Positions 1 to 64,000 of a stretch of 64,000 bases of DNA are shown one piece after another. Numbering within the stretch: the stretch's first letter is position 1; each line of letters opens with the position of its first letter. Location: contig JBDQJC010000001.1 in NCBI GenBank assembly GCA_040264055.1, positions 11,845 through 75,844 of the forward strand, read 5' to 3'. The translations under genes were made by a program, and so were the position numbers. Origin of the DNA: Planctomycetota bacterium. GTDB lineage: Bacteria > Planctomycetota > UBA1135. Below the pieces are notes generated by a model. It ran no database searches, had not been told where the DNA came from, and saw nothing but the letters and a program-made list of their open reading frames with translations.

Positions 1-354
1 GGGCAACACGTGAACAAGACCGATTCAGCGGTGCGCATGACGCACGAGCCCACCGGCATTGTGGTGCAATGCCAGAACGAACGCAGTCAGCACAAGAACC
101 GCGCAACTGCATTGGCCATGCTGATGTCGAAGTTGTTTGAAGTGCGCGAGCGTGAGCGCGACGACGATTTGAAGGATATGTACAGCCAGAAAGGCGAGAT
201 CGCCTGGGGCTCGCAGATCCGTTCCTATGTCTTGCACCCGTATCAGATGGTCAAAGACCATCGCACCAAGTTCGAAAGCGGCAACACCCAAGCCGTGTTG
301 GATGGCGACCTCGACGCCTTCATCGAGGAGTACCTCCGATCTAAGTCTTCATGA
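1..354 (+). CDS. prfB: Peptide chain release factor 2, C-terminal part (5' end outside window)
   Basis: Frame 1 is open from base 1. Translation starts [12 protein letters not shown] (tail of the GGQ motif), followed by RF2-type [21 protein letters not shown] and [19 protein letters not shown]. Stop TGA 352-354 overlaps the purH ATG (ATGA). Confidence 0.93.
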
Positions 355-1871
355 CCGACCGCATCCCCGTTCGTCGTGCGCTGTTTTCCGTGTTCTACAA
401 GGATGGCATCGTCGACCTCGCCCGCGCATTGCACGAGCAAGGCGCAGAGCTGCTTTCTACTGGTGGCACGATGCGTGCCATTGCGGACGCTGGTTTGCCC
501 GTGACCGAAGTTGCGGACTACACCGGCTTCCCGGAAATGATGGATGGCCGCGTGAAGACCTTGCACCCGATGATTCACGGCGGACTTCTGGCCCGCCGCG
601 ATGACGCGGCGCACTTGGCTTCGATGCAAGAACACGGCATCGGTCCGATCGATTTGGTTTGTGTCAATCTCTACCCCTTTGAGGAGACGGTTGAGGCCGG
701 CGGAAGTGACACGGAAATCATCGAAAAGATCGATATCGGTGGCCCCAGCATGTTGCGCTCTGCAGCGAAGAATCACGCCAGCGTTGCCGTCGTCTGCGAT
801 CCACGCGATTACCACCGCGTCGCCGAAGAGATTGCCCAGGGTGGCACGACGCTCGCTTTGCGCAGTGAGCTTGCGCGCAAGACTTTCCAACGCACGGGTG
901 CCTACGACACCGCAATCGCGCGTTGGTTCCAGGGCAAGGAAGGTGCCGCGCTGCGCTATGGCGAGAACCCACACCAAGCGGCCGGCTTCTACGCCGACCT
1001 CTCTGGTGAAGGGCTCGGTGGCGCCGAGGTGCTCGAAGGTGGCAAAGAGCTTTCGTACAACAACTGGCTCGACCTCGATGGTGCGGTCACTGCTGCCAAC
1101 GATCTTCCCGCGCCTGCGGTGATTGTGGTCAAGCACACCAACCCATGTGGTGCGGCCATCGCAAGCAGCGCCGGCGAAGCGTTGCGTAAAGCATGGGATG
1201 GCGACCCGCTTTCCGCCTTTGGTTCGGTGATCGCAGTTAACGGAGTGTTCGACGTGGCTTGCGCGGAATACCTCGTCGGCCCCGGCCACTTTGTCGAAGT
1301 CGTCGCGGCTCCCGAGTTCGAAGCCGCAGCAGTCGAGATCTTGCGCACCAAGCCAAAATGGGGCAAGAATGTGCGCATCGTGCGCGTGCCCGACCTAGGC
1401 AAGGCTAAGCGCGATCAGATCGAAGAGCGACGCGTATGGGGAGGGGCCCTAGTACAAGGCAGCGACAATCGGCACGCCTTCGATGCCGAGTTGAAGCTGG
1501 CCGGCACCACTGCGGTGCCCGAAGGTCGTGAAGATGATCTGCGTCTCGCCCAAGTCATCGTCAAGCACCTCAAGTCGAACGCAGTTTGCCTGGTGCGCGA
1601 CGGCATGTTGATCGGCGCAGGTGCCGGCCAAATGAGTCGCGTTGACTCGGCCAAGATCGCCGTCGAGAAGGCGGGCGAGCGTGTGCAGGGTTCGGTAGCG
1701 GGCAGCGATGCCTTCTTTCCCTTCCCCGACGGCCCCGAGGCCCTGGCCGATGCGGGCGTGATTGCCATCGCGCAGCCCGGCGGCTCGATGAAGGACGCCG
1801 AGGTCACTGCCGCCTGCGATGCCAAGGGCGTGGCCATGGTCCACACCGGCACCCGCCACTTCCGCCACTAG
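351..1871 (+). CDS. purH: Bifunctional AICAR formyltransferase / IMP cyclohydrolase
   Basis: 506 aa. N-terminal MGS-like region [18 protein letters not shown]...LSTGGT, then [35 protein letters not shown] and a C-terminal GGSMKD...HTGTRHFRH. Colinear with PurH. Confidence 0.95.
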
Positions 1872-1915
1872 GCGCTAGAGTGGGGGAACGCGGCAATCGT
1901 GGCTGCGTTCCCCCC

Positions 1916-2818
1916 ATGACGATCTCACGACGGACCTTTCTTGCAACTGCCGGAGCGATTGCAGCAACGCCAGGCTCAGTGATTGCCGCGACAGTTCAGG
2001 AAGCTTCGCGCGAGCGCTTCGGCCCGCCGTCCTTCACACCCAAGATCGGCGTCACGCGTGGGCCGGATCAGGCCGAGTTGCTGAAAGGCTTGGGTGCGGA
2101 CTACATCGAGATCGGTTGTGGGATGTTGATGCCCGACAAGTCCGACCAGGACTTCGCCGAACGACGCAAGGAACTCAAGGCCAGTGCGCTGCCGATTCAT
2201 GGCGCGAATGGATTTCTTCCGCGACGCCTACCCAGCACCGGACCGAAGGCCGATCACGCCGCGGTCGCCGCTTACGCCGAAGTCATTTTTCGCCGCGGTG
2301 AAGAGATCGGCATGAAGACGGTCACCTTTGGGTCCAGCGCTTCGCGTTCCTTACCCGAAGGCTTTCCCAAGGCTGATGGTGAACTGCAGTTTGTCGCGCT
2401 GCTGATGCGGCTTGCGCCGATTGCAGAGAAGCACAAGATTCACGTCTGCGTCGAACCGCTGCAAAAGAGTGAGACCAACTTCATTCAATATGTCCACGAA
2501 GGCGCGCGCTTGGTCGAAGCTGTGCAGCACCCGAACATTGGTTTGACCGCCGACATCTTTCACATGATGCGCGGCAAGGAAAGCGCCGAATCGATTCGCA
2601 AGGCCGGCAAGCACATTCACCATGTACACATTGCCGAGCTCGCCAAGCGTACCGCACCCGGCGTCGATGGCGATGACTTCACGCCTTACCTTCAAGCACT
2701 GAAAGACATCGACTATCGCGGCCCGATTTCGATGGAATGTGGTTGGTCGGACTTGGGCAAACAGTTCCCTGTTGCACTCGAAACACTGCGTGGCCAGATG
2801 GCCAAGTTGAAAGGATGA
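1916..2818 (+). CDS. Sugar phosphate isomerase/epimerase (xylose-isomerase-like TIM barrel), TAT-exported
   Basis: ATG at 1916 gives MTISRRTFLATAGAIAATPGS (twin-arginine signal). The body has a TIM-barrel AP-endonuclease-2-like pattern (IHVCVEPL, ADIFHM, HVHIAE). The upstream GTG at 1880 is less likely as the start. Confidence 0.75.
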   Translation: MTISRRTFLATAGAIAATPGSVIAATVQEASRERFGPPSFTPKIGVTRGPDQAELLKGLGADYIEIGCGMLMPDKSDQDFAERRKELKASALPIHGANGFLPRRLPSTGPKADHAAVAAYAEVIFRRGEEIGMKTVTFGSSASRSLPEGFPKADGELQFVALLMRLAPIAEKHKIHVCVEPLQKSETNFIQYVHEGARLVEAVQHPNIGLTADIFHMMRGKESAESIRKAGKHIHHVHIAELAKRTAPGVDGDDFTPYLQALKDIDYRGPISMECGWSDLGKQFPVALETLRGQMAKLKG

Positions 2819-3597
2819 TCAAGCGCATGCGCACCGCAGGGCTCGCGAGCGCCGCCGCACTACTTGCGTGTTCCGGACCCGTCGGCGAGCCCGAGCCAGC
2901 GGACTACATGCAAAGCATCCAGGGTTCCGAGGTCGGCTTCGAAATGATTTGGGTGCCCGAGGCACACATTTGGGTCAGCAAACACGAAGTCACTTGGGAT
3001 GAGTTCTTGCTCTACTGCGACTTCGAAGAGAACAACCAAATCCCACCCAGCGCCGACGCGGTCAGCAAGCCGTCGAAGCCGCTCGATTGGACGCCCTACG
3101 ATCGCGATTGGGGCGCGGGCCAACGGCCAGCCGTCGGCATGAGTTGGAATTCGGCCAAGAACTATTGCGAGTGGCTGAGTTGGAACACCAGCATTCGCTA
3201 TCGCTTGCCGTCCGAGAAGGAATGGGAGTTGTTCGCTGGCGCGCTGCCCGCCGAAAGCGCGATCGCCGAGCACGCGTGGTGCGCCGAGAACTCAAACGAG
3301 CGCACCCAAGAAGTGGGGCAGAAGGCTGCCAACGCTGCCGGCCTGCAGGATGTCTACGGCAACCTGTGGGAATACTGCGCCAACCCTTATTCGGCGAGTG
3401 ACCCCGAGCAAGCGGTCCTGCGCGGCGGCTCCTGGAAAGAACCGGCCGCGTCAATCTCGGCGACCACACGGCTCGCCTTCGACTACGATTGGACGCTGCG
3501 CGATCCAAACTATCCACCCGGCGTGTGGTGGATCCCCGACGGCGATCACCTCGGCATGCGCGTGGTGCGCGACGGCCCCGACAAAGGAAGTAAGTGA
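2815..3597 (+). CDS. FGE-sulfatase-fold (SUMF1-like) lipoprotein, probably non-catalytic
   Basis: ATG 2815 overlaps the upstream stop (ATGA). Lipoprotein-like signal MIKRMRTAGLASAAALLACSG. FGE-fold motifs: RLPSEKEWE, GLQDVYGNLWEYC, VLRGGSW. The Cys pair that follows RGGSW in true formylglycine-generating enzymes is absent (sequence is KEPAASISATTR). Confidence 0.7.
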   Translation: MIKRMRTAGLASAAALLACSGPVGEPEPADYMQSIQGSEVGFEMIWVPEAHIWVSKHEVTWDEFLLYCDFEENNQIPPSADAVSKPSKPLDWTPYDRDWGAGQRPAVGMSWNSAKNYCEWLSWNTSIRYRLPSEKEWELFAGALPAESAIAEHAWCAENSNERTQEVGQKAANAAGLQDVYGNLWEYCANPYSASDPEQAVLRGGSWKEPAASISATTRLAFDYDWTLRDPNYPPGVWWIPDGDHLGMRVVRDGPDKGSK

Positions 3598-5045
3598 TGA
3601 CTCAAACCCGACGCGAATTCTTCGACTCCTTGCTTGCCGCAGCTGCGGTCGGCGCGACGACTTTTGGCACCAGCCCGCTGTTCGCGCGCAGTCCACGCCG
3701 CCGCTCCCCGAACGAAACCATTCGGGTCGGCGTCATCGGTGTGCGCGGCCGCGGTCGTGCGCATATTTCGGCGTTCAAGAACATGGAGAACGTCGAGGTC
3801 GTCGCTTTGTGCGACGCCGACTCGAGCGTGGTCGACCTGGCCATGCGTTCGGTGCCCGATGCCAAGTACTACCAGGACATGCGCGCTTTGATGGACGACG
3901 ACAGCATTGATGTCGTGTCGATCGCAACGCCGAACCACTGGCATTCTTTGGCCACGATTTGGGCGCTGCAAGCGGGCAAGCATGTCTACGTTGAGAAGCC
4001 GCTCAGTCACGATGTTTACGAAGGCCGCGCACTCGTAGAGATCGCGCGCAAGTCGGGCTTGGTGGTGCAACACGGCACCCAATCACGCAGCGCGACGGCC
4101 ACCCGCGATGCCATGCAATTCTTGCACGAAGGCGGCATCGGCAAAGTCAAGTTGGCACGTGGCCTGTGCTACAAGCGGCGCGGTTCGATCGGCAAAGTCG
4201 ATGGGCCACAGGCGCCACCCGAAGGCTGCGATTACAAACTGTGGTGCGGCCCCGCCGGCATGCACCCTTTGACGCGCAAGCAGTTGCACTACGACTGGCA
4301 CTGGAACTTTAAAACCGGCAATGGCGATATGGGCAACCAAGGCGTGCACCAAATGGACATTGCACGTTGGGGTTTGGGCGTGGATACGCTGCCCACTTCG
4401 ATCATGAGCCTGGGTGGGCGCGTCAGTTATGTCGACGACGGCGATACACCGAACACGCAGGTCTCGCTGTTTGATTACGGCGACAAGCAACTGATCTTCG
4501 AGGTGCGCGGCCTGAAGACCCCAGCCCACAAAGGCGCGTCGATTGGCGTGGTCTTCGAAGGCGAAACGGGCTACCTCGTTAGTGCAAGTTACACCAAGGT
4601 GCAAGCGTTTGATCGCGAAGGCCAAGTCATCGAGACCTTCGAAGGCAACGAAAACCACTTCGCACAGTTCATGGAAGCGGTGCGCGCGAACGATCCAGGT
4701 GCGGTCAACGCAAGCCCACTGGAAGGTCACCTATCCAGCGCGCTGTGTCACCTGGGCAGCATCTCGTACAAGCTCGGCGCGGCGACAACGCTGGCCAAGA
4801 TGGACGGTCATTTCGCTAGCTTCCCGAATGGCGCGGGCGTTGAGATCGGCGCCGAAGCCATGGGTCGCTTCGCCACGCACATGAAAGACAACGGCCTCGA
4901 TCTGAAGAAAGAGCAAGGTCTGATCGGCCCATGCCTCTCTCTCGACCCAAGCGCCGAGCGCTTTACCGGCGAGTACGCTGTGCAAGCGAATGCGCTGTTG
5001 CGCAAGCCGCGAGTCGAGGGCTTCGCAATCCCCGAGCTCGCTTAG
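3597..5045 (+). CDS. Gfo/Idh/MocA family oxidoreductase, TAT-exported
   Basis: MTQTRREFFDSLLAAAAVGA twin-arginine signal. Rossmann IRVGVIGVRGRGRAH and the family motif HVYVEKP. Start is ATG 3597 (sharing 1 nt with the upstream TGA) or GTG 3594. Confidence 0.85.
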   Translation: MTQTRREFFDSLLAAAAVGATTFGTSPLFARSPRRRSPNETIRVGVIGVRGRGRAHISAFKNMENVEVVALCDADSSVVDLAMRSVPDAKYYQDMRALMDDDSIDVVSIATPNHWHSLATIWALQAGKHVYVEKPLSHDVYEGRALVEIARKSGLVVQHGTQSRSATATRDAMQFLHEGGIGKVKLARGLCYKRRGSIGKVDGPQAPPEGCDYKLWCGPAGMHPLTRKQLHYDWHWNFKTGNGDMGNQGVHQMDIARWGLGVDTLPTSIMSLGGRVSYVDDGDTPNTQVSLFDYGDKQLIFEVRGLKTPAHKGASIGVVFEGETGYLVSASYTKVQAFDREGQVIETFEGNENHFAQFMEAVRANDPGAVNASPLEGHLSSALCHLGSISYKLGAATTLAKMDGHFASFPNGAGVEIGAEAMGRFATHMKDNGLDLKKEQGLIGPCLSLDPSAERFTGEYAVQANALLRKPRVEGFAIPELA

Positions 5046-5067
5046 TCAGACCTAGGTACAAACGAAG

Positions 5068-5107
5068 AACGGGCCGGCTCTGTGAAGAGCCGGCCCGTTG
5101 TCGTTTT
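5068..5107. terminator. Bidirectional intrinsic terminator between convergent genes
   Basis: Perfect 14-bp stem aacgggccggctct / agagccggcccgtt with loop gtga. A T-run (5104-5107) follows on the + strand and tttgt follows on the - strand. It lies between the stops at 5045 (+) and 5117 (-). Confidence 0.8.
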
Positions 5108-5116
5108 CAGTCTGGA

Positions 5117-6697
5117 CTAGTTGATGTTCAGAATGATCATGTTCGAATCGTAAGTCGCGCCACCACTGGTTGCGAAGACTTCGACGTAAACCCGCAGGCC
5201 GCGCGCGCGCGTCGGCAGCCCCTTGGTGAAGGATCCTGCGCCGGCCGCACTGTTGCTGCCTTGACCGACCTTGATACTTGGGCTGCCAATGTTGGCGTGC
5301 TGACCACCGATCGAAGAACCGTAAGGGTTCAGCGAGTAGCGGAACTCCCAAGGCGAGCTTGCAGGTGCGCCGGTCCAGCTGTAGCTGACCGAACTGCCGG
5401 CGTTTGCCGAACCTGGGCCCGTCATCGCGATCGTGTTGGTCACACCGTACTCAGCCTCACTTGCTTCACGCATGGCACGGAAGAAGTTCGGACGGCCGTG
5501 GCCCGACTTCTCGTCTTGGCCAGTTCCTTCGATGTCGACACAGGTCGAGAACAGCATGCCCTCAATGTCGTCCGGCGAGCCGCTTGGGTGTGCAACCATC
5601 ATCATGGCGATCACGCCGTTGACGATTGGTGCCGAGAAGCTGGTGCCCGAGACTGCGCCGTTGCCGCCACCGTTGGTGGTGGTGCGCACGCTTTCGCCAG
5701 GAGCGGCCACATCGACCCATGGGCCGTAGGTGCTCCAGCTGGTGACGTTATCGCTTTGGTTCGTCGCCGAAACAATGATGACATCGGCGTGGTTCGAGCC
5801 ACTGACGCGGTTGCCACCGTTACCAGCCGACCAGCACAGCAGCGAGCCTTCGTTCTTCAGGTGCGCACCCGTGGTTTGCACACTGCTCGAGTTGCCACCG
5901 GAGTAGCTCACCGAGACCGAACGGGCGCCGTTATCGGAAGCCCAGCGTGCGCCATCGGTCAGGTTGGACAGCGAAGCGCTGCCATTCGAGTTGTTGGTGC
6001 AGCGTACGGGCATCAAATTGATGTCCCAAGCCATACCGACCACGCCGTTGCCGTTATTGCCGATCGCACCGACACAGCCCAAGGTTGCGGTGCCGTGACC
6101 ATTGATGTCGGCAACCGACCCGCCATTGGCTTGCGAACGACGCGAAGCCGAGTTGTAACCCGAAACGAGGTTTGCTTCGAGGTCTGGGTGATCCAGGTCG
6201 ACACCGGTGTCGACGGTGCAAGCAATGAAGGTCGAGCTACCGAAGCCGAAGTCCCAGGCCTTTTCCGACTTCATCTTGCCGTGCTGCCACTGGTTGCCAA
6301 AGGCGGGGTCGTCCGGGGTGGTTTCGGTCAGGTAGCAAAGCCAGTCGGGCTCGGCGTACTGGTATTCGCCAGTCGCGAGCAGCCATTCGGCCAAGCTGTT
6401 TTCGTCGTGGCCTTCCGGGATGATCAGAACGGTCTCGTTGGTGTCCGCGACGTACTCCTTGATGCCCCATTGCTGGGCGCGCTGAGTGGCGCGACGGTTG
6501 AGTTCGAGCGCGTCGGAGCGGCTCATGCCTTGCTCCATCAGGTCCGCTACCTGCAGCGGGCGAACGATCAGGCGGCCGGTGAATTCGGTCACGCCAGGTG
6601 TCTCGACATAGCGCGGGGCCGCATTTTCGAGTTGTTGAGCCATGGAGCTGCCCAGAAGGAGCAGGCCGGCGGCGGTGGTGGTAAGGAAGTGCTTCAT
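5117..6697 (-). CDS. Secreted S8 (subtilisin-family) serine protease with shared C-terminal module
   Basis: Signal peptide MKHFLTTTAAGLLLLGSSMA. Catalytic triad contexts: TVDTGVDLDHPDL (Asp), NGHGTATLGCVG (His), SGTSFSAPIVNGV (Ser). The C-terminal ~105 aa match the tails of four other secreted proteins in the window. Confidence 0.92.
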   Translation of the reverse strand: MKHFLTTTAAGLLLLGSSMAQQLENAAPRYVETPGVTEFTGRLIVRPLQVADLMEQGMSRSDALELNRRATQRAQQWGIKEYVADTNETVLIIPEGHDENSLAEWLLATGEYQYAEPDWLCYLTETTPDDPAFGNQWQHGKMKSEKAWDFGFGSSTFIACTVDTGVDLDHPDLEANLVSGYNSASRRSQANGGSVADINGHGTATLGCVGAIGNNGNGVVGMAWDINLMPVRCTNNSNGSASLSNLTDGARWASDNGARSVSVSYSGGNSSSVQTTGAHLKNEGSLLCWSAGNGGNRVSGSNHADVIIVSATNQSDNVTSWSTYGPWVDVAAPGESVRTTTNGGGNGAVSGTSFSAPIVNGVIAMMMVAHPSGSPDDIEGMLFSTCVDIEGTGQDEKSGHGRPNFFRAMREASEAEYGVTNTIAMTGPGSANAGSSVSYSWTGAPASSPWEFRYSLNPYGSSIGGQHANIGSPSIKVGQGSNSAAGAGSFTKGLPTRARGLRVYVEVFATSGGATYDSNMIILNIN

Positions 6698-6891
6698 CTA
6701 CGTAGAGTTTCTTCGGGGGATCGGTTCAGAACCTAGGAGGCCGACGGGGGGAGCGCGGGCTTCGTTCCCACAACCTAGTGCGCCAAACGGCGTCAGCCCT
6801 CAAACAATGGCAGGGAATTGTTGCAGGGTGGGCCCCCGGTCCTGCCGAGGCTGAATGGTAGCCTCAAAACGGCGATCCGCCCACGCCATCC

Positions 6892-7638
6892 ATGCAGCTC
6901 CCCGCGCCCGACACTTGGTACAACCACCTCGGGTACTTCGTTTTCGCGATCGAAGACGAATCACATTGGACAAGGTGGGGATATGGGCTGAGCGAGTTCC
7001 TTCCGAGTTGGATCACCCGGGTTCTCCACGGCGCGGTGTTGCTTTGTGTCGGCGTGCTTGCGTTCGTGGGGGTTCGTCTCCCATGGCTGGTGCCTCCGCT
7101 CGCCCGGTTGACTGGTGCTGTGGGTCTGCTTGCTAGTGCGGCGATCGTTCTCGGGGTCACGGGCTGGCCAAGCTATGTCTGTTTCTATTCGTGGCCATTG
7201 GTCGGCGGGTGCTTTCTCATGATTTGGCTGACGAGGCCAGCTCCGGGGCGACGCACCCAGTGGTTCCGAACCGCGATGCTGCCGGTGTTGGTGCTGTTGA
7301 GTCCGGACATGATTGTGCTCACCGTCGACCCGCCGGAGTTGTTCCTCATCGCGTCCCCCATGCTTCCGGTGCAACTGTTGAGTTTGGCGGCAGTCATTTG
7401 GATTCCGCCACTTGAGCCAAACAAGTTGCGAATCCTCGCTCGTCGGATGATCCCGCTGCTGCTGCTTCCCGTGCTTGGGGTGTACTTGGTGAACTGGGCC
7501 GGATTCCTCGATCAGGACTCCCCGCATTGGGTGGTCCTTTTTGTTCCGTTGTCAATTCCTGCGTCTTGGATCTGGGTGGCGGCGTGTCTTCGTCAGAGGC
7601 GGAAGCCGACTGACCCGGTCCCCCTCCATGCCGCGTGA
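6892..7638 (+). CDS. Polytopic membrane protein of unknown function (paralog 1)
   Basis: 248 aa. Short soluble N-terminus (WYNHLGYFVF...TRWGYG) followed by about 6 hydrophobic helices. Paralogous to the next gene (shared ...RPA...R...DP... segment). Confidence 0.7.
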   Translation: MQLPAPDTWYNHLGYFVFAIEDESHWTRWGYGLSEFLPSWITRVLHGAVLLCVGVLAFVGVRLPWLVPPLARLTGAVGLLASAAIVLGVTGWPSYVCFYSWPLVGGCFLMIWLTRPAPGRRTQWFRTAMLPVLVLLSPDMIVLTVDPPELFLIASPMLPVQLLSLAAVIWIPPLEPNKLRILARRMIPLLLLPVLGVYLVNWAGFLDQDSPHWVVLFVPLSIPASWIWVAACLRQRRKPTDPVPLHAA

Positions 7639-8498
7639 GCGCAGCGCGATTTCAACAATCAGGCGAAGGCCCCACCACGCCGACGCCCTACCCGGACGGC
7701 TTGATCACGCATCATGCCGACGGCACGATCACCTATCCCGATGCTTATACCGGCGAGCGCTTCGTGCAGCCGGGCGACGAGTGGTATCACGCGTTTGGAT
7801 TCCACTACGACGCGAGCCACGACTTCCCGGATTACGCAATGTGGGAATGGTGGGGGATCGGCTGGCCCAAGGCCGAGCCGCCTCAAGCCCTTGTCGATCT
7901 GCTGTTTCTCTGCTTTGTCTATGGCTCGCTCCTCTTGCCCATTCTCTGTTGGGCGCGAAGTAATCGACTTCAACCCGCAGCAAGCTTGCTTGCCTGGGTG
8001 GGAGTTTGTTTCTCGGCAGTGCTGATCTGGTTTGACGATGGCGATATGTACTTTGTGGACCTCGCTCGGTTCACGATGCTCTGCGCGGCCAGCTTGCTGT
8101 TTCTCGCCAGGCCGGCGCGATCGGTTCTGCGAGGGGTGTTGCGCTACGTGGCATTCAGCGCGCTGCTCTGTTTTCCAGGCGTGGTACTTGCGGTCATCGA
8201 TCCAGGCACTTGGATGAGTAATAAAATCCTTCTCAGTTTCGGTGCCTGGGCGGCACTTCTCCCGCTTGCAGTTCTCCCGGAAGTGAACTGCAGCAAGCAA
8301 GAGCTCGCCGCGTTTCGCCGTCGCGGCCTTCTTGTCGCGAGCATCCTCCCGGTGTCTTCCTACTACCTTGAGAACGCATGGGGAGTGCGTGCCTCTCAGG
8401 CTTTCCTCCCGTGGGTGATCATCGCGCTTGGCTTGGCAGCATGTGTCATGATCTTTCGCAACCGCAGCGGTCAATCGGAGCCACCGCTTGCAAGCTGA
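7635..8498 (+). CDS. Polytopic membrane protein of unknown function (paralog 2)
   Basis: GTG 7635 overlaps the upstream stop (GTGA). The N-terminus WYHAFGFHYD...WEWWGIG parallels paralog 1. About 6 TM helices. LLFLARPARSVLRGVLRYVAFSALLCFPGVVLAVIDP aligns with FLMIWLTRPAPGRRTQWFRTAMLPVLVLLSPDMIVLTVDP. Confidence 0.7.
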   Translation: MSAARFQQSGEGPTTPTPYPDGLITHHADGTITYPDAYTGERFVQPGDEWYHAFGFHYDASHDFPDYAMWEWWGIGWPKAEPPQALVDLLFLCFVYGSLLLPILCWARSNRLQPAASLLAWVGVCFSAVLIWFDDGDMYFVDLARFTMLCAASLLFLARPARSVLRGVLRYVAFSALLCFPGVVLAVIDPGTWMSNKILLSFGAWAALLPLAVLPEVNCSKQELAAFRRRGLLVASILPVSSYYLENAWGVRASQAFLPWVIIALGLAACVMIFRNRSGQSEPPLAS

Positions 8499-8729
8499 GC
8501 ACGACTGCTGGGGTCCGAAGCCGCAGAGTCGCTACAAACCGAGGCGCTTGGGCTCGACATGATTGAGGTGCGCCGGGTGAACTCGCTAGTACAAGAGTCG
8601 GCATGCCTTTTTCGCATTCCCTACTTTGCGCCGCGGCCCCACCTGACTGAGACCCCAAGTTGGCGGCCGCTATGGATAGATCACCGCTCAACCTGGAAGC
8701 GGCCGGCGCGGTGCGGATAGAATCCACGC

Positions 8730-9647
8730 ATGGCCGCGACCGATCTGAAATGTGAGCTTTCCTGGTCGGCGAGTCGAGCCAAGGAGTTCGAGCGCTGCAA
8801 GCGGGAATACTGGTATTCGCGCTACGCCTCATGGGGTTGGTGGACCGAACGCCCGCGCGGCGAAAAATTCCAAACCATGGTCCACAAGAACTTGACCTCG
8901 CTGCCGGCTTTCACTGGCGATGTCATCCACCGCGCGATCGAACGCTGGTTTGAACTCAAGCGGGCAGGCTCGGTCATGAATGCGGCCGAGCTGATGGAAG
9001 AAGCCGTCAACCTGTTTCGCATGGGATGGCGTCAATCGTCGACCGATGCCTGGCAAGAACGGCCGAACAAGTCGACACACCTCTTTGAGCATCACTACAA
9101 GTTCGACATTAAGGCCGAGCGCACCGCGCACTCGCGGAAGCTGATCGAGGTCGCGACGAAGTTTTTCTGCGAGTCACCGCAGCTCGCGCCGGTGCGTGAT
9201 GTTCCAGCTGAAGATTGGTTGTCGGTCGAAACGCTCGACACCTATCAGTTCCTCGGCACCAAAGTCTATGCGGTGCCCGACTTCGCCTATCGCGTCGACG
9301 AGAAGGTGCACATCTGGGATTGGAAGACTGGCAAGCCGCGCGAAGACGACATCTTTCAGCTGCATACCTATGCGCTCTATGCCTGCGAGAAGTGGCAGAC
9401 AGACCCGGAGGACATCATCCTGTACGCCGCGTATCTGGGCGAAGAGAACGTACAAACCATCCAGGTTGAAATCGAGAAACTTTCCGAAGCACAAGACCGC
9501 ATGTCGATGTCGCTGCGCGAGATGATGGATGTGCACTACGACCCCGACGTCGACGATTTGATGATGCAGAACTGGCCGGCAAGCGGCGCGCCCGACGGCT
9601 GTCGTTTCTGTCGCTACAAAGGGATGTGCCCCGATGCTGCTGTTTAG
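8730..9647 (+). CDS. PD-(D/E)XK nuclease, Cas4/AddB-like with 4-Cys Fe-S signature
   Basis: Motifs: AVPDFAYRVDEKVHIWDWKTGK (D...D/ExK) and QLHTYALYA (QhxxY). One N-terminal Cys (FERCKREYWY) plus the C-terminal CRFCRYKGMC (CX2CX5C), as in Cas4/AddB-type iron-sulfur nucleases. Confidence 0.8.
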   Translation: MAATDLKCELSWSASRAKEFERCKREYWYSRYASWGWWTERPRGEKFQTMVHKNLTSLPAFTGDVIHRAIERWFELKRAGSVMNAAELMEEAVNLFRMGWRQSSTDAWQERPNKSTHLFEHHYKFDIKAERTAHSRKLIEVATKFFCESPQLAPVRDVPAEDWLSVETLDTYQFLGTKVYAVPDFAYRVDEKVHIWDWKTGKPREDDIFQLHTYALYACEKWQTDPEDIILYAAYLGEENVQTIQVEIEKLSEAQDRMSMSLREMMDVHYDPDVDDLMMQNWPASGAPDGCRFCRYKGMCPDAAV

Positions 9648-10935
9648 CCAAGAGCCCGAAGTCTTGACGGTCGAAGTGCAAGAACCGTCGATGTGGGATC
9701 GCATCACCGAGTTCACGCAAGACTTCACCGGCGGTGACTTCCTCGCCAACTTGGTGATCCTGATCGTAGCGGCAATCTTGGCCCATGTTGTGGCGCGGCG
9801 CGTGCTCGTCGGTGCGACCCGCAAGCTCGCGAAGAAGACCGAAGTCAAGTGGGACGACCTGCTGATCAAGCACAAGGTCTTCACGCGCTTGGCTGGTTTG
9901 GCGCCGGCTCTCCTGGTTTATGGGTTAGCCGGGCTGTTCGACCCCGAGCTGGCAGCAGTAACCCAGCGACTTGCCCTGGCGTACATGATCCTGGTCGCCG
10001 GGCGAGTCGTCAGCGCTTTGCTCGATGCCATTCGTGCGGTGCTCGAGTCAGACGAAACGACCGACACGACGGCGATGCGCAGCTACTTCCAGCTCGGCAA
10101 GATCTTGCTGTGGTTGGTCGCGGGCATCTTGTTTGTCGCCCACTTGCTCGGCAAAGACCCGACCAGCTTGTTGACTGGCTTGGGCGCGGTCATGACCATT
10201 CTGCTGTTGGTCTTCAAGGATTCTATCCTTGGCTTTGTCGCCAGCATTCAATTGACGCGCGACGATCTGGTACGCAAGGGCGACTGGATTGAAGTGCCGG
10301 CCTACGGCGCCGATGGCGATGTGATGGAAGTCACGCTGCACGCAGTCAAAGTGCAGAACTGGGATAAGACCATCGTCACCGTGCCGACGCCAGCGATGGT
10401 CACCGGTGGCTTCAAGAACTGGCGCGGTATGTCGGAATCGGGCGGACGACGCATCAAGCGCTCGGTTTCGATCGATATGAACACGGTGCGCTTTCTTGAC
10501 GAGGGGATGCTCGCGCGCCTAAAGAAGGTGCAGTACATCCAGGCTTACCTCGACGAGAAAGTTGCCGAGGTGCAAAGCTGGAACCAAGAAAAGAAAGTCG
10601 ATGAAAGCAGCTTGGTGAACGGCCGGCGCTTGACCAACTTGGGTACTTTCCGGGCGTACGTGAAGGCGTACCTAGAGAACCATCCGCAAATCAGTGAGTC
10701 AATGACCTTCTTGGTGCGGCAACTGGCAAGCGGGCCCGAAGGCGTGCCGATCGAGATTTATGTCTTCTCCAAGGAGCAACGCTGGGTGCACTACGAAGGC
10801 ATCATGGGCGACATCTTCGATCACCTGTTTGCGGTCTTGCCCGAGTTCGGTTTGCGGGTCTACCAAAAGCCAAGCGGCGCTGACTTACGAGAAGTCAACG
10901 CCGCTCAGGGTGCGCTCGCGGCGCCTACTGAATGA
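9634..10935 (+). CDS. Mechanosensitive ion channel family protein (MscS/YbdG-like)
   Basis: N-terminal TM helices, then the MscS beta-domain signature GDWIEVPAYGADGDVMEVTLHAVKVQNWDKTIVTVPT. An alternative start is ATG 9691. Confidence 0.85.
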   Translation: MLLFSQEPEVLTVEVQEPSMWDRITEFTQDFTGGDFLANLVILIVAAILAHVVARRVLVGATRKLAKKTEVKWDDLLIKHKVFTRLAGLAPALLVYGLAGLFDPELAAVTQRLALAYMILVAGRVVSALLDAIRAVLESDETTDTTAMRSYFQLGKILLWLVAGILFVAHLLGKDPTSLLTGLGAVMTILLLVFKDSILGFVASIQLTRDDLVRKGDWIEVPAYGADGDVMEVTLHAVKVQNWDKTIVTVPTPAMVTGGFKNWRGMSESGGRRIKRSVSIDMNTVRFLDEGMLARLKKVQYIQAYLDEKVAEVQSWNQEKKVDESSLVNGRRLTNLGTFRAYVKAYLENHPQISESMTFLVRQLASGPEGVPIEIYVFSKEQRWVHYEGIMGDIFDHLFAVLPEFGLRVYQKPSGADLREVNAAQGALAAPTE

Positions 10936-11968
10936 CCCGCATCAAGCCGTTCGACAAGCGGCCGCTGCCGGCGTCATAGGTTTGCATCCAAATCGAAGTG
11001 CCGCTCGTGCCACTCGGGACCGGCACGCTCAAGCGTCCGCCGCCGTTGTAGGTGGCAATGGTATTCGGCAAGCGTCGAATCGGCTGACTCAAGCTGACCA
11101 CGCCAATCGCGGTATTGCTTGGGCCCGCGCCGGCGAGTGAATAGGCCGTCAAGATCGGCCGATCTGCAGTCGCGCCCGAGAAACGGAAGACCGCAGGCGT
11201 ACCAGCTTGCATGGTGTTCACGTCCACTTCGAACACTGAGTCGAAGCTGCCCGATCCAAAGTTTTGGCCGACCACCACGCACCAAACGCCGACTGCGTCA
11301 TAACCATCGACGGTTTCGCCCGCAGGCAAATCGAAAGTGAGGGTCGCGTTGTTGTAGGCGGTGCCAAACAGGTCCGGGCTGACGCGCAAACCGTTCGGGA
11401 TCGAGGCGTTCGTGTCCTCTTCGGCCAAGAAGACATAGACCTCGAAGCCACCCCCGTCGTAATCGAATTCATCGAGTCGAATGGTGTTGTGGTCAACAAT
11501 CGTGACGATGCCATCGACGCCATGCCCTTTCGTGATCAGGTCGGCTTGCCATCCCGTGCGCGGATGCTCAAACGAGCCCGAGCCGAAGTTGGCATTGGCC
11601 GCGACGCACCAAACGGAAACTGCTTTGTAGTCCTCGGTGGTTTCACCGGCCGGCAGATCCATCATCAGCGAGGCGTTAACGTAAGGCGCTCCCACCAAGT
11701 CCGGTCCAACCGAAAGGCCGTTCGTGAAGGCGGCTTGGGTGTCGGCGGTGCCCAGGTAGATGCGGACATCAATGCCCTGGCCGTCGTAGTAGAAGTTGTC
11801 GATGCGAATCGTGTCGCTGTCGACCACGGTGACGACACCGCGCACGCCATGGGCCAAGGTAGAAAGCTCAGCGTGCCAGCCGGACCGGTCGGTTTGAGCT
11901 GGCGCAGCTCCTGCGAGCGCCAAGGCGCCAAGGAGAGCGAGGGGACGGAGTTTCATCCAGGTGAACAT
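10925..11968 (-). CDS. Secreted protein with two DM13 domains and shared C-terminal module
   Basis: Signal peptide ...LALAGAAPAQ. Two internal repeats (HGVRGVVTVVDSDTIRIDNFYYDGQGIDVRIYLG and HGVDGIVTIVDHNTIRLDEFDYDGGGFEVYVFLA), each ending ...WCV..N.NFGSGSF, typical of DM13. The tail is shared with four other proteins. Confidence 0.8.
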   Translation of the reverse strand: MFTWMKLRPLALLGALALAGAAPAQTDRSGWHAELSTLAHGVRGVVTVVDSDTIRIDNFYYDGQGIDVRIYLGTADTQAAFTNGLSVGPDLVGAPYVNASLMMDLPAGETTEDYKAVSVWCVAANANFGSGSFEHPRTGWQADLITKGHGVDGIVTIVDHNTIRLDEFDYDGGGFEVYVFLAEEDTNASIPNGLRVSPDLFGTAYNNATLTFDLPAGETVDGYDAVGVWCVVVGQNFGSGSFDSVFEVDVNTMQAGTPAVFRFSGATADRPILTAYSLAGAGPSNTAIGVVSLSQPIRRLPNTIATYNGGGRLSVPVPSGTSGTSIWMQTYDAGSGRLSNGLMRVIQ

Positions 11969-12034
11969 GTCCCTTCTACTCTATGGCCTGGCGCAAATCC
12001 AGACCTCACGAGTTTCTCACGCGCTAAGTACTTC

Positions 12035-12961
12035 CTATTCAGGAAGATACAGCGGCGCGGTCGATCCGGCAGGAACCCGCGGCAGGACCATGACCTGACT
12101 TGAAGCGAGCAAACGCTCGACACTTTGCATCCAAAGGCGCTGCATGCCGACTGCGCGATGAGTCTGCATATTGGTGGCGAGCGCGCGGAAGGCGTCGGCC
12201 CAGCCTTGGGCTTCGCTGACGATCACCGTGTAATCACTTTCGGCTTGCTGCACCAGGCGGTTGGCTTCGGCGCGGGCGAAGGGGAGGGCGGTGGCGCGCG
12301 CGCCCTGCGCTTCCGAAAGCTGCTGATCTTTGTACGCCTTGGCGCTGGTGACTTCGTTGAACGCGTTCTGCACTTCCGGGGGCGGGCCAACTTCAGTCAA
12401 GTTGAAGGAGGTCAGCGTAATGCCCAAGCGGAACTCTCTGGCCTGCGCCTGCACGCGCTCCAAGACCTCGTTGCTGAGTTGCGTTTTGCCGCTCGACAGC
12501 ACTTCATCGATTCCCATCGAAGCGATGCTCTCGGTCATCGCCGCTTCGGCAAGGCGTCGCAAAACCATGTCGCGCATCAAGCCGCCGCTCGGTTCGGACA
12601 TGCCGTACAAGTACTCGACCGGGTCCGTGATCGTGTAGTACAGCGTGACCTCCATCTTTGCGATGTTGGTATCACCGGTGAGCCACTCGCGACGGGTCGG
12701 ATCGAGGTTCTCGGCGCCGAGTTGCTCGAGGTAGGTGAAGCCAACCGGCATCGTGCGGCTGACGCCGGTGGCAATCTTCTCGATGCTTTCGAAAGGCCAG
12801 GGAAGATTCAGATGAAAGCCAGGGCCCACCGTGCGCTGTACCGAACCGAAGCGATGCACCAGGCCGGTCTGATCCTGCTTGACCGTTTGGAAAGCGGTGC
12901 TCAGCCAGTACAGAACGATGGCAGCCAAGGCTGCGCGGCGAAGCCAGGAACTATTCACCAC
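12035..12961 (-). CDS. SPFH/band-7 protein, HflK-like
   Basis: N-terminal TM helix, then VKQDQTGLVHRFGSVQRTVGPGFHLNLPWPFESIEKI, the SPFH core, and an Ala/Gln-rich coiled-coil tail. Overlaps the upstream gene by 11 nt. Confidence 0.85.
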   Translation of the reverse strand: MVNSSWLRRAALAAIVLYWLSTAFQTVKQDQTGLVHRFGSVQRTVGPGFHLNLPWPFESIEKIATGVSRTMPVGFTYLEQLGAENLDPTRREWLTGDTNIAKMEVTLYYTITDPVEYLYGMSEPSGGLMRDMVLRRLAEAAMTESIASMGIDEVLSSGKTQLSNEVLERVQAQAREFRLGITLTSFNLTEVGPPPEVQNAFNEVTSAKAYKDQQLSEAQGARATALPFARAEANRLVQQAESDYTVIVSEAQGWADAFRALATNMQTHRAVGMQRLWMQSVERLLASSQVMVLPRVPAGSTAPLYLPE

Positions 12962-13847
12962 CCTCGACTTGGCTCGGAGTGGGGAAGTCGCTGAGCACCT
13001 TCAACAAAGGATGGTCGGCGGGAAGCACGATCGTGCTGTCATCACCAAAGGCCGACTCGGCGGCTTCAAGCGAGCGCAGGAAAGCGTAGAGCTCGGGATC
13101 AGCGTTGTAGGCCTCGGCGTAAATGCGCGCCGACTCGGCGCGCGCGGCACCACGAAGTTCGGTGGCTTTGCGCCGCGCCGCTGCAAGCAGCTCGGCTTCT
13201 TCGCGATCGGTCATCGCCTTGATCTCGTCGTACTCTTCCTTGCCCTGAGCGCGGAAGCCGGCCGAGATCGTTTGGCGTTCGGTCTCCATGCGGCTGAATA
13301 CCGCGCGCTTGTTCTGATCCGGGAAGTTCAAACGCTTGACCTGTGCCGAATGAATCGTCAACCCCATCGTCGCTTCGGCACGACTCGCAGCTGCCGCGCG
13401 CAAATCATCGGCGATCAGCGCCAGCCCACTCTTTTCGCCCTCGGTGCTGACAATCGACTCGAAGTCGTAGGAAGAGAGGACATCGCCGACTACCGAGCGA
13501 ACGATCTCCGACAAGCGCGCTTCGGCACCAGCGCGCGAGCCTACCGCGCGGTAGTAAAGCAGCGGGTCAGCGACCGACCAAACCAAGAAGCTGTCGACCA
13601 ATAGGTTCTTCTTGTCTTCGGTCAGGTAGGTGCCCGGCTCGGGGTCGAGCAAGTGCATGCGCATATCGATTGGGACCACCGTGTCGATCGGGCTGGGCAG
13701 TTTGAAGTGAAGCCCAGCTTGTTCGACCACGGTGACCGGTTTGCCAAAGCGCATGACCACGCCATAACTGCCTTCGGCAACCTGGAAGCTCGACAACATG
13801 GCGAGCAGGGAAGCAAGGATGACCAGAGGGATCCAGCGTCTCTTCAT
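12951..13847 (-). CDS. SPFH/band-7 protein, HflC-like
   Basis: N-terminal TM helix, then VAEGSYGVVMRFGKPVTVVEQAGLHFKLPSPIDTV and a charged coiled-coil region (EAELLAAARRKATELRGAARAESARIYAEAY). Confidence 0.85.
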   Translation of the reverse strand: MKRRWIPLVILASLLAMLSSFQVAEGSYGVVMRFGKPVTVVEQAGLHFKLPSPIDTVVPIDMRMHLLDPEPGTYLTEDKKNLLVDSFLVWSVADPLLYYRAVGSRAGAEARLSEIVRSVVGDVLSSYDFESIVSTEGEKSGLALIADDLRAAAASRAEATMGLTIHSAQVKRLNFPDQNKRAVFSRMETERQTISAGFRAQGKEEYDEIKAMTDREEAELLAAARRKATELRGAARAESARIYAEAYNADPELYAFLRSLEAAESAFGDDSTIVLPADHPLLKVLSDFPTPSQVEGGE

Positions 13848-13850
13848 AAC

Positions 13851-16067
13851 TTATTCCTCGTCGCGTCCACCTGACGCGCGTCCATCGAACAAAGGTGCGT
13901 TGCGCGATCCATTCGGCGGCAGCGGGGTCACGATGCGGCCCGGATCAGCGACGGCAATCACGCGACTCTGTTGCAGCACGCGCACCATCGATTCCAGTCG
14001 TAGGCGCAACTGATGCGCGGGTAGGTTTTCTTTCAAGGCGTCGCGCAGCGCAAGGAAGGCAGCGGCGTCGCCAGTTGCTTGTTGCAACAGGGCATTCGCT
14101 TCTGCAGCGGCTTCCTGTTCCAAGGTAGTTGCTTGGGCCCGCGCCGCGGACTCGCGCCGCACACGGTATTCCTCGGCTTGCTTGATGTAGCGTTGACGAT
14201 CCTCGAGTGCCGAGGCCACATCGCGATAGGCGTAGTGCACACTCGGGTCGGCCGAAGCATGGACCTCGTCCAAGTTGATCTGCACCACATCGATGCCCGC
14301 GCCGAGCGCGTCGAGCCCGGCTTGCATCGTCGCGCGCGCTTCGTTTTGCACGATGCTGCGGTCGCCGATCAAGAGTTCATCGGCCATGCGGGCCAAACCC
14401 GAAGCGCGCAAGGCGCTTTCGCCGTACGCCAAGACCAAGTCTTGAGGTGACTCGGTCTCGAATAGCCAGGCTTGCGCGTCGCGCACGCGGTAATGAATCG
14501 AGACCTCGAAACGCAGTAGCGTCTCATCGCGGGTCAAGACCTCGGTCGAAGCTTCCAAACTTGCGCGGCGCGCGCGCGCTTCTTGCCCCGCGCGGGCGTC
14601 GGCTTGGGCTAACTTGGTGATTGCAGCCAGGCTGAGCGATTCGCCCGGGCCTTGAATGTTGGTTGCCCGCAGTGTTGCGTTCGAAACCGTGACCAGGCGC
14701 GAGATCGGTGCTGGCGCATGCCAAACGGCGCCGGGCTCTTCGAGCGTGGCGACCACTTTGCCAAAGCGCACGACGAAGCCAGTTTCACCGGGCTTGAGCG
14801 GCGAGACCGCAGTGCCCAGGTACAGACCCAGCACGAACAGCAAGATCAGAATCTTGATCGGCTTGGCGCCCAGGTCGAGGCCGACCGGAAGGAACAACTT
14901 GCGCAGCTTGCCGCCCCAGTTGGCAACCAAACCCAAACGATGCGCGTGCCAAATCAGCAGAGCGAGCAGAATCGCGCCGGTCGCCTGCGCGAACAGGGAG
15001 GTGTGTTCCGCACTCATGGGGCCCACTGCTGTGGTGGGAGAAGTCCCGAGCATGCCGTAGAGCCAGTTCACGCCAAAACCAAGCGCGAGCGAACAGACTG
15101 CGATGCTGCCGAGATAAGCGTAAAGCACGCGGCGCCCGAGGAAGCCACGCACGACGGCGATGGTTGCGATGTTGGTGGCCGGCCCGGCGAGCAACAAGAT
15201 CAGCGCACTGCCAGGGTCGAGGCCCTTGGCGATCAATGCCGCTGCGACCGGTGTGCTGGCGGTTGCGCAAATGTAGAGCGGCACGCCAATGAAGAGCATG
15301 GCCGTCATCGACATCCAACCGTTCGGCAATACGTTGCCGAAGAAATCGTCAGGCACGATCAAAGTGATGAAGCCCGAGACGATGAAGCCGAGGATGAACC
15401 ACGGCGTCAGGTCGGCCATCAGCGTGACGAAGGCGTAGTGCCAAGCTTCCTTGGCCTTCTCCTTCCCGGTGGTCTTCTCGTCGACTTCGGGTTCGTGGCA
15501 GCACGATGCTGCGTCGTCGTCACTCTTGCTCTCGCCATCCACTTCGGCCGCGTCGTCGCTTGCGTGGGCGTGTGCATGGCCGTGATCATGCGCAGCATCC
15601 GATTCGACCAAGCGCCTCTGAAGATCTTCTTCGGGCTGATCGTCCCAGCCGCGCTTGACGATGCGGTTGACCAAAGTGCCAGAGACGAAGGCCGTCAGCA
15701 GTGCCGATAAAGGCCGGACCACGGTCATGATCGGATCCATTAAGGCATAGGTCACCCCGATCGAATCGACTCCGGTTTCCGGTGTCGAGATCAAGAAGGA
15801 GGTCGTCGCGCCCTTGCTCGCGCCGCTGCGCTTGAGCGACATCGCCGTGGGGATGACCGAGCACGAACATAGCGGAATCGGTACCCCGAACAGGGAGGCC
15901 AAGAAAACCGAACGCGTGTTGTCTTGGCCCAGGTTGCGATAGATCCAGCGTTCAGGGATCGCGACCTTGAGCGCGCCGGCAATCAAGAATCCGGCGAGCA
16001 GGTAGGGGCCCGACTCGACCAGAATGACCCAGATCGCGCCTAGCCATGCCAGTGCGAATTCGGTCAT
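13851..16067 (-). CDS. Fusion protein: PF03773-type metal permease (ArsP / SO_0444 Cu/Zn efflux family) + C-terminal HflK-like SPFH domain
   Basis: ATG 16067 overlaps the ZIP stop (ATGA). The N-terminal half has the family hallmark GVPIPLCSCSVIPTAMSLKRSGASKGATTSFLISTPETGVDSI and a His-rich loop HDHGHAHAHASDD. The C-terminal ~330 aa read GETGFVVRFGKVVATLEEPGAVWHAPAPISRLVTV ... VHYAYRDVASALEDRQRYIKQAEEY (SPFH + coiled coil). Confidence 0.8.
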   Translation of the reverse strand: MTEFALAWLGAIWVILVESGPYLLAGFLIAGALKVAIPERWIYRNLGQDNTRSVFLASLFGVPIPLCSCSVIPTAMSLKRSGASKGATTSFLISTPETGVDSIGVTYALMDPIMTVVRPLSALLTAFVSGTLVNRIVKRGWDDQPEEDLQRRLVESDAAHDHGHAHAHASDDAAEVDGESKSDDDAASCCHEPEVDEKTTGKEKAKEAWHYAFVTLMADLTPWFILGFIVSGFITLIVPDDFFGNVLPNGWMSMTAMLFIGVPLYICATASTPVAAALIAKGLDPGSALILLLAGPATNIATIAVVRGFLGRRVLYAYLGSIAVCSLALGFGVNWLYGMLGTSPTTAVGPMSAEHTSLFAQATGAILLALLIWHAHRLGLVANWGGKLRKLFLPVGLDLGAKPIKILILLFVLGLYLGTAVSPLKPGETGFVVRFGKVVATLEEPGAVWHAPAPISRLVTVSNATLRATNIQGPGESLSLAAITKLAQADARAGQEARARRASLEASTEVLTRDETLLRFEVSIHYRVRDAQAWLFETESPQDLVLAYGESALRASGLARMADELLIGDRSIVQNEARATMQAGLDALGAGIDVVQINLDEVHASADPSVHYAYRDVASALEDRQRYIKQAEEYRVRRESAARAQATTLEQEAAAEANALLQQATGDAAAFLALRDALKENLPAHQLRLRLESMVRVLQQSRVIAVADPGRIVTPLPPNGSRNAPLFDGRASGGRDEE

Positions 16068-16993
16068 ATGCCAGCGCTCCCGAACCAACCCATCATGACG
16101 ATCCCAACGACTAACAAGCCGCTGCGTAACGCAATTGCTTCGCGGCGGTGGAAGACTTCCGGCAGCAGCTCACACAGGCTGACATAGAGGAAGGTGCCGG
16201 CGGCCAGCGCTGCGGCGATGCCGATGCCGCGTTCGTCAAGCACGTCGATTAAGCTATGGCCGAGCAACATGCCGGCCGGCGTGACCAGGCTAAACGCGAT
16301 CAACATGCCGACAATGCGGCGGCGTGATTGCTTGGCGAGCAGGAAGACGGTCGCCAAAGAGAAGCCTTCAAAACTCTTGTGAGCGCAGATGGCCAAGAAG
16401 ATCGCAGCGCCAATCGCGTGGTCCATGCCCGCCGCGGCGAGCGAGACGCCAGCTGTGAAGGCGTGAATGATCAAGCCGACCAATGCGGCATAGCCAACCG
16501 CGCGGTGCCGCGACAGATCGCCTTCGCGGTGCGCGGAGTCATCGCCATGTTCATGCGGCTTATGACTATGGCCATGATTGTGGTCATGATCGTGCGCGGG
16601 AAGCAGCAGCGCTTCGATCAGATAAACCGCAAGCACTCCGACCAGCACAAAGATCCAAGGCAAGGGGTCGCCATGGCTGTGGCCAAAGTGCGTATCGGCT
16701 TCGGCGGCGTGATCGTGGCCGTCGTGATCGGCGTGTTCTTCGCCCGGCCCGTGGTCGTGTCCGGCGTGATCATCGACTTCAGCCGATCCATCCACGCCGG
16801 CAACCACTGCGGTCGGGTCATCAAGGCTGAGCTGTGCGACCGAAGGCAGCAAATGCAGGAAGACCGCGCCGAGGAAAATTCCGGTCGCCAGCGCCAATGC
16901 GGTGTGCAGGGCGCGGTCAGTCCAACGCAGGAACAGCGGCACAAGGCCGCCGCCCAAGGAGATCGCGAAGAGGGTGAGGGCTTCCAAGTTCAA
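16064..16993 (-). CDS. ZIP family metal (Zn/Fe) transporter with two His-rich loops
   Basis: 8-TM ZIP-like layout with HAFTAGVSLA and HKSFEGFSLA motifs. Loops are HAGHDHGPGEEHADHDGHDHAAEADTHFGHSHG and HDHDHNHGHSHKPHEHGDD. Confidence 0.85.
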   Translation of the reverse strand: MNLEALTLFAISLGGGLVPLFLRWTDRALHTALALATGIFLGAVFLHLLPSVAQLSLDDPTAVVAGVDGSAEVDDHAGHDHGPGEEHADHDGHDHAAEADTHFGHSHGDPLPWIFVLVGVLAVYLIEALLLPAHDHDHNHGHSHKPHEHGDDSAHREGDLSRHRAVGYAALVGLIIHAFTAGVSLAAAGMDHAIGAAIFLAICAHKSFEGFSLATVFLLAKQSRRRIVGMLIAFSLVTPAGMLLGHSLIDVLDERGIGIAAALAAGTFLYVSLCELLPEVFHRREAIALRSGLLVVGIVMMGWFGSAGI

Positions 16994-17018
16994 AGACGAG
17001 GATCGAAGCCCACGGATT

Positions 17019-18587
17019 CTACCCGTCCGAGGGCGCCTCGGTGCCCTGGCTCACCGGCTTCGCGCCGGCTGGAACCGCAGCCACCGCGTTTCCAATCAGC
17101 ACCTTCCATTCTTTGGTGTTGAGGTCCACCTTCAGGATGCGGTGATGGTTGGTGTCGGCGATGTAGAGCGTGTCGCCCTCGGTGTCGATTCCGCCCGGCT
17201 CCCACATCGTCAAGACATCGGGCCGCATGTCTTCCTCGCCGTTGCCCAGCAGAGTGGTGCATTCCTTCGTGGCCGGATCGAGCAGCTTGATCTTGTTGTT
17301 ATAGGTGTCCGCAACGAGCAGCTTGCCCTTCCAGACGGCAAGGCCAAGCGGGTGCTGGAGCAGCACTTCATCGGTGCCCTTGCCGTCCCGGTCGCCAAAG
17401 CGGAACAGGTTGGTTCCGACCAAGGTCTCGACGATATCGGAGGCCAGATCGATCGAGCGCACCGCACTGACCTCAGAATCGGCGAAGTAGAGCTTGCGGC
17501 CGAGTTGGGCAAAGCCGCTGGGCTGGGCCAGTCGGGCTAGTTCCGCCGGGCCATCGACGATGTTCTCGTATCCGCTGCCGGCAAGTGGGCTGACCCGGCC
17601 CGAGCGCGTGTTGTAGGTCCAAAGCTGGTGGCTGCCCGCCATCGCGATGTGCAGTTGCTCGCCGTCGAGTTCGAGCGCCCACGGCGAGTTCAGCGGGGTG
17701 TCGAGACCTGGCCCGGCTTCGGGGAGGGGCCGCGCCTGCACACCCAATTCGCCGGCCAAGGTCGTGAACGTACCGGTTTTCAGGTCGAGCTTGCGGAGCA
17801 GATGATTGTCGGTATCGGCGACATAGAGAGTGTCGCCAGCGAGCGCCATGCCGTGCGGGTGATGCAGGGGTGGGTCGCTGGGCTTGAACTCGCGTAGGAT
17901 CTTGCCGGTCTCGGAATTGAGTTCGAGCAAGCGGTCGTTCGCGCTATCGGCAACGTAGAGCTTCTCACCAGCGGCCAGCACTTTGGCGGGGTAGAAAAGT
18001 TCCGTTGCAGGGGCAACCTCCTTCTTGAGCTTGAGCGGTCCTTCGGCGAGCGCGCCGTTCTTCTTGCCTTCGTCGAGTGCCTGACGAATCGCAAGGCGCA
18101 GGGTTTCGAGGTGCCCTTCGCCCGAGGCCATGCCAATAATGTTGCCGTCCGAGCCAATCAAAGCCAGCGTCGGCCAAGCCCGCACGGTGTATGCCTGCCA
18201 GATCTTGTGATCGGCATCGACCACGACCGGGTGCTGAATCTTGTAGCGCAACACCGCCTGGCGGATGTTTTTCATCTCGCCTTCCTGCGGGAACTTGTTG
18301 CTGTGCACGCCGATCACCAGGAAAGGCTGGTCGGCAAACTCGGCCTCCAGCTTCTCCAGGTCGGGGATGATGTGAATGCAGTTGATACAGCAATAAGTCC
18401 AGAAGTCGAGCAGCACGACCTGGCCCTTCAGATCCTCTTTGAATGAGGTCAGCGGCCGGTCAGTATTCAGCCATTCGGTTCCGGTCAGATCGGGGGCGCG
18501 CATATCGGGCTGCTGTGCCGGCAGGCAGGCCGGCGCGAGGGCAAGGAGGAGGGCGGGAAGCAAGGGTTTGGCGAATCGGGCGAGCAT
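17019..18587 (-). CDS. Secreted thioredoxin-like (redoxin) domain fused to NHL-repeat beta-propeller (NHLRC2-like)
   Basis: Signal peptide. Redoxin segment VVLLDFWTYCCINCIHIIPDLEKLE (CxxC). Repeated NHL motifs follow (LYVADSANDRLLEL, LYVADTDNHLLRKL, LLVADTYNNKIKLL, LYIADTNHHRILKV). It ends 25 nt upstream of the ZIP start. Confidence 0.85.
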   Translation of the reverse strand: MLARFAKPLLPALLLALAPACLPAQQPDMRAPDLTGTEWLNTDRPLTSFKEDLKGQVVLLDFWTYCCINCIHIIPDLEKLEAEFADQPFLVIGVHSNKFPQEGEMKNIRQAVLRYKIQHPVVVDADHKIWQAYTVRAWPTLALIGSDGNIIGMASGEGHLETLRLAIRQALDEGKKNGALAEGPLKLKKEVAPATELFYPAKVLAAGEKLYVADSANDRLLELNSETGKILREFKPSDPPLHHPHGMALAGDTLYVADTDNHLLRKLDLKTGTFTTLAGELGVQARPLPEAGPGLDTPLNSPWALELDGEQLHIAMAGSHQLWTYNTRSGRVSPLAGSGYENIVDGPAELARLAQPSGFAQLGRKLYFADSEVSAVRSIDLASDIVETLVGTNLFRFGDRDGKGTDEVLLQHPLGLAVWKGKLLVADTYNNKIKLLDPATKECTTLLGNGEEDMRPDVLTMWEPGGIDTEGDTLYIADTNHHRILKVDLNTKEWKVLIGNAVAAVPAGAKPVSQGTEAPSDG

Positions 18588-18642
18588 GCCATCCTATTCG
18601 TAGGACATCCGCCCTTGGCTGTTCACCTTTTGATCACAAGTC

Positions 18643-19983
18643 TTGTTCGCCATCCTCACGCTCAGCCTGCTCTCGATGCAGGATCCACAGGCCGAAAAGC
18701 CCAATATCTTGCTGATCCTGGCCGACGATCAAGGCAGCGTCGATGTTGGTGCATGGGGCACGACCGATCTTCAAACGCCTGCTCTCGATCGGCTCGCCGC
18801 CCGGGGCACGCGGTTTACCCAGTTCTATGCGGCGGCCCCGGTTTGCTCACCGTCACGGGCGGCTTTTCTGAGTGGCCTGACCCCGCAGAACGCGGGCCTG
18901 ATGGGGAATGTCGACCCAAACAACCCGGAAAGCGGGCTGCCGCCTGAGACGGTGACGATTGCTGAGCATTTTCATGCGCATGGTTATGCGACCGCGCAGA
19001 TCGGAAAGTGGCACCTAGGGCATAGCAGCGATCGTCAGCCGACCGGGCAGGGCTTCGACTTCGGCTTCGGACACCTGGGCGGTTGTATCGACAACTACTC
19101 CCACTTCTTCTACTGGAACGGCCCGAACCGGCACGATTTGGTGCGCAATGGGGTCGAGGAATACCACCCAGGCGACTTCTTCCCCGATCTCTGCCTGGAC
19201 GAGGCCATGGATTGGATTCGCGGCCGCGATGAGCAGCCCTGGTTGATGTACTTCGCGCTGAATCTTCCGCACTACCCATACCAGGGCGACCCGAAGTGGT
19301 TGGACCGGTATTCCGGTATGGCGATGCCGCGTCGCGAATACGCCGCCTTCGTGTCGACCATGGACGAGCGCATCGGTGCGCTGCTGGCCTTCTTGGAAGA
19401 GGAAGGCATCCGCGACGAAACCTTGGTGGTCTTCCAATCCGACCACGGGCACTCGACCGAACAACGCGCCTACTACGGCGGCGGCAGCGCCGGCCCGCAC
19501 CGTGGCGCCAAGTTCAGCTTGCTCGAAGGCGGGATCCGGGTGCCAGCGATTCTGTCCGGCCCGGGAGTCGCTGAAGGCGAAGTGCGCGATCAGTTGGCGA
19601 CTGCCTGCGATTGGTTCCCGACTCTGTGCACCTTGGCCGGCATTCCGCAGCCCCAACACAAGCTCGACGGCCAAGATCTCGCCGAGGTGCTCGCCAGCGC
19701 CGAGGAATCGACTCCGCACAAACACTTCTTCTGGAAGAACGGCGGGCAGTGGGCCTTGCGGTCCGGCAAGTGGAAGCTGATCTGGAATGCCAACGACACC
19801 AGCGACGGCCGCAACTGGCAACGCGAACCCGGCCTCCGTCTTTATGACCTCGAAGCCGACCCCGGCGAGCGCACCGACCTCGCCGCGGACAACCGCAGAG
19901 AAGTGAATCGCCTGCGCAAGCTCGCGCAAAAGTGGGATGCCGAGATCCCCTTCGAACTTGCCCCTGTGGAGAAGTCCGACTAA
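18643..19983 (+). CDS. Cys-type sulfatase (arylsulfatase family)
   Basis: Signal peptide. ILLILADDQG and the sulfatase signature PVCSPSRAAFLSGL (C-x-P-x-R), QIGKWHLG, FQSDHG. Confidence 0.92.
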   Translation: MFAILTLSLLSMQDPQAEKPNILLILADDQGSVDVGAWGTTDLQTPALDRLAARGTRFTQFYAAAPVCSPSRAAFLSGLTPQNAGLMGNVDPNNPESGLPPETVTIAEHFHAHGYATAQIGKWHLGHSSDRQPTGQGFDFGFGHLGGCIDNYSHFFYWNGPNRHDLVRNGVEEYHPGDFFPDLCLDEAMDWIRGRDEQPWLMYFALNLPHYPYQGDPKWLDRYSGMAMPRREYAAFVSTMDERIGALLAFLEEEGIRDETLVVFQSDHGHSTEQRAYYGGGSAGPHRGAKFSLLEGGIRVPAILSGPGVAEGEVRDQLATACDWFPTLCTLAGIPQPQHKLDGQDLAEVLASAEESTPHKHFFWKNGGQWALRSGKWKLIWNANDTSDGRNWQREPGLRLYDLEADPGERTDLAADNRREVNRLRKLAQKWDAEIPFELAPVEKSD

Positions 19984-20002
19984 ACCCGGGCTTGGTTCCC
20001 GC

Positions 20003-21784
20003 CTACCTGACCGCCGGCATCAAGGTCAAGTGTTCTGGCATCCACGGCTCGCCGTTCAGACTGAGGCGAAGCTCAAGAGCATGCTGGCCGGCGCGGAAGA
20101 CGAAGGCTTCGTCAACTTGGATGTCGAGGCGTTGCTCGGCATCGGCGTGGGTACCATCGAGCGCACAAACGAGTTCCTCATCAAGGAGGATTTCGACGCG
20201 ATAGGGGCCGGACTTCTTGGGTGCGTTGCGAGTCGTCAGGCGGAACCCGAGAGCCTGATCCTTTGTTGATTCCATGTGCCACGCACCACTGGCGCCATAG
20301 CCGCCGCCCGACTTGATGCGCCAGTCATTGCGGTTGAGTTCTTGCATCGGCTCAGCCTCAAAGTCGATGACGATGGCGGGTGGCTGGCCAACCCCTTCGT
20401 AGTCACTGGCCTCTTCGAACCACGCAAGGTATTCGGCCAGGTATTCGGCCACGATCTCGGGGTGCTCGGCGGCGATGTCATTTTGCTCGAGCGGATCGTT
20501 CGCCAAATCGTAGAGCGCAAGCGGCGCGGGGTTGTCTGGGAACTCTTCGCGGCCGAATCCCGAGTTGCGCAGTAGTTTGTAGCGCTGCCCGATCGTTGCG
20601 AAGTGGTGCGTGGCAATGCGTTGATCGCCGCGGTGCGCCTGGATGTGCAACTTGCGCTCGGGCCAATCTGTTGCGGTGTTTGTCAGCAAGGGCCAAATGC
20701 TCTTGCCGTCCAACTCGACCTGTGCCTTCGGGCGCACACCGGTTGCTTCGACGATGGTCGGCCAAACATCCATATGCGCAGCGATCTGATCGTGCACCAA
20801 GGCCGGTACCCTGCCCGGCCAACGAACGAAGAAGGGCGAGCGAATGCCTCCTTCCCATACATTCGACTTCATGCCGCGCATCTCACCGACATAACGAATG
20901 CTGTAAGGCCCATTGTCGTGCAGGTAAATCACGATGGTGTTGTCGGCGACACCCATTTCATCCAGCGCGTCGAGCATGCGTCCGACGTTTTGATCGATGT
21001 TGTCGATCATCGCGTAGCCACGGGCGACGCGGTCGGCCTGCTCGGGGTCAGGCACGACTTCCGATAGGTCCTTCGCTTTGTACTTCTGATAGAGATCTTC
21101 GGGGATGTCATGCCAAGGTCCGTGCGGCGTATTGGTTGCGAGGTAGCTAAAGAAGGGCCGACCTTCCTCAACCGCTTTGCGCATGAAGCCGATCGCGTGA
21201 TCGGTGTAGACGTCCATGCAGAAGCCTTCGGTCTGCACCTCCACGCCATTGTGAAACAGGATCGCGTCGGTGTAGCGCCGATCGTTGTCCAGCGCGTCGG
21301 CCGGTTGCGCCAAACCGCCGCCGCGGTGATGCAGCGCATCCTCAAATCCTTGGTCGATCGGCCGTAGCGGATAGTTGTCGCCTAAGTGCCACTTGCCCGA
21401 GAGCGCAGTGGCATACCCGGCATCGCGCAGAACCTCGGCGATCGTCAGCTCGTTGGTGTTCATCATCGCGCGCCCGCGGTAGGTGTCGATCGCCTGAGTG
21501 CGCAAGCTGTTGCGCCCGGTCATCAAGGCCGCGCGCGTCGGCGTGCAGACCGGGCTGACGTAGAAGCGATGCATGCTGCCGCTTTCCGAGGCCAGCTGGT
21601 CAATGCGCGGCGTCTCGATCACGCTGTTCCCCGTCCAACCCAAGTCGCCATAACCGGCGTCATCGGTCATGATTAAGAGGACATTGGGCCGCTCTAGCGA
21701 ATCTTGCCCATCCTTCGCCGCTTGGCATGCGGGAAGGTTTAGGATGACGGCGGCGAAGAAGCTGGTCTTGGAGGCGCTCGGCAC
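20003..21784 (-). CDS. Cys-type sulfatase (arylsulfatase family) with C-terminal extra domain
   Basis: VLLIMTDDAGYGDLG, PVCTPTRAALMTGR, SGKWHLGD, YLHDNGP. An additional ~130 aa C-terminal domain is present. Confidence 0.92.
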   Translation of the reverse strand: MPSASKTSFFAAVILNLPACQAAKDGQDSLERPNVLLIMTDDAGYGDLGWTGNSVIETPRIDQLASESGSMHRFYVSPVCTPTRAALMTGRNSLRTQAIDTYRGRAMMNTNELTIAEVLRDAGYATALSGKWHLGDNYPLRPIDQGFEDALHHRGGGLAQPADALDNDRRYTDAILFHNGVEVQTEGFCMDVYTDHAIGFMRKAVEEGRPFFSYLATNTPHGPWHDIPEDLYQKYKAKDLSEVVPDPEQADRVARGYAMIDNIDQNVGRMLDALDEMGVADNTIVIYLHDNGPYSIRYVGEMRGMKSNVWEGGIRSPFFVRWPGRVPALVHDQIAAHMDVWPTIVEATGVRPKAQVELDGKSIWPLLTNTATDWPERKLHIQAHRGDQRIATHHFATIGQRYKLLRNSGFGREEFPDNPAPLALYDLANDPLEQNDIAAEHPEIVAEYLAEYLAWFEEASDYEGVGQPPAIVIDFEAEPMQELNRNDWRIKSGGGYGASGAWHMESTKDQALGFRLTTRNAPKKSGPYRVEILLDEELVCALDGTHADAEQRLDIQVDEAFVFRAGQHALELRLSLNGEPWMPEHLTLMPAVR

Positions 21785-21793
21785 CCGGCGATT

Positions 21794-22573
21794 CTAGAAG
21801 CTGCCCAGGCCGATCTTGCCGAGTTGCGCGAGGGTCGTGGTTGCGCCAAGCAGCAGGCGGAAGTCTTCCGCATCGCCACCAAGCCCGAAGAGCAATCCTG
21901 CCTCCAGGGCAAGGTGCTCATGAGCTTGCCAGGACAGTCCTGCACCGAAATAGCTGCCCGAGAGATCGGCGGGTGCCCCCAGCACGCCAATGCCTTCGAC
22001 GTAAGTGCCTAGCTCTGGCTGCAACAAGCGGGCCCACTGCACGGCCGCAATATGCTCGGCCAACGTGGAGTCGCCGCCGGTCGCTTCGGCAAGCAGGAGT
22101 TCGTAATAACCAGTCCAAGTGTGCGCGCCATAAGACTGCGCAAGCGCGGTCGCGGCGTACAAATCGGAGGCGCCTTCACCGCGCGTATGCCCAGCTTCGC
22201 CAGCGGCAAGATGAGTACCCAGCTCGATGCTCCACGCGGGCGTCGAGCCATGCGCTTCGACTAATTGGTTCTTCAGCGCAAAGGACACATCGCCAGTGCG
22301 CCGTGCGTCGGGGCCTGGACGCCGAATCACCGCATACGGAGACCAGGCAATGGAGAGCTCGTTGTGATGTGGAAGTCCAAGGACCAAACCGACACCTGTC
22401 GCAATCGTGTCGCCTGGATCCTGGTCGTAATCAAACTCAAACTCCAAGTCGCCTGCCGCGGCCACACTTGGGCCACCGCCGGTTTGGGCGAAGTGAGCGC
22501 TGCCAATCGGAGAGCCGTCACCTTGGGCGAAGGCGCAGCTGCCCAAGGCAAGAAGAATGAAGGTCGATCGCAT
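21794..22573 (-). CDS. Putative outer-membrane beta-barrel protein (paralog of 25422-26234)
   Basis: ATG 22573 shares 1 nt with the upstream TAA. Signal peptide MRSTFILLALGSCAFAQ. Alternating amphipathic strands and a C-terminal ...GLGSF (terminal Phe). Clear paralogy to the 25422-26234 product (GDV..., SD(L/F)(Y/F)..., AEH..., D(F/Y)(R/Q)LLLG). Confidence 0.6.
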   Translation of the reverse strand: MRSTFILLALGSCAFAQGDGSPIGSAHFAQTGGGPSVAAAGDLEFEFDYDQDPGDTIATGVGLVLGLPHHNELSIAWSPYAVIRRPGPDARRTGDVSFALKNQLVEAHGSTPAWSIELGTHLAAGEAGHTRGEGASDLYAATALAQSYGAHTWTGYYELLLAEATGGDSTLAEHIAAVQWARLLQPELGTYVEGIGVLGAPADLSGSYFGAGLSWQAHEHLALEAGLLFGLGGDAEDFRLLLGATTTLAQLGKIGLGSF

Positions 22574-25425
22574 TAAGGCATGCGGAAGGTGTACCAAGTC
22601 ATGCCGCCGGCAGGAACTTCAACTTTCAGGTCAAGAGAGTAGTCGCGGTCAAGGCGATCGAGCATGCGCGGACCGACCTTGATCGCGTTGCCCACCGCCG
22701 ATTCGATCAAGACTTGATCGCGAATGCCGGTCAAGTAAAGCGGGACTTGAATCGAACGAGTCACAGCAACATGCAAGGGGTTGTAGACCACCAACATGCC
22801 GGGGGTGTCCAGCTTCGGATTGACGTGCAACATCCAGTCGATGTCGCGGCCATCTGCACGACGGCCATGCAGCACATCACTTTCCAAGATGTCGCGGAAG
22901 TGTTTGAACCAATCGACCCAAGCGATTACTGCGTCGCGCACACGCGGGGTGTCGTAGAGCCGGTGACCGCGATACACGGCTTGCACACCCAAGCCCAAGT
23001 TGGAAGCCAGCATGCGTTGGTAATGATCGAGGTGTGTATCGAGCGGTTCGATTGTCGCCGCGGCGCCACCTCCGTGATACTGCGTCAACGGAACGAACAT
23101 CCAGCCCATCGAAGGCGTCTTGCCCCAGGTGCCATCAAAGATGTTCTGCCGCGTATGAATGACCTGCTGGGCGCGCGGCAGCGACCAGTTGACTTCGCGA
23201 TAGCCCATGCCACATTCATTGGCGCCCTGAAGGTAGTAGAAATCGGGCACGCGCAAATACGCGCCGCGTGCGCGCAGCCAACGGTAGTACTCAGTGATGA
23301 TGTTCCACTGCACCCACTGCGAATCTTCGTAACCGCGTTGCAGTGGCGGGCGTGCCGCGGCATCCCAGTCGCCCGGGTAACTGCCATCGTGCGTGAACTG
23401 CAGGAAGCCAGTATTCTCGAAGAAGGCGTAGAGTTTGCGGAAGTAGGCTTGGCCCCAGTCACTTGCAAGCGCCGGCGCGTATCCAAAACGCTGGCCACCG
23501 GGTTTGCCGGTTTCGACGTTGATGGCGTTATCGCCCTCGGGCTGAATGCGTCGGCTGGCGAGCAGCGAATAACCACCGATGTGAATGCCCTTGCTGACGG
23601 CGTAGTTGGCGAGCGCTTTGAACTTGGCATGATTCTCGGGCGAATCATCTTCCATGTTCAGCCCGCTGCCGAAGGACAAGCTGATCATTTCAAAACCACA
23701 CTCGGCGGCTTGATCAATCGCTTGCTTGACGACGGTGTCACTGGTGCTGACCACGTGCAAGATCAGCGGGTTCTCGGTGACCCAGGGCGCCAAGGTGCGA
23801 TACATGCGACGCTTCGCTAGTCCGCGGCGTTCACGGTCGCTCGAGTCGTAAGCCAGCTCAAAGGTCCACCAACTTTGCAGTTCGTCGCCCGGCTTTAGAA
23901 TGACATCCGGGCCATGCAAAGGCGCGATCTCAAGCAGGCACGGCGTCTGCTTCAAGTAATTGACCTGGGTGTGGAACTCCGGGTCCGGTCGCCAGTGCAC
24001 GATTTGCGTTTGCGCGTTCTCAGGCACAAAGCCGCCGAAGGCGTAGTCAGTTTCGACATGGAAATGATCCGGCTTCGGAATGACGGCATTGTCACGGCGT
24101 TCCACCCAGTTACTCGTTTCGACGACTGCGAGCACTTCGCTGGTCAGGTGGTCGAGTTCGAAGGCAGTCTTCCCCGCGTTGCTGACCGTGACGCGCTTGC
24201 CGATCAGCGGAATACCGTCGTACATCTCGTAGTAGACCGAAACGCGCAAGCCCGCACTCGGGTCGGCGCTCTCGGCCGCTTCGATCGCACCGCCGAGCAA
24301 GGGAGTGCGCACGCTCACGGACTCGATCATGCAGCGTCCTTCCGGCCCCGGATCGCCGAAGGCTTGCGCGCCGCCATCTTTCGACATCTTGCCGAATCGC
24401 AGCGCAGTGGGCGTGGATTGCACAGGCGGCAATTCAAAGATGATTTGCCACGCCTTGCCCGCGTCGTCTTGACCAGAAGGAAGGACCGCGAAGCGCGTCG
24501 CATCTTGATCCAGGTAAACGCGCATCCGCCAGGGCCGGTCCATCGCGAAGCCGCCGTCCTGCAAGTGCTCGGTCGTGCCATCCCAAACGCCAAAGCCCTG
24601 CTTGCCGGGCCGGAGGTTGAACTTCAGCACGTGACCATCCAAAACCACGCCGATGCCCGGACCCCAACTTGCACTGGCATCGGTGCCAGGCTGAATCATG
24701 GCTTCGATCATTCCGGTGTTTTCCGGACACGCGGTTTCGATCCATGCGGTTGCATTCGCGGGGCCGAGGATCTCGCCAACCTTTCCTTCGTTTTGCACCG
24801 CGGCCGCGCTCTGCGCGCCACTGGTGACGACCGACCACTTTTCATCCAAGGCATCAAGCGAATCGGAAAATAGCAGCCCACGACCATAGTCGGTGTGTTG
24901 CAGCAACTCGCGCATTGCGCCCGGGCCGGGTTCAAAATCAAGCCGCAGCGAAACGCCTTTCGGCGGCCACTCGGTATCCGGCGCATGATGACGATTGGGA
25001 TTCCATTCCAAGCGCTCGACTGGCTCGCCGACTTCGTAGCCGATGTACTGCATCGCCGCGGGGTCGGAAGTCATGGCATGGATCCACTCCTCGGTCAAAT
25101 AGGCGTGGTTCGGTTGGCCGACCAAACCGCCGACCGCGACATCCTGGCCGTTGATCACGAGCTTGGCTTCCGGGCGCACTGCGCGCAGCATCGAAGCGCC
25201 CGTCATTAAGTTGTCGAAACCGATGCAAGCGGCATTCGGCTGAATCGCCCAAGTGCGCTGCAACAAACCGTTCTCCAGAATCAGGCGATCCTGGCCGTTG
25301 ACACGCTCGGTGCGCAGCTCGGCTTCGTAACTGCGTTCGCTCAACATCCAATCTGCACGTGCGGCTTGCTGCTGCGCGGCCGAGGTCTGCTGAGCGATTG
25401 CGATCGCGATCGCGGCGCACATCAT
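22573..25425 (-). CDS. Large (950 aa) exported protein, possible glycoside-hydrolase-like TIM-barrel enzyme; function unassigned
   Basis: The long ORF is translationally coupled to both flanking beta-barrel genes. The C-terminal half (CGFEMISLSFGSGLNMEDD...KGIHIGGYSL...FTHDGSYPGDWD) resembles alpha-galactosidase-type TIM barrels, but I see no diagnostic family motif. Confidence 0.55.
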   Translation of the reverse strand: MMCAAIAIAIAQQTSAAQQQAARADWMLSERSYEAELRTERVNGQDRLILENGLLQRTWAIQPNAACIGFDNLMTGASMLRAVRPEAKLVINGQDVAVGGLVGQPNHAYLTEEWIHAMTSDPAAMQYIGYEVGEPVERLEWNPNRHHAPDTEWPPKGVSLRLDFEPGPGAMRELLQHTDYGRGLLFSDSLDALDEKWSVVTSGAQSAAAVQNEGKVGEILGPANATAWIETACPENTGMIEAMIQPGTDASASWGPGIGVVLDGHVLKFNLRPGKQGFGVWDGTTEHLQDGGFAMDRPWRMRVYLDQDATRFAVLPSGQDDAGKAWQIIFELPPVQSTPTALRFGKMSKDGGAQAFGDPGPEGRCMIESVSVRTPLLGGAIEAAESADPSAGLRVSVYYEMYDGIPLIGKRVTVSNAGKTAFELDHLTSEVLAVVETSNWVERRDNAVIPKPDHFHVETDYAFGGFVPENAQTQIVHWRPDPEFHTQVNYLKQTPCLLEIAPLHGPDVILKPGDELQSWWTFELAYDSSDRERRGLAKRRMYRTLAPWVTENPLILHVVSTSDTVVKQAIDQAAECGFEMISLSFGSGLNMEDDSPENHAKFKALANYAVSKGIHIGGYSLLASRRIQPEGDNAINVETGKPGGQRFGYAPALASDWGQAYFRKLYAFFENTGFLQFTHDGSYPGDWDAAARPPLQRGYEDSQWVQWNIITEYYRWLRARGAYLRVPDFYYLQGANECGMGYREVNWSLPRAQQVIHTRQNIFDGTWGKTPSMGWMFVPLTQYHGGGAAATIEPLDTHLDHYQRMLASNLGLGVQAVYRGHRLYDTPRVRDAVIAWVDWFKHFRDILESDVLHGRRADGRDIDWMLHVNPKLDTPGMLVVYNPLHVAVTRSIQVPLYLTGIRDQVLIESAVGNAIKVGPRMLDRLDRDYSLDLKVEVPAGGMTWYTFRMP

Positions 25426-26234
25426 CGCGGCAACTCCTGTCCGGCGCCAAGTGCAGAGGCGCGGTCCGAAGGCAGAATGCCGCCCAAGTTCCAGGTCAGA
25501 CCCAGCAGAAGTTGATAGTCCGGCGCGTCATCGGTCAATCCAATCATCAGAGCTCCATCAAAAGTCAAGTTGGGCGCCCAAGCCCAGGTCGCTCCCGCGG
25601 TCGCCAAGATCGCGTTGTTATCCAGGTCGGGGCGGAAGATGCCAGCGACTTCGCCAAACAGTCCTACGGTATCGCTTGCCGGGGCGCCGGCCGCGAGCGC
25701 CACCGTGTGCTCCGCGAAAATCGAATCGTCATTGCGTTCTCCGATCAATCCGAGTTGATAGAAACCCGTGACACTCAAGTTGTCGTACTGATTGCCGAGG
25801 ATGCCCGCCAAGAAGAAGTCCGACTCGCCACGATTCCCACTATCGCCCCCGTTGCCGCCCGGAATGCGAGTTGCCAATTGCACGGCCGTTGAAAAATCGC
25901 CGTCTTCGTGAACTCGCATGCGGCTGCCAACCACCACATCGCCCGCACCGCGTGGGTTCGGCCCAGGAACTTCGGTGCTGCGCTGCGGTGAGAAACCAAC
26001 AAACAGCTCGGTGGCCTCCGAGAGCCCCAGCTTCAATGCGCTCGGAGTATCGAAGCTCTCGCCGGCTTCGTAGCTCACTCCGGATTCCAGTTCGATCGTT
26101 CCCACCGCAGTGAGGTTGGTGTCCGAAGACACTGTCGGTCGTTGTGGGGTGGGGGCCGCCGTTTCAAAGGGCGCAGAACAAGCAGTGGCAAAAAGCAGGC
26201 TCGACAGGAGCGCGGCGCGGGGGAGCGAATGCAT
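25422..26234 (-). CDS. Putative outer-membrane beta-barrel protein (paralog of 21794-22573)
   Basis: Lipoprotein/secretory signal MHSLPRAALLSSLLFATACSA. Beta-strand periodicity and paralogy to 21794-22573. The stop overlaps the start of the 950-aa gene by 4 nt. Confidence 0.6.
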   Translation of the reverse strand: MHSLPRAALLSSLLFATACSAPFETAAPTPQRPTVSSDTNLTAVGTIELESGVSYEAGESFDTPSALKLGLSEATELFVGFSPQRSTEVPGPNPRGAGDVVVGSRMRVHEDGDFSTAVQLATRIPGGNGGDSGNRGESDFFLAGILGNQYDNLSVTGFYQLGLIGERNDDSIFAEHTVALAAGAPASDTVGLFGEVAGIFRPDLDNNAILATAGATWAWAPNLTFDGALMIGLTDDAPDYQLLLGLTWNLGGILPSDRASALGAGQELPR

Positions 26235-26303
26235 CGCAACAGGATACGTCTGATTGCTAGAGTGCGGTCAGCACGCTCTATTGTCGAAGCGTTGTATCGA
26301 AAC

Positions 26304-27161
26304 ATGGCACCCAATCCACCTGGTGAGTATCCGCGACGCTGGTATCGCACTCCGCTTGAGTATCGCAAGTGGGACAAAGCCTGGGCCAGTGATCCGCGCA
26401 CCGCGCACCGCCCGCGCATTCTTGCCGAAGGCGATTCGTGGTTTTCCTATCCACGCAAGTTGGCCGTTGCGGGTGGACCGTCGAACATCATGCAGCACTT
26501 GGCAAGCCGGCACCGCCGGCTGATTCTGCTCTTCTCCGAGAGCGGCGACGAGTTGGGCAAGATGATGTCCGTGAACAATCAGAAGCGCTTGCTGAAGGCG
26601 CTTACAGACTTTGAGTTCGACCTGTTCTTATTCAGCGCGGGCGGCAATGATTTTGTCGGCAAAGGCACCTTCAAAAAGTACCTGAAACCGGGGAACTTGA
26701 ACTTTGCCGCGAGCTGGATCAACAAGCCCGCGGCCCAGACCCTGTTCGATGGCTTGCGCGATCAGTTTGCTGCCTTCGTGGTCAAGGCGCTGCGCGCATC
26801 GAAGAACCCCAAGACGCGCATGCTGACCCACACATACGATGTGGTTCACCCGCGCAACAAGGGGGCGAAGTTCCTCGGCATGAAGTTTGGCCCCTGGTTG
26901 TGGCCCGACCTCGAGGAGTTGCAAGTGCCGCACGAGCACCGCCACGCCGTCGCCAACTGGTTCCTAAACGAATGGGCGAAGCGCTTGAAGCAGGTGCGTG
27001 CGGGCCTTCCCGCCCAGTTAAAGCCACGCTTCAAGGTGCTCGATACCCGCGGCACGCTGGCGGGCATCGATGATTGGAAGGACGAAATTCATCCCAACAG
27101 CAAGGGCTTCAAGAAGCTGGCCAAGCGATTCCGCGAGGCTGAACCCAAGTGCCTGGACTAG
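26304..27161 (+). CDS. SGNH/GDSL-type hydrolase
   Basis: Block I ILAEGDSWFSYP (GDS), block III SAGGND, block V DEIHPNSKGFKKLA (DxxH). ATG 26304 is preferred because earlier starts overlap the divergent gene. Confidence 0.75.
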   Translation: MAPNPPGEYPRRWYRTPLEYRKWDKAWASDPRTAHRPRILAEGDSWFSYPRKLAVAGGPSNIMQHLASRHRRLILLFSESGDELGKMMSVNNQKRLLKALTDFEFDLFLFSAGGNDFVGKGTFKKYLKPGNLNFAASWINKPAAQTLFDGLRDQFAAFVVKALRASKNPKTRMLTHTYDVVHPRNKGAKFLGMKFGPWLWPDLEELQVPHEHRHAVANWFLNEWAKRLKQVRAGLPAQLKPRFKVLDTRGTLAGIDDWKDEIHPNSKGFKKLAKRFREAEPKCLD

Positions 27162-27232
27162 TAAAGCGGGTATATGAAACTTCGGGACGAGGTTCAGACT
27201 TGCTTTAGGAACACGGGATAGTTCTTAAGGCG

Positions 27233-28879
27233 ATGAAGTTCCTCGCGTCCCTCTCGTTTCTGGCTGCGGCCGCCGCTGGTGCGGCTCCGTTGGCCGCTCA
27301 GGGTGGCGGCTTGCAGCCCCCGCCCGACCCTCCAGGCAACCCGACCACCGCTGAGAAGGCGATGCTCGGCAAAGCTCTGTTCTGGGACGAGCAGCTGTCG
27401 AGCACGCGCACCGTGGCCTGTGGCACCTGCCACGCCATGCCAGTAGGGGGCAGCGATCCGCGCACGGTCATCGGTGATCCACGCAGCACCCACCCAGGCG
27501 CTGACGGCGTCTTCGGCAACGCGAACGATGTGTTCGGTTCGCCGGGCGTGACCCGCAGTGCAGTCGATGGTTCGTACCTGGCCGACCCGGCCTTCTCCCT
27601 ATCGCCTCAGGTGACGGGCCGGCGCAGCATGCCGGTCATCAATGCCGCATACGCTCGCACCCTTTTCTGGGACGGGCGGGCAAGCGAAGAGTTCCGGGAC
27701 CCAGTGACGAACCAGCTGCTGCTGCAGCGCATGGCAGCACTCGAATCGCAAGCAGTCGGGCCACCCGTGAGTGATGTCGAAATGGCTCATGAGAACCGTG
27801 ATTGGGTGCAGGTCGCAGCGCAGATCGAAGACTCGGCGCCCTTGGCCTTGGCTTCGGGTGTGCCAACCGACCTCGAAAATTGGATCGCGGGACGCGACTA
27901 CCCGGCCTTGTTCAGCGAAGCCTTCGGCACGACCGCAGTCACGCCGGGACGGATTGCCATGGCGATCGCTGCTTACCAGCGCACCTTGTTTAGTAACCAA
28001 GCGCCGATCGACGCCTTCTTAAACGGCAACCAGAACGCGTTGACCCAGCAAGAGCGGCGCGGCTTTAACTTGTTCAATAGCCGACGCCTCGATTGCGCGC
28101 TTTGCCACGGTGGGCCGGTCTTCACCGACAACCAGTTTCACTACACCGGCACGCGCCCGCAGAACCAAGACCTGGGTTTGGGTGGGATCAGCGGCGACCC
28201 TCGCCAAAACGGTCAGATGAAGACTCCGTCCTTGCGCAATGTCGAGTTGCGCGCTCCGTATTTCCACGCCGGCGATGCGCCGGATCTGCGTGCGGTGGTT
28301 GATTTCTACAACCGTGGTGGCGACTTCAACGGCCAGAACAAAGCCGCGGCGATTCGTCCGCTCAACCTGACGCAAGGCGAGCGCAATGACCTGCTTGCCT
28401 TCTTGGGTCGACCACTGACCGATCCGCGGGTCGCCGCGGGGCTCGCGCCCTTCGATGCGCCGACGCTTTATTCGCAATCGGCAAACCGTCCGCTCGCTTA
28501 CGGCGCGCCTACCGCTGGCACCCTCGGCAACCCGGTCTTCATCGCCAACGAGCCGCCGCAACTCGGCAACCCCTCGATGACGATGGGGGTCGATCGCGCG
28601 CAGCCAAATGCACGCGCCTTGTTGATCATTGACCGCGCGGACAACGCCGCCGGTTCAACCGTGCGTGGAGTGCAGTGCTTCCTGGGTCTGAGCGCTGCGC
28701 AAATGCGCACCGTGGTTCAGCTCGACGCAGCCGGCACCGGGTCGGCGAATACCGCGATTCCAAATCGCTCGAGCTTGCACGGACTGACCGTCTTCGCGCA
28801 GTGGTTCATCGAAGATGCTGGCGGTCCCGCCGGGGTTTCTGCGACCGACGCGCGTGCGATCACGCTGTTCATGAACTAG
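27233..28879 (+). CDS. Di-haem cytochrome c peroxidase / MauG family protein with shared C-terminal module
   Basis: Signal peptide. Two haem-binding sites, CGTCHAM and CALCHGGP. Also LFWDEQLS, MKTPSLRNVELRAPYFHAG. About 110 extra C-terminal residues match the tail module of four other secreted proteins. Confidence 0.88.
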   Translation: MKFLASLSFLAAAAAGAAPLAAQGGGLQPPPDPPGNPTTAEKAMLGKALFWDEQLSSTRTVACGTCHAMPVGGSDPRTVIGDPRSTHPGADGVFGNANDVFGSPGVTRSAVDGSYLADPAFSLSPQVTGRRSMPVINAAYARTLFWDGRASEEFRDPVTNQLLLQRMAALESQAVGPPVSDVEMAHENRDWVQVAAQIEDSAPLALASGVPTDLENWIAGRDYPALFSEAFGTTAVTPGRIAMAIAAYQRTLFSNQAPIDAFLNGNQNALTQQERRGFNLFNSRRLDCALCHGGPVFTDNQFHYTGTRPQNQDLGLGGISGDPRQNGQMKTPSLRNVELRAPYFHAGDAPDLRAVVDFYNRGGDFNGQNKAAAIRPLNLTQGERNDLLAFLGRPLTDPRVAAGLAPFDAPTLYSQSANRPLAYGAPTAGTLGNPVFIANEPPQLGNPSMTMGVDRAQPNARALLIIDRADNAAGSTVRGVQCFLGLSAAQMRTVVQLDAAGTGSANTAIPNRSSLHGLTVFAQWFIEDAGGPAGVSATDARAITLFMN

Positions 28880-28914
28880 TCGACCGACCTGGTTGCAGGA
28901 GCGATTCTGCAACA

Positions 28915-28958
28915 ACGCAAAAAGCCAACGCCTCGAATGAAGCGTTGGCTTGTTGCGT
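28915..28958. terminator. Long hairpin between convergent genes (possible terminator, no clear U-tract)
   Basis: 17-nt arms acgcaaaaagccaacgc / gcgttggcttgttgcgt (16/17 paired) with a 10-nt loop. Located between the stop at 28879 (+) and the stop at 28982 (-). Confidence 0.4.
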
Positions 28959-28981
28959 GCCTGATGCAGCCGTGGCTTTGC

Positions 28982-29782
28982 CTAAAAGACCCAACCCGCT
29001 TCTATCACGATGCCTTCGCCAGGAACGATCTGCGTTCCGCTGACATCTTGATCGAGTGGCAATCGCCACGCGACGCGCGCCGAAGCGCCGCCACCAAGCG
29101 GAAACTGCAAGCTCGGCACAAAGGTCCACAGCATGCCCCCGGTTCCATCCAAGTACGAGCCGTTCAAGCGGTCTTGTTCACGGCGGAGCGCCTCGATTTG
29201 TACGCCCGGCGTGAGCGGACTATCGAGATTCCAGATCGCACCCACGCGCGCACTGAAGGACTGGCCCACCTGCAAGCCGGCATCGCTGTCATCAAAGGGC
29301 AACACTGCAACCAGATCAAAGTATGGATCCATGCCGACGCCGTCGCCTTGATCCCAAATCACGCCGACGATTGGGTCGAGGGTGCCGGTACCCAATTGCA
29401 GGAGAGAAGGAGGCACCACACCAGGTGACGGGCTCTCGGCTTCATCGCCGGTTGGAAGGCTGAGGCCGACCAACCAACGCAAGTCGGCGCCGCCATATTC
29501 GCCGTAGACCGTGACATCGCCCAAGCCTTGCAAGTCGGTGCGCGAGCCGGTTGAAATGGTGCGCTTGTGAATCTCGACGCGGGGGATCAAAACGCTCAAG
29601 GTCCAGTCATCGCTTACCGGACCGCGCAGGATCAGATTCATCTGCTCAAACTCGGTGCGCGTGTCCGACTTGCCGGGTAAACGCACGCTGCCTTTGTTGA
29701 CGCCATCACTCTTCTGCTTCAGCCACGAGGCACTGATGCTCCAGTTCTGGTTGTCATTCACGAGTCCCCTGCCGACCGGCAA
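28982..29782 (-). CDS. Outer-membrane beta-barrel 'transporter' (MetA/phenol-degradation-pathway-like), apparently severed from its signal peptide
   Basis: 266 aa from TTG 29782. GLGDVTVYGEY, alternating strands, C-terminal ...EAGWVF (terminal Phe). A 21-codon signal peptide (ATG 29869, MLKLILAPLALALLSAPLAAQ) lies upstream in the same frame but is separated by two in-frame TGA codons. Confidence 0.55.
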   Translation of the reverse strand: MPVGRGLVNDNQNWSISASWLKQKSDGVNKGSVRLPGKSDTRTEFEQMNLILRGPVSDDWTLSVLIPRVEIHKRTISTGSRTDLQGLGDVTVYGEYGGADLRWLVGLSLPTGDEAESPSPGVVPPSLLQLGTGTLDPIVGVIWDQGDGVGMDPYFDLVAVLPFDDSDAGLQVGQSFSARVGAIWNLDSPLTPGVQIEALRREQDRLNGSYLDGTGGMLWTFVPSLQFPLGGGASARVAWRLPLDQDVSGTQIVPGEGIVIEAGWVF

Positions 29783-29970
29783 GGAAGGATTCTTTCAGCC
29801 AGCTCATTGAGCGGCGAGCGGGGCGCTCAACAAGGCGAGCGCGAGCGGGGCGAGAATCAGCTTCAACATAGCCAGAGCATATCCCTGCCGTGCATTTCGT
29901 GAAGCGGTGGACCATGTAGGGTAGAAGAGGCGAAGCTGCTCCATTCGCGCGGAACGCGCAGGCTCGTATC

Positions 29971-31569
29971 TTGCCTCAACGCCTCACCCTCGTCTTCACA
30001 GCGCTTGCGATCTTGGCGATCGCTTTGCTGTGGATGGACTTTGGTTCCGATGACCACGGCCCGGCCCTTGATGCAAGTGGCACGCAAGCCGAGTCGGAAC
30101 GCGCGATGGCCGAAGTCAAGCTTCCGGTCGTTGAGCAAGAGGCATCAGCGGCGAGCGCGCAACGCGAGGCCGACTTCTCGCGCATGGAAGTGCGCGGCGA
30201 ACTAGAGGACGGCACCATCATTCGTGGCATGAATGTGATGACGAGCGGGGTGGATCGAAGTTGGGATCTTGCGGTGTCCGAGGACGACGGGGCTACCTAC
30301 ATTTATGGGCAAGAAGACGAGGTGGTCCAGGTGCATCTGCTCTACTTCTCGGAAGAGCTCGGACATCTGCTCGAAGCTCGCGGAGAAGTCGTCTTGCTCA
30401 ACGACACGGTTGCGGTGCTACCGCTTTTGGAACCGTACGCGCGGTTGACGGGTCTGGTCGTGCGTGATGGCTTGCCAGTTCCGCACGCGCAAATCAAACT
30501 GGCCGGGCAAGGTTGGCAGCGCTCGATTGAAGTCGACGAAAACGGTCGATTCAAAGTCGAGACAGCTCGGGCGATTCGCGGCGAGCTTCAGTTTGGAAGT
30601 CGAGCGGTACCCGACGCGAGCTTGACGGTCGCAGTCGATGTCGGCCATACACACGATCTTGTCTTCGAGATTCCTGGGGGGCAACTTGAGATTCAAGCCA
30701 TTCCGGCAGATGGCTCGGAGTTCCGTGGCGCGGTCATGGTCGCGCTGTATCGAGCCGGCGCCGATCAAGAACAAGAGCGCCTGTCGCCGCGCGCCGAGAT
30801 GTCCGACGAGCGCGGATTCGCGCGCTTCCAGGGACTGCCTCCCGGCGAGTACTGGGCAGAGATCTCGCGCTTCACGAACTCAAGAAGCGCGCCGTCAGTT
30901 GCTCGGGTGCATTATCAAGGAGGCTTCATCACCGAACGAGTGCAGTTGCAAGTGGCAGCGAAGCTCAAGGTGCAAGTTTTGCCACCGGCGGGAATGGAAT
31001 CGCTCGGGACGCGCGCGACGGTTCCGCTTTGGGAAGTCAGCCGCGATGGAGTCGCCGTCGAAGAGTGGGACGATGCTTTGCAGGTGATGCTCAAGAGTGA
31101 AAAACATCCCTGGACCACAGTCGAATTTCAACCAGGCGAGATGCAGATCCGTGTCGGCGACTCACAAATCGGTTTTGCCGATTCCAGCGTCACACTTTGG
31201 CCCGGGCTCGAAACCGAGTTGATTGTGCAGCTCAAGAAGCCGGCTGTGAGTTTTGATGTCAACATCTCGAACCTCGACGCGTTGCTCTTTCAGCGCATCC
31301 AAGTCGTCGATGATCAGGGCCGTTGGGTGGGCAAGCTCGATGCTCAGTCCTTGCTGGAACGGCAGGTTTTCCACGATGCGTCGGGCCGGGGCTCCGTGAG
31401 TTTTCGGTCCAACGGCAGCTCGCAGAGCAAGCAAGCCGTGATTCCCTTTGGCGTACCGTCGGCCGGCCACTATCGCTTCTTCGGAGTTGCCGGGAATGAC
31501 GTGATTCTGCTGGGCGAGCACCGCATCACGCGCGACACAAGAAAACTGACTCTCACGATCCCGGATTAG
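29971..31569 (+). CDS. Membrane-anchored protein with carboxypeptidase-regulatory-like (Ig-like) repeats
   Basis: N-terminal anchor LTLVFTALAILAIALLW. Repeats of the type LTGLVVRDGLPVPHAQIKL...VDENGRFKVE and GAVMVALYR...DERGFARFQGLPPGEYWAEI. Confidence 0.65.
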   Translation: MPQRLTLVFTALAILAIALLWMDFGSDDHGPALDASGTQAESERAMAEVKLPVVEQEASAASAQREADFSRMEVRGELEDGTIIRGMNVMTSGVDRSWDLAVSEDDGATYIYGQEDEVVQVHLLYFSEELGHLLEARGEVVLLNDTVAVLPLLEPYARLTGLVVRDGLPVPHAQIKLAGQGWQRSIEVDENGRFKVETARAIRGELQFGSRAVPDASLTVAVDVGHTHDLVFEIPGGQLEIQAIPADGSEFRGAVMVALYRAGADQEQERLSPRAEMSDERGFARFQGLPPGEYWAEISRFTNSRSAPSVARVHYQGGFITERVQLQVAAKLKVQVLPPAGMESLGTRATVPLWEVSRDGVAVEEWDDALQVMLKSEKHPWTTVEFQPGEMQIRVGDSQIGFADSSVTLWPGLETELIVQLKKPAVSFDVNISNLDALLFQRIQVVDDQGRWVGKLDAQSLLERQVFHDASGRGSVSFRSNGSSQSKQAVIPFGVPSAGHYRFFGVAGNDVILLGEHRITRDTRKLTLTIPD

Positions 31570-31584
31570 CGAGCTGACACACGC

Positions 31585-31992
31585 ATGGCCGATTCCCTGT
31601 TTCGTTTCCCCGGGGCAAAGACGCGGGACTCCGAGGTCAGTGATTGGTTTAAGGCTCCGTCAGCCGAGCTCGCCGACCTCGCACGCACCTACTTTGAAAA
31701 GCTGCGCCAGTGTGGGAGCGATGTACGAGAGCTCTTGCATGACGGGCACCCCACAGCCTGCTTGGAAGATGCGGCGTTCGCGTACGTGAACGCGTTCACA
31801 TCTCATGTCAACCTCGGCTTCTTTCGAGGCGCGGAGTTGCCCGATCCCGGTGGACTCTTGCAAGGCACGGGTAGGTTCATGCGGCACCTCAAGCTCAAAC
31901 CGGGAGTGGCGGTCGACGCAGCAGCGGTTCAGCAATTGATCGACGCCGCATACCAAGATATGCGGCGCCGCATCCAAGAGCCCTCGGGCTAA
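31585..31992 (+). CDS. DUF1801 (YdhG-like) domain protein
   Basis: 135 aa. The pattern ...AFAYVNAFTSHVNLGFFRGAELPDPGGLLQGTGRFMRHLKL is typical of DUF1801. Confidence 0.65.
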   Translation: MADSLFRFPGAKTRDSEVSDWFKAPSAELADLARTYFEKLRQCGSDVRELLHDGHPTACLEDAAFAYVNAFTSHVNLGFFRGAELPDPGGLLQGTGRFMRHLKLKPGVAVDAAAVQQLIDAAYQDMRRRIQEPSG

Positions 31993-34037
31993 GCCTTCGC
32001 CGTTGCCTGGAAGCTGGGACGGCGGCCTTCGATCAAGGCCGACAATCCTTCGAGCGCATCCGGGTGAGCAAAGACCTCTTTGAGGTCACGCAGTTCAAGG
32101 TCAAGTGCATCATTCAACTCAAGGTGATGACCTTCGTTGAACAAACGCTCGGCTTGCTTCAATGCGTTGTAACTCTTCTGGCTCATCTTCTTGACCGCCT
32201 TGTCGAGTTGCGCATTGCCGCCGGTGCTGGCTTCGCCACTCAAGATCTGATCGACCGAGTAGGACGCGAAGAAGTCCCAGATCGGCTGCCAAGCTTCTGC
32301 CGGGCAACGCTCGCGGCCGGTGCGTGCGGGTGCGGCGCCTTTGCCGGCAAACTCTTCGCAAGCAGCATCGAGTTCACTAAACGGAACGACCGCATCGACC
32401 AAGCCGATTTCCGCGGCTTGCTTGGCGCCGAGAATCTGGCCGGTGAAGACCAGGTACTTTGCCAAGGGCAAACCGATCCGGCGCGGCAAGCGTTGCGTGC
32501 CGCCCAGGCCCGGGTAAATGCCAATCCCGGTCTCGGGGAAGCCGAAGCTCGCCTTGGGCGAAGCCACGATCCAATCGCAAGCCAATGCGGTTTCCGATCC
32601 ACCGCCCAGTGCCAAACCTTGAGCGCGCGCGACGACGGCTTGCTTGCCACCGCTCATGCCGCGCAACATCTTCTGGCCATCGGCCGTAAAGGTGTAGATC
32701 TCGGGGAAGGTGTTGGCGCGCAAGTGGTCGACGAAGAATTTGATGTCGGCGCCGGCAATGAACGCTTTGCCGCTGCCACCGAGCACGATGCCCTTGTCGC
32801 CCGCGCGAGCCGCGTCGAGTGCCGCTTGCAGCTGCGCGCCGACCTCCGGGTTGAGCGCGTTCATCGCATCGGGGCGGTTGATCCAGATCGAAGTCAAGCC
32901 ACCGCGTTCGCCCTGCACGACGAGTCGAATCGGGATGCCTTCTGGGCCGGCGTCCGCCAACAACTTCGGCATCGGCAGATCCCATTTGCTGGTGATCGTG
33001 CCCGCCATCGCGCGCGCCTTGTCGGCACCGACGATGTTGATCAGTTGGAAGGGGCCTTTCGACCAACGCAATCCGACGCGGGCGCCGATATCGCTGTCTT
33101 CCACCGAGGACACACCTTCGTCAACCAACTGCGCGGCAACGTAAAAAGTCACGCCAAGCAGACGCTCGGCGATTGCGTCGTACTTCGATTCGTCGGCATC
33201 ACCGGAGAGGTTCCAGTTTGCTTTGACATTCGCGACTTGGTCGACCAGCTTGGCGGCGGGCGCGTAGAACGCGTGCAGCTCTTCGCCGAGCGTATTCGCC
33301 GCGTGCATTGCGATTGGAACGCCAGTGACGTTCATCAACTCGAACGGACCCATGCCAATCCGGAAAGCTTTCTTGGCCGCCCAATCGATGGTCGCGATAT
33401 CGGCCACACCTTCTTCCAACAAACGCACGGCCTCATTCAACCAAGGAACGAAGTAGCGGTTGACGACAAAGCCGGGCGCGTCGGCCGAATCGATCGGCGT
33501 CTTGCCAATCGCTTCTTGCGCGGCCCAAGCCGCGTCATAGGCAGCGCGATCCGTCGATTCATGTCCGATCACTTCGACCAAGCGGTTCATCGCCGGGTGG
33601 TAGAAGTAGTGCAGGCCAACCACGCGCTCCGGGTGCGGCGTGACGGCTGCGACATCCTTCACAAAGAAAGAGGACGTATTGGTGCCCAAGATGCAGGTCG
33701 GCTTGGTGACCTCGCCTAAGCGTTGAAAGACCTGCTGCTTGACGCCGAGATCCTCGAACACGGCTTCGATTACCAGATCGACCTCGCCAAGCTCGGACCA
33801 ATCCGAAGTGCCGCGCACATTGGCCAGGATCTGCTCGACCTTCTCGGGGCGGAAGATCCCGCGCTCGACCCCTTTGGCCAAGGTGTCCTGGATGATGCCC
33901 ATGCCGCGGGCGACCTTCTCGTCATCGAGATCGACCAGCACGACCGGCAGGCCTTCGGTGGCGATTTTTTGGGCGATTCCGGATCCCATGTTTCCGGCGC
34001 CGATCACGGCGTACTTCTGGACTTCGTATTGGCTCAT
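31989..34037 (-). CDS. Fused 3-hydroxyacyl-CoA dehydrogenase (N-terminal) / enoyl-CoA hydratase (C-terminal)
   Basis: N-terminal Rossmann YAVIGAGNMGSGIAQ with the 3HCDH core. The C-terminal crotonase fold has GKAFIAGADIKFF and FGFPETGIGIYPGLGGTQRLPR. Confidence 0.9.
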   Translation of the reverse strand: MSQYEVQKYAVIGAGNMGSGIAQKIATEGLPVVLVDLDDEKVARGMGIIQDTLAKGVERGIFRPEKVEQILANVRGTSDWSELGEVDLVIEAVFEDLGVKQQVFQRLGEVTKPTCILGTNTSSFFVKDVAAVTPHPERVVGLHYFYHPAMNRLVEVIGHESTDRAAYDAAWAAQEAIGKTPIDSADAPGFVVNRYFVPWLNEAVRLLEEGVADIATIDWAAKKAFRIGMGPFELMNVTGVPIAMHAANTLGEELHAFYAPAAKLVDQVANVKANWNLSGDADESKYDAIAERLLGVTFYVAAQLVDEGVSSVEDSDIGARVGLRWSKGPFQLINIVGADKARAMAGTITSKWDLPMPKLLADAGPEGIPIRLVVQGERGGLTSIWINRPDAMNALNPEVGAQLQAALDAARAGDKGIVLGGSGKAFIAGADIKFFVDHLRANTFPEIYTFTADGQKMLRGMSGGKQAVVARAQGLALGGGSETALACDWIVASPKASFGFPETGIGIYPGLGGTQRLPRRIGLPLAKYLVFTGQILGAKQAAEIGLVDAVVPFSELDAACEEFAGKGAAPARTGRERCPAEAWQPIWDFFASYSVDQILSGEASTGGNAQLDKAVKKMSQKSYNALKQAERLFNEGHHLELNDALDLELRDLKEVFAHPDALEGLSALIEGRRPSFQATAKA

Positions 34038-34130
34038 AGCAATTCAGTGGGGTCCGTATAGAACCCGCGCGGGGCGTATTCTATCGGAGGGTACAAGCTT
34101 GTCGGGCAGCTCCATGCGCCTGCGATTGCC

Positions 34131-34798
34131 ATGATTCAGCTAGAAAACGTCGTCAAGAGCTTCCAAGGCGAGGCCGGGGAGACCCCGGTGCTTCGGATCC
34201 CCGCGTTTTCGGTCGCGGCGGGCGAGCGGCTTGCTTTGGTCGGGACATCGGGCTCGGGAAAAACCACGCTGCTCAACCTGCTATCGGGCCTGGTGCGTGC
34301 GAATGCCGGCCGCGTGCGGGTGGATGGCCGTGATCTCAGCCAACTCAGCGAACGGGAACGCGATCGGTTTCGCGCCGCCTCGGTGGGCTATATGTTCCAG
34401 AGCTTTCATTTGCTCGATGGCTTCAGCGCGGTCGAAAACGTTGAGCTGGGCGAGAGCTTTGCCGGTCGCAAGGTGCACCGAGGCGAGGCGCAGGCCCTGC
34501 TAGCGAGCCTAGAGCTTGGCCACAGGCTTGATTACAAGCCAAGTGAGTTGTCCATTGGTCAGCAAGCGCGCGTGGCTCTTGCTCGGGCGCTGGCGGGCCG
34601 ACCCAAATTGATCTTGGCCGACGAGCCGACCGGGGCGCTCGATGGTGAAACGGCCGACACCATCCTGGAGTTGCTCCTGACGCGGGCGAAGAAAGAGGGT
34701 GCGACGCTGGTTGTGGCGACCCACGACCCGGGAATCGCGGCCCGCTTTGATCACACCGTCAACCTGGCCGACATCAACGAAGCGCTGGAGCCAAGCCG

Positions 34799-34802
<4 letters not shown>
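34131..34802 (+). CDS. ABC transporter ATP-binding protein (MacB/LolD-type)
   Basis: Walker A GTSGSGKTTLLN, signature LSIGQQARVALARAL, Walker B LILADEPTGALD. Confidence 0.92.
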
Positions 34803-36168
<1,366 letters not shown>

Positions 36169-36169
<1 letters not shown>

Positions 36170-36975
36170 TGCTCGACACTCACAAGATGTTTCGCCTCAG
36201 CACGATTCTGTTCCTGCTTCCGCTGCTCACGGTCGCATGTGGCAAGGACGAAACTGTCGAAGGTGGTGGCAGCGCTTCGAATCTGGAAGGCAGCGCTGGC
36301 CCATCGGAGGGCAGCGGTCTGGAAGACGGGCAGGGCACAGGCCTCGAGGGTGCTGGCAACGCGCAGAATGGCAACGACGAAACGGCTGCTCCCGACGCCG
36401 CGACCCAAGCCCGCATCGATGCTGCCAACGCCATCGAAATCTCGACCAAGGACTTGATGTCGGCCATCGAGCCCGAGGCTTATGTCGCCGAGATTCGCGC
36501 GGCGCTCGCCCACGCTGGAACGCGCGAGGACCCCATCCCGGTCACGACCGACTTCCTGGGCGGCTGGTCCTTTGACGAAACGCAATCCAATCCCTTCCCG
36601 CCTCACGTCCAGGCCATCGATGGCAAGTATGTGATCGTCAAAGGCTTCATGTTGCCGGATGTCGACTTTGAAGGGATCACGAAGTTCCACCTCGTGCGCA
36701 GCTTGTGGGGCTGCTGCTTTGGCGCTCCGCCACGGGTGAACGAGTTGATTCGTATTCACACGCCGGGTGGCGAGGGCTTGCGCTACACCTACAACACGCT
36801 CGAGATTGTGGGCAAGCTCGAGGTCAAGTTTGAGCTGCTCGATGGCCTGATCGAAGACCTGTACCGGCTGAGTGCCGAGTCGATCGTCGAAGGCGATTTT
36901 GACGACCCACTCGCTCCCGAAGGGGCAACTGCCGCGGACCTCGGCGACTTCTTGCCCGACGAGATGGAGTTTTAG
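36169..36975 (+). CDS. DUF3299 domain lipoprotein
   Basis: ATG 36169 overlaps the permease stop (TAATG). Lipobox LLPLLTVACGK and a low-complexity Gly/Glu/Ala linker. DUF3299 core: VIVKGFMLPDVDFEGITKFHLVRSLWGCCFGAPPRVNELI. Confidence 0.8.
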
Positions 36976-37083
36976 GCCGGCCGAGTGAAGAGGGATGCGA
37001 TCAAGCTCGAGCCTTGATCCGCTCTGACGAGATTGAATTCTGCGGCTATTCTGGGGGATCCCCCTGAGCCGACAGGTTCACCC

Positions 37084-39315
37084 ATGCTTCTCACTCTTCT
37101 GCTTTCCGCTCTTGCGGCGCCCGCGGCACAAGCCGACGGCGTCATTCTTCAAGCCAAGGTCGATCCAGGCGTCAACTGCAATGACATTTGGGGCTACGTC
37201 GCTCCGAATGGCGATGAGTACGCGCTGGTAGGCACGACCGCGGGCTTGGTTGTCTACAACTGCGTGGACCCGCAGGCTCCGTACCAGACCGCGTTCATTC
37301 CCGGTCCGCCCTCGTTGTGGCGCGATGTGAAAGCCTATGGCAACTACGCCTACGTGGTGACCGAAGGCGGTGGGGGCATTCAGATCGTTGACTTGAACGA
37401 TCCCGAGAATCCGAGCCTGGTCAAAACTTGGAAGCAGAACGACTTCACGAACGCGCACAACATTGCCGTCGATGAAGGCACGGGCATCTTGTATGTGAGC
37501 GGCACCAATCGAGGTACGCGCATGTACGACGCTGCGGCAAGCGCAGAATCGCCGCCGTACGTTGCGAGTTACAACAGCGAGTATGTGCACGATTTGCACA
37601 TCCAAGATGGTTGGGCGCACTTGGCCGAAATCTACGATGGCCGCTACCGCATTCTCGATGTGAGCAATCTGTCGAATCTGCAAACGCGCGACCGTCAGCA
37701 GACTCCGGGGCGCTTTACCCACAGTGCTTGGGCGAATGAAACCAACACTCTGTGCATGACCACCGACGAGGTCGGTGGGGGACGGGTAGCGTTGTACGAC
37801 ATCAGTCAGAAGACCAACATTCGCTACCGCGATGACTGGACTCCGGATGTGAATACGATCCCGCACAACGCCTTCATTTTGGGCGACTACGCTTACGTCA
37901 GCTGGTACACCGAGGGCTTGATCGTGCTCGATATCAGTGATCCGTACAACATCAAGAAGCACGCGAGCTATGACACTTCGGCTTACACCGCCGGCGCGGG
38001 CTACCACGGTGCGTGGGGCGTTTATCCCTTCCAACCTTCCGGAAACATTTACATCTCGGATATGGAAGAGGGCTTCTACATCTTGAAGGTAGAGGGCCCG
38101 GCGATTGAATTGGATCACACCGAGTTGACCAACACCCAAGACGAGGTCGGCCCCTACGATGTGTCGGTCGAGGCGCAGCCGTTGTTTGCGAACTCGGACG
38201 TGACCGGAATCGACTTGTGGTACCGCGTCGATCGCGGCTCCTGGCAGCAGGTCGCGCTGAATGAAGTCGGCAACACCGATGAATGGGTTGGTTCGATCCC
38301 TGGTCAGCCTTCAGCCTCGATCGTGGAGTACTACTTCAACGCTTCGGAATCGGGTGGCCGGACCGCTTGGCTTCCGAATGGCACCTCGGCGGGATCACTG
38401 ATGTACAGCTTCTATGTCGGCACGCCGATGCGCGTGTACTTCAACGATTTTGAGGGCACGGGCGACGAAGGTTGGACGCACGGCTCCACCTCGGGTGGCG
38501 ATGACTTCCAGCGCGGCGTGCCGCAGGGCAAGTCGGGCAATGCAAGCCGCCACGAGGACACGCGTTGGTACGACCCAGATGTGGCCTACTCGGGCAGCAA
38601 GATCTGGGGCAACGACCTCGGCAATGGCGGCGACGGCGCCTACCTCGAGAACGCCTCGATGTGGCTGCAGTCACCACCGATGGATTGTTCCAGCGCGAAT
38701 AACACGACTTTGATCTTCCGTCGCTGGGCCTCCTTTGAAGGCGGCGGCAACGACCAGGCCAAGATTTGGGTCAACGGCAACCAGGTTTGGGTGTCTCCGC
38801 AGTACAGCGGCGAGATCTTCCACATCACGGACCGCATTTGGACCCAGGTCGTGATCGATATTTCGGATTACGCGGATGGCGTTGCCAACACGGTGGTGCG
38901 CTTCGAGCTCGAGAGTGATGCTGCCTTCCACATGGGTGGTTGGGGCATCGACGATTTCGAAGTGGTTGCGCTTGATGCCGGTGAGCCGACCGACACGATT
39001 GATTTGACTGGTCCGACCAGCGCATCGGTGGGGCAAAACGTTTCGTACCAGATCAGCAATGCTCCGGCGAATCGTCCTTACTTCTTCGCCTGGAGTCTCA
39101 ACCTGAATGGTGCCGTGGTTCTGGGTCATGATCTGGATCTGGGTGCGCCGTACACGGTTGCGGCTTCGGGACAGACGAATGGTTCAGGTGCGGCAACGGT
39201 GAATGCGACGATTCCATCGGGAGCTTCGGGACGTACGATCTACTTGGAAGTTGTTGGTGTCACGCCTAGTGGTGAATTGCGTGATTCGGCTCCGCTGACT
39301 TTGGTCGTGCAGTAG
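37084..39315 (+). CDS. Secreted LVIVD-repeat / choice-of-anchor-B-like beta-propeller protein with shared C-terminal module
   Basis: Signal peptide MLLTLLLSALAAPAAQA. DIWGYVAPNGDEYALVG, GIQIVDLNDPENP, GLIVLDISDPYN (LVIVD-type repeats). The C-terminal ~105 aa align closely with the tail of the S8 protease. Confidence 0.85.
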   Translation: MLLTLLLSALAAPAAQADGVILQAKVDPGVNCNDIWGYVAPNGDEYALVGTTAGLVVYNCVDPQAPYQTAFIPGPPSLWRDVKAYGNYAYVVTEGGGGIQIVDLNDPENPSLVKTWKQNDFTNAHNIAVDEGTGILYVSGTNRGTRMYDAAASAESPPYVASYNSEYVHDLHIQDGWAHLAEIYDGRYRILDVSNLSNLQTRDRQQTPGRFTHSAWANETNTLCMTTDEVGGGRVALYDISQKTNIRYRDDWTPDVNTIPHNAFILGDYAYVSWYTEGLIVLDISDPYNIKKHASYDTSAYTAGAGYHGAWGVYPFQPSGNIYISDMEEGFYILKVEGPAIELDHTELTNTQDEVGPYDVSVEAQPLFANSDVTGIDLWYRVDRGSWQQVALNEVGNTDEWVGSIPGQPSASIVEYYFNASESGGRTAWLPNGTSAGSLMYSFYVGTPMRVYFNDFEGTGDEGWTHGSTSGGDDFQRGVPQGKSGNASRHEDTRWYDPDVAYSGSKIWGNDLGNGGDGAYLENASMWLQSPPMDCSSANNTTLIFRRWASFEGGGNDQAKIWVNGNQVWVSPQYSGEIFHITDRIWTQVVIDISDYADGVANTVVRFELESDAAFHMGGWGIDDFEVVALDAGEPTDTIDLTGPTSASVGQNVSYQISNAPANRPYFFAWSLNLNGAVVLGHDLDLGAPYTVAASGQTNGSGAATVNATIPSGASGRTIYLEVVGVTPSGELRDSAPLTLVVQ

Positions 39316-39363
39316 TTGGCGCAGTTTTTGGGATTGAGCTGGTCATGCGGCTTGGTTCACGGT

Positions 39364-39395
39364 CGACCCCCGCTTTTTGCGGGGGTCGTTTTCTT
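39364..39395 (+). terminator. Rho-independent terminator of the LVIVD gene
   Basis: Perfect 10-bp GC-rich stem cgacccccgc / gcgggggtcg with loop ttttt, followed by ttttctt. Confidence 0.9.
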
Positions 39396-39402
39396 GATGG
39401 GG

Positions 39403-39485
39403 TGTCCGGATCGGATGCGCGACGTTCGCTTAACTGCCGCAAAGCCGGCAGATGCGCTCACTTTGCGCGCATCCGATCCGGACAC
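39403..39485 (+). repeat. Hairpin repeat element, copy A (83 nt)
   Basis: 20-bp perfect outer stem gtgtccggatcggatgcgcg ... cgcgcatccgatccggacac. Inner hairpin ctgccg-caaagc-cggcag. The internal-loop sequences are identical to copy B. Confidence 0.9.
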
Positions 39486-39795
39486 GCGATCATGCAATCG
39501 GGTTCCTGCAAACGGAGTGGTGTGGCGCGTCTGCCGTCATGTTTGCTTCGCAGAACGCGCGGCCCAGTCGTACCAACCTTTTCAGCACGCAGTTGCCCCA
39601 TCTTCCATTCCGATCGCATGCGAGGTCGCAAAGACTTCTTCCATGCAACGGTTGATAGGCACAGTCAATCGGATAGGCGCAATCCAAGTCGAGACGCCAC
39701 GATGCGCCGGTCCCACGACTTCCGAATCGCACCACCAAGCAATCATGCGCTCGATCGACTCGCATCAACCGTAGCGTGGATGTGAAGTGGGTCCT

Positions 39796-39881
39796 GTGTC
39801 CGCATCCGAAGCGCGCAAAGTGAGCGCATCTGCCGGCGAAGCCGGCAGCCTAAGCGAACGTCGCGCTTCGGATGCGGACAC
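39796..39881 (-). repeat. Hairpin repeat element, copy B (86 nt, inverted relative to copy A)
   Basis: The reverse complement reads gtgtccgcatccgaagcgcg acgttcgcttagg ctgccggc ttcg gccggcag atgcgctcacttt gcgcgcttcggatgcggacac. Its three outer-stem differences from copy A are each compensated on the opposite arm. Confidence 0.9.
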
Positions 39882-39904
39882 CCAAACCCAATCAACAACA
39901 ACCC

Positions 39905-41515
39905 CTACAAGATCACAAAGTTGATCAACCGCGTTGCAGCAACCGGAGCCTGACTCGCCACCCAAGCCTGCATCCAAACCTGCAGCCCACTCGTCCGACT
40001 CGGAATATTCAACTTCACTTGTCCATCGCCGGAAGCTGAAACATCAACCTGACCCACATAAATCAACGGGTCGGCAAGATCGAGGCCGGGGCTGCCAGCA
40101 GGTGCGGCATTGCCCGGTCCATCCAGGCTCACTTCCACGCGATAGCTCGAAAACGGAATGCCGTCGCTGATCGTCAGCGTGGCGACTCCGCCCGCGACGG
40201 CATTCTGCACTTGCAGCGCAGCCAAAGCGGGCCCGCGTCGGGTGGCGACCAAGCCTTCTTCGAGGCTGCCTCCGCCGGGCGCCCCAACAAGAAACTCGTT
40301 CATGCCATCGCCGTCAAGATCTTGATGCAATGGAGCAATCGACTCACCGAAGCGTTGTTCGGCGGTATCTCCTTTCAGTTCGATCAGAAAGCGCCCGCTC
40401 GGTCCGGAAAACACCCGCAAAGCGCCCGCGCCAAATCCAGCGCCACCGAAGTAACTTGCCAAGGGTGCGCCCACGATCAGGTCCAGCAAGCCATCGCCGC
40501 TGATGTCCGCCGCCGCCAAGCTCATGCCAAAACCTTCACCAGCGGCTTCCGATTCGACGCTCGCAACCAAGCTGCCGTCTGCGCCACTGCGGATTTCGGC
40601 GTAGCCTTCGTAGCCCTCAAAGTTGTTGGCGTTCAAGACGCCGCTTGCAGCAAAGTCGGGCACGCCATCACCTGTGACGTCTTGCATGGCGACTACTTCG
40701 GTGCCAAAGAAAGCGTCGCGAGAACGTCCGGGTACGCGCAGCAGCAAGGCTCCGGTGCGCCCGGAATACAGCTCGACCGCACCGGCCTCCTTGTAGCCGC
40801 TCTCGCGCAGCGGCACGCCAACGGCGAAGTCAGGGCGGCCATCGAAATCGATGTCGCCGACGCTACACACAGAGGAGCCAAAGCGGTCCCATACCTTTGT
40901 GCCGCGCAAGGTATGCAAAGCGCGACCATCCGCACCCGAATAGACAAAAACCGAGCCAGTGCCGATGCCGGAAAAGTCGTCGTCCGGCGCACCCACGATC
41001 AGATCGTCGAAGCCATCGCCGTTGACGTCCCCGGCCGCCGCGAGCGCATGACCAAATCGATCCCAATTGCGCGCGCTATGAAAGCGACGCAGTTCGCTTC
41101 CATCGATCCCTGAATAAAGCACAACCATGCCGCTCGGGTAGCGGAAGGGATTGTCGCGACGAGCCGAGGCCGCGTAGTCTTCGACGCCATCGCCATTGGC
41201 ATCGCCCGCCGGAGTGACCAGAAAACCGAAGCGGTGATCCACGCCGAGCCCGTCGTGGCGGCGCAGCACACTGCCGTCGGCACCAGAAAGAAGGTAGGCG
41301 GCGCCTGCGTTTTCAAAGGAGTAGTCGGCCAAGCCAGCTCCGACCAGCCAATCAGCGACGCCGTCGCCACTGAGATCAGAGATCGTTGCAACTGCTGCGC
41401 CGAAGCGGTCTCCGGGAGACTCCCCGTCGATCTCGAGAGTCTGGGCAGACGTAAGACTTGTGCTGCTGGCAAGGCAGATTGCCCAAAGAAGGGGGCGGGG
41501 AGTGTTGGACAGCAT
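39905..41515 (-). CDS. Secreted FG-GAP/VCBS (integrin-alpha-like) repeat protein with shared C-terminal module
   Basis: ATG 41515 gives the signal peptide MLSNTPRPLLWAICLASSTSLTSAQ. Seven or more FG-GAP units (GDRFGAAVATISDLSGDGVADWLVGA, DRFGHALAAAGDVNGDGFDDLIVGAP, etc.), then the shared tail. Confidence 0.88.
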   Translation of the reverse strand: MLSNTPRPLLWAICLASSTSLTSAQTLEIDGESPGDRFGAAVATISDLSGDGVADWLVGAGLADYSFENAGAAYLLSGADGSVLRRHDGLGVDHRFGFLVTPAGDANGDGVEDYAASARRDNPFRYPSGMVVLYSGIDGSELRRFHSARNWDRFGHALAAAGDVNGDGFDDLIVGAPDDDFSGIGTGSVFVYSGADGRALHTLRGTKVWDRFGSSVCSVGDIDFDGRPDFAVGVPLRESGYKEAGAVELYSGRTGALLLRVPGRSRDAFFGTEVVAMQDVTGDGVPDFAASGVLNANNFEGYEGYAEIRSGADGSLVASVESEAAGEGFGMSLAAADISGDGLLDLIVGAPLASYFGGAGFGAGALRVFSGPSGRFLIELKGDTAEQRFGESIAPLHQDLDGDGMNEFLVGAPGGGSLEEGLVATRRGPALAALQVQNAVAGGVATLTISDGIPFSSYRVEVSLDGPGNAAPAGSPGLDLADPLIYVGQVDVSASGDGQVKLNIPSRTSGLQVWMQAWVASQAPVAATRLINFVIL

Positions 41516-41642
41516 TTTTAGATGAGAACACAAAGTTCGCAGATTCGCTACATGGTGCGAGGCTGGATTCGCTGGAGGCGGCGCTAGGATCGTCCCAAGA
41601 AGAGGATCGCGTCGCGCAGATGTGCCCGCTCCTCGTTTGCTC

Positions 41643-42818
41643 ATGAAGATGTCTGGAAAGCTCTGCGCGGCAGAGGCCTACTCAGCGCAACCCCACACGC
41701 ACTGGGCTGCGCAGGAAGCTGTGTCGAAACTCAGTCTGAGTTTGGGTGGGAGTCCGGACATGGTCCTGGCCTTTTACACCGAACATCATCTTGAGCACGC
41801 GCATCAAATCGCTGACGAAGTGCGTCGTTCGCTTGCGCCCGACGCTTTCGTCGGGGCTTGCACCAGCGGCGTGATTGGCGATGGCCACGAGCACCCCTTC
41901 GGTCCTGGCCTGACGCTTTGGGGCGCGCGCGTGCCTGGCGCGCGGGTGCAAGCCTTCGACCTTCAAGTCTCGAAGAAGGGCAGCCGCGGTTATGTGCGTG
42001 GGTGGCCCGATGTTGGCCCGGAAGCGAGTGTTCTGCTCTTCGTCGATGAAGCGGGCTTCCCGCTCGACCCGTTCCTGCATTCGCTCCGCGGGGGCAGTCG
42101 TTTTCCAACGATCTTGGGCGGCATGGTGCCGCACGGCGAAGAAGGCGAGGCGCGTTTGCTGGTCGATGGCGTTGCGCACGATTCGGGCGCTGTTGGCATC
42201 GTCATGGACGGCGCAGCGCGATTCGAACCCGTGGTTGCGCAAGGGTGTTGGCCGGTTGGTCCCTCCTTCCATATCACGCGCTGCGAACGCAACATTGTCT
42301 TCGAGCTAGATGGTGCTCCGGCCTACGACACGCTGACCGAGCTGCTCGACACTTTGCCGGATGACGAATCAGAACGATTCCGTACCGCGCCGCAAGTTGG
42401 TCTGAAGCAGGACGACCGTCAGGAAGACTCCGGGGCGGGTTCCTATCTCGTGCGCGACATCGTGACCTTGCTGACGCATGAGCGCGCGCTCGCCGTCAGC
42501 GAGCCAGTCGAGAACGGCATGCAGTTGCGTTTTCACGCCAAAGATGCACTCGCCGCGCACCGCGAGCTCGAGAGCATGTTGCGCCTGACTAGTGCGTTTC
42601 ATCCGAAGCCAGCAGGCGCGCTGTTGTTCACTTGCGCGGGCCGTGGTCGCCCATTGTTTGGCCGCCCGGATCACGACATTGACCTGGTGCAGACCTATTG
42701 GCCCGAGGCACCGGTTGGCGGCTTCTTTGCTGCTGGCGAGATCGGCCCGCTCGGCGGCAAGCCACACATTCACGCCTTTACCGCGAGCTTAGGTTTGCTG
42801 GTTCCGGCGCGTCCTTAA
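41643..42818 (+). CDS. FIST (N+C) sensory domain protein
   Basis: About 390 aa with a FIST_N / FIST_C-like layout (MVLAFYTEHH..., ...GALLFTCAGRG..LFG..DHD..., GFFAAGEIGP). Its 3' end overlaps the convergent kinase gene by 41 nt. Confidence 0.7.
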   Translation: MKMSGKLCAAEAYSAQPHTHWAAQEAVSKLSLSLGGSPDMVLAFYTEHHLEHAHQIADEVRRSLAPDAFVGACTSGVIGDGHEHPFGPGLTLWGARVPGARVQAFDLQVSKKGSRGYVRGWPDVGPEASVLLFVDEAGFPLDPFLHSLRGGSRFPTILGGMVPHGEEGEARLLVDGVAHDSGAVGIVMDGAARFEPVVAQGCWPVGPSFHITRCERNIVFELDGAPAYDTLTELLDTLPDDESERFRTAPQVGLKQDDRQEDSGAGSYLVRDIVTLLTHERALAVSEPVENGMQLRFHAKDALAAHRELESMLRLTSAFHPKPAGALLFTCAGRGRPLFGRPDHDIDLVQTYWPEAPVGGFFAAGEIGPLGGKPHIHAFTASLGLLVPARP

Positions 42819-44172
42819 GTTGCTCTCGGACAAAGTTGCGGAAGGTCTCCGGCCGGAAGGGCTTGGCCAAGAAAGCGCCATCGATGGCTTGCTCCCCCGA
42901 GGCGTGTAAGCCACCACGGGAATAACCCGAAACGAAGGCGATGCGAGTTTGTGGTCGACACTTCCGCCAAGACTGCGCAAGTTCGACGCCGGTCATGCCG
43001 GGCATCACGACATCGGTGACGAGCAGGTGAACGTCGCCAGCATGGCTTTGTGCAATGGACAGAGCCTGTGCTGGGCTCGATGCAGCCAGGAGTTCCCATT
43101 CCTCGTCCTCGAGCGCGCGTTGCATCACTTGCAAGACGGCGGGTTCGTCGTCGCAAAGGACGACGGTGGCGCGCGTGTTGTGCGCCGAGTCGGCGGTTTC
43201 CGGCGGCACGCTCTCTGCGCGGCTCCGCGGCAGGCGAATCAGGAACTCACTTCCCTGTGCCCCGGCTTTGCCGACCTCGATCACTCCTCCCGCTTGTTGC
43301 ACAATCCCGTGCACGGACGCAAGCCCGAGCCCGGTCCCACGACCAGGGTCTTTGGTGGTGAAGAAGGGATCGAAGATGTGCGGGAGCACATCCGCAGGAA
43401 TTCCGCAGCCGTTGTCGCGGACTCGCAGTTCGATCTGATCGGTCGTTTCTTGGACAGCGCTGGTGGGCCCTTCCTCAGCCTCGTCGCTCGAGCCCAAGAC
43501 CCGCGTGGAGAGCTCAATCCTGCCGGATTCTTCTAGCGCGTCGCGCGCATTCAGGACCAAGTTCATGATGACTTGCTCGAGTTGGCCGGGGTCGATCAAC
43601 GCGCAAGCTTCGGGGGCTTGCAGATCAAGAGAGAGCTCGATATCGCCGGGCAGGAACTGGTGAAGCAATCCAGAGATGTCTTGGATTGCATCATCGATGA
43701 CGACCGCGCAAGGGCGGCTAGGTTGTTCGCGACTAAACGCAAGCATCTGCTGAGTCAATCGCGCAGCGCGTTCGCCGGCGTCACGAATGCGATGGAATCG
43801 TTCGCGCAGTCTTGGATCGTTGCTTGCCGATTCTCCCAAATCAGCTTCGCCGAGGATTGCGGTTAAGATGTTATTGAAATCGTGTGCGATCCCACCTGCG
43901 AGTCGGCCAATCGACTCAAGTCGTTCGGACTGACGCAGCTTCGCTTCCAAGTGTTCGCGCTTCGCCATGTCGGAGAGCAAGCTCGACAGCGCTTGTCGCA
44001 GGTCTTCGGTGCGCGCCTCCACTTCGCTTTCAAGTCGATCGCGTGCCGTGGCAAGTGCAGCAGTACGAGAAGCCACGAGTTGTTCCAACTCAGATCGCTT
44101 GCTGCGCTGACGATCAAATCGCCTGCGCAGAATCAACACCGCAATCAAGCTACCTGCGCCAATCAAGGCCAC
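42778..44172 (-). CDS. Hybrid histidine kinase portion (TM helix, coiled coil, HisKA, HATPase_c, receiver)
   Basis: GTG 44172 with TM helix ALIGAGSLIAVLIL. H-box GGIAHDFNNILTAILG, N/G boxes LNARDAL, DNGCGI, GTGLGLA. C-terminal REC (VVLCDDE...LLVTDVVMPGMTG...KPF). In frame with the upstream sensor ORF across a single TAG. Confidence 0.9.
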   Translation of the reverse strand: MALIGAGSLIAVLILRRRFDRQRSKRSELEQLVASRTAALATARDRLESEVEARTEDLRQALSSLLSDMAKREHLEAKLRQSERLESIGRLAGGIAHDFNNILTAILGEADLGESASNDPRLRERFHRIRDAGERAARLTQQMLAFSREQPSRPCAVVIDDAIQDISGLLHQFLPGDIELSLDLQAPEACALIDPGQLEQVIMNLVLNARDALEESGRIELSTRVLGSSDEAEEGPTSAVQETTDQIELRVRDNGCGIPADVLPHIFDPFFTTKDPGRGTGLGLASVHGIVQQAGGVIEVGKAGAQGSEFLIRLPRSRAESVPPETADSAHNTRATVVLCDDEPAVLQVMQRALEDEEWELLAASSPAQALSIAQSHAGDVHLLVTDVVMPGMTGVELAQSWRKCRPQTRIAFVSGYSRGGLHASGEQAIDGAFLAKPFRPETFRNFVREQLKDAPEPANLSSR

Positions 44173-44217
44173 CCAAGTTCCGGTCAGTTCAAACCAAGCG
44201 GCACGAAAGTGCAGAGC

Positions 44218-46386
44218 CTACGTGCTGAGAACCTCCGACCAAACGCCGTCGCGGTTTGCTGCACGAACCAGGAATCGATAGTGCCCAGGCGGCAAGCTTT
44301 CGTAATGCGCAAGCTCACGATCGCCGGCGTCTACCCAGTCCGAGTCACGCCCTTCGAGCATGTACTGATAGCGGACCAAGTGAGGATCAATGAAGGTAAT
44401 GGCGCGATAGTGAACCAGGAGGCCGCGGTCCTCCGGGTGGACCGATTGCGCCGAGCCCTCCAAGAGATCCGAGCGATTCGTCGAAAGCCGAACAAACTTC
44501 AGCATTGGGGCGGGCAAGAGTGAGCGCGCCGCGCTTGGCGAAAATCGCGCGGCCGTGAGCAACGCAGGAAGAAAAACTTCTCCGCTGGCGGTGCGGCTTC
44601 CGGCGGGCATCGCGCCACCCATACCTTCGAACTCGGGGACACCCGGAAGCTGATCGAAGACCCGCGGAGTGGCATGGTGTTGCGGGTCGCTTTCAAGGCC
44701 AACGACATCTTTGGCACTCAGCAGGGAGATGCCGCGGTTTCCGAGCAAGAGCAAACATCCGTCGGCTTCGGGAAGAATGCGATGGACCACATTCTCGTGC
44801 AGCCCTTGATCCACGGACAGCAACCGAATTTCTCCGTCTGGACGGATCAAGCTGAGGCCGCCCCCGTAATGCCCAAGCCAGGTGACGCCATTGTCCCGGA
44901 AGTGGATCTCGCGCACCTCTCCCATGGCGAGCTCGCGCTTGCTCGTGAGCCGCCGGGTGATGGTTCCGCTTACGTCGAGGACCGCGACTCCGTCGCGCGC
45001 GCCAATCCATAGCTCACCCTGTGGATCCAAGGCAAGCTTGTGGATCATGCCAAGGTCGAGCCCGTCGCCTTGACTCCAGGTCCGTGCCACGTTTCCGTCT
45101 GCCGAAAACTGCACGAGATTGTTTCCGCAACTGCCCCACCAGACCAGTTGTTCATCCTGCAAGAGCGTCAAGGTGGGGCCAGCGGGCAGCGCGGCCGGAG
45201 GCACGAGCGTGTCGAAGTGATCGAGGTGCAGCCGGAGCAAGCCGTCCGCTTCAGAAAGTGCATAGGTGTACCCATCCGCCCCGGAGGCCAAAGCTTGCAC
45301 CCGTGCCTCATGGGAGACGCCTTCGCCTGAGCGCGAGAAACGCTTCAAGGCGCCCGCGTACTGTCCAATCCAGACCGTGTCGGGATAGTGGCGATCTTCA
45401 ATCGCGATCCGTGGCGTATCGGCATGGAACTCGGGATGCAAGATCGCTTGCAGCGGTCGCTGCCGTAATACGCTGAGGCCACCGCCTCCGAGCCAGAGCG
45501 AACCCTCGCGATCGATGAGGAGTGCGCGGCTCTGGAGTTGCGGTACGGTTCGGAGGTCTTCCGCGGCAAGCGTGGAGAAAAACTGCCCATCGCGAAAGGC
45601 GAGAGGGTTCCAGCCGCCAATCCAAATCGTTCCGTCCTCGGACTCGGCGATCGCGCGGATTCCACCGTTATCCACGGGCGAGACGAATCGCTGCAGTGAG
45701 CCATCTGTATCCAACTTGAGTAGGCGAGTATGGTGGTCGCCCGCCCAAACGCGGCCGCTTCGATCCACGTGCACACAGTCGACCGATTCTGAGTACATTA
45801 AGTCGATTGAGCCGTTGCGCAAGCGGCGCAGCCCTTCTCCTGCGATCCAGACCGTACCGTCTGCGCCTTCTGCTGTGGCGAGGCTGCGGCCGAGAGCGAG
45901 GGATTGGAGAATGTCGCCGCTTTCGGACAGTTGCATCACGCCATCTGCATGGGCAACCCAGAAGCTTCCATCTGAAGCTTCCCGAATGTCCATGATGTCA
46001 AATGGCTCGCGGCCATCTGGAAGCGTTAGTCCGACGGACTCAAAGTCGTTCTTGACGAAGCGTCCTAAGCCCTCTCTTTCGGTACCAATCCACAGCACTC
46101 CTCGCCGGTCGGAACAAAGTGCGGTGATGCGTAGAGTCGCCAACTTCCCCCCGTAAGCATGTAACTCGAGCCCGTCGAATACGGCCAGGCCGCCGTGCGT
46201 TCCAATCCAAATCTGTCCGAGCGAATCCGAGGTGATCGCGTTGACTTGGGCTTGCGGTAATCCTTCGCTCAGTCCCCATCGCTCAACCGTTGTCGCAAGA
46301 GGCGTGCTCGCGGGTTCAAGCGGGAGGTCCTGCGGCAGGACCGTTTGCTGAAGGAATCCGAAGAGGAGGGGGAGGAGGGCAACCAT
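44218..46386 (-). CDS. Periplasmic two-component-regulator propeller (Reg_prop repeats) + Y_Y_Y domain; sensor half of a split hybrid kinase
   Basis: Repeats GQIWIGTHGGLAVF, GVLWIGTEREGLGRF, GTIWIGGWNPLAF, GSLWLGGGGLSVL. C-terminal Y_Y_Y-type HYRFLVRAANRDGVWSEVLST, then TAG (44218-44220). Confidence 0.85.
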   Translation of the reverse strand: MVALLPLLFGFLQQTVLPQDLPLEPASTPLATTVERWGLSEGLPQAQVNAITSDSLGQIWIGTHGGLAVFDGLELHAYGGKLATLRITALCSDRRGVLWIGTEREGLGRFVKNDFESVGLTLPDGREPFDIMDIREASDGSFWVAHADGVMQLSESGDILQSLALGRSLATAEGADGTVWIAGEGLRRLRNGSIDLMYSESVDCVHVDRSGRVWAGDHHTRLLKLDTDGSLQRFVSPVDNGGIRAIAESEDGTIWIGGWNPLAFRDGQFFSTLAAEDLRTVPQLQSRALLIDREGSLWLGGGGLSVLRQRPLQAILHPEFHADTPRIAIEDRHYPDTVWIGQYAGALKRFSRSGEGVSHEARVQALASGADGYTYALSEADGLLRLHLDHFDTLVPPAALPAGPTLTLLQDEQLVWWGSCGNNLVQFSADGNVARTWSQGDGLDLGMIHKLALDPQGELWIGARDGVAVLDVSGTITRRLTSKRELAMGEVREIHFRDNGVTWLGHYGGGLSLIRPDGEIRLLSVDQGLHENVVHRILPEADGCLLLLGNRGISLLSAKDVVGLESDPQHHATPRVFDQLPGVPEFEGMGGAMPAGSRTASGEVFLPALLTAARFSPSAARSLLPAPMLKFVRLSTNRSDLLEGSAQSVHPEDRGLLVHYRAITFIDPHLVRYQYMLEGRDSDWVDAGDRELAHYESLPPGHYRFLVRAANRDGVWSEVLST

Positions 46387-46420
46387 CGTCCAGACTGGCC
46401 TCCGCGAGCATAGCGAGGGA

Positions 46421-48380
<1,960 letters not shown>

Positions 48381-48462
48381 GTCTGCATGATAGGACAGGG
48401 ATGGCGCACGTGGAAACCCACCCGGCCGCCCACCGAAACTTCATACAATCCTCAAACCCACG

Positions 48463-49188
48463 ATGCACCCTGTCCCTACTGTCCTCCCTGTGGCCGCGAA
48501 GACACTTCTTCTGGTCGAGGACGACGACGATCTCCTCGAGGTACTGCGCTTAACCTTTGAAGCAGAGGGTTTTCGATGCCTGACTGCAGTGAATGGGGAA
48601 GATGCTTTGACCCTATGCCGTCGGCATGGCCCAGACCTCGTCATCTTGGATCTCATGCTGCCCGGGATCGACGGAATTGAAGTTTGCACCCAGATCAAGC
48701 GCGATCCCGCGCTGGCTCGGACCCCGGTTCTGATGTTGACGGCCAAATCTGAGGAGAGCGATGTCGTTCTTGGCCTGGGGGTTGGCGCAGACGACTACGT
48801 GACCAAACCAGCCCGGCCACGCGAGCTGGTTGCGCGCGCGCGGAATATCCTTCGCCGCACCTCAGCGAAAGACCCGGTTGTCACCGATCAAATGCTCTCC
48901 GTTGCCGGAGTCGTCATCGACCCGGCGCGTTTTGAAGTGCGCACCGATGGCAAGGTCATTCGCCTGACCCCGACCGAATTCAAACTCTTGCAAACCTTGG
49001 CCGGATCGCCGGGCCGCGTCTTCCGGCGCGGGGATTTGCTGGATTCGGTGGTGGGCCCAGGAGCGGTGGTCACAGAGCGCAACATCGACACGCACATCAA
49101 GTCCCTGCGCAAGAAGTTGCAGCAGCGTGGGGATCTGATCGAGACCGTGCGTGGAGTGGGCTATCGCTTCACGGACGAAACTGCGTGA
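48463..49188 (+). CDS. phoB: OmpR/PhoB-type response regulator
   Basis: Receiver domain (LLLVEDDDDL...DLVILDLMLPGIDG...LTAK) plus winged-helix (LTPTEFKLLQTLA...VRGVGYRF). Sits at the head of the pst block. Confidence 0.85.
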   Translation: MHPVPTVLPVAAKTLLLVEDDDDLLEVLRLTFEAEGFRCLTAVNGEDALTLCRRHGPDLVILDLMLPGIDGIEVCTQIKRDPALARTPVLMLTAKSEESDVVLGLGVGADDYVTKPARPRELVARARNILRRTSAKDPVVTDQMLSVAGVVIDPARFEVRTDGKVIRLTPTEFKLLQTLAGSPGRVFRRGDLLDSVVGPGAVVTERNIDTHIKSLRKKLQQRGDLIETVRGVGYRFTDETA

Positions 49189-50339
49189 GCTGGTTCTTCG
49201 CGACCCTGGCCGCGCTTGCGGTTGTCTTTGCCGTGCGCCAACGCAATGCGCGCCGGCACGCGCAGGAGGAACTCGACCAACTCGCGTTACGCGGCGAGTC
49301 CATGCGCCGGGTGCTGGAACATCTAGACGACGGAGCATTGCTGCTCGGGCGTCAGAATGTGGTGCTGTATCGAAACTCCGCGGCTTTGCACCTGTTGGGC
49401 GGTTCGGCCGACAGCGGAACAGGCCAGATGTCCCTCGATCAGTTAACCCAGAACCAGCCCATTCTGGAGGCGGTTGCTGGCCATCGAGGTGGGACAGAAC
49501 GGCAGGTGATCACTGCGCAGGTCGAGGGCGATCAGCCGATTGCTCTCGAACTCACGATTGCCCCGGCCGGCCCCGAGCAACGCCTCTTGGTTCTGCGCGA
49601 CGTGCGCACCTCGGCCACGGTCGATCGCAAGCGCCGTGACTTTGTCACCAATGCTTCGCACGAGTTAAAGACGCCAATCGCCGCGTTGATCGGCATGCTT
49701 GATTTGATGGAGTTGGTCTCCGATGAAAAGCGCGCCGATCTGATGGAGCGTTCGCGGCGCAATGCACAGAGCTTGGCGCGCATGACCGAAGACCTGCTGG
49801 GAATCGCGCGCGCGGAAGACCCTGATTGGCTGCCCAATCCACGCCAGGTGGATGTTGCGGAGGCCATTCAGGAAGTGCTGACTTCGGTCGAGTCGAGCGC
49901 GGTTGGCAAAGGGCTCAAGCTGGAGTTTGAGATCAGCGAGCGACCCTATCTACTGAACTGCGATCCGACTTGCTTGCAAACAGTCGTGCGCAACTTGGTG
50001 CAGAACGCCATCAACTACACACCAAGTGGCAAGGTCTCGATTCGGGTCGAACGCGCGGAAGGGCTCGGCGCGCGGATCGAGGTCGAGGACACCGGGCCAG
50101 GAATCGACCCCGAGGTTCTGCCGCGGATTTTTGAGCGCTTCTTCCGTGGCGATCCTGCCCACAGTCGCGCGACGGGTGGCACCGGCCTGGGCTTGTCGAT
50201 TGTGCGCAACCTCGTCAATCGCATGGGAGGGCGCATCGCAGTGGATAGCCGATGTGGCGAGGGTTCGCTGTTTCGCGTCGAGCTGCCTGGCAAGCCAGAG
50301 CAGCGCCTTCCGGGCTCGGTGAGCCCCGCGCAGCAGTAG
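49185..50339 (+). CDS. phoR: Phosphate-regulon sensor histidine kinase
   Basis: GTG 49185 overlaps the phoB stop. TM helix and PAS-like region. H-box FVTNASHELKTPIAALIG, N box QNAINYT, G boxes DTGPGI and GGTGLGLSIV. Confidence 0.8.
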   Translation: MSWFFATLAALAVVFAVRQRNARRHAQEELDQLALRGESMRRVLEHLDDGALLLGRQNVVLYRNSAALHLLGGSADSGTGQMSLDQLTQNQPILEAVAGHRGGTERQVITAQVEGDQPIALELTIAPAGPEQRLLVLRDVRTSATVDRKRRDFVTNASHELKTPIAALIGMLDLMELVSDEKRADLMERSRRNAQSLARMTEDLLGIARAEDPDWLPNPRQVDVAEAIQEVLTSVESSAVGKGLKLEFEISERPYLLNCDPTCLQTVVRNLVQNAINYTPSGKVSIRVERAEGLGARIEVEDTGPGIDPEVLPRIFERFFRGDPAHSRATGGTGLGLSIVRNLVNRMGGRIAVDSRCGEGSLFRVELPGKPEQRLPGSVSPAQQ

Positions 50340-50477
50340 AACACAATATCAAAGACTTGTTAAGGCCAGAATTGCCGCAGAACGAGTTCTTCGGCCGTCG
50401 CCGAAGGTGCACGCGGTCTTCATCTTTCCTACACGCAAGCGGCCTAGAGTTCTGGCGTCCAAGCAAAAGGACCACCC

Positions 50478-51527
50478 ATGAACAAGTTCTTCCAAACCGC
50501 TCTCGCCGTCGCCGCCGCTCCGCTTCTCGCGGGCCTGGCTTCGGCTCAGCAAATGAAAGTCGACCAGGAGCTCCCGAGCTTCCAGCCGACCGCAGGCGTT
50601 TCCTACGAAGGTCGCCTGAACGCTGTCGGTTCCGACACGATGATCAACTTGATGACCCTCTGGGGCGAAGCTTTTAAGAAGCATCACCCTGGGGTACGGA
50701 TTCAAGTCGAAGGCAAGGGTTCGAGCACCGCTCCGCCCGCGCTGATTGAAGGCGTCTCGCAGTTCGGCCCGATGAGCCGCGCGATGAAGTCCGCAGAAAA
50801 GGACGCCTTCATCAAGAAGTTCGGCTACGAGCCGATGCCGGTTCGCACCTCGCTCGATGCGCTGGCGGTTTTCGTCAATAAGGACAACCCCATCACGGGG
50901 CTGACCATGGAGCAAGTCGATGCGGTCTTTTCGAAGGCACGCAAGCTCGGCTACGACGAAGACATTTCGACTTGGGGTCAGCTTGGCCTCGGGGGCACAT
51001 GGGCGCAGGGTCGTGTGTCGTTGTACGGCCGCAACTCGGCTTCGGGCACCTACGGCTACTTCAAGTCGGTCGCGCTCGGGAAAGGCGACTACAAGGACAC
51101 CGTGAAGGAGCAGCCCGGATCGGCTGGAGTTGTGAACTCGATCTCCAACGACATGTTGGGCATCGGCTACTCCGGCATCGGCTATCTGACTTCAAGTGTG
51201 CGTGCGGTGCCACTCTCGGTGGACGGCGAAGAGTACTTCGACGCAACCATGAAGAACGTGGTCTCGGGCGACTACCCGCTGGGTCGCTACCTGTACGTCT
51301 ACATCAACAAGAACCCGAAGAAGGCATTGGATCCAGTGCAAGCTGAGTTCTTGCGCTTCGTCTTCTCGAAGGAAGGCCAGGAGATCGTGCTGAAGTCAGG
51401 CTACTTGCCGATTACCGCCGGTGTGGCGGAAAAGGAATGCTCAAAGCTCGGATTGCCCTTTACCCGCGCCAAGCTGAAGAAGTTGCCGGCCGGTGCTGTT
51501 GAGGCTTCCTCGAAGCCACAAAGCTAG
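50478..51527 (+). CDS. pstS: Phosphate ABC transporter substrate-binding protein
   Basis: Signal peptide. GSDTMINLM, GKGSSTAPPALIEGVSQFGPMSR, and NSASGTY (close to the PstS GSGT loop). Confidence 0.9.
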   Translation: MNKFFQTALAVAAAPLLAGLASAQQMKVDQELPSFQPTAGVSYEGRLNAVGSDTMINLMTLWGEAFKKHHPGVRIQVEGKGSSTAPPALIEGVSQFGPMSRAMKSAEKDAFIKKFGYEPMPVRTSLDALAVFVNKDNPITGLTMEQVDAVFSKARKLGYDEDISTWGQLGLGGTWAQGRVSLYGRNSASGTYGYFKSVALGKGDYKDTVKEQPGSAGVVNSISNDMLGIGYSGIGYLTSSVRAVPLSVDGEEYFDATMKNVVSGDYPLGRYLYVYINKNPKKALDPVQAEFLRFVFSKEGQEIVLKSGYLPITAGVAEKECSKLGLPFTRAKLKKLPAGAVEASSKPQS

Positions 51528-51532
51528 AGCTC

Positions 51533-53725
51533 ATGAACCGGCGTAAGCTCGCCGATCGAATCGCCGCCCGGGTCGTTGGCCTGGGCGGTCTCGGTGTTGT
51601 GTTGGCGGTGTTCTTCATTGCCTTCTACCTGATCAAGGAGGCTGCGCCGCTGATGGGCAAGCCGGAACTGGGCGCGGATGGTCCCAGCTTGACGGCACCG
51701 CCGGCCATGATCGGTGGGGCTGAGAAATTTACGGACGCGAGTTGGCGGATCTTCCCGGACGGCCGCTTGCAGTTGCATAGCTTCCGGGATGGCGCCCTGA
51801 TTGAAGAGGTAGAGCCGCTGGGCCTCGCGGAAGGCGAGGTCCTGGCTGAAACGAAGCTGACGGTCGATCAGAACGCGCTGATCTTTGCCACGACTCAAGG
51901 GCGGATCGGCATTCTCGAATTGAGTTTCTTGACCAGCTTTGAGGGCGAGACGGCGAACCAAGAATCGCGCCGTCAAGAGTTTGGTGCGCTGAGTGTTTTT
52001 TGGTTTATCGAAGAGGCCCGGGCCGAAGTTCCGATTGCGGTCGACGCTCTGTATGGTGACGCCGAGGCGCGGTTGAACGCATGGGCAGTCGCTTCTTATG
52101 CCGATGGGCGCGTGGTGCTGTGGCGCGGTCAACCTCGCTACAACGCGCTCGAAGACAAAACGACCTGGCGCATGCGCGCGCAGGAGCACCAGTTTGCTCA
52201 GCCGGCTAGCTGTGTGGTGTTGTTTGAACGTGGCCGCTTTCTCGCGACGGTCGGCGACCAAGTGCACGGCATCGGGCCGGCGGACAAGTTTGCCGGCTTA
52301 GAGATTCTCGGTAGCGAAACGGCCAGCGGTGAAGTCGTCGTCGCGCGCGAGTTGATCGGCCGCGGCTCGGCAATTTTGGGCACCGCAGAGGGTGTGCTGA
52401 GCCGGTGGCTGTTTCAGCCCACGCTTGATGACGATGCGATTCGACCCATCGCGTTGCAGGAATACGAGAAGTCGGTGCCGGGCCTGATCGACATCCTTCC
52501 TTCGGCGCGACAGCGTGTGTTCCTTGCTCAAGGCAAGGACTCGGTTCTTGTCGGGCAGGGCACCGCGGGAACTAGTCTGGCCCGCTTCGAGCTTGGCAAG
52601 AACATCGCTTGGATGAACATCGCGCCGCGCGAGGACTACTTGCTGGTGGCGCGCACCGACGAGAGCTTTGAAGCGATTCCTTTGAACTTGGGTTTCCCCG
52701 AAGTCACCGCGGCAACCCTGTTTGGCAAGTTGACCTATGAAGGACTGCCAGAGCCTGCCTACACCTGGCAATCCACAGGTGGCTCAGATGAGTACGAACC
52801 GAAGATCTCCCTGGTGCCGCTGATCCTGGGCACGATTAAGGGCACGATTTGGGCGTTGTTGCCGTCGATTCCGCTGGCTGTTGCCGGGGCTCTTTATTGT
52901 GCGCGCTTCTTGCGCGGCCGCTCGCGCGAAACGCTGAAGCCGTTCGTTGAGTTGCTCGCGGGCATTCCGTCCGTGATCCTCGGTTTTGTTGGCGGCCTTT
53001 ACCTGGCGCCGGCCCTGGAGGACCGCTTGCTCGCGCTGTTCCTGCTGCCATTGGTATTGGCGGCGGCGACAATGGGCATGGGTTGGTTTTGGGCGCGCAT
53101 GCCGTTGCGTCGTCGACAGCGTTTGCACGAGGGCACCGCGGTGTACGCCTTGGTTCCGGTCTACATGGTGCTCGGCGCACTCGTGATCTGGCTGGCGCCG
53201 GGCATCGAGCTGGCACTTTTCGACACTTCGTTCTCGCGCTGGTCGGTTCAGACCTTTGACATCCCGTACGAACAGAAGAATGCGGTGGTCGTGGGCTTGG
53301 CAATGGGTTTCGCGGTCACGCCGCTGATCTTCACGCTTGCCGAGGATGCCTTCCGCAATGTGCCGCAGACGCTGGCCGATGCTTCCTTGGCTTTGGGCGC
53401 GACACCCTGGCAGACCGCACGGCGCGTCATCGAACCGCCCGCGCGTCCGGGCGTGATCGCCGCGGTCATGCTTGGCCTAGGTCGAGCGGTCGGCGAAACG
53501 ATGATCGTGTTGATGGCGACCGGTGGTACGGCGATCACGGAGTGGAACCCGCTGCAGGGTTTCCGTGCCTTGTCGGCAAACTTGGCGACCGAGCTGCCAG
53601 AAGCGCCGAAGGGTGACTCGCTCTATCGCACCTTGTTCTTGTCGGCGGTGCTGCTGTTTGCCCTGACCTTTGTGATTAACACTCTTGCAGAAGTCGTGCG
53701 CGTGCGTGGGAGGAAGGACCTATGA
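51533..53725 (+). CDS. pstC: Phosphate ABC transporter permease PstC, long form with ~430-aa N-terminal periplasmic extension
   Basis: The C-terminal ~300 aa form the canonical PstC core (IKGTIWALL..., EAS.ALGAT.WQT-type motif DASLALGATPWQTARRV). The N-terminus is one TM helix plus a ~400-aa domain of unknown function. Confidence 0.88.
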   Translation: MNRRKLADRIAARVVGLGGLGVVLAVFFIAFYLIKEAAPLMGKPELGADGPSLTAPPAMIGGAEKFTDASWRIFPDGRLQLHSFRDGALIEEVEPLGLAEGEVLAETKLTVDQNALIFATTQGRIGILELSFLTSFEGETANQESRRQEFGALSVFWFIEEARAEVPIAVDALYGDAEARLNAWAVASYADGRVVLWRGQPRYNALEDKTTWRMRAQEHQFAQPASCVVLFERGRFLATVGDQVHGIGPADKFAGLEILGSETASGEVVVARELIGRGSAILGTAEGVLSRWLFQPTLDDDAIRPIALQEYEKSVPGLIDILPSARQRVFLAQGKDSVLVGQGTAGTSLARFELGKNIAWMNIAPREDYLLVARTDESFEAIPLNLGFPEVTAATLFGKLTYEGLPEPAYTWQSTGGSDEYEPKISLVPLILGTIKGTIWALLPSIPLAVAGALYCARFLRGRSRETLKPFVELLAGIPSVILGFVGGLYLAPALEDRLLALFLLPLVLAAATMGMGWFWARMPLRRRQRLHEGTAVYALVPVYMVLGALVIWLAPGIELALFDTSFSRWSVQTFDIPYEQKNAVVVGLAMGFAVTPLIFTLAEDAFRNVPQTLADASLALGATPWQTARRVIEPPARPGVIAAVMLGLGRAVGETMIVLMATGGTAITEWNPLQGFRALSANLATELPEAPKGDSLYRTLFLSAVLLFALTFVINTLAEVVRVRGRKDL

Positions 53726-55140
53726 GTCAGAGCCCTCGTGATGTGAGCCAAAGTTCCCGCGATGCCTCGGATGGCTCTCTTCCGCCGCTCCAACCCGGAC
53801 CGTCGATCAAGAAGCGCAAGTCTGCGAACAAGCCGGATATCCGAGGCAGCATTGGCGTGTTCATTTCTGGTGGCGCTCTTTCCTTTGTGTTGGTTGCGGC
53901 TCTGGCGCTCTTCGCTTTGTTGTTCTTCCGCGGGGCATCAGCATTCTGGCCACGCCCCCTGACGGAGTGGAAAATGGAGAACGGCCAAACCTTCTTGGTC
54001 GAAGAGTTCGAGACCAAGGATGACGGCAGCATTCGCGGCCGGATTGCGAACCGCGAATATCAAGCGGGCCGCTTAGATTTCGTCGCGGAGAAGCCTGAGC
54101 TGATCGCGAGTCGGTCGCGCCCAGAAAATGCCGTGCGCATGGAGCGCACAGAGAACGGCCCCTTCCATGGTTACTTGTTGGGCGAGGGCCCGAATGAAGA
54201 GGGCGTTGAGGGTTACCGCGTGCAGCGACCGAACCGCGACGAGCTGTTCTTTCCGCGCGAGAACGTACTGCGTGTGCAGTACCCCAATCAGTTGTCCTTC
54301 TTTGGGCGAGTGGGGACCTGGTTCGGAAGCGTCGGCCGATTCATTGTTGAAGTTCCGCGCGAAGCAAATACGGAGGGCGGTGTGCTGTCCCCGTTGGTTG
54401 GCACGGCGTTGATGGTGTTCCTGATGACGCTGATGGTCATGCCCTTTGGGGTATTGGCGGCTGTGTACCTGAATGAATACGCGCGCGACAGTTGGTTCAC
54501 GCGTGTCGCTCGCGTTGCCGTGAACAACCTAGCCGGGGTTCCATCCATCGTGTACGGCGTGTTCGGCCTCGGCTTCTTGATCTATGGCCTCGGTGACAGC
54601 ATCGACTCTCTCTTCTTCGGAGTGGGCGAAGGCGATATGCCGATTTTTGGCAACCCAGGTTTGCTGTGGGCTTCCGTGACGATGGCATTGTTGACGGTGC
54701 CAGTCGTGGTCGTGGCGACCGAAGAAGGCTTGCGTGCGATCCCTCGCGAGCAGCGCGACGGTGCATTGGCGCTAGGCGCAACACGCTGGGAGATGCTCAG
54801 CCGGGTCATTCTGCCTGGCGCGAAACCGGGTATTCTGACCGGAGCGATCTTGGCGATCTCTCGAGCGGCCGGTGAGGTCGCTCCCTTAATGCTGACGGGC
54901 GTGGTGGGTTTCGAGCCCGACCTGCCAATCAGCACCGAGGCTCCCTTCCTCCACCTGCAAGAACGTTTCATGCACTTGGGCTTCCACATCTACGCCGTTG
55001 GCTTCCAGTCGCCCAACGTCGAAGCTGCGGAACCTCTAGTTTATGCGACGGCTTCTCTGCTGTTGGTTCTGGTGATCAGTTTGAACCTGGTCGCCATTCG
55101 TTGGCGCACAAAAGTGCGTCGTTCCTTGCAAGGCCGATGA
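53722..55140 (+). CDS. pstA: Phosphate ABC transporter permease PstA, long form
   Basis: Overlaps the pstC stop by 4 nt. N-terminal TM helix plus a periplasmic extension, then the PstA core with [23 protein letters not shown]. Confidence 0.9.
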
Positions 55141-56009
55141 CCGAATCCGTCGTGACCGACGCCCATCCCGAATCCAGTTCGCGACCGACCAGTGACCTGG
55201 GGCGGATCGCAGCCGACTCCGCTTCGCGGCGTTCGCTTCTTGAGCCATCGACCGAGATGGTCATTCGATCGGAGAAGTTGAACTTCTTCTACGACAATAC
55301 TGCCCAGGCCCTCTTCGATGTCGATATCGATGTGCGGCGCGGGCAAGTGGTGGCCTTCATTGGGCCGTCGGGTTGTGGTAAGTCCACTTTCTTGCGGACG
55401 CTGAACCGCATGAATGACACGATCCCGAATACGCGCGCGGAAGGCTTAGTCGAGCTGGATGGAGTCGACATCTACTCGCCTGATGTCGATGTGGTCGAGC
55501 TGCGTCGTCGGGTCGGCATGGTGTTTCAGCGCCCGAACCCTTTCCCGATGTCGATTTACGACAACATCGCCTTCGGCCCGCGCTTGCATAGCAAGATGAC
55601 AAAGTCCGAAACGGATGACTTGGTTGAACGCTGCTTGCGCGGCGCGGCCTTGTGGGATGAGACGCACGATCGGCTGAAGGCTTCTGCGCTAGCATTGTCG
55701 GGTGGTCAACAGCAGCGCTTGTGTATCGCACGCGCGCTCGCGAACGACCCAGAGGTACTGTTGCTTGACGAGCCGTGCTCGGCACTCGACCCCAACTCAA
55801 CCTCGAAGATCGAAGACTTGATCTTTGAACTGCGCGGGAACTACACGATCATCATCGTGACCCACAACATGCAGCAAGCAGCCCGCGTCAGCGATCGCAC
55901 GGCCTTCTTCTTGAAAGGGAAGCTGATTGAAGAGGGGGCGACGACCGAGATCTTTACCCGTCCCTCGCATGACGAGACCGAGGCCTACATCACCGGCAGA
56001 TTCGGTTAA
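55137..56009 (+). CDS. pstB: Phosphate ABC transporter ATP-binding protein
   Basis: ATG 55137 overlaps the pstA stop (ATGA). Walker [24 protein letters not shown], signature [14 protein letters not shown], Walker [12 protein letters not shown]. Confidence 0.95.
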
Positions 56010-56026
56010 TCTTCGCGTTACTTACT

Positions 56027-56686
56027 GTGACCAAACAACTCCTCCGCGACCTCGAGCAGATCTCCGATGACCTGCTTCGACTCACGGCAGCCGCGGAAGA
56101 CGCGGTGAGCCAAGCGCTGTCCGCGATTCTCTCGCGTGACCTTGAGCTCGCTCGAGCCGTCATTCTTGGCGACGAGCGAATCGACCGCATGGAGGTTCAG
56201 CTTGAGGAAGACTGCCTCAAGGTGCTCGCACTTCACCAACCCGTCGCTAGCGATCTACGTTTTGTGATCTCCGCGATCAAGATCACCAATGACCTCGAGC
56301 GCATTGGAGATTTGGCAAAGAGCACTGCCAAACGCGCGGTCGAAATCGGAAAAGGCCCGCCCATTGAGCCTCCTGATGGATTCGAAGACATGGCCGACAA
56401 TGTGCGCGCCATGATTCGCAATGCGATTCACTCACTGGTTCGAAGCGACTCGCATTTGGCAAGAAAGGTTCTCGCGCAAGACGATGAGGTCGACCATCAA
56501 TACCGCGTCATGCTCAAGGGTCTCCAGAAACGCATGATTCAAGGCGCAGACGATGAGCTCGATCCACTTCTCCGTTGGATGGGAGTCTTGCGCTGCATGG
56601 AACGAGCAGCAGACCTGGCAACGAATATTGCCGAGGATGTGATCTACTTGGTGGAGGGGGAGATCGTTCGGCATCAATCCGGCTAG
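56027..56686 (+). CDS. phoU: Phosphate signalling complex protein PhoU
   Basis: Two PhoU repeats (DDxxID-like DERIDRME... and DDEVDHQY...; ERIGDLAKS / ERAADLATNIAEDVIYLVEG). The last two bases of the TAG stop (56684-56686) belong to the IS left inverted repeat. Confidence 0.92.
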   Translation: MTKQLLRDLEQISDDLLRLTAAAEDAVSQALSAILSRDLELARAVILGDERIDRMEVQLEEDCLKVLALHQPVASDLRFVISAIKITNDLERIGDLAKSTAKRAVEIGKGPPIEPPDGFEDMADNVRAMIRNAIHSLVRSDSHLARKVLAQDDEVDHQYRVMLKGLQKRMIQGADDELDPLLRWMGVLRCMERAADLATNIAEDVIYLVEGEIVRHQSG

Positions 56687-57821
56687 AATCTGGCCCCCTT
56701 GAGTGTTGGAAATCGAAATTTCATATGTAACGAAACTTCGTCGAACGCGTCCTCTGAGTGACATCACTTGGAGGACGCGATCTTGTTTTGCCCACCTTTT
56801 TGCCCGATCCACGGATGCCCTAGCGAATTTGAAGGGATCCCTTTTCGGTTCCACCGCCATGGTCGCTATCGGCGTAGCTGTGATGGCGCATGGGTTCGGC
56901 GGTTCCGTTGCCTAGTCTGCGAGCGAGCATTCAGCACGCAGACGTTTAAGAGCAACTATCGCTATCGCATCCCCTTCTTACACCATCTGTTAACGCAGAC
57001 ACTTTGTTCCAAAGTTAGTCGCAGACAAGCGGCGAGGGTCTTTTCAGTGAATCGCAAGTCCGTCGAGCGGCGGTTCATCAGAATGGCTGAAGTTGGCGCT
57101 GACTTTCACCATGCTCAGCTCAATCGGTGTCGGGAGCGAGGCGGCATGCACGGGGCATTTCAACTCGACGAGCTGGAGACGTTTGAGCACAATCGCAAGC
57201 TCAAGCCGGTCACGATGTCGGTTCTGATTGAACGCAAGAGCTACTTTGTCGTGCACGCGCGCGCGGGGACACTTCCAGCGCGGAGGCCGCTCAAGCCCAA
57301 GCAAGCGGAACGTCTAGCCGAAATCGAGATCGCTGAAGGCAAGCGGCGTTCGCAATCGCGGGCGTGCATCCGGCAAAGCTTCGAGGCGCTCAACCAGTTG
57401 CTTGCTCCCGATGCTGCGGTCGTCTTTCAGTCAGACAAGAAGCGAACCTATCCAACTGAGTGTCGACGAGCAACCTGGGGGCGCCCATTCTTCCATCGCA
57501 CGACGAGCAGTCGCAAGCGCCGCGACTATCGCAACTTACTGTTTCCCATCAATCACACACTGGCAATGATGCGCGATGGCATGTCTTGCTTGGTGAGAAG
57601 AAGTTGGGCGGCGAGCAAGTCAATTCGTGGGCTCGAGCGACATGCGGCGATTTGGACGGCTTATCGCAACTACGTCCGTGGTGTGACGATCAAAACGAAG
57701 ACGACTCCCGCTCAAGCGGCAGGAGTCTGCGCACGACGGTGGTCGTTAAAGGAGGTTCTTCGCTGGCGCTGGCCAAGTCGCATGTCGGCCTAATTACCAA
57801 CACTCAAGGGGGCCAGATTCT
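56685..57821 (+). mobile_element. Insertion sequence, 1137 bp, IS1/IS1595-superfamily-like, perfect 25-bp terminal inverted repeats
   Basis: IRL agaatctggcccccttgagtgttgg (56685-56709) is the exact reverse complement of IRR (57797-57821). A single transposase ORF fills the interior, which is visibly more AT-rich than the flanks. It sits exactly between the convergent phoU and ppiC-type genes. No target-site duplication is discernible. Confidence 0.9.
56768..57793 (+). CDS. Transposase with N-terminal zinc finger and IS1/IS1595-like catalytic core
   Basis: TTG start. CPIHGC...CLVCERAF (Zn-finger-like), LDELETFEHNRK, FQSDKKRTYP. The C-terminal PINHTLAMMRDGMSCLVRRSWAASKS aligns by eye to the IS1-type IERxNxxxRxxxxRLxRKTxxFSKS with Asn in place of Glu (DDN-type, as in part of the IS1595 family). 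Confidence 0.8.
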   Translation: MEDAILFCPPFCPIHGCPSEFEGIPFRFHRHGRYRRSCDGAWVRRFRCLVCERAFSTQTFKSNYRYRIPFLHHLLTQTLCSKVSRRQAARVFSVNRKSVERRFIRMAEVGADFHHAQLNRCRERGGMHGAFQLDELETFEHNRKLKPVTMSVLIERKSYFVVHARAGTLPARRPLKPKQAERLAEIEIAEGKRRSQSRACIRQSFEALNQLLAPDAAVVFQSDKKRTYPTECRRATWGRPFFHRTTSSRKRRDYRNLLFPINHTLAMMRDGMSCLVRRSWAASKSIRGLERHAAIWTAYRNYVRGVTIKTKTTPAQAAGVCARRWSLKEVLRWRWPSRMSA

Positions 57822-57823
57822 GG

Positions 57824-58363
57824 TTAGGCAAGCCGTTTAATGACATGCCATCCAAACGGCGAGGCTTTCTCGTCATACCCAGCAAGCCCAACCTCACCAA
57901 CTTCAAGCGCGAATCCGACATCGCCAAATGCAGGGACCATGGCTGCGCGGGGGTGGGGGAGGTTGGCACTTGCATGGGCGGCTTCTGCTTGAAGCTGCTC
58001 AACAAAGGACTGCATTTCGGTTTCGGCTTCCGAAGGGGGGACGTCGCCACCTTGTACCTTCGCGATGAGTTCCTGTTCCTTCTCGCTCGCGCGCAAATTG
58101 AGTTCGGATACAAACGAGGCGAAGGTCACTCCCTCCACATCGTTGTTCAACAAGCGGTACACCCCTGGGTTAGCTTCACCTGGTTTGACGGGGTCATCGC
58201 TGTGTTCCCGAACAAGATCAGAGAACTCGGCATCGGTCTTGGCCATGCCGAGAACCTGTTCGGCAAGAGCTTCGGCTTCGGACTGGTTTCGCGTGGCCTC
58301 GGTGGGCGCATCGGCGAATGAGATCAGAACGTGCTGAATTGTGATTTCGCGCGGCTCGGACAT
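57824..58363 (-). CDS. PpiC/parvulin-type peptidyl-prolyl isomerase-like protein
   Basis: ATG 58363 (MSEPREITIQHVLISFADAP...). C-terminal parvulin-like ...MVPAFGDVGFALEVGEVGLAGYDEKASPFGWHVIKRL. The stop lies 2 nt from the IS right end. Confidence 0.7.
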   Translation of the reverse strand: MSEPREITIQHVLISFADAPTEATRNQSEAEALAEQVLGMAKTDAEFSDLVREHSDDPVKPGEANPGVYRLLNNDVEGVTFASFVSELNLRASEKEQELIAKVQGGDVPPSEAETEMQSFVEQLQAEAAHASANLPHPRAAMVPAFGDVGFALEVGEVGLAGYDEKASPFGWHVIKRLA

Positions 58364-58494
58364 CCCCAGATTGTACGCCTTCGCGGATCTTGTGGCATCG
58401 CAAGAACGGTGAGGGGCGGTCCAATGAGCGGTCGGGAAGAATCTGGCGACACAGGCGAGATTCAAGCGACTCGAACCGTTGGACTTCGTAACAG

Positions 58495-58527
58495 GCCGTC
58501 GCAGCCGTCGCAGCCGTCGCAGCCGTC
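58495..58527. repeat. 9-bp tandem repeat (GCCGTCGCA) x3.7, intergenic
   Basis: Read directly: gccgtcgca gccgtcgca gccgtcgca gccgtc. Located between the ppiC-type start and the ABC permease stop. Confidence 0.9.
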
Positions 58528-58582
58528 ACCGGCGCCACCGCTGACGCTACCCCTCCTTCGACTCTGCTTATTCCGACGAACC

Positions 58583-59584
58583 CTACGCGTTCGACCTGCG
58601 GAGCAACAGGAACAGGAAACAGGGTCCCCCAATCAGCGCAGTCAGAATCCCGACCGGCAGTTCACTATTGCGCCCGCCAACCGACATGCTGCGTGCGGCG
58701 AGATCGGCGACGACCAAGAGCGACCCTCCTGCAAAGAAGCAGGCGGGAATCAACATCCGATGCCGCAGGCCGGTTCCGGCTCGAATCGCGTGCGGAACCA
58801 ACAATCCCACAAACCCGATTGGTCCAACCCGCGCCACCGTCGCCGCCGTCAGAACGCCCGCAGCAAGCAAACCCAAGCCGCGCACGCGGCGAACCGTCAC
58901 GCCTCGCGCGGACGCGAGTTCTTCGTCAAACGCAAGCTGATCAAGATCACCAGCCATCGCGACTAAGCCAAGCACGGGCAGGCCAATCCACGGCAACAAA
59001 GCCCAGGCTTCGCTCGGATGCAGAGCTTCGACAGAACCAAGAATCCAGCGCTCCATAGCAGCCAGTCGAAGCGGGTCGGCGAGATACCGCACCAGCATGA
59101 CCCCTGCCCCAAACAGGAAATTCAGAGTCACCCCGGCAAGAAGCAAGCCATCCACACGCTGGCTGCGACGCGCAAGTGCGAGCACCAATCCCAAGGACCC
59201 CAAAGCACAAATCAATGCCGTAAGCGTGGCACCCAGCAGGCTTGCGAACCAAGCGGCCGGAAAAGCGAGAACCAGGAAAGCTCCAAACGATCCAGCGGAC
59301 GCGACTCCCAAGGTATAGGGCGTCGCGAGTCCATTGCGCAGCAAGGTCTGAAGCACAGCGCCGGCACACGCCAGACCTCCGCCAGCAAGAAAGGCCAACA
59401 AGACTCGAGAAAGGCGCAGTTCGAAGATCGCGGTATCCGGGCCCCACTCCGAACGGGGCTCACTCAACCACCGCGCAGCCTCAGCCCACCCATCAATCGA
59501 AACCGAGCCCGCCAGCGGACCGAGCACGATCGCGAGCAGCCCAGCAAGCAGAGAGACAGCCAGAGTCCACGCGGAGCGATTCAT
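58583..59584 (-). CDS. FecCD-family ABC permease (iron-siderophore/haem/cobalamin type)
   Basis: About 9-10 TM helices. Family pattern RLSRVLLAFLAGGGLACAGAVLQTLLRN.LATPYTLGVASG and ...ELPVGILTALIGGPCFLFLLLRR. Confidence 0.9.
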   Translation of the reverse strand: MNRSAWTLAVSLLAGLLAIVLGPLAGSVSIDGWAEAARWLSEPRSEWGPDTAIFELRLSRVLLAFLAGGGLACAGAVLQTLLRNGLATPYTLGVASAGSFGAFLVLAFPAAWFASLLGATLTALICALGSLGLVLALARRSQRVDGLLLAGVTLNFLFGAGVMLVRYLADPLRLAAMERWILGSVEALHPSEAWALLPWIGLPVLGLVAMAGDLDQLAFDEELASARGVTVRRVRGLGLLAAGVLTAATVARVGPIGFVGLLVPHAIRAGTGLRHRMLIPACFFAGGSLLVVADLAARSMSVGGRNSELPVGILTALIGGPCFLFLLLRRSNA

Positions 59585-60375
59585 CGAGGCACCAGGACCG
59601 GTCGGCCTTCCGGGGTTTCGAGCAGCTGAAAACGCGAACCAAACACGCTGCTCAAGGTCTCGCGGACAAACACTCGCTGGGGCGTGCCTTGGGCTGCGAT
59701 TCGACCCCGGTGCAGCAAGACGAGCTCATCAGCCCATTGCGCGGCGAGATTGAGGTCGTGGGTCACCACGACGACCCCCATCCCGGCATCGCAGCGAGCG
59801 CGCAATACCTCAAACAACTGCACCTGATGCTCCAAATCGAGCATAGCGGTGGGTTCGTCCAAGACCAGGTACTTGGGCTGCTGGGCCAACACGCTCGCGA
59901 GCAGCACGCGTCGGCGCTCGCCGCCACTCAGCTCATCGAGGCGCCGATCGGCGAGATGTTCGGCATCGACGGCCTGCAGCGCGGCGGTGACGGACTCCGC
60001 TTGCGGGCTCACTTTCGCCGCGACGCGAGCGCCGAGTTCGACGGCCTCGGAAACACGGAAAGAGAAGCTGGGCTCGATTTCCTGCGGCAAGAAGCCGATC
60101 CGCTGAGCCCGCGCCCGGGGCGAAAGGCGCGCTAGTCGGTCGCCATCGACTTCGACGGAGCTTGCCTGCGTGGAGGTGGCCGCAGTAACCGAAGCCACGG
60201 CACCGCCAACCCCCGCCGGCAGCAAACCGCAAAGCGCGCGCGCCAGGGTGCTTTTTCCGGCACCGTTGGGGCCCAACAAGCAGAGCAGCTGGCCAGGCTC
60301 AAGCCGGAAATCGACTCCGTCGAGAACGGCGCAACCGCCGTAACCCGCCCGCAGCGCGCATCCGATCAGAGCCAT
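59581..60375 (-). CDS. ABC transporter ATP-binding protein (FecE/BtuD/HmuV type)
   Basis: Walker A GPNGAGKSTL, signature LSGGERRRVLLA, Walker B LVLDEPTAMLD. Overlaps the permease start by 4 nt. Confidence 0.92.
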   Translation of the reverse strand: MALIGCALRAGYGGCAVLDGVDFRLEPGQLLCLLGPNGAGKSTLARALCGLLPAGVGGAVASVTAATSTQASSVEVDGDRLARLSPRARAQRIGFLPQEIEPSFSFRVSEAVELGARVAAKVSPQAESVTAALQAVDAEHLADRRLDELSGGERRRVLLASVLAQQPKYLVLDEPTAMLDLEHQVQLFEVLRARCDAGMGVVVVTHDLNLAAQWADELVLLHRGRIAAQGTPQRVFVRETLSSVFGSRFQLLETPEGRPVLVPR

Positions 60376-60407
60376 GGAGATGGATCATAACGGCTTACAA
60401 TGGGGGG

Positions 60408-61004
60408 ATGTCCGTGGTGCAAGCCCCTGCCGAACTTCTCCGTCGTCGCTTGAGCGAGGCGCAGGAGACCTATGCCGCCTTGAGCGATGACTTCATTGCC
60501 GTCGTGGAGCAAGCCGCCGCGTTCGGCATCCAGGCACTGCAACGCAAGAAGGGGGGCATTTTCATCTTGGGCAACGGGGGCAGCGCGGCGGATGCGCAGC
60601 ACTGGGCAGCCGAGTTGGTCGGCCGCTATCTCACCGAGCGCGACCCGCTCAACGTGCACGCGCTGACGGTGAACTCGAGTACCTTCACCGCGCTCGTCAA
60701 CGACTACCCGGCCGAAGAAGTTTTTGAGCGCCAGGTCCGAGCGCACGTCGGCCCCGGTGACCTGCTGCTGGCGATTTCGACGAGCGGCAACTCCGAGAAC
60801 GTCTTGCGTGCGGTGCGCGCGGCGAAGATTCGCGGTGCCAAGGTCGTGGGCGTCACCGGGAAAGATGGCGGCAAGCTTGCCCCGGCTTGCGACCTCGCCT
60901 TTGTTGCGCCAAGCTCCGTCACCCCCCGCATCCAAGAAGCCCACCTGTTGTTTGGTCACTGCTTCTGCGAGTTGGTCGAAGCGGCGTTTACGCCCGAAGA
61001 CTAG
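60408..61004 (+). CDS. gmhA: SIS-domain D-sedoheptulose-7-phosphate isomerase (GmhA/DiaA family)
   Basis: ILGNGGSAADAQHWAAELVGRY, LLLAISTSGNSENVLRAV, the C-terminal QEAHLLFGHCFCELVE, 198 aa. Confidence 0.85.
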   Translation: MSVVQAPAELLRRRLSEAQETYAALSDDFIAVVEQAAAFGIQALQRKKGGIFILGNGGSAADAQHWAAELVGRYLTERDPLNVHALTVNSSTFTALVNDYPAEEVFERQVRAHVGPGDLLLAISTSGNSENVLRAVRAAKIRGAKVVGVTGKDGGKLAPACDLAFVAPSSVTPRIQEAHLLFGHCFCELVEAAFTPED

Positions 61005-61933
61005 GGTGCCTGAAGTTTGGTGCGCAGTAAGCGCGCTGTGTCCAGCATGCGTGGGCCGGGTAAAAAAACATAGTCTTCCGTCAAGCCAAAAACGCGGCCA
61101 TCGCGCACCGCGGGCAGCTGGGAAAACGCCTCGCGCCACAGTGCGAGCCGTTCCGGATCGCTTTGCTCGCCACCCAACTCAAGAATGATTTCGGGCTTGA
61201 CGCGCAGCAGGGCTTCCTCGGCAAGATCGAAGTAGTCGCGTGCATGATCGGAATAAAAGTTGGCTCCACCAACATGGTCGAGCAGCTCGCCGAGAAAACT
61301 GCCACGGCCGGCCGCGAGCACCCGCGTGATCCGCTCCGAATCGCGACTGGCGACGATCAGAACCCGCGGACGCTGCGAGGGCTCAAGCGTCACCCCCATC
61401 CGCGCGTACTCCGCATTCCATTCCGCAAGCTGATCTTCGCAACGACTCAGAATTTCGAAGCGCACGCCATAACTCAGCACTTCGTTGCGCCATCCGTCGA
61501 TGCTCTGCGTTTTTTGCGCAACAAACGCAATCCCCGATTGCGCGCACCACTCCTTCAACCTTGGGTGGGACCCCTGCACGATGACCAGCTCCGGCTGCAA
61601 AGAGGCAATGCGCTCCAAGTTTGGATCGAGCTGCCCGCCGACGCGCGCTCGATCCGCCAACTCAGGGGATGCGCAGTAATCGGAAACTCCGACGACGCGT
61701 GCGCCAAGCCCAAGCCAAACCAAGGTTTCGGCGCTGCTCGGTCCGATGACAACCACGCGCTGCGGTACCGGACCACCAAGCGCGGCCGATGTCTCGGGCC
61801 GCGCTTCGCTGCCACAAGCGAGCAGGCCGAGCGCGGCAGCAAGTCCGCACAACGCCCCGCGCAATCTGCGGCGGAGCAGACTAATCGCGCTTCCCGGCTT
61901 CGGCGGAGTAGCTGTAGCCGTAGCCATATCCAT
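61001..61933 (-). CDS. ABC transporter periplasmic binding protein (Peripla_BP_2; BtuF/FhuD-like) lipoprotein
   Basis: Lipobox LGLLACGSE. RVVVIGPSSAETLVWLGLGARVVGVSDYC, PELVIVQG. The start is uncertain: ATG 61933/61927 overlap the Wzc-type gene 3' end, and CTG 61879 would avoid the overlap. Confidence 0.8.
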   Translation of the reverse strand: MDMATATATPPKPGSAISLLRRRLRGALCGLAAALGLLACGSEARPETSAALGGPVPQRVVVIGPSSAETLVWLGLGARVVGVSDYCASPELADRARVGGQLDPNLERIASLQPELVIVQGSHPRLKEWCAQSGIAFVAQKTQSIDGWRNEVLSYGVRFEILSRCEDQLAEWNAEYARMGVTLEPSQRPRVLIVASRDSERITRVLAAGRGSFLGELLDHVGGANFYSDHARDYFDLAEEALLRVKPEIILELGGEQSDPERLALWREAFSQLPAVRDGRVFGLTEDYVFLPGPRMLDTARLLRTKLQAP

Positions 61934-64000
61934 ACGAAGAATAGTCGCGCGCAAGACGGCTTGGGCGGTGACCATTCAAGATGGCGCCCAGCAGCGGCGC
62001 GCCGGACATGCGCAAGCGACGCGTGGCCTGCTCGACCACGTTCTCGGGCAAGAGGTCCGAACGGCAGAGCAAGAAGATCGCGTCAAGATTGTGCAAGAAC
62101 GAACTGGCGTCGGAAACCGCGAGCACCGGCGGCACGTCGTAGAGCACGTGATCGTATTGTTCTGCCCACATGCGGCTTAGCTCAGCGAGCTCGGTCGAGG
62201 CCAACAAGTCGGAAGGGTTCTTCACCGCCGAGCCGGCAGTCACGATCGTGAGGTTGGGGATTGACGTGTCGCGCAGTCCATCCTCGTGTTTCGCGCTGCC
62301 CCGCAGCACTTCCGAAAGACCCGGCGCGATCGCGCGTTCAAAGAACTTGTGCACCACGGGACGGCGCAGGTCGGCGTCGACCAGCAGCACGCGTTTGCCA
62401 CCTTGGGCCAGAGCGATGGCAAGGTCGGCGGTGGTCGTCGACTTTCCTTCGCCCTGCGCGGCGGATGTAATCGCCAGCGACTTCAACAGCTGCCCTTTTG
62501 AGGCGAACTGCAAGCTCGAGCGCAAGGCTCGGTAGGCTTCCGACGCCGAGGATTCGGGGTCGTCGATCAGGGCCAAGAAGACCTTCGAGCGCGCTCGGCG
62601 TGAACGCGCTAGGCCGCGGCGGAAGTCGGGAATCGTGCCAAAGACCGACAGGCGGGTAGCACCCTCCAACTGAGCGGCGGTGCGGATACGCCGCGTCATC
62701 GACTCTTGAATCAAGGCCAGCACGATGCCGAGGAAGATGCCGAACAAGCCGCCCAAAGCAAGGTTGACCCGCACATCAGGCTGCGAGCGAATCCGCGGCG
62801 GCAAGGCCTCGTCAATGATTTCGATCTCTTCGAGCGTGGCGGCTTGAATGATCTTGGCTTCTTGCAATTGGCCCAGCAGCAGCAAGTAGACGGTCTCGGC
62901 ACTGGTCGCCTTGCGCTGCAGCTTCGCAACTTCGCGTTCGGTGCGCGGCAGTTGCGCGAGCTCGCCTTCGTAGCGCGAAACGATTCCGGCAAGGTTCTGG
63001 TCTTGCGACTGCAAGCCCTTGAACTGGGCATCGAGGTGCAAGCGAATCGAGGCTCGTAGCTCATCGACGCGTTCCTTGGCCTCGATCAGTTCGGGCCATG
63101 CATCGGTGTACTCAACTTGCAGTTCGCGCACCGCCGCTTGCGCAGTGATCAAGTTGCGGAATAGCGACTCGGCGAGCGGGCTGAGCTGAATGCTGCCGAC
63201 AATCGACTCGACCGGCACCTCGTCCAATTCGAGCTGTCGCATGACTTCGCGATGCGCTTCAATGAGCATCGAAAGTCGAGCGCGCTCAAGATCCAGCCCA
63301 GTGATCTGATCAACCAGCGCCAAGCCGTTTTCAGAAAGCAGAGTCGCGCCGGACTCTTCCTGATAAGCAATCAGTGCATCCTCGGCTTCCTCGAGCTCTT
63401 TGTCGACGCGGCCGATCTCGCCGTCGATGAAAGTCATCGTGGCGCCGGCGCGGCGGGATACGCGATCGCGCTTGTAGGCGACGTAGATCTCGGCCAAGCC
63501 GTTCACCAAGCGTTGCGCTCGGTTGGGGTCGGTGTCCGAATACAGAATTTGGATGACGCCCGAACCGCGCTGCGTTTCGCGCACGATCAAGCGCGAAAGC
63601 ATGTCATCGATCGCGGCGCGCACGCCACGCAAAGTAATCCGGAAGCTGCGGCCGGCGAGTTCGCCATCCGGGATCAGAAGCAGTCGGCGGCCGTAGAACT
63701 CGACCTCGGTGCGTGGGCCTTCAAGCTTGTATTCTTTCGTGAGCTCTGCAAAGCCATTCGCAGTCGAGATCCGAACCGAATCATCGGTCAGGAAAACCAA
63801 GTTGAGCACCGTGATCGCGGTGTCGACATAGGGCCGCGGAAGCTCGACGCGCAAACCACCTAAAGGGTGCGGCGTGCGGAACAGGCGACGCTTCATCGTT
63901 GCGCGTGGCCAGTGCTTGTCGAGGTCATCGACGGTGACACTCAAACCCAAGCCCAACCCACGCGCGAAGTCGGGGAGGTCTTCGGTGTCTGGGTGGGTCA
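61881..64000 (-). CDS. Polysaccharide co-polymerase / tyrosine autokinase (Wzc/GumC-like), 5' end probably outside window
   Basis: Chain-length-determinant region, coiled coil and a second TM helix (LGGLFGIFLGIVLALI). BY-kinase Walker A AAQGEGKSTTTADLA, VLLVDADLRRP, and a C-terminal Tyr cluster YSSYGYGYGYSYS. The frame stays open upstream of 63956 to the window edge. Confidence 0.88.
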   Translation of the reverse strand, partial: THPDTEDLPDFARGLGLGLSVTVDDLDKHWPRATMKRRLFRTPHPLGGLRVELPRPYVDTAITVLNLVFLTDDSVRISTANGFAELTKEYKLEGPRTEVEFYGRRLLLIPDGELAGRSFRITLRGVRAAIDDMLSRLIVRETQRGSGVIQILYSDTDPNRAQRLVNGLAEIYVAYKRDRVSRRAGATMTFIDGEIGRVDKELEEAEDALIAYQEESGATLLSENGLALVDQITGLDLERARLSMLIEAHREVMRQLELDEVPVESIVGSIQLSPLAESLFRNLITAQAAVRELQVEYTDAWPELIEAKERVDELRASIRLHLDAQFKGLQSQDQNLAGIVSRYEGELAQLPRTEREVAKLQRKATSAETVYLLLLGQLQEAKIIQAATLEEIEIIDEALPPRIRSQPDVRVNLALGGLFGIFLGIVLALIQESMTRRIRTAAQLEGATRLSVFGTIPDFRRGLARSRRARSKVFLALIDDPESSASEAYRALRSSLQFASKGQLLKSLAITSAAQGEGKSTTTADLAIALAQGGKRVLLVDADLRRPVVHKFFERAIAPGLSEVLRGSAKHEDGLRDTSIPNLTIVTAGSAVKNPSDLLASTELAELSRMWAEQYDHVLYDVPPVLAVSDASSFLHNLDAIFLLCRSDLLPENVVEQATRRLRMSGAPLLGAILNGHRPSRLARDYSSYGYGYGYSYSAEAGKRD

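Follow-up and report, generated by a model that had tools for sequence, protein, structure and literature searches.

A metal permease fused to an HflK-like SPFH protein in a conserved bacterial gene module, with a putative role in zinc/copper homeostasis

Introduction

In E. coli the SPFH3 proteins HflK and HflC, encoded by adjacent genes, form a hetero-oligomeric 24-mer cage around FtsH (PDB 7WI3, 7VHP, 9CZ2, 9PAW). The planctomycete locus described here raises the question of what such proteins do when they are encoded with metal transporters and when one of them is covalently joined to a permease. An earlier note on this DNA described a five-gene operon and suggested that an SPFH microdomain or cage organises or gates the transporters. 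Here we ask whether the fusion is genuine, which genes belong together and which function the arrangement suggests. The window, i.e., the whole 64-kb stretch of DNA that was analysed, was compared with related loci from GTDB species-representative genomes.

Results

Gene arrangement and upstream region

Translation of the window recovered all five minus-strand ORFs where the earlier note had placed them, and the domain calls agree. Together with the elements flanking them the features are:

18588-18642, minus strand: intergenic region 5' of the Trx-NHL gene, presumed promoter location (sequence reading)
17019-18587, minus strand: secreted Trx-NHL protein, NHLRC2/SOQ1-like, with a CINC motif (Pfam Thioredoxin_8 and NHL)
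16064-16993, minus strand: ZIP-family metal transporter (PF02535, 123.5 bits)
14931-16067, minus strand: fusion, permease half, aa 1-379, SO_0444-family Cu/Zn efflux-type (NF033936)
14808-14930, minus strand: fusion junction, aa 380-420, predicted basic cytoplasmic linker helix followed by an extra helix, TM10 (AF2 helices)
13851-14807, minus strand: fusion, HflK-like half, aa 421-738 and stop codon (Band_7, TIGR01933)
12951-13847, minus strand: HflC-like SPFH protein, anchored in the membrane by its N-terminus as type II (TIGR01932)
12035-12961, minus strand: free HflK-like SPFH protein, likewise N-terminally anchored (type II) (TIGR01933)
10925-11968, minus strand: secreted protein with two DM13 domains, probable sixth gene (PF10517 x2, 113 bits)
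10870-10908, minus strand: terminator-like hairpin, 17-bp stem then a T-rich tail (consensus scan only)

The genes are tightly packed: the Trx-NHL and ZIP genes are 25 nt apart, the ZIP and fusion genes overlap by 4 nt (ATGA), 3 nt separate the fusion from the HflC-like gene, and the HflC-like and free HflK-like genes overlap by 11 nt. The ATGA overlap is also found in an independent JGI gene call on an identical contig and, as judged from this junction, translation of the ZIP and fusion genes is coupled. Between the free HflK-like gene and the DM13 gene lie 66 nt without a terminator; the DM13 gene is probably a sixth member of the same transcript, and the transcription unit probably ends at the hairpin just past it (10908-10870).

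A sulfatase gene is divergent from the Trx-NHL gene across 18588-18642. In this interval no sigma-70-like promoter was found, nor a conserved operator of the Zur/Fur/CsoR type, for which the earlier note had proposed a search there. The 14-bp near-palindrome CTTGTGATCAAAAG at 18627-18640 is a candidate element that is not kept in the closest relatives. At this locus no metal regulator lies beside the module, and no ORF of the MerR or ArsR type was found in the window. In five related loci, on the other hand, ArsR/SmtB-type regulators flank the module genes, and all five carry D-x-H-x10-H-x2-E, the pattern of the SmtB alpha5 zinc site. ZrgE-like zinc-uptake genes are often found near the module in related loci, and in one of them (L086) a ZrgC/B/E-like zinc ABC trio is located directly upstream.

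The permease half and the transporters

The N-terminal half of the fusion matches ArsP_1 (Pfam PF03773; aa 22-338, 165 bits) and reaches 409.1 bits with the NCBIfam model NF033936, "SO_0444 family Cu/Zn efflux transporter", whose cut-off is 300; this match spans aa 20-379 and covers profile positions 2-347 of 351. It is built from two inverted repeats with one re-entrant hairpin each, carrying CSCS (aa 67-70) and YICATAS (aa 265-271). AF2 models this half with a pLDDT of 85.6 and places helix-break-helix hairpins at 51-80 and 251-280. C67, S68, C69, S70 and C267 are invariant among homologues, the in-membrane cysteines being C67, C69 and C267. The CSCSVIP motif and the HDHGHAHAH loop can be read directly in the translation, and a His/acidic loop (aa 138-210) is predicted to be cytoplasmic. 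The permease half gave no significant fold match in the PDB, and no member of the SO_0444 family has a solved structure. The closest known counterpart is SO_0444 of Shewanella oneidensis (NF033936; ArsP_1/PF03773, with ArsP and SaoE as further relatives), which shares the CSCS and Cys hairpin motifs and the His-rich cytoplasmic loop. SO_0444 is however a stand-alone protein encoded beside a ZntR-type (ZntR/MerR) regulator, whereas the module permease is fused to HflK, usually follows ZIP and has, if any, a regulator of the SmtB/ArsR type.

The ZIP protein covers profile positions 9-320 of 323 in PF02535 (123.5 bits against a threshold of 35.1) and scores below the ZupT equivalog cut-off (60 vs. 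252). Its two His-rich loops are readable in the translation; the His/Asp-rich TM2-TM3 loop is predicted to be periplasmic and the His-rich TM3-TM4 loop cytoplasmic. ZIP proteins usually import metal into the cytoplasm, and a simple efflux model leaves a ZIP gene coupled to that of an exporter without explanation.

Three HflK/HflC-type SPFH proteins

The earlier assignment of three SPFH genes to the HflK/HflC type is borne out by profiles and by phylogeny. The C-terminal half of the fusion scores 47.6 bits with Band_7 (PF01145, aa 432-640; cut-off 23.6), and 136.8 bits with the hflK model TIGR01933 (aa 432-715). The free HflK-like protein reaches 151.9 bits, just below the cut-off of 159.4 that applies to both; the two K copies are therefore HflK-like and not certified equivalogs. 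The HflC-like protein passes TIGR01932 (170.5 bits, cut-off 134.4). The fused half consists of an SPFH domain, a coiled-coil helix of ~90 residues and a C-terminal cap segment, and its best PDB matches in both sequence and fold are the E. coli HflK chains of 7VHP, 7WI3, 9CZ2 and 9PAW. Alignments of the three paralogues with E. coli HflK/HflC run over the full length, from the anchor helix through the SPFH domain and the coiled coil to the cap segment. In neighbour-joining trees (midpoint root, no bootstrap) all 69 fused SPFH sequences fall into a single clade, distinct from a free-K clade that includes E. coli HflK and from a C clade that is sister to E. coli HflC; the fusion is thus shown to have a single origin.

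Junction and membrane topology

AF2 predicts two helices in the junction, 380-395 and 402-418. The linker motif PxGxD is conserved, with G396 invariant and D398 present in at least 90% of the sequences, and conservation of the linker (0.49) equals that of the SPFH domain (0.50) closely. TM10 is the counterpart of the N-terminal HflK anchor. Since the hairpins modelled by AF2 are too short to span the membrane, the chain is predicted to cross it eight times before the SPFH domain. Counts of K+R in 60 homologues give a self-consistent in/out pattern, in which the loop between TM9 and TM10 is strongly basic (mean 5.0 K+R), and the HflC-like and free HflK-like proteins both have a basic N-terminus followed by a single TM helix. 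From positive-inside statistics and AF2 secondary structure the fused SPFH domain is predicted to face the periplasm, which is the orientation of HflK/C proteins (PMC2636767).

Distribution and the conserved unit

The fusion of permease and SPFH protein is real, ancient and widely conserved. At least 120 proteins combining PF03773 and PF01145 are present in the databases, with identities down to ~40%, and a query with the junction alone retrieved ~25 full-length representative clusters. Among the best 80 loci from GTDB species genomes, nearly all of them MAG-derived, 68 carry the fusion, in about ten phyla; the groups represented are Planctomycetota, Gemmatimonadota, Tectimicrobiota/Entotheonella, Eisenbacteria, Acidobacteriota, Omnitrophota, Myxococcales, Binatia and some proteobacterial MAGs. 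The complete genome of the cultured Saltatorellus ferox Poly30 has, by independent gene calls, the order Zip, ArsP_1+Band_7, Band_7, Band_7. That the genes lie together by coincidence, or that the fusion is an artefact of a frameshift or assembly error, is ruled out by an uninterrupted ORF in many independent assemblies including this closed isolate genome, by synteny across about ten phyla and by the conserved junction segment. The earlier note had named three outcomes that would speak against its finding, namely an artificial fusion, synteny lacking in every relative and an SPFH region failing as band-7, and none of them occurred. Fusion proteins already appear in public databases with automatic names, e.g., "HflK protein" and also "SO_0444 family Cu/Zn efflux transporter"; the searchable literature contains no paper describing the permease-SPFH fusion module, in keeping with the earlier view of the architecture as undescribed.

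Gene order is strongly conserved among relatives, with fusion-HflC-HflK found in 63 of the 65 loci with enough sequence. ZIP is directly upstream of the fusion in 34/61 loci and upstream of an unfused permease in 9/12. In the permease tree these unfused ZIP-permease pairs nest within the fused clade. Eleven of the 12 loci with an unfused permease have no nearby SPFH gene and the twelfth resembles a broken fusion; the SPFH trio occurs only alongside the fusion. Among the relatives, a Trx-NHL gene precedes ZIP in just the five closest (L001-L005), and the DM13 gene is present in L001 alone. The conserved unit is therefore not the five-gene operon originally described, but the fusion-HflC-HflK core, which is accompanied by ZIP at about half the loci; the Trx-NHL and DM13 genes are lineage-specific accessories. 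Clustering of flanking ORFs (7 kb either side, 68 loci) gave no recurrent neighbour besides ZIP, NfeD is absent from the Pfam-annotated neighbourhoods examined, and PADLOC defence models had no match to the six operon proteins at E <= 1e-3.

Discussion

The module is best read as a zinc/copper (thiophilic-metal) homeostasis system in which three paralogues form an HflK/C-type assembly with its transporter tethered to it, a reading to which we give a probability of roughly 55%. The link to metals draws on several observations. SO_0444 is needed for growth under ZnSO4 or CuCl2 stress, with complementation shown (PMC3219624), and a member of its family is induced by Cd and Cu (PMC10092412); to this are added the invariant in-membrane cysteines, the ZIP neighbour, the SmtB-type regulators and the Zrg-like trio. 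The permease would be connected through its last helix, the basic cytoplasmic linker and one extra TM helix to the periplasm-facing HflK-like SPFH/coiled-coil half. In this reading the fused subunit would assemble with the co-translated HflC-like and free HflK-like proteins into a hetero-oligomeric ring or dome of the HflK/C type at the periplasmic side of the inner membrane, which would physically confine the permease to an SPFH-delimited membrane patch. Free and fused K subunits together would set the number of permeases per ring, and the translationally coupled ZIP protein would probably be held in the same patch. As unfused ZIP-permease pairs nest within the fused clade, the assembly would be modulatory and not essential for transport, controlling how stable or active the transporter is, how it is turned over or how it is organised laterally in the membrane. 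Besides the periplasmic orientation, we infer here that the three proteins form a cage together, which metals are carried and in which direction, and how the assembly acts on the transporter. The earlier suggestion that an SPFH cage organises or gates the metal transporters, although unproven, fits all findings. The predicted periplasmic topology and the fact that every cage-forming segment has been kept lend it strength, as do recent structures in which stomatin domes encapsulate AQP1 and UT-B (PMC12407830; PDB 9ZD2).

Comparison with known systems indicates what would be particular to such an assembly. Relative to E. coli HflK/HflC, to which it is alike in families, adjacent K/C genes and subunit layout, the module has three paralogues (fused-K, C and K) instead of two. 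The cytoplasmic N-tail of HflK is replaced in its first K subunit by a nine-helix metal permease, linkage to hflX, hfq or ftsH is lacking, and it occurs mainly in Planctomycetota, Gemmatimonadota, Entotheonella, Acidobacteriota and similar groups. The closest functional analogy is the human stomatin dome, an SPFH oligomer over a membrane patch holding a specific client (AQP1, UT-B). There a homo-oligomeric dome at the cytoplasmic side of a eukaryotic membrane binds its client non-covalently, whereas in the module it is covalently fused, and the assembly would be a periplasm-facing hetero-oligomer of three paralogues. SPFH-NfeD operons (e.g., QmcA-YbbJ, PDB 8Z5G) likewise combine an SPFH scaffold with a dedicated membrane partner in one operon, but the partner is an unfused NfeD protein and the SPFH1 proteins face the cytoplasm, while the module has no NfeD-like recurrent neighbour.

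The strongest competing explanation is that the HflC-like and HflK-like proteins are ordinary FtsH modulators, and that the fused HflK docks the permease in the FtsH-HflK/C holoenzyme for conditional, metal-dependent or quality-control degradation. FtsH is the sole established partner of HflK/C, the nearest solved structures are FtsH-HflK/C cages, the HflC-like protein passes its curated equivalog cut-off and the free K protein groups with E. coli HflK; FtsH is moreover nearly universal, so that operon linkage would not be needed. Of the fused proteins, 53/69 carry an Arg in the alignment column that R193 occupies in E. coli HflK. The published contact of HflK "Arg191" with FtsH cannot be mapped, as K-12 HflK has R185 and R193, and conservation of these two columns differs between the fused and free K clades. 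Against this explanation, neither ftsH nor hflX is adjacent here or in 80 related loci, as was pointed out previously for the present locus: the 10 kb to each side of the 80 loci (1.29 Mb in total) contain no FtsH-like ORF, and the 64-kb window has no FtsH signature (Walker A and HExGH). The SPFH trio is seen only with the fusion, and a 2009 survey reported HflK/C (SPFH3) to be absent from its three planctomycete genomes, which indicates that this phylum has no housekeeping pair for the trio to represent. We therefore regard a role centred on FtsH as a serious but unlikely alternative.

It is also imaginable that the SPFH/coiled-coil half acts in cis, serving only to oligomerise or gate the permease, without a large cage and with the downstream SPFH genes being independent of it. 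The conserved junction does suggest functional coupling between the two halves, and stomatin-type proteins regulate channels directly (PMC12407830). This is nevertheless difficult to reconcile with the fixed order of overlapping or abutting fusion, HflC-like and HflK-like genes, and all three proteins have retained the parts from which the HflK/C dome is built, the long coiled coil and the cap segment. E. coli HflK-type proteins are obligate hetero-oligomers with HflC, which also counts against a cis-acting domain, and we consider it improbable.

Less probable still is a periplasmic redox or copper-maturation operon centred on the Trx-NHL and DM13 proteins (thiol/electron-transfer chemistry, exported metalloproteins), with transporters and SPFH proteins serving them. 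Both are secreted redox-type proteins of the same probable transcript, and the Trx-NHL protein has full-length PDB matches to NHLRC2 (6GC1, E = 3.5e-97) and SOQ1 (7DJJ, E = 1.5e-96). This homology with human NHLRC2 and the lumenal domain of Arabidopsis SOQ1, covering the Trx-like domain and the NHL beta-propeller, concerns the first gene only, and the module's protein differs from them in being bacterial, secreted and part of a metal-transporter operon. It lies outside the conserved core, which spans phyla without either accessory.

If an HflK/C-type assembly is indeed tethered to the permease, this would be a natural membrane cage that is hard-wired to its transporter client, and the module described here may be such a case.

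Genes, domains and transcript of the operon

The five minus-strand open reading frames between 18587 and 12035 reported in the earlier note were borne out at their coordinates, and profile searches supported every domain assigned to them. The ATGA overlap between the ZIP and fusion genes is also present in a separate JGI gene call of an identical contig, and base composition is even over the operon region.

Genes, profile scores, junctions and probable transcript end of the operon, in the order read on the minus strand
17019-18587, minus strand: Trx-NHL protein (Thioredoxin_8 and NHL repeats); 25-nt gap to the next gene
16064-16993, minus strand: ZIP transporter (PF02535, 123.5 bits, cut-off 35.1); 4-nt ATGA overlap with the next gene
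13851-16067, minus strand: fusion gene; ArsP_1/PF03773 at aa 22-338 (165 bits, cut-off 32.3), NF033936 SO_0444 family at aa 20-379 (409 bits, cut-off 300), Band_7/PF01145 at aa 432-640 (47.6 bits, cut-off 23.6), TIGR01933 HflK at aa 432-715 (136.8 bits, below the cut-off of 159.4); 3-nt gap to the next gene
12951-13847, minus strand: HflC-like protein (TIGR01932 HflC, 170.5 bits, cut-off 134.4); 11-nt overlap with the next gene
12035-12961, minus strand: free HflK-like protein (TIGR01933 HflK, 151.9 bits, below the cut-off of 159.4); 66-nt gap to the next gene
10925-11968, minus strand: secreted protein with two DM13 ('electron transfer') domains
10908-10870: terminator-like hairpin with a 17-bp stem, just past the DM13 gene

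Judged by its family profile, the permease half of the fusion protein is specifically an 'SO_0444 family Cu/Zn efflux transporter', and the C-terminal half, which scores as band-7, is HflK-like. As both K-type proteins fall just below the curated HflK cut-off they are named HflK-like here and not certified HflK. The Trx-NHL protein carries a signal peptide and a CINC motif. Over its full length it is homologous to human NHLRC2 (PDB 6GC1, E = 3.5e-97) and to Arabidopsis SOQ1 in its lumenal Trx-NHL module (7DJJ, E = 1.5e-96). A sequence search of ZIP against solved structures gave no match.

The transcript is probably six genes long, since the DM13 gene follows the HflK-like gene with no terminator in the 66-nt gap and the hairpin lies just after it. 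This hairpin sits within the 3' end of a convergent MscS-like channel gene (9634-10935, plus strand), which overlaps the DM13 gene by 11 nt and whose start is overlapped by 14 nt by a PD-(D/E)XK nuclease-family gene (8730-9647, plus strand), an unusual pairing. The Zur/Fur/CsoR-type operator suspected upstream of the first gene did not emerge as a conserved element; the upstream regions of the five closest relatives show no alignment, and a 14-bp near-palindrome at 18627-18640 is not common to them. A promoter scan of the same region found nothing. Neither Rfam families nor tRNA genes were found in the window, and with no Rfam match a riboswitch or other RNA element was ruled out; a defence system was likewise ruled out, as the operon proteins had no PADLOC matches.

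Sulfatase genes are typical of marine Planctomycetota-like genomes, and two of them lie on the upstream side of the operon (18643-19983, plus strand; 20003-21784, minus strand). The window also holds a di-haem cytochrome c peroxidase/MauG gene (27233-28879), a 760-aa LVIVD-repeat protein (37033-39315), a 950-aa reading frame with just a faint sub-threshold GH36 N-terminal match (22573-25425), and five reading frames of 248-601 aa without a Pfam match (4931-6736, 6892-7638, 7635-8498, 21794-22597 and 28982-29782).

Occurrence of the fusion

In a search of 5.8 billion proteins more than 120 fusion homologues were found among the best matches listed, down to about 40% identity. Both PF03773 and PF01145 are listed for nearly all of them, and the sole exception (database protein P0015) scores Band_7 on rescanning. 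Their automatic names vary between 'HflK protein', 'YraQ/HflC' and 'SO_0444 family Cu/Zn efflux transporter'. One homologue comes from the closed genome of a cultured planctomycete, Saltatorellus ferox Poly30 (CP036434.1); the module is present as well on the closed Entotheonella chromosomes OZ244252, OX639990, OY282375 and OZ250173. When one genome per GTDB species was scanned, the full-length fusion was present in 68 of the best 80 loci, almost all of them in metagenome-assembled genomes (MAGs), from Planctomycetota, Gemmatimonadota, Tectimicrobiota/Entotheonella, Eisenbacteria, Acidobacteriota, Omnitrophota, Myxococcales, Binatia and several proteobacterial MAGs; among GTDB genomes the locus is closest to that of the Planctomycetota MAG NAT19 (fusion protein 76% identical). 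A query restricted to the junction (aa 340-470; phmmer, 1.84 billion representatives) gave 43 matches, a lower bound given the limited sensitivity of a single sequence, and about 25 of these are complete proteins (680-753 aa) in which the junction occupies the same place. A frameshift or assembly artefact, which the earlier note had considered, is ruled out by these homologues, by the 68 loci in many independent assemblies and by the closed isolate genome. The distribution indicates that the fusion is real, old and widespread. The triple ZIP-permease-SPFH fusion that Pfam labels imply for another match (P0030) was rejected, as its ZIP match, at 25 bits, is under the threshold of 35 and covers the His-rich loop.

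Conservation of the gene neighbourhood

Reading frames were called in the best 80 loci and labelled by phmmer against the window proteins; the calling was naive and was cross-checked with real gene calls in five loci. The HflC-like and then the HflK-like gene directly follow the fusion gene on the same strand in 63 of the 65 fusion loci with enough downstream sequence, so that synteny with relatives is kept. One of the two others has the permuted order HflC-HflK-fusion (L053, 821-5026), and the second is anomalous, with a gap of about 1 kb at the expected HflC position (L073, 6180-10552). Of 61 loci, 34 have ZIP immediately upstream of the fusion; in three it comes straight after the trio. The five-gene unit of the earlier note therefore stands as a conserved fusion-HflC-HflK core, often with ZIP, while its Trx-NHL gene is confined among the 80 loci to the five closest relatives (L001-L005) and the DM13 gene, among relatives' loci, to L001. 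Pfam-annotated neighbourhoods from four lineages agree with this picture.

Twelve permeases were scored as unfused, and a tightly coupled upstream ZIP is kept in nine of their loci. No SPFH gene occurs within 10 kb in 11 of the 12; the twelfth (L052, 3431-5140) has a permease reading frame followed directly by a short HflK fragment and is possibly a broken fusion or pseudogene. The contig of L061, likewise scored as unfused, ends just past the permease, which may not be truly unfused. Unfused, tightly coupled pairs of ZIP and an SO_0444-type permease are seen in other Planctomycetota at L055-L060, L063, L072, L074, L077 and L080. Because unfused permeases mostly keep ZIP and have no SPFH genes, the gene content separates into two modules: the ZIP-permease pair is one, and the SPFH trio, found only with the fusion, is the second.

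Clustering of flanking reading frames within 7 kb gave no recurrent neighbour beyond ZIP, NfeD included, and the remaining clusters represent lineage-local synteny or antisense noise; identity with the SPFH-NfeD operons is thereby ruled out. The absence of an adjacent ftsH held up, as no reading frame with the FtsH signature (Walker A and HExGH) was found in the window or in the 80 loci with 10 kb on each side (1.29 Mb in total). The only published HflK-FtsH contact found is 'Arg191' of HflK (PMC12048511). Position 191 of E. coli K-12 HflK is an alanine with R185 and R193 as the nearest arginines, and 'Arg191' therefore has no counterpart in K-12 numbering. At the R193 column 53 of 69 fused copies have Arg, whereas free K has Thr; at the R185 column Arg occurs in 53 of 64 free K copies and in 34 of 69 fused ones.

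Structure and topology of the fusion protein

AlphaFold2 models were confident for the whole fusion protein (60-sequence alignment, mean pLDDT 80.9) and for the permease alone (pLDDT 85.6, pTM 0.82). In the model the permease is made of two inverted repeats. Each begins with a long TM helix and a helix-break-helix hairpin that does not have the length to cross the membrane; two more TM helices follow, the first of them broken. Hairpin 1 (aa 51-80) carries the invariant C67-S-C69-S at its tip and hairpin 2 (aa 251-280) carries Y265 and C267. After the repeats the chain continues with TM9 (aa 358-377), the linker helix (380-395), TM10 (402-418), the SPFH beta/alpha domain (421-604) and a helix of about 90 residues (608-699), and it ends in a C-terminal tail. 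Among solved structures no significant relative of the permease half was found (best Foldseek E-value 0.048); the weak, non-significant resemblance is to hairpin-containing elevator carriers. The linker matches the SPFH domain in its degree of conservation, with an invariant G396 and D398 at least 90% conserved, and on this conservation the junction is no loose tether.

Mean Lys + Arg per loop over 60 homologues, with predicted side
N-terminus: 0.4, periplasm
L1-2: 4.1, cytoplasm
L2-3: 2.9, cytoplasm
L3-4: 0, periplasm
L5-6: 0.1, periplasm
L7-8: 1.8, cytoplasm
L8-9: 0.6, periplasm
L9-10: 5.0, cytoplasm

These counts are self-consistent with the topology scheme based on the model, in which the His/acidic loop is predicted to be cytoplasmic and the fused SPFH domain periplasmic, the orientation known for HflK/C (PMC2636767). 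The HflC-like and free HflK-like proteins have basic N-termini before one TM helix, so that they are predicted to be oriented like the fused domain. Alignment with E. coli HflK/HflC extends over the whole length of each of the three paralogues, coiled coil and C-terminal cap segment included, and the best PDB matches by sequence and fold are the HflK chains of FtsH-HflK/C cages (7VHP, 7WI3, 9CZ2, 9PAW). A difference in cap length between fused and free K in the window alignment was discarded, as it was not upheld across clades. Relative to E. coli HflK the fused SPFH domain has a helical insertion between beta-strands (aa 468-512, window 14532-14666). It reaches its greatest length in the window lineage and differs among family members (majority-residue conservation 0.33); in the free HflK-like protein the insertion at the matching site is shorter.

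Evolution of the SPFH paralogues

A distance-based neighbour-joining tree of 203 SPFH sequences (midpoint-rooted, no bootstrap) falls into three clean groups. One contains every one of the 69 fused copies, one the free K copies together with E. coli HflK, and one the C copies, to which E. coli HflC is sister. As all fused copies group together, the fusion on this tree has a single origin, with an HflK-type gene as its source, and the three genes have stayed together from then on. In a permease tree built in the same way (neighbour-joining, midpoint root, no bootstrap) unfused planctomycete permeases nest at several points within the fused clade. This suggests, with moderate confidence, that the SPFH module was lost repeatedly and secondarily while ZIP and permease were kept, in which case the SPFH assembly would be a modulator of the transporter and not a requirement. 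HflK/C (SPFH3) was absent from the three planctomycete genomes available in 2009 (Hinderhofer et al.; PMC2636767), which argues that HflK/C is no housekeeping pair in Planctomycetota.

Metal and direction of transport

Several lines of evidence taken together point to zinc as the metal, with copper or cadmium also possible. First, SO_0444 is needed for growth under ZnSO4 or CuCl2 stress, a phenotype that was complemented (PMC3219624), and in Nitratiruptor the genes with the strongest induction by Cd and Cu include a member of the family (PMC10092412). Second, the permease has three invariant in-membrane cysteines, which suit thiophilic metals. Third, five loci have an ArsR/SmtB-type HTH_5 regulator directly adjoining ZIP/permease genes, in the same direction in two Gemmatimonadota (L009, 8770-9093; L010, 573-896) and divergent in planctomycete loci (L021, 5563-5994, fused; L056, 8360-8893, and L063, 9133-9780, both unfused); none was found in the window. 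The last helix of all five contains D-x-H-x10-H-x2-E, which is the SmtB alpha5 zinc-site pattern (Asp104, His106, His117, Glu120). Fourth, DUF3299, which is ZrgE of the Zur-regulated Vibrio zinc-uptake system ZrgABCDE (PMC9817125), occurs near the module. At L086 an ABC-FtsX-DUF3299 trio (5423-7941) is directly upstream of fusion-C-K on the same strand, and in nine other loci a DUF3299 reading frame is 1.6-7 kb from the permease gene (eight fused at 5-7 kb, one unfused at 1.6 kb). Genes for ABC_tran, MacB_PCD/FtsX and DUF3299 resembling ZrgC/ZrgB/ZrgE are also present in the window 18 kb away (34131-36975, plus strand) and at L082 (18544-19368).

ZIP proteins normally carry metal into the cytoplasm, yet this ZIP is translationally coupled to an efflux-type permease, for which a simple efflux model gives no reason. 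In some lineages the ZIP gene also lies behind a regulator of a kind whose repression is lifted when zinc is in excess.

Proposed mechanism and implications

The analysis shows a fusion of single origin with obligatory HflC and HflK partners, in which all cage-forming segments are kept and neither ftsH nor NfeD is linked. We infer that fused K, C and free K would assemble, with or without FtsH, into a ring or dome of the HflK/C type on the periplasmic side of the membrane, with the fused subunits tethering the permease, and probably ZIP as well, to the ring. By diluting the fused subunits, free K-type ones would determine how many permeases a ring contains. As a consequence the assembly may control how stable or active the transporter is, how it turns over or how it is organised laterally. 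Stomatin domes that enclose AQP1 and UT-B (PMC12407830; PDB 9ZD2) are a precedent for a client-holding SPFH dome. It is tempting to speculate further, on what we regard as long odds, that an FtsH-independent closed periplasmic dome, its floor containing tethered permeases and ZIP, forms a dedicated nanocompartment, either a buffered zinc/copper micro-reservoir or a 'metallation chamber', where exported metal is held and then re-imported or passed to periplasmic clients and does not diffuse off. If true, it would be the first SPFH cage with client and physiological purpose both genetically hard-wired.

The module joins components of two known kinds: its metal permease is of the SO_0444 type, and its SPFH pair of the HflK/C type. 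No description of the permease-HflK fusion or of the module arrangement was found in the searchable literature, and permeases and transporters go unmentioned in a survey of SPFH families in prokaryotes from 2009 (PMC2636767). That SPFH cages hold membrane-protein clients is already established; new are the covalently tethered transporter client, the three-paralogue HflK/C set and the lack of FtsH linkage.

SPFH cages comprise HflK/C, prohibitin, stomatin, flotillin and erlin, and their effect on the membrane proteins they enclose has long been in question. One reason why it has been hard to settle is that the clients are usually many, transient and non-covalent. Here one defined client is fused to a cage subunit and kept with two partner subunits across about ten phyla, which makes the module a minimal genetically defined system with a single client, three subunits, a measurable activity (metal tolerance or transport) and a cultured host, S. 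ferox Poly30. It could be used to ask what an SPFH assembly does to its client (gating, stabilisation, concentration or degradation) and whether FtsH is dispensable for the working of an HflK/C-type cage. The unstudied pair of ZIP and SO_0444-type permease may itself be a common zinc-homeostasis unit of Planctomycetota and Gemmatimonadota.

Follow-up and report, generated by a model that had tools for sequence, protein, structure and literature searches.

The question raised by this locus is what two inverted hairpins in the gap between two convergent genes are. The initial annotation of the window (the whole stretch of DNA analysed, 64 kb) had offered three candidates: a structured RNA, a REP/REPIN-like element recognised by a Y1 (RAYT-type) transposase, or the ends of a MITE-like non-autonomous element. 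The evidence leans to the REP/REPIN-like or MITE-like ends; a structured RNA is not favoured, and no RAYT gene could be tied to the hairpins. The LVIVD and FG-GAP genes converge on the gap as had been described, whereas its size was measured as 589 bp (39316-39904) in place of 590 bp.

The remaining genes of the window, among them those for sulfatases, SPFH proteins and a phosphate ABC transporter with PhoU, are ordinary for a planctomycete chromosome, and no transposase, recombinase or integrase gene was found in the 64 kb. Its nearest FG-GAP homologues share 87-91% identity, and no identical sequence is on record. Judged by its neighbouring proteins, the window can be placed in an uncultured Planctomycetota. 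The 536-aa reading of the FG-GAP protein agrees with 536-aa homologues, and a 579-aa ORF reaching 41644 is probably over-extended. The features of the locus are as follows.

37033..39315, + strand: LVIVD-repeat beta-propeller gene (Pfam LVIVD, 4.6e-13), converging on the unit and syntenic in relatives.
39364..39398, + strand: intrinsic terminator of the LVIVD gene, CGACCCCCGC/GCGGGGGTCG with a T-run, from a terminator scan.
39379..39401, + strand: G/T-rich leader of end A, GCGGGGGTCGTTTTCTTGATGGG, from a gapped alignment with the end-B leader and the L026 and L046 ends.
39402..39485, + strand: hairpin module A, forward on this strand, 84 nt, covariance model score 108.7 bits.
39402-39421/39466-39485: outer stem of module A, 20 bp, perfect.
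39422-39433: 5′ internal segment of module A.
39434-39439/39446-39451: inner stem of module A, with the loop at 39440-45.
39452-39465: 3′ internal segment of module A.
39486..39795, no strand: variable core, non-coding, unique, 310 bp.
39796..39881, − strand: hairpin module B, forward on this strand, 86 nt, covariance model score 106.6 bits.
39796-39815/39862-39881: outer stem of module B, 20 bp, perfect.
39830-39836/39842-39848: inner stem of module B.
39882..39904, − strand: G/T-rich leader of end B, GGGTTGTTGTTGATTGGGTTTGG on the − strand, adjoining the FG-GAP stop codon.
39905..41515, − strand: FG-GAP repeat protein gene (Pfam FG-GAP, 7.3e-35), converging on the unit.

Both hairpin elements are present in the gap as claimed, apart from small errors in coordinates and loop. 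The start of element A is at 39402, one base before the stated 39403, giving it a length of 84 nt; element B holds its coordinates of 39796-39881 and is inverted relative to A. The perfect 20-bp outer stem described for each copy is seen in both, and each module further contains an inner hairpin of 6-8 bp and two conserved unpaired segments. For the inner hairpin of B, a UUCG tetraloop on an 8-bp stem had been read; the sequence is actually CTGCCGG-CTTCG-CCGGCAG, in which either 7 bp close a loop of 5 nt or 8 bp a loop of 3 nt. A and B agree exactly in their internal segments, ACGTTCGCTTA and ATGCGCTCACTTTG, as stated before. Modules A and B are the top two short-range inverted repeats of the whole window, and on either strand they fold far better than shuffled sequences, whether as RNA (z −8.4 to −9.8) or as single-stranded DNA (z −7.1 to −9.8). 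As an inverted doublet they share complementary arms of 42 and 33 nt across a spacer of at least 300 bp, and can in this way pair into a larger hairpin, as REP doublets do. Searches of the window with a 19-mer and a 16-mer from the internal segments gave no copy beyond A and B, and a full covariance-model scan without filters gave no third module above 18 bits in the 64 kb.

Further copies, for which the initial annotation had proposed a search, were found: some lie at the orthologous locus, others at a second locus, and one diverged copy stands alone. The module family has 18 instances, the window pair and 16 further ones in related metagenome contigs; counted otherwise, these are 16 plus a cut-off copy in L045 plus the diverged solo copy in L125. 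Public collections were scanned with an exact 18-mer from the interior, a word that diverged members such as the L125 copy escape. All 15 matches in the GTDB species representatives (one genome per species) are chance matches, and the JGI metagenomes gave three real contigs, L027, L034 and L026. In L034 there is one module, some 100 nt upstream of a gene with a VTC domain. L026 carries a module pair around 331 bp between converging genes for a Ser/Thr kinase and a Gfo/Idh/MocA oxidoreductase (GFO). The L125 organism is an 83% relative of the L026 organism. Its solo copy (9425-9511) is diverged, scoring 49 bits by the covariance model, and likewise lies between converging genes, separated from one stop codon by 10 nt of G/T-rich sequence and placed just past the terminator of the other gene. 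The accessions of two NCBI proteins, MCH2101453 and MCH2101858, are numerically close, and this numbering suggests that both gene neighbourhoods belong to one clade.

The count is one locus with two copies in 64 kb, and the related loci, 147 kb in all, hold no extra copies. The window has no homologue of the cargo gene of L046 described below or of the L026 and L034 neighbour genes. A phage or plasmid origin was considered and rejected, a scan of viral contigs giving chance matches only and blastn searches of PLSDB and phage records with the interior giving none. A known RNA family was rejected as well: Rfam run on the window at gathering thresholds gave no match to the module, and at E-values up to 10 only generic long-hairpin matches that fall far short of their cut-offs, such as one of 32 bits where 268 is required.

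The orthologous locus could be followed in relatives at different distances, given here with the FG-GAP identity to the window.

L005 and L027: 90%, ENA and JGI, same strain; hairpin pair around 302 bp.
L001, L002 and L003: 89%, JGI; pair around ~1 kb with decayed IS3/IS407-type orfA/orfB.
L046: 88%, JGI; pair around 3.4 kb with a 957-aa ECF-sigma/CarboxypepD_reg gene.
L004: 90%, ENA; contig ends 175 nt past the FG-GAP stop, beyond the first module.
L045, L047, L048 and L049: 87%, 88%, 88% and 91%; contigs end at or within the first module.
L044: 81%, Logan; contig ends 11 nt past the FG-GAP stop, before a possible module start.
L006 and L007: 73%; FG-GAP and LVIVD genes 4 nt apart, an empty site.

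Copies at the orthologous locus are present in at least six lineages, and the inverted-pair arrangement of the window is also found in L001, L005, L026, L027 and L046. All these related sequences are metagenome assemblies, in which inverted repeats of at least 50 nt invite assembly breaks and chimeras. Short-read assemblies of this planctomycete clade break at the module.

The relatives bear directly on whether the fold is selected. The outer stems of A and B differ at three positions (8, 12 and 15), and each difference is accompanied by the complementary change in the opposite arm, as had been noted. Each is a flipped base pair, two of them G:C to C:G and one T:A to A:T. Two copies alone are insufficient to conclude that a fold is selected; the support is supplied by the related sequences. 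In an alignment of 14 copies, which includes orthologues and whose counts are not independent events, 96.9% of the outer-stem cells are paired, against 82.5% in column shuffles and 26-42% with slid partners. Changes on both sides are found in 15 of the 20 stem pairs (38 cells), a level that none of 500 shuffles reached. At least nine different outer stems exist, and orthologous arms can be aligned, which fits descent with compensated change. The stem of the module is a Watson-Crick helix of 18-20 bp with free sequence.

The interior behaves in the opposite manner. It is about 45-55 nt long, asymmetric and near-invariant, consisting of ACGTTCGCTTA..CTGCCG-loop-CGGCAG-ATGCGCTCACTTTG closed by GCGCG/CGCGC. 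In the aligned group, the GCGCG/CGCGC stem base, the inner stem and the two unpaired segments show practically no variation. Even the solo copy in L125 retains CGT.CGCT and CGCT.ACTTTGCGC, with one pair of the inner stem flipped from C:G to G:C. As a neutral yardstick, the 4-fold sites of the FG-GAP gene differ by 45-55% between lineages (Jukes-Cantor about 0.7-0.98), and the non-coding flanks inside the unit are 50-70% identical. Because the interior is unchanged against such diverged 4-fold sites and flanks, these alignments indicate that about 50 nt per module has remained constant in at least six lineages while the DNA next to it diverged neutrally. The neutral evolution that the initial annotation had allowed for at orthologous loci is not what is seen there. 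Its claim that covarying stems together with conserved unpaired segments mark a selected fold is supported by the relatives, in which the pairing is kept and the interior is frozen.

Three other accounts of these patterns were rejected. A frozen interior due to recent horizontal transfer of the complete unit is excluded because the unit's own flanks are old, having diverged like neutral sites. An alternative local hairpin in the 3′ half, GATGCGC/GCGCATC, is not a maintained pairing, because the interior half stays constant when the arm changes. As for arms copied from the target site, the empty site of L125 and the L026a arm share one 8-mer, TCGTCGCG, which is within chance.

The positions of the ends should be noted, since the inverted repeat extends beyond the hairpins. 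It runs about 23 nt outward past each hairpin, with gaps, to a total of about 107-110 nt per end. With these G/T-rich leaders included, the unit measures about 526 bp (39379-39904), larger than the ~479 bp originally proposed. The canonical terminator described upstream of element A was found at 39364-39388, followed by the T-run; its 3′ arm (a G-run) and T-run double as the leader of end A, and the terminator is kept in L005, L027 and L046. Every forward module, at either end of the two loci and in the solo copy, is preceded by a G/T-rich leader, which at the L026 locus adjoins the GFO stop codon. The two ends can be told apart by the form of the inner loop (GCAAAGC or GGCTTCGC) and by the inner flank (ATGACYCA.TCA). 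The same two distinct ends, with the leader, are recognisable at both the LVIVD/FG-GAP locus and L026. In the window, L005 and L026 the unit is about 500-545 bp in size, with terminal inverted repeats (TIRs) and no transposase.

Two empty sites complement this architecture. One is the 4-nt junction of L006 and L007, and the other is the kinase/GFO junction of L125, a 35-nt gap where L026 has a unit of ~545 bp. Since two empty sites exist and the ends are recognisably the same at two loci, the ~0.5-kb unit is, on comparison of these loci, an insertion with defined left and right ends. No direct repeat that could be a target-site duplication was seen for the window against L006 or for L026 against L125, in comparisons whose diverged flanks could hide 2-3 bp.

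The DNA between the hairpins is variable. The core was said to have no convincing ORF, in agreement with the absence of any Pfam match for its ORFs. By blastn against the related loci the window core matches only itself; it can be aligned with relatives only over about 30-75 nt beside each hairpin, what the window, L005 and L026 have in common is limited to ~30-120 nt beside each module, and partial homology to L046, L005 and L001 is confined to the ends. A coding core was rejected, as it has no Pfam match, no conservation against the cores of relatives and no similarity elsewhere among the sequences compared. The inter-hairpin DNA is best explained as unconstrained, a sink for other DNA such as the IS3 relic and the ECF-sigma gene in relatives.

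Such contents could also be expected if the modules were paired sites of a site-specific recombinase, bounding an invertible segment or a cassette-exchange locus. The modules are inverted and bracket a segment of ~300 bp whose content differs radically among close relatives, and the conserved asymmetric interior is like a recombination core. Against this, the inner flanks are co-oriented in all five assemblies that span the locus, with ATGACCCA.. towards FG-GAP and ..GATCATGCA towards LVIVD, so that an invertible segment was rejected. Moreover, no recombinase gene is found in the window or the syntenic loci, a solo copy exists, and known invertase sites have no self-complementary arms. We consider paired recombinase sites highly improbable.

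The IS3 relic bears on another possibility, namely that the modules are the ends of an ordinary IS or MITE of a catalogued DDE family, their arms shaped by stem drift and template-switch repair of the quasi-palindrome. L001 and L002 do hold an IS3/IS407-like orfA/orfB relic between the hairpins, the unit is small with long inverted ends and no transposase, and template-switch correction would yield Watson-Crick-only arms. However, the nearest intact relative of the relic (L124, 77% identical, from the L002 sample) has IS407-type inverted repeats of its own, TGATTGACCTG.../...CAGGTCAA, and no hairpin, so the hairpins are not the ends of the L001/L002 element. The right end of the relic sits inside the core, and the relic is therefore a secondary insertion. 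In addition, DDE transposases read the sequence of the terminal repeats, while here the arms vary and the interior is conserved; drift and repair cannot hold ~50 nt constant beside neutrally diverging flanks; and no target-site duplication is visible. This origin is very unlikely. The concern in the initial annotation that the hairpins might prove to be the ends of a known IS or MITE has not been borne out, the only transposase relic being an independent one of the IS3/IS407 type. That type is also the only IS seen, and no parent IS with module-type ends was found among these loci. Neither a Y1 (RAYT-type) gene nor any other transposase or recombinase gene occurs in the window, in the fetched loci or adjoining any copy.

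Whether the module works as RNA or as DNA is indicated by how its stem changes. RNA stems usually evolve via G·U pairs and favour transitions. In the alignment, a one-sided (G·U-type) change occurs in a single cell, against 38 double-change cells, and the alternative pair types comprise 13 transversions and 8 transitions, near the 2:1 expected without a G·U route. The two strands also fold equally well, which again points to DNA. The evidence leans to a DNA-level element over an RNA, because the pairing is near-pure Watson-Crick, transition bias is missing, and the unit is present or absent as a whole at two loci.

The module may nevertheless be a structured RNA element of the 3′-UTR (a stabiliser, a processing site, a protein-binding site or a U-tract-independent terminator) that insulates the converging genes. 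The module's forward strand mostly runs in the sense of the adjacent gene, with a G/U-rich linker of 10-43 nt and no terminator between the stop codon of that gene and the module (window B, L026a, L026b and the L125 solo copy), and the RNA fold is strong. In relatives without the unit the converging genes are 4 or 35 nt apart, where an insulating structure could help. Conservation at a fixed locus across a dS of about 0.7-0.9 is what a host function predicts, and the interior would then be a protein- or RNA-binding surface under host-level selection. Watson-Crick-only pairing also follows if both converging transcripts must fold, a point that counts against the DNA-element reading. On the other side, Rfam gives no match even at permissive E-values, and near-absence of G·U without transition bias in 38 double changes is unusual for RNA stems. 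Hairpin A is downstream of a canonical terminator and would hence rarely be transcribed from the LVIVD gene, the hairpins have no trailing U-tract, and the inverted pair with a shared leader is the architecture of a DNA element. The orientation is not constant either, as the cut-off L045 copy has its interior reversed, with a quite different arm, beside the same gene, and the inner loop occurs in two roughly reverse-complementary forms. Taking both sides, we regard a 3′-UTR element as rather unlikely, and an interior selected by the host as such a binding surface as doubtful to the same degree.

These two loop forms, GCAAAGC and GGCTTCGC, are distributed unevenly. In the window, L001 and L026, the GCAAAGC form is at end A and the other at end B; L046 has the GGCTTCGC form at both ends and L005 the GCAAAGC form at both ends. 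The occurrence of one form at both ends fits conversion between inverted copies. In near-identical strain pairs, one arm holds 3 of the 5 mismatches in 3.4 kb and 2 of the 33 in 10.9 kb. This clustering in the arms is a hint only and possibly assembly error, because L005, with its frameshifted genes, looks like an error-prone assembly.

The reading that we tentatively prefer, with confidence a little short of even, is that 39379-39904 is an old non-autonomous insertion of the REPIN/TIR-repeat-like or MITE-like kind, with ends recognised as folded single-stranded DNA. The element would have inserted long ago into the short spacer between two convergent genes. Each end is an inverted repeat of ~107 nt, a G/T-rich leader followed by the self-folding module of 84-86 nt. 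The module would act as DNA, extruding as a single-stranded hairpin or a cruciform, and a protein that is specific for structure but also reads sequence, its gene lying elsewhere in the genome, would recognise it via the unpaired interior. For this protein the best precedent is an HUH Y1 enzyme of the RAYT, TIRYT or class-3 TnpA type, enzymes that Planctomycetes are known to have. Such a protein could explain the insertion, the local turnover of the arms and the frozen interior. We infer that the module acts as DNA and not as RNA, that a protein of this kind reads it, and that the element moves in trans.

Some observations run against a DNA element. A selfish non-autonomous element is not expected to keep its interior at fixed orthologous loci. 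Conservation of this kind needs either host-level selection, for example for insulating or terminating converging transcription, or ongoing enzyme-driven conversion or renewal. The copy number is apparently low, and partner gene, target-site duplication and GTAG/CGTC tag are all missing from what was searched.

A further reading goes beyond the known families. The modules may be the sites of an undescribed system that reads folds of single-stranded DNA, inserts by stop codons between converging genes, and captures or exchanges cargo between paired modules. We consider this distinctly unlikely. Its extension, that such a cassette or transposon system is distinct from integrons, REP-RAYT and IS200/IS605 and is perhaps partly domesticated as an insulator, is an equally long shot.

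If a DNA element is correct, palindromic intergenic mobile DNA would gain an unusual member in a poorly studied phylum, one whose stem sequence can change freely and whose specificity lies in a large asymmetric interior. Between lineages with almost saturated synonymous sites, this interior has not changed. The covariance model is a sequence handle for seeking the cognate enzyme in complete planctomycete genomes, and the locus offers a natural test of how such elements select the spacers between converging genes. The locus also marks a spot where the genomes of close relatives differ by whole genes.

Among known systems, the unit resembles REP/MITE-type palindromic mobile DNA but matches no described family. 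Integron attC sites are alike in that folded single-stranded DNA is recognised, structure rather than sequence is conserved, and the cassettes vary. However, attC has conserved R and L boxes around a variable centre, the opposite of the module, and lies in direct orientation beside an integrase gene. The copies here are inverted, without a GTTRRRY-type box at the stem foot, and no integrase is in the window. The ends of IS200/IS605 elements also differ, since the modules are mutually inverted with no tnpA or tnpB between or near them.

MITEs with foldable ends (Correia/CREE, ERIC) and composites of MITE pairs share the small non-coding intergenic unit with inverted ends near gene ends. ERIC shows high conservation across species. 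A composite can also bracket, and perhaps carry, a gene, as with the L046 cargo. The unit is unlike MITEs in having no target-site duplication, variable arms with a conserved interior, no known parent IS, and an internal region that is not conserved among copies.

REP, BIME and REPIN sequences are alike in being extragenic palindromes between genes, often as inverted doublets, with stems kept through compensatory change. Compensatory changes are common in REPIN hairpins (PMC3116915), and TnpA_REP reads single-stranded REPs via an unpaired irregularity and a 5′ motif (PMC8266576). IS3-family elements such as IS1397 insert into REP-type arrays, according to work cited in PMC3116915. The module differs in its length of 84-86 nt with a conserved asymmetric interior of ~45 nt (20-40 nt for a REP), in a doublet spacer of at least 300 bp (about 70 nt for a REPIN), in an apparently low copy number and in the lack of a linked RAYT gene. 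The GTAG/CGTC tag is not at its usual position in the copies; the 5′ side reads GGG/TGG-GTG(G/T)CC, CGTC occurs only inside the interior, and GTAG-T stands beside the stem only in the L125 solo copy, on the reverse strand.

The TIRYT and class-3 systems are defined by a Y1 gene between the repeats, which is absent here, and the published class-3 structures are much smaller (about 26-30 nt), with a sequence likeness to the module that is within chance. That weak likeness consists of C-n-G-A before GCGCG on the reverse strand of most copies and of the heptamer GTGAGCG shared with the Planctomyces limnophilus structure. TIR repeats or "TIRtrons" have long, partly self-complementary, dimeric terminal inverted repeats, which flank Y1 genes, and many Y1 genes with flanking repeats are found in Rhodopirellula baltica (PMC3733652). 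Class 3 TnpA_Y1, flanked by "atypical secondary structures", is reported mainly from Planctomycetes, the phylum of the window, and Acidobacteria (PMC6006769).

Empty-site spacers in two relatives resemble the GCGCA/TGCGC base of the outer stem of the module, the 84-86-nt self-folding hairpin. The 35-nt spacer at the empty kinase/GFO junction of L125 (7225-7259) holds a small palindrome, GCGCA-A-TGCGC, and the 4-nt spacer at the empty FG-GAP/LVIVD junction of L006 reads TAG-CGCA-CTA. This likeness may reflect a target preference or the chance composition of GC-rich DNA. In L125, the solo module directly adjoins a further hairpin (9390-9421, CCGCCAC..GTGGCGG) with an A-run on its 5' side and a T-run on its 3' side. 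This hairpin looks like a bidirectional terminator common to two converging genes, one for an M24 peptidase and one of glutamate-dehydrogenase type; the terminator scan detects just a shorter sub-hairpin there, on the + strand. Two hairpins in the window that are unlike the module should also be noted.

5068-5099: strong, simple hairpin, perfect 14-bp stem
28915-28958: strong, simple hairpin, 20-bp stem at 90%

They lie directly past the GFO/IDH and CCP_MauG gene ends and look like ordinary terminators. The covariance model built from aligned module copies (R1) gives them at most 18 bits, indicating no relation to the module.

Long poly-C or low-complexity sequence runs to the contig end from about 4395 in L047 and from about 1985 in L048, its onset coinciding in both with the expected start of the module. 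Such sequence has the appearance of an artefact, produced at the palindrome during assembly or sequencing. In L005, the HisKA, Trans_reg_C and FIST genes, which are intact in relatives, are fragmented (1626-2453 and 8697-9873). This fragmentation suggests an error-prone long-read assembly, and the mismatched right-hand hairpin of L005, with five unpaired positions, is therefore best treated as unreliable.

A hybrid sensor kinase (42778-46386, minus strand) is divided into two ORFs in the window, whereas L004, L005, L006 and L045 each carry one ORF of 1179-1209 aa.

44218-46386, minus strand: Reg_prop/Y_Y_Y part, separate ORF
42778-44172, minus strand: HisKA/HATPase/receiver part, separate ORF

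Possible explanations for the split are a frameshift, a pseudogene and a sequencing error. The mechanically called 579-aa FG-GAP ORF (39905-41644, minus strand) is probably too long at its start. Most of its close homologues, at 81-91% identity, have 536 aa, two have 573 and 578 aa, and the majority begin with MLxxTPRPLLWAICL; these lengths and N-termini place the start near 41515.

In relatives, other DNA is found between the modules.

L046 6144-9017: 957-aa protein between two modules, in this relative only
L001 11850-12615 and L002 4001-4615: decayed IS3/IS407-type element inside the unit

The 957-aa protein has an ECF-type sigma factor with regions 2 and 4 at its N terminus, ahead of six CarboxypepD_reg repeats, and no homologues were found in the window or at the other loci. 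Of the right inverted repeat of the IS3/IS407-type element only a relic remains, and both orfA and orfB carry internal deletions. An intact IS copy elsewhere in the same metagenome (L124 304-1570), bounded by the inverted repeats TGATTGACCTGACACCC... and ...GGGGGGCAGGTCAA, is 77% identical to this decayed element.
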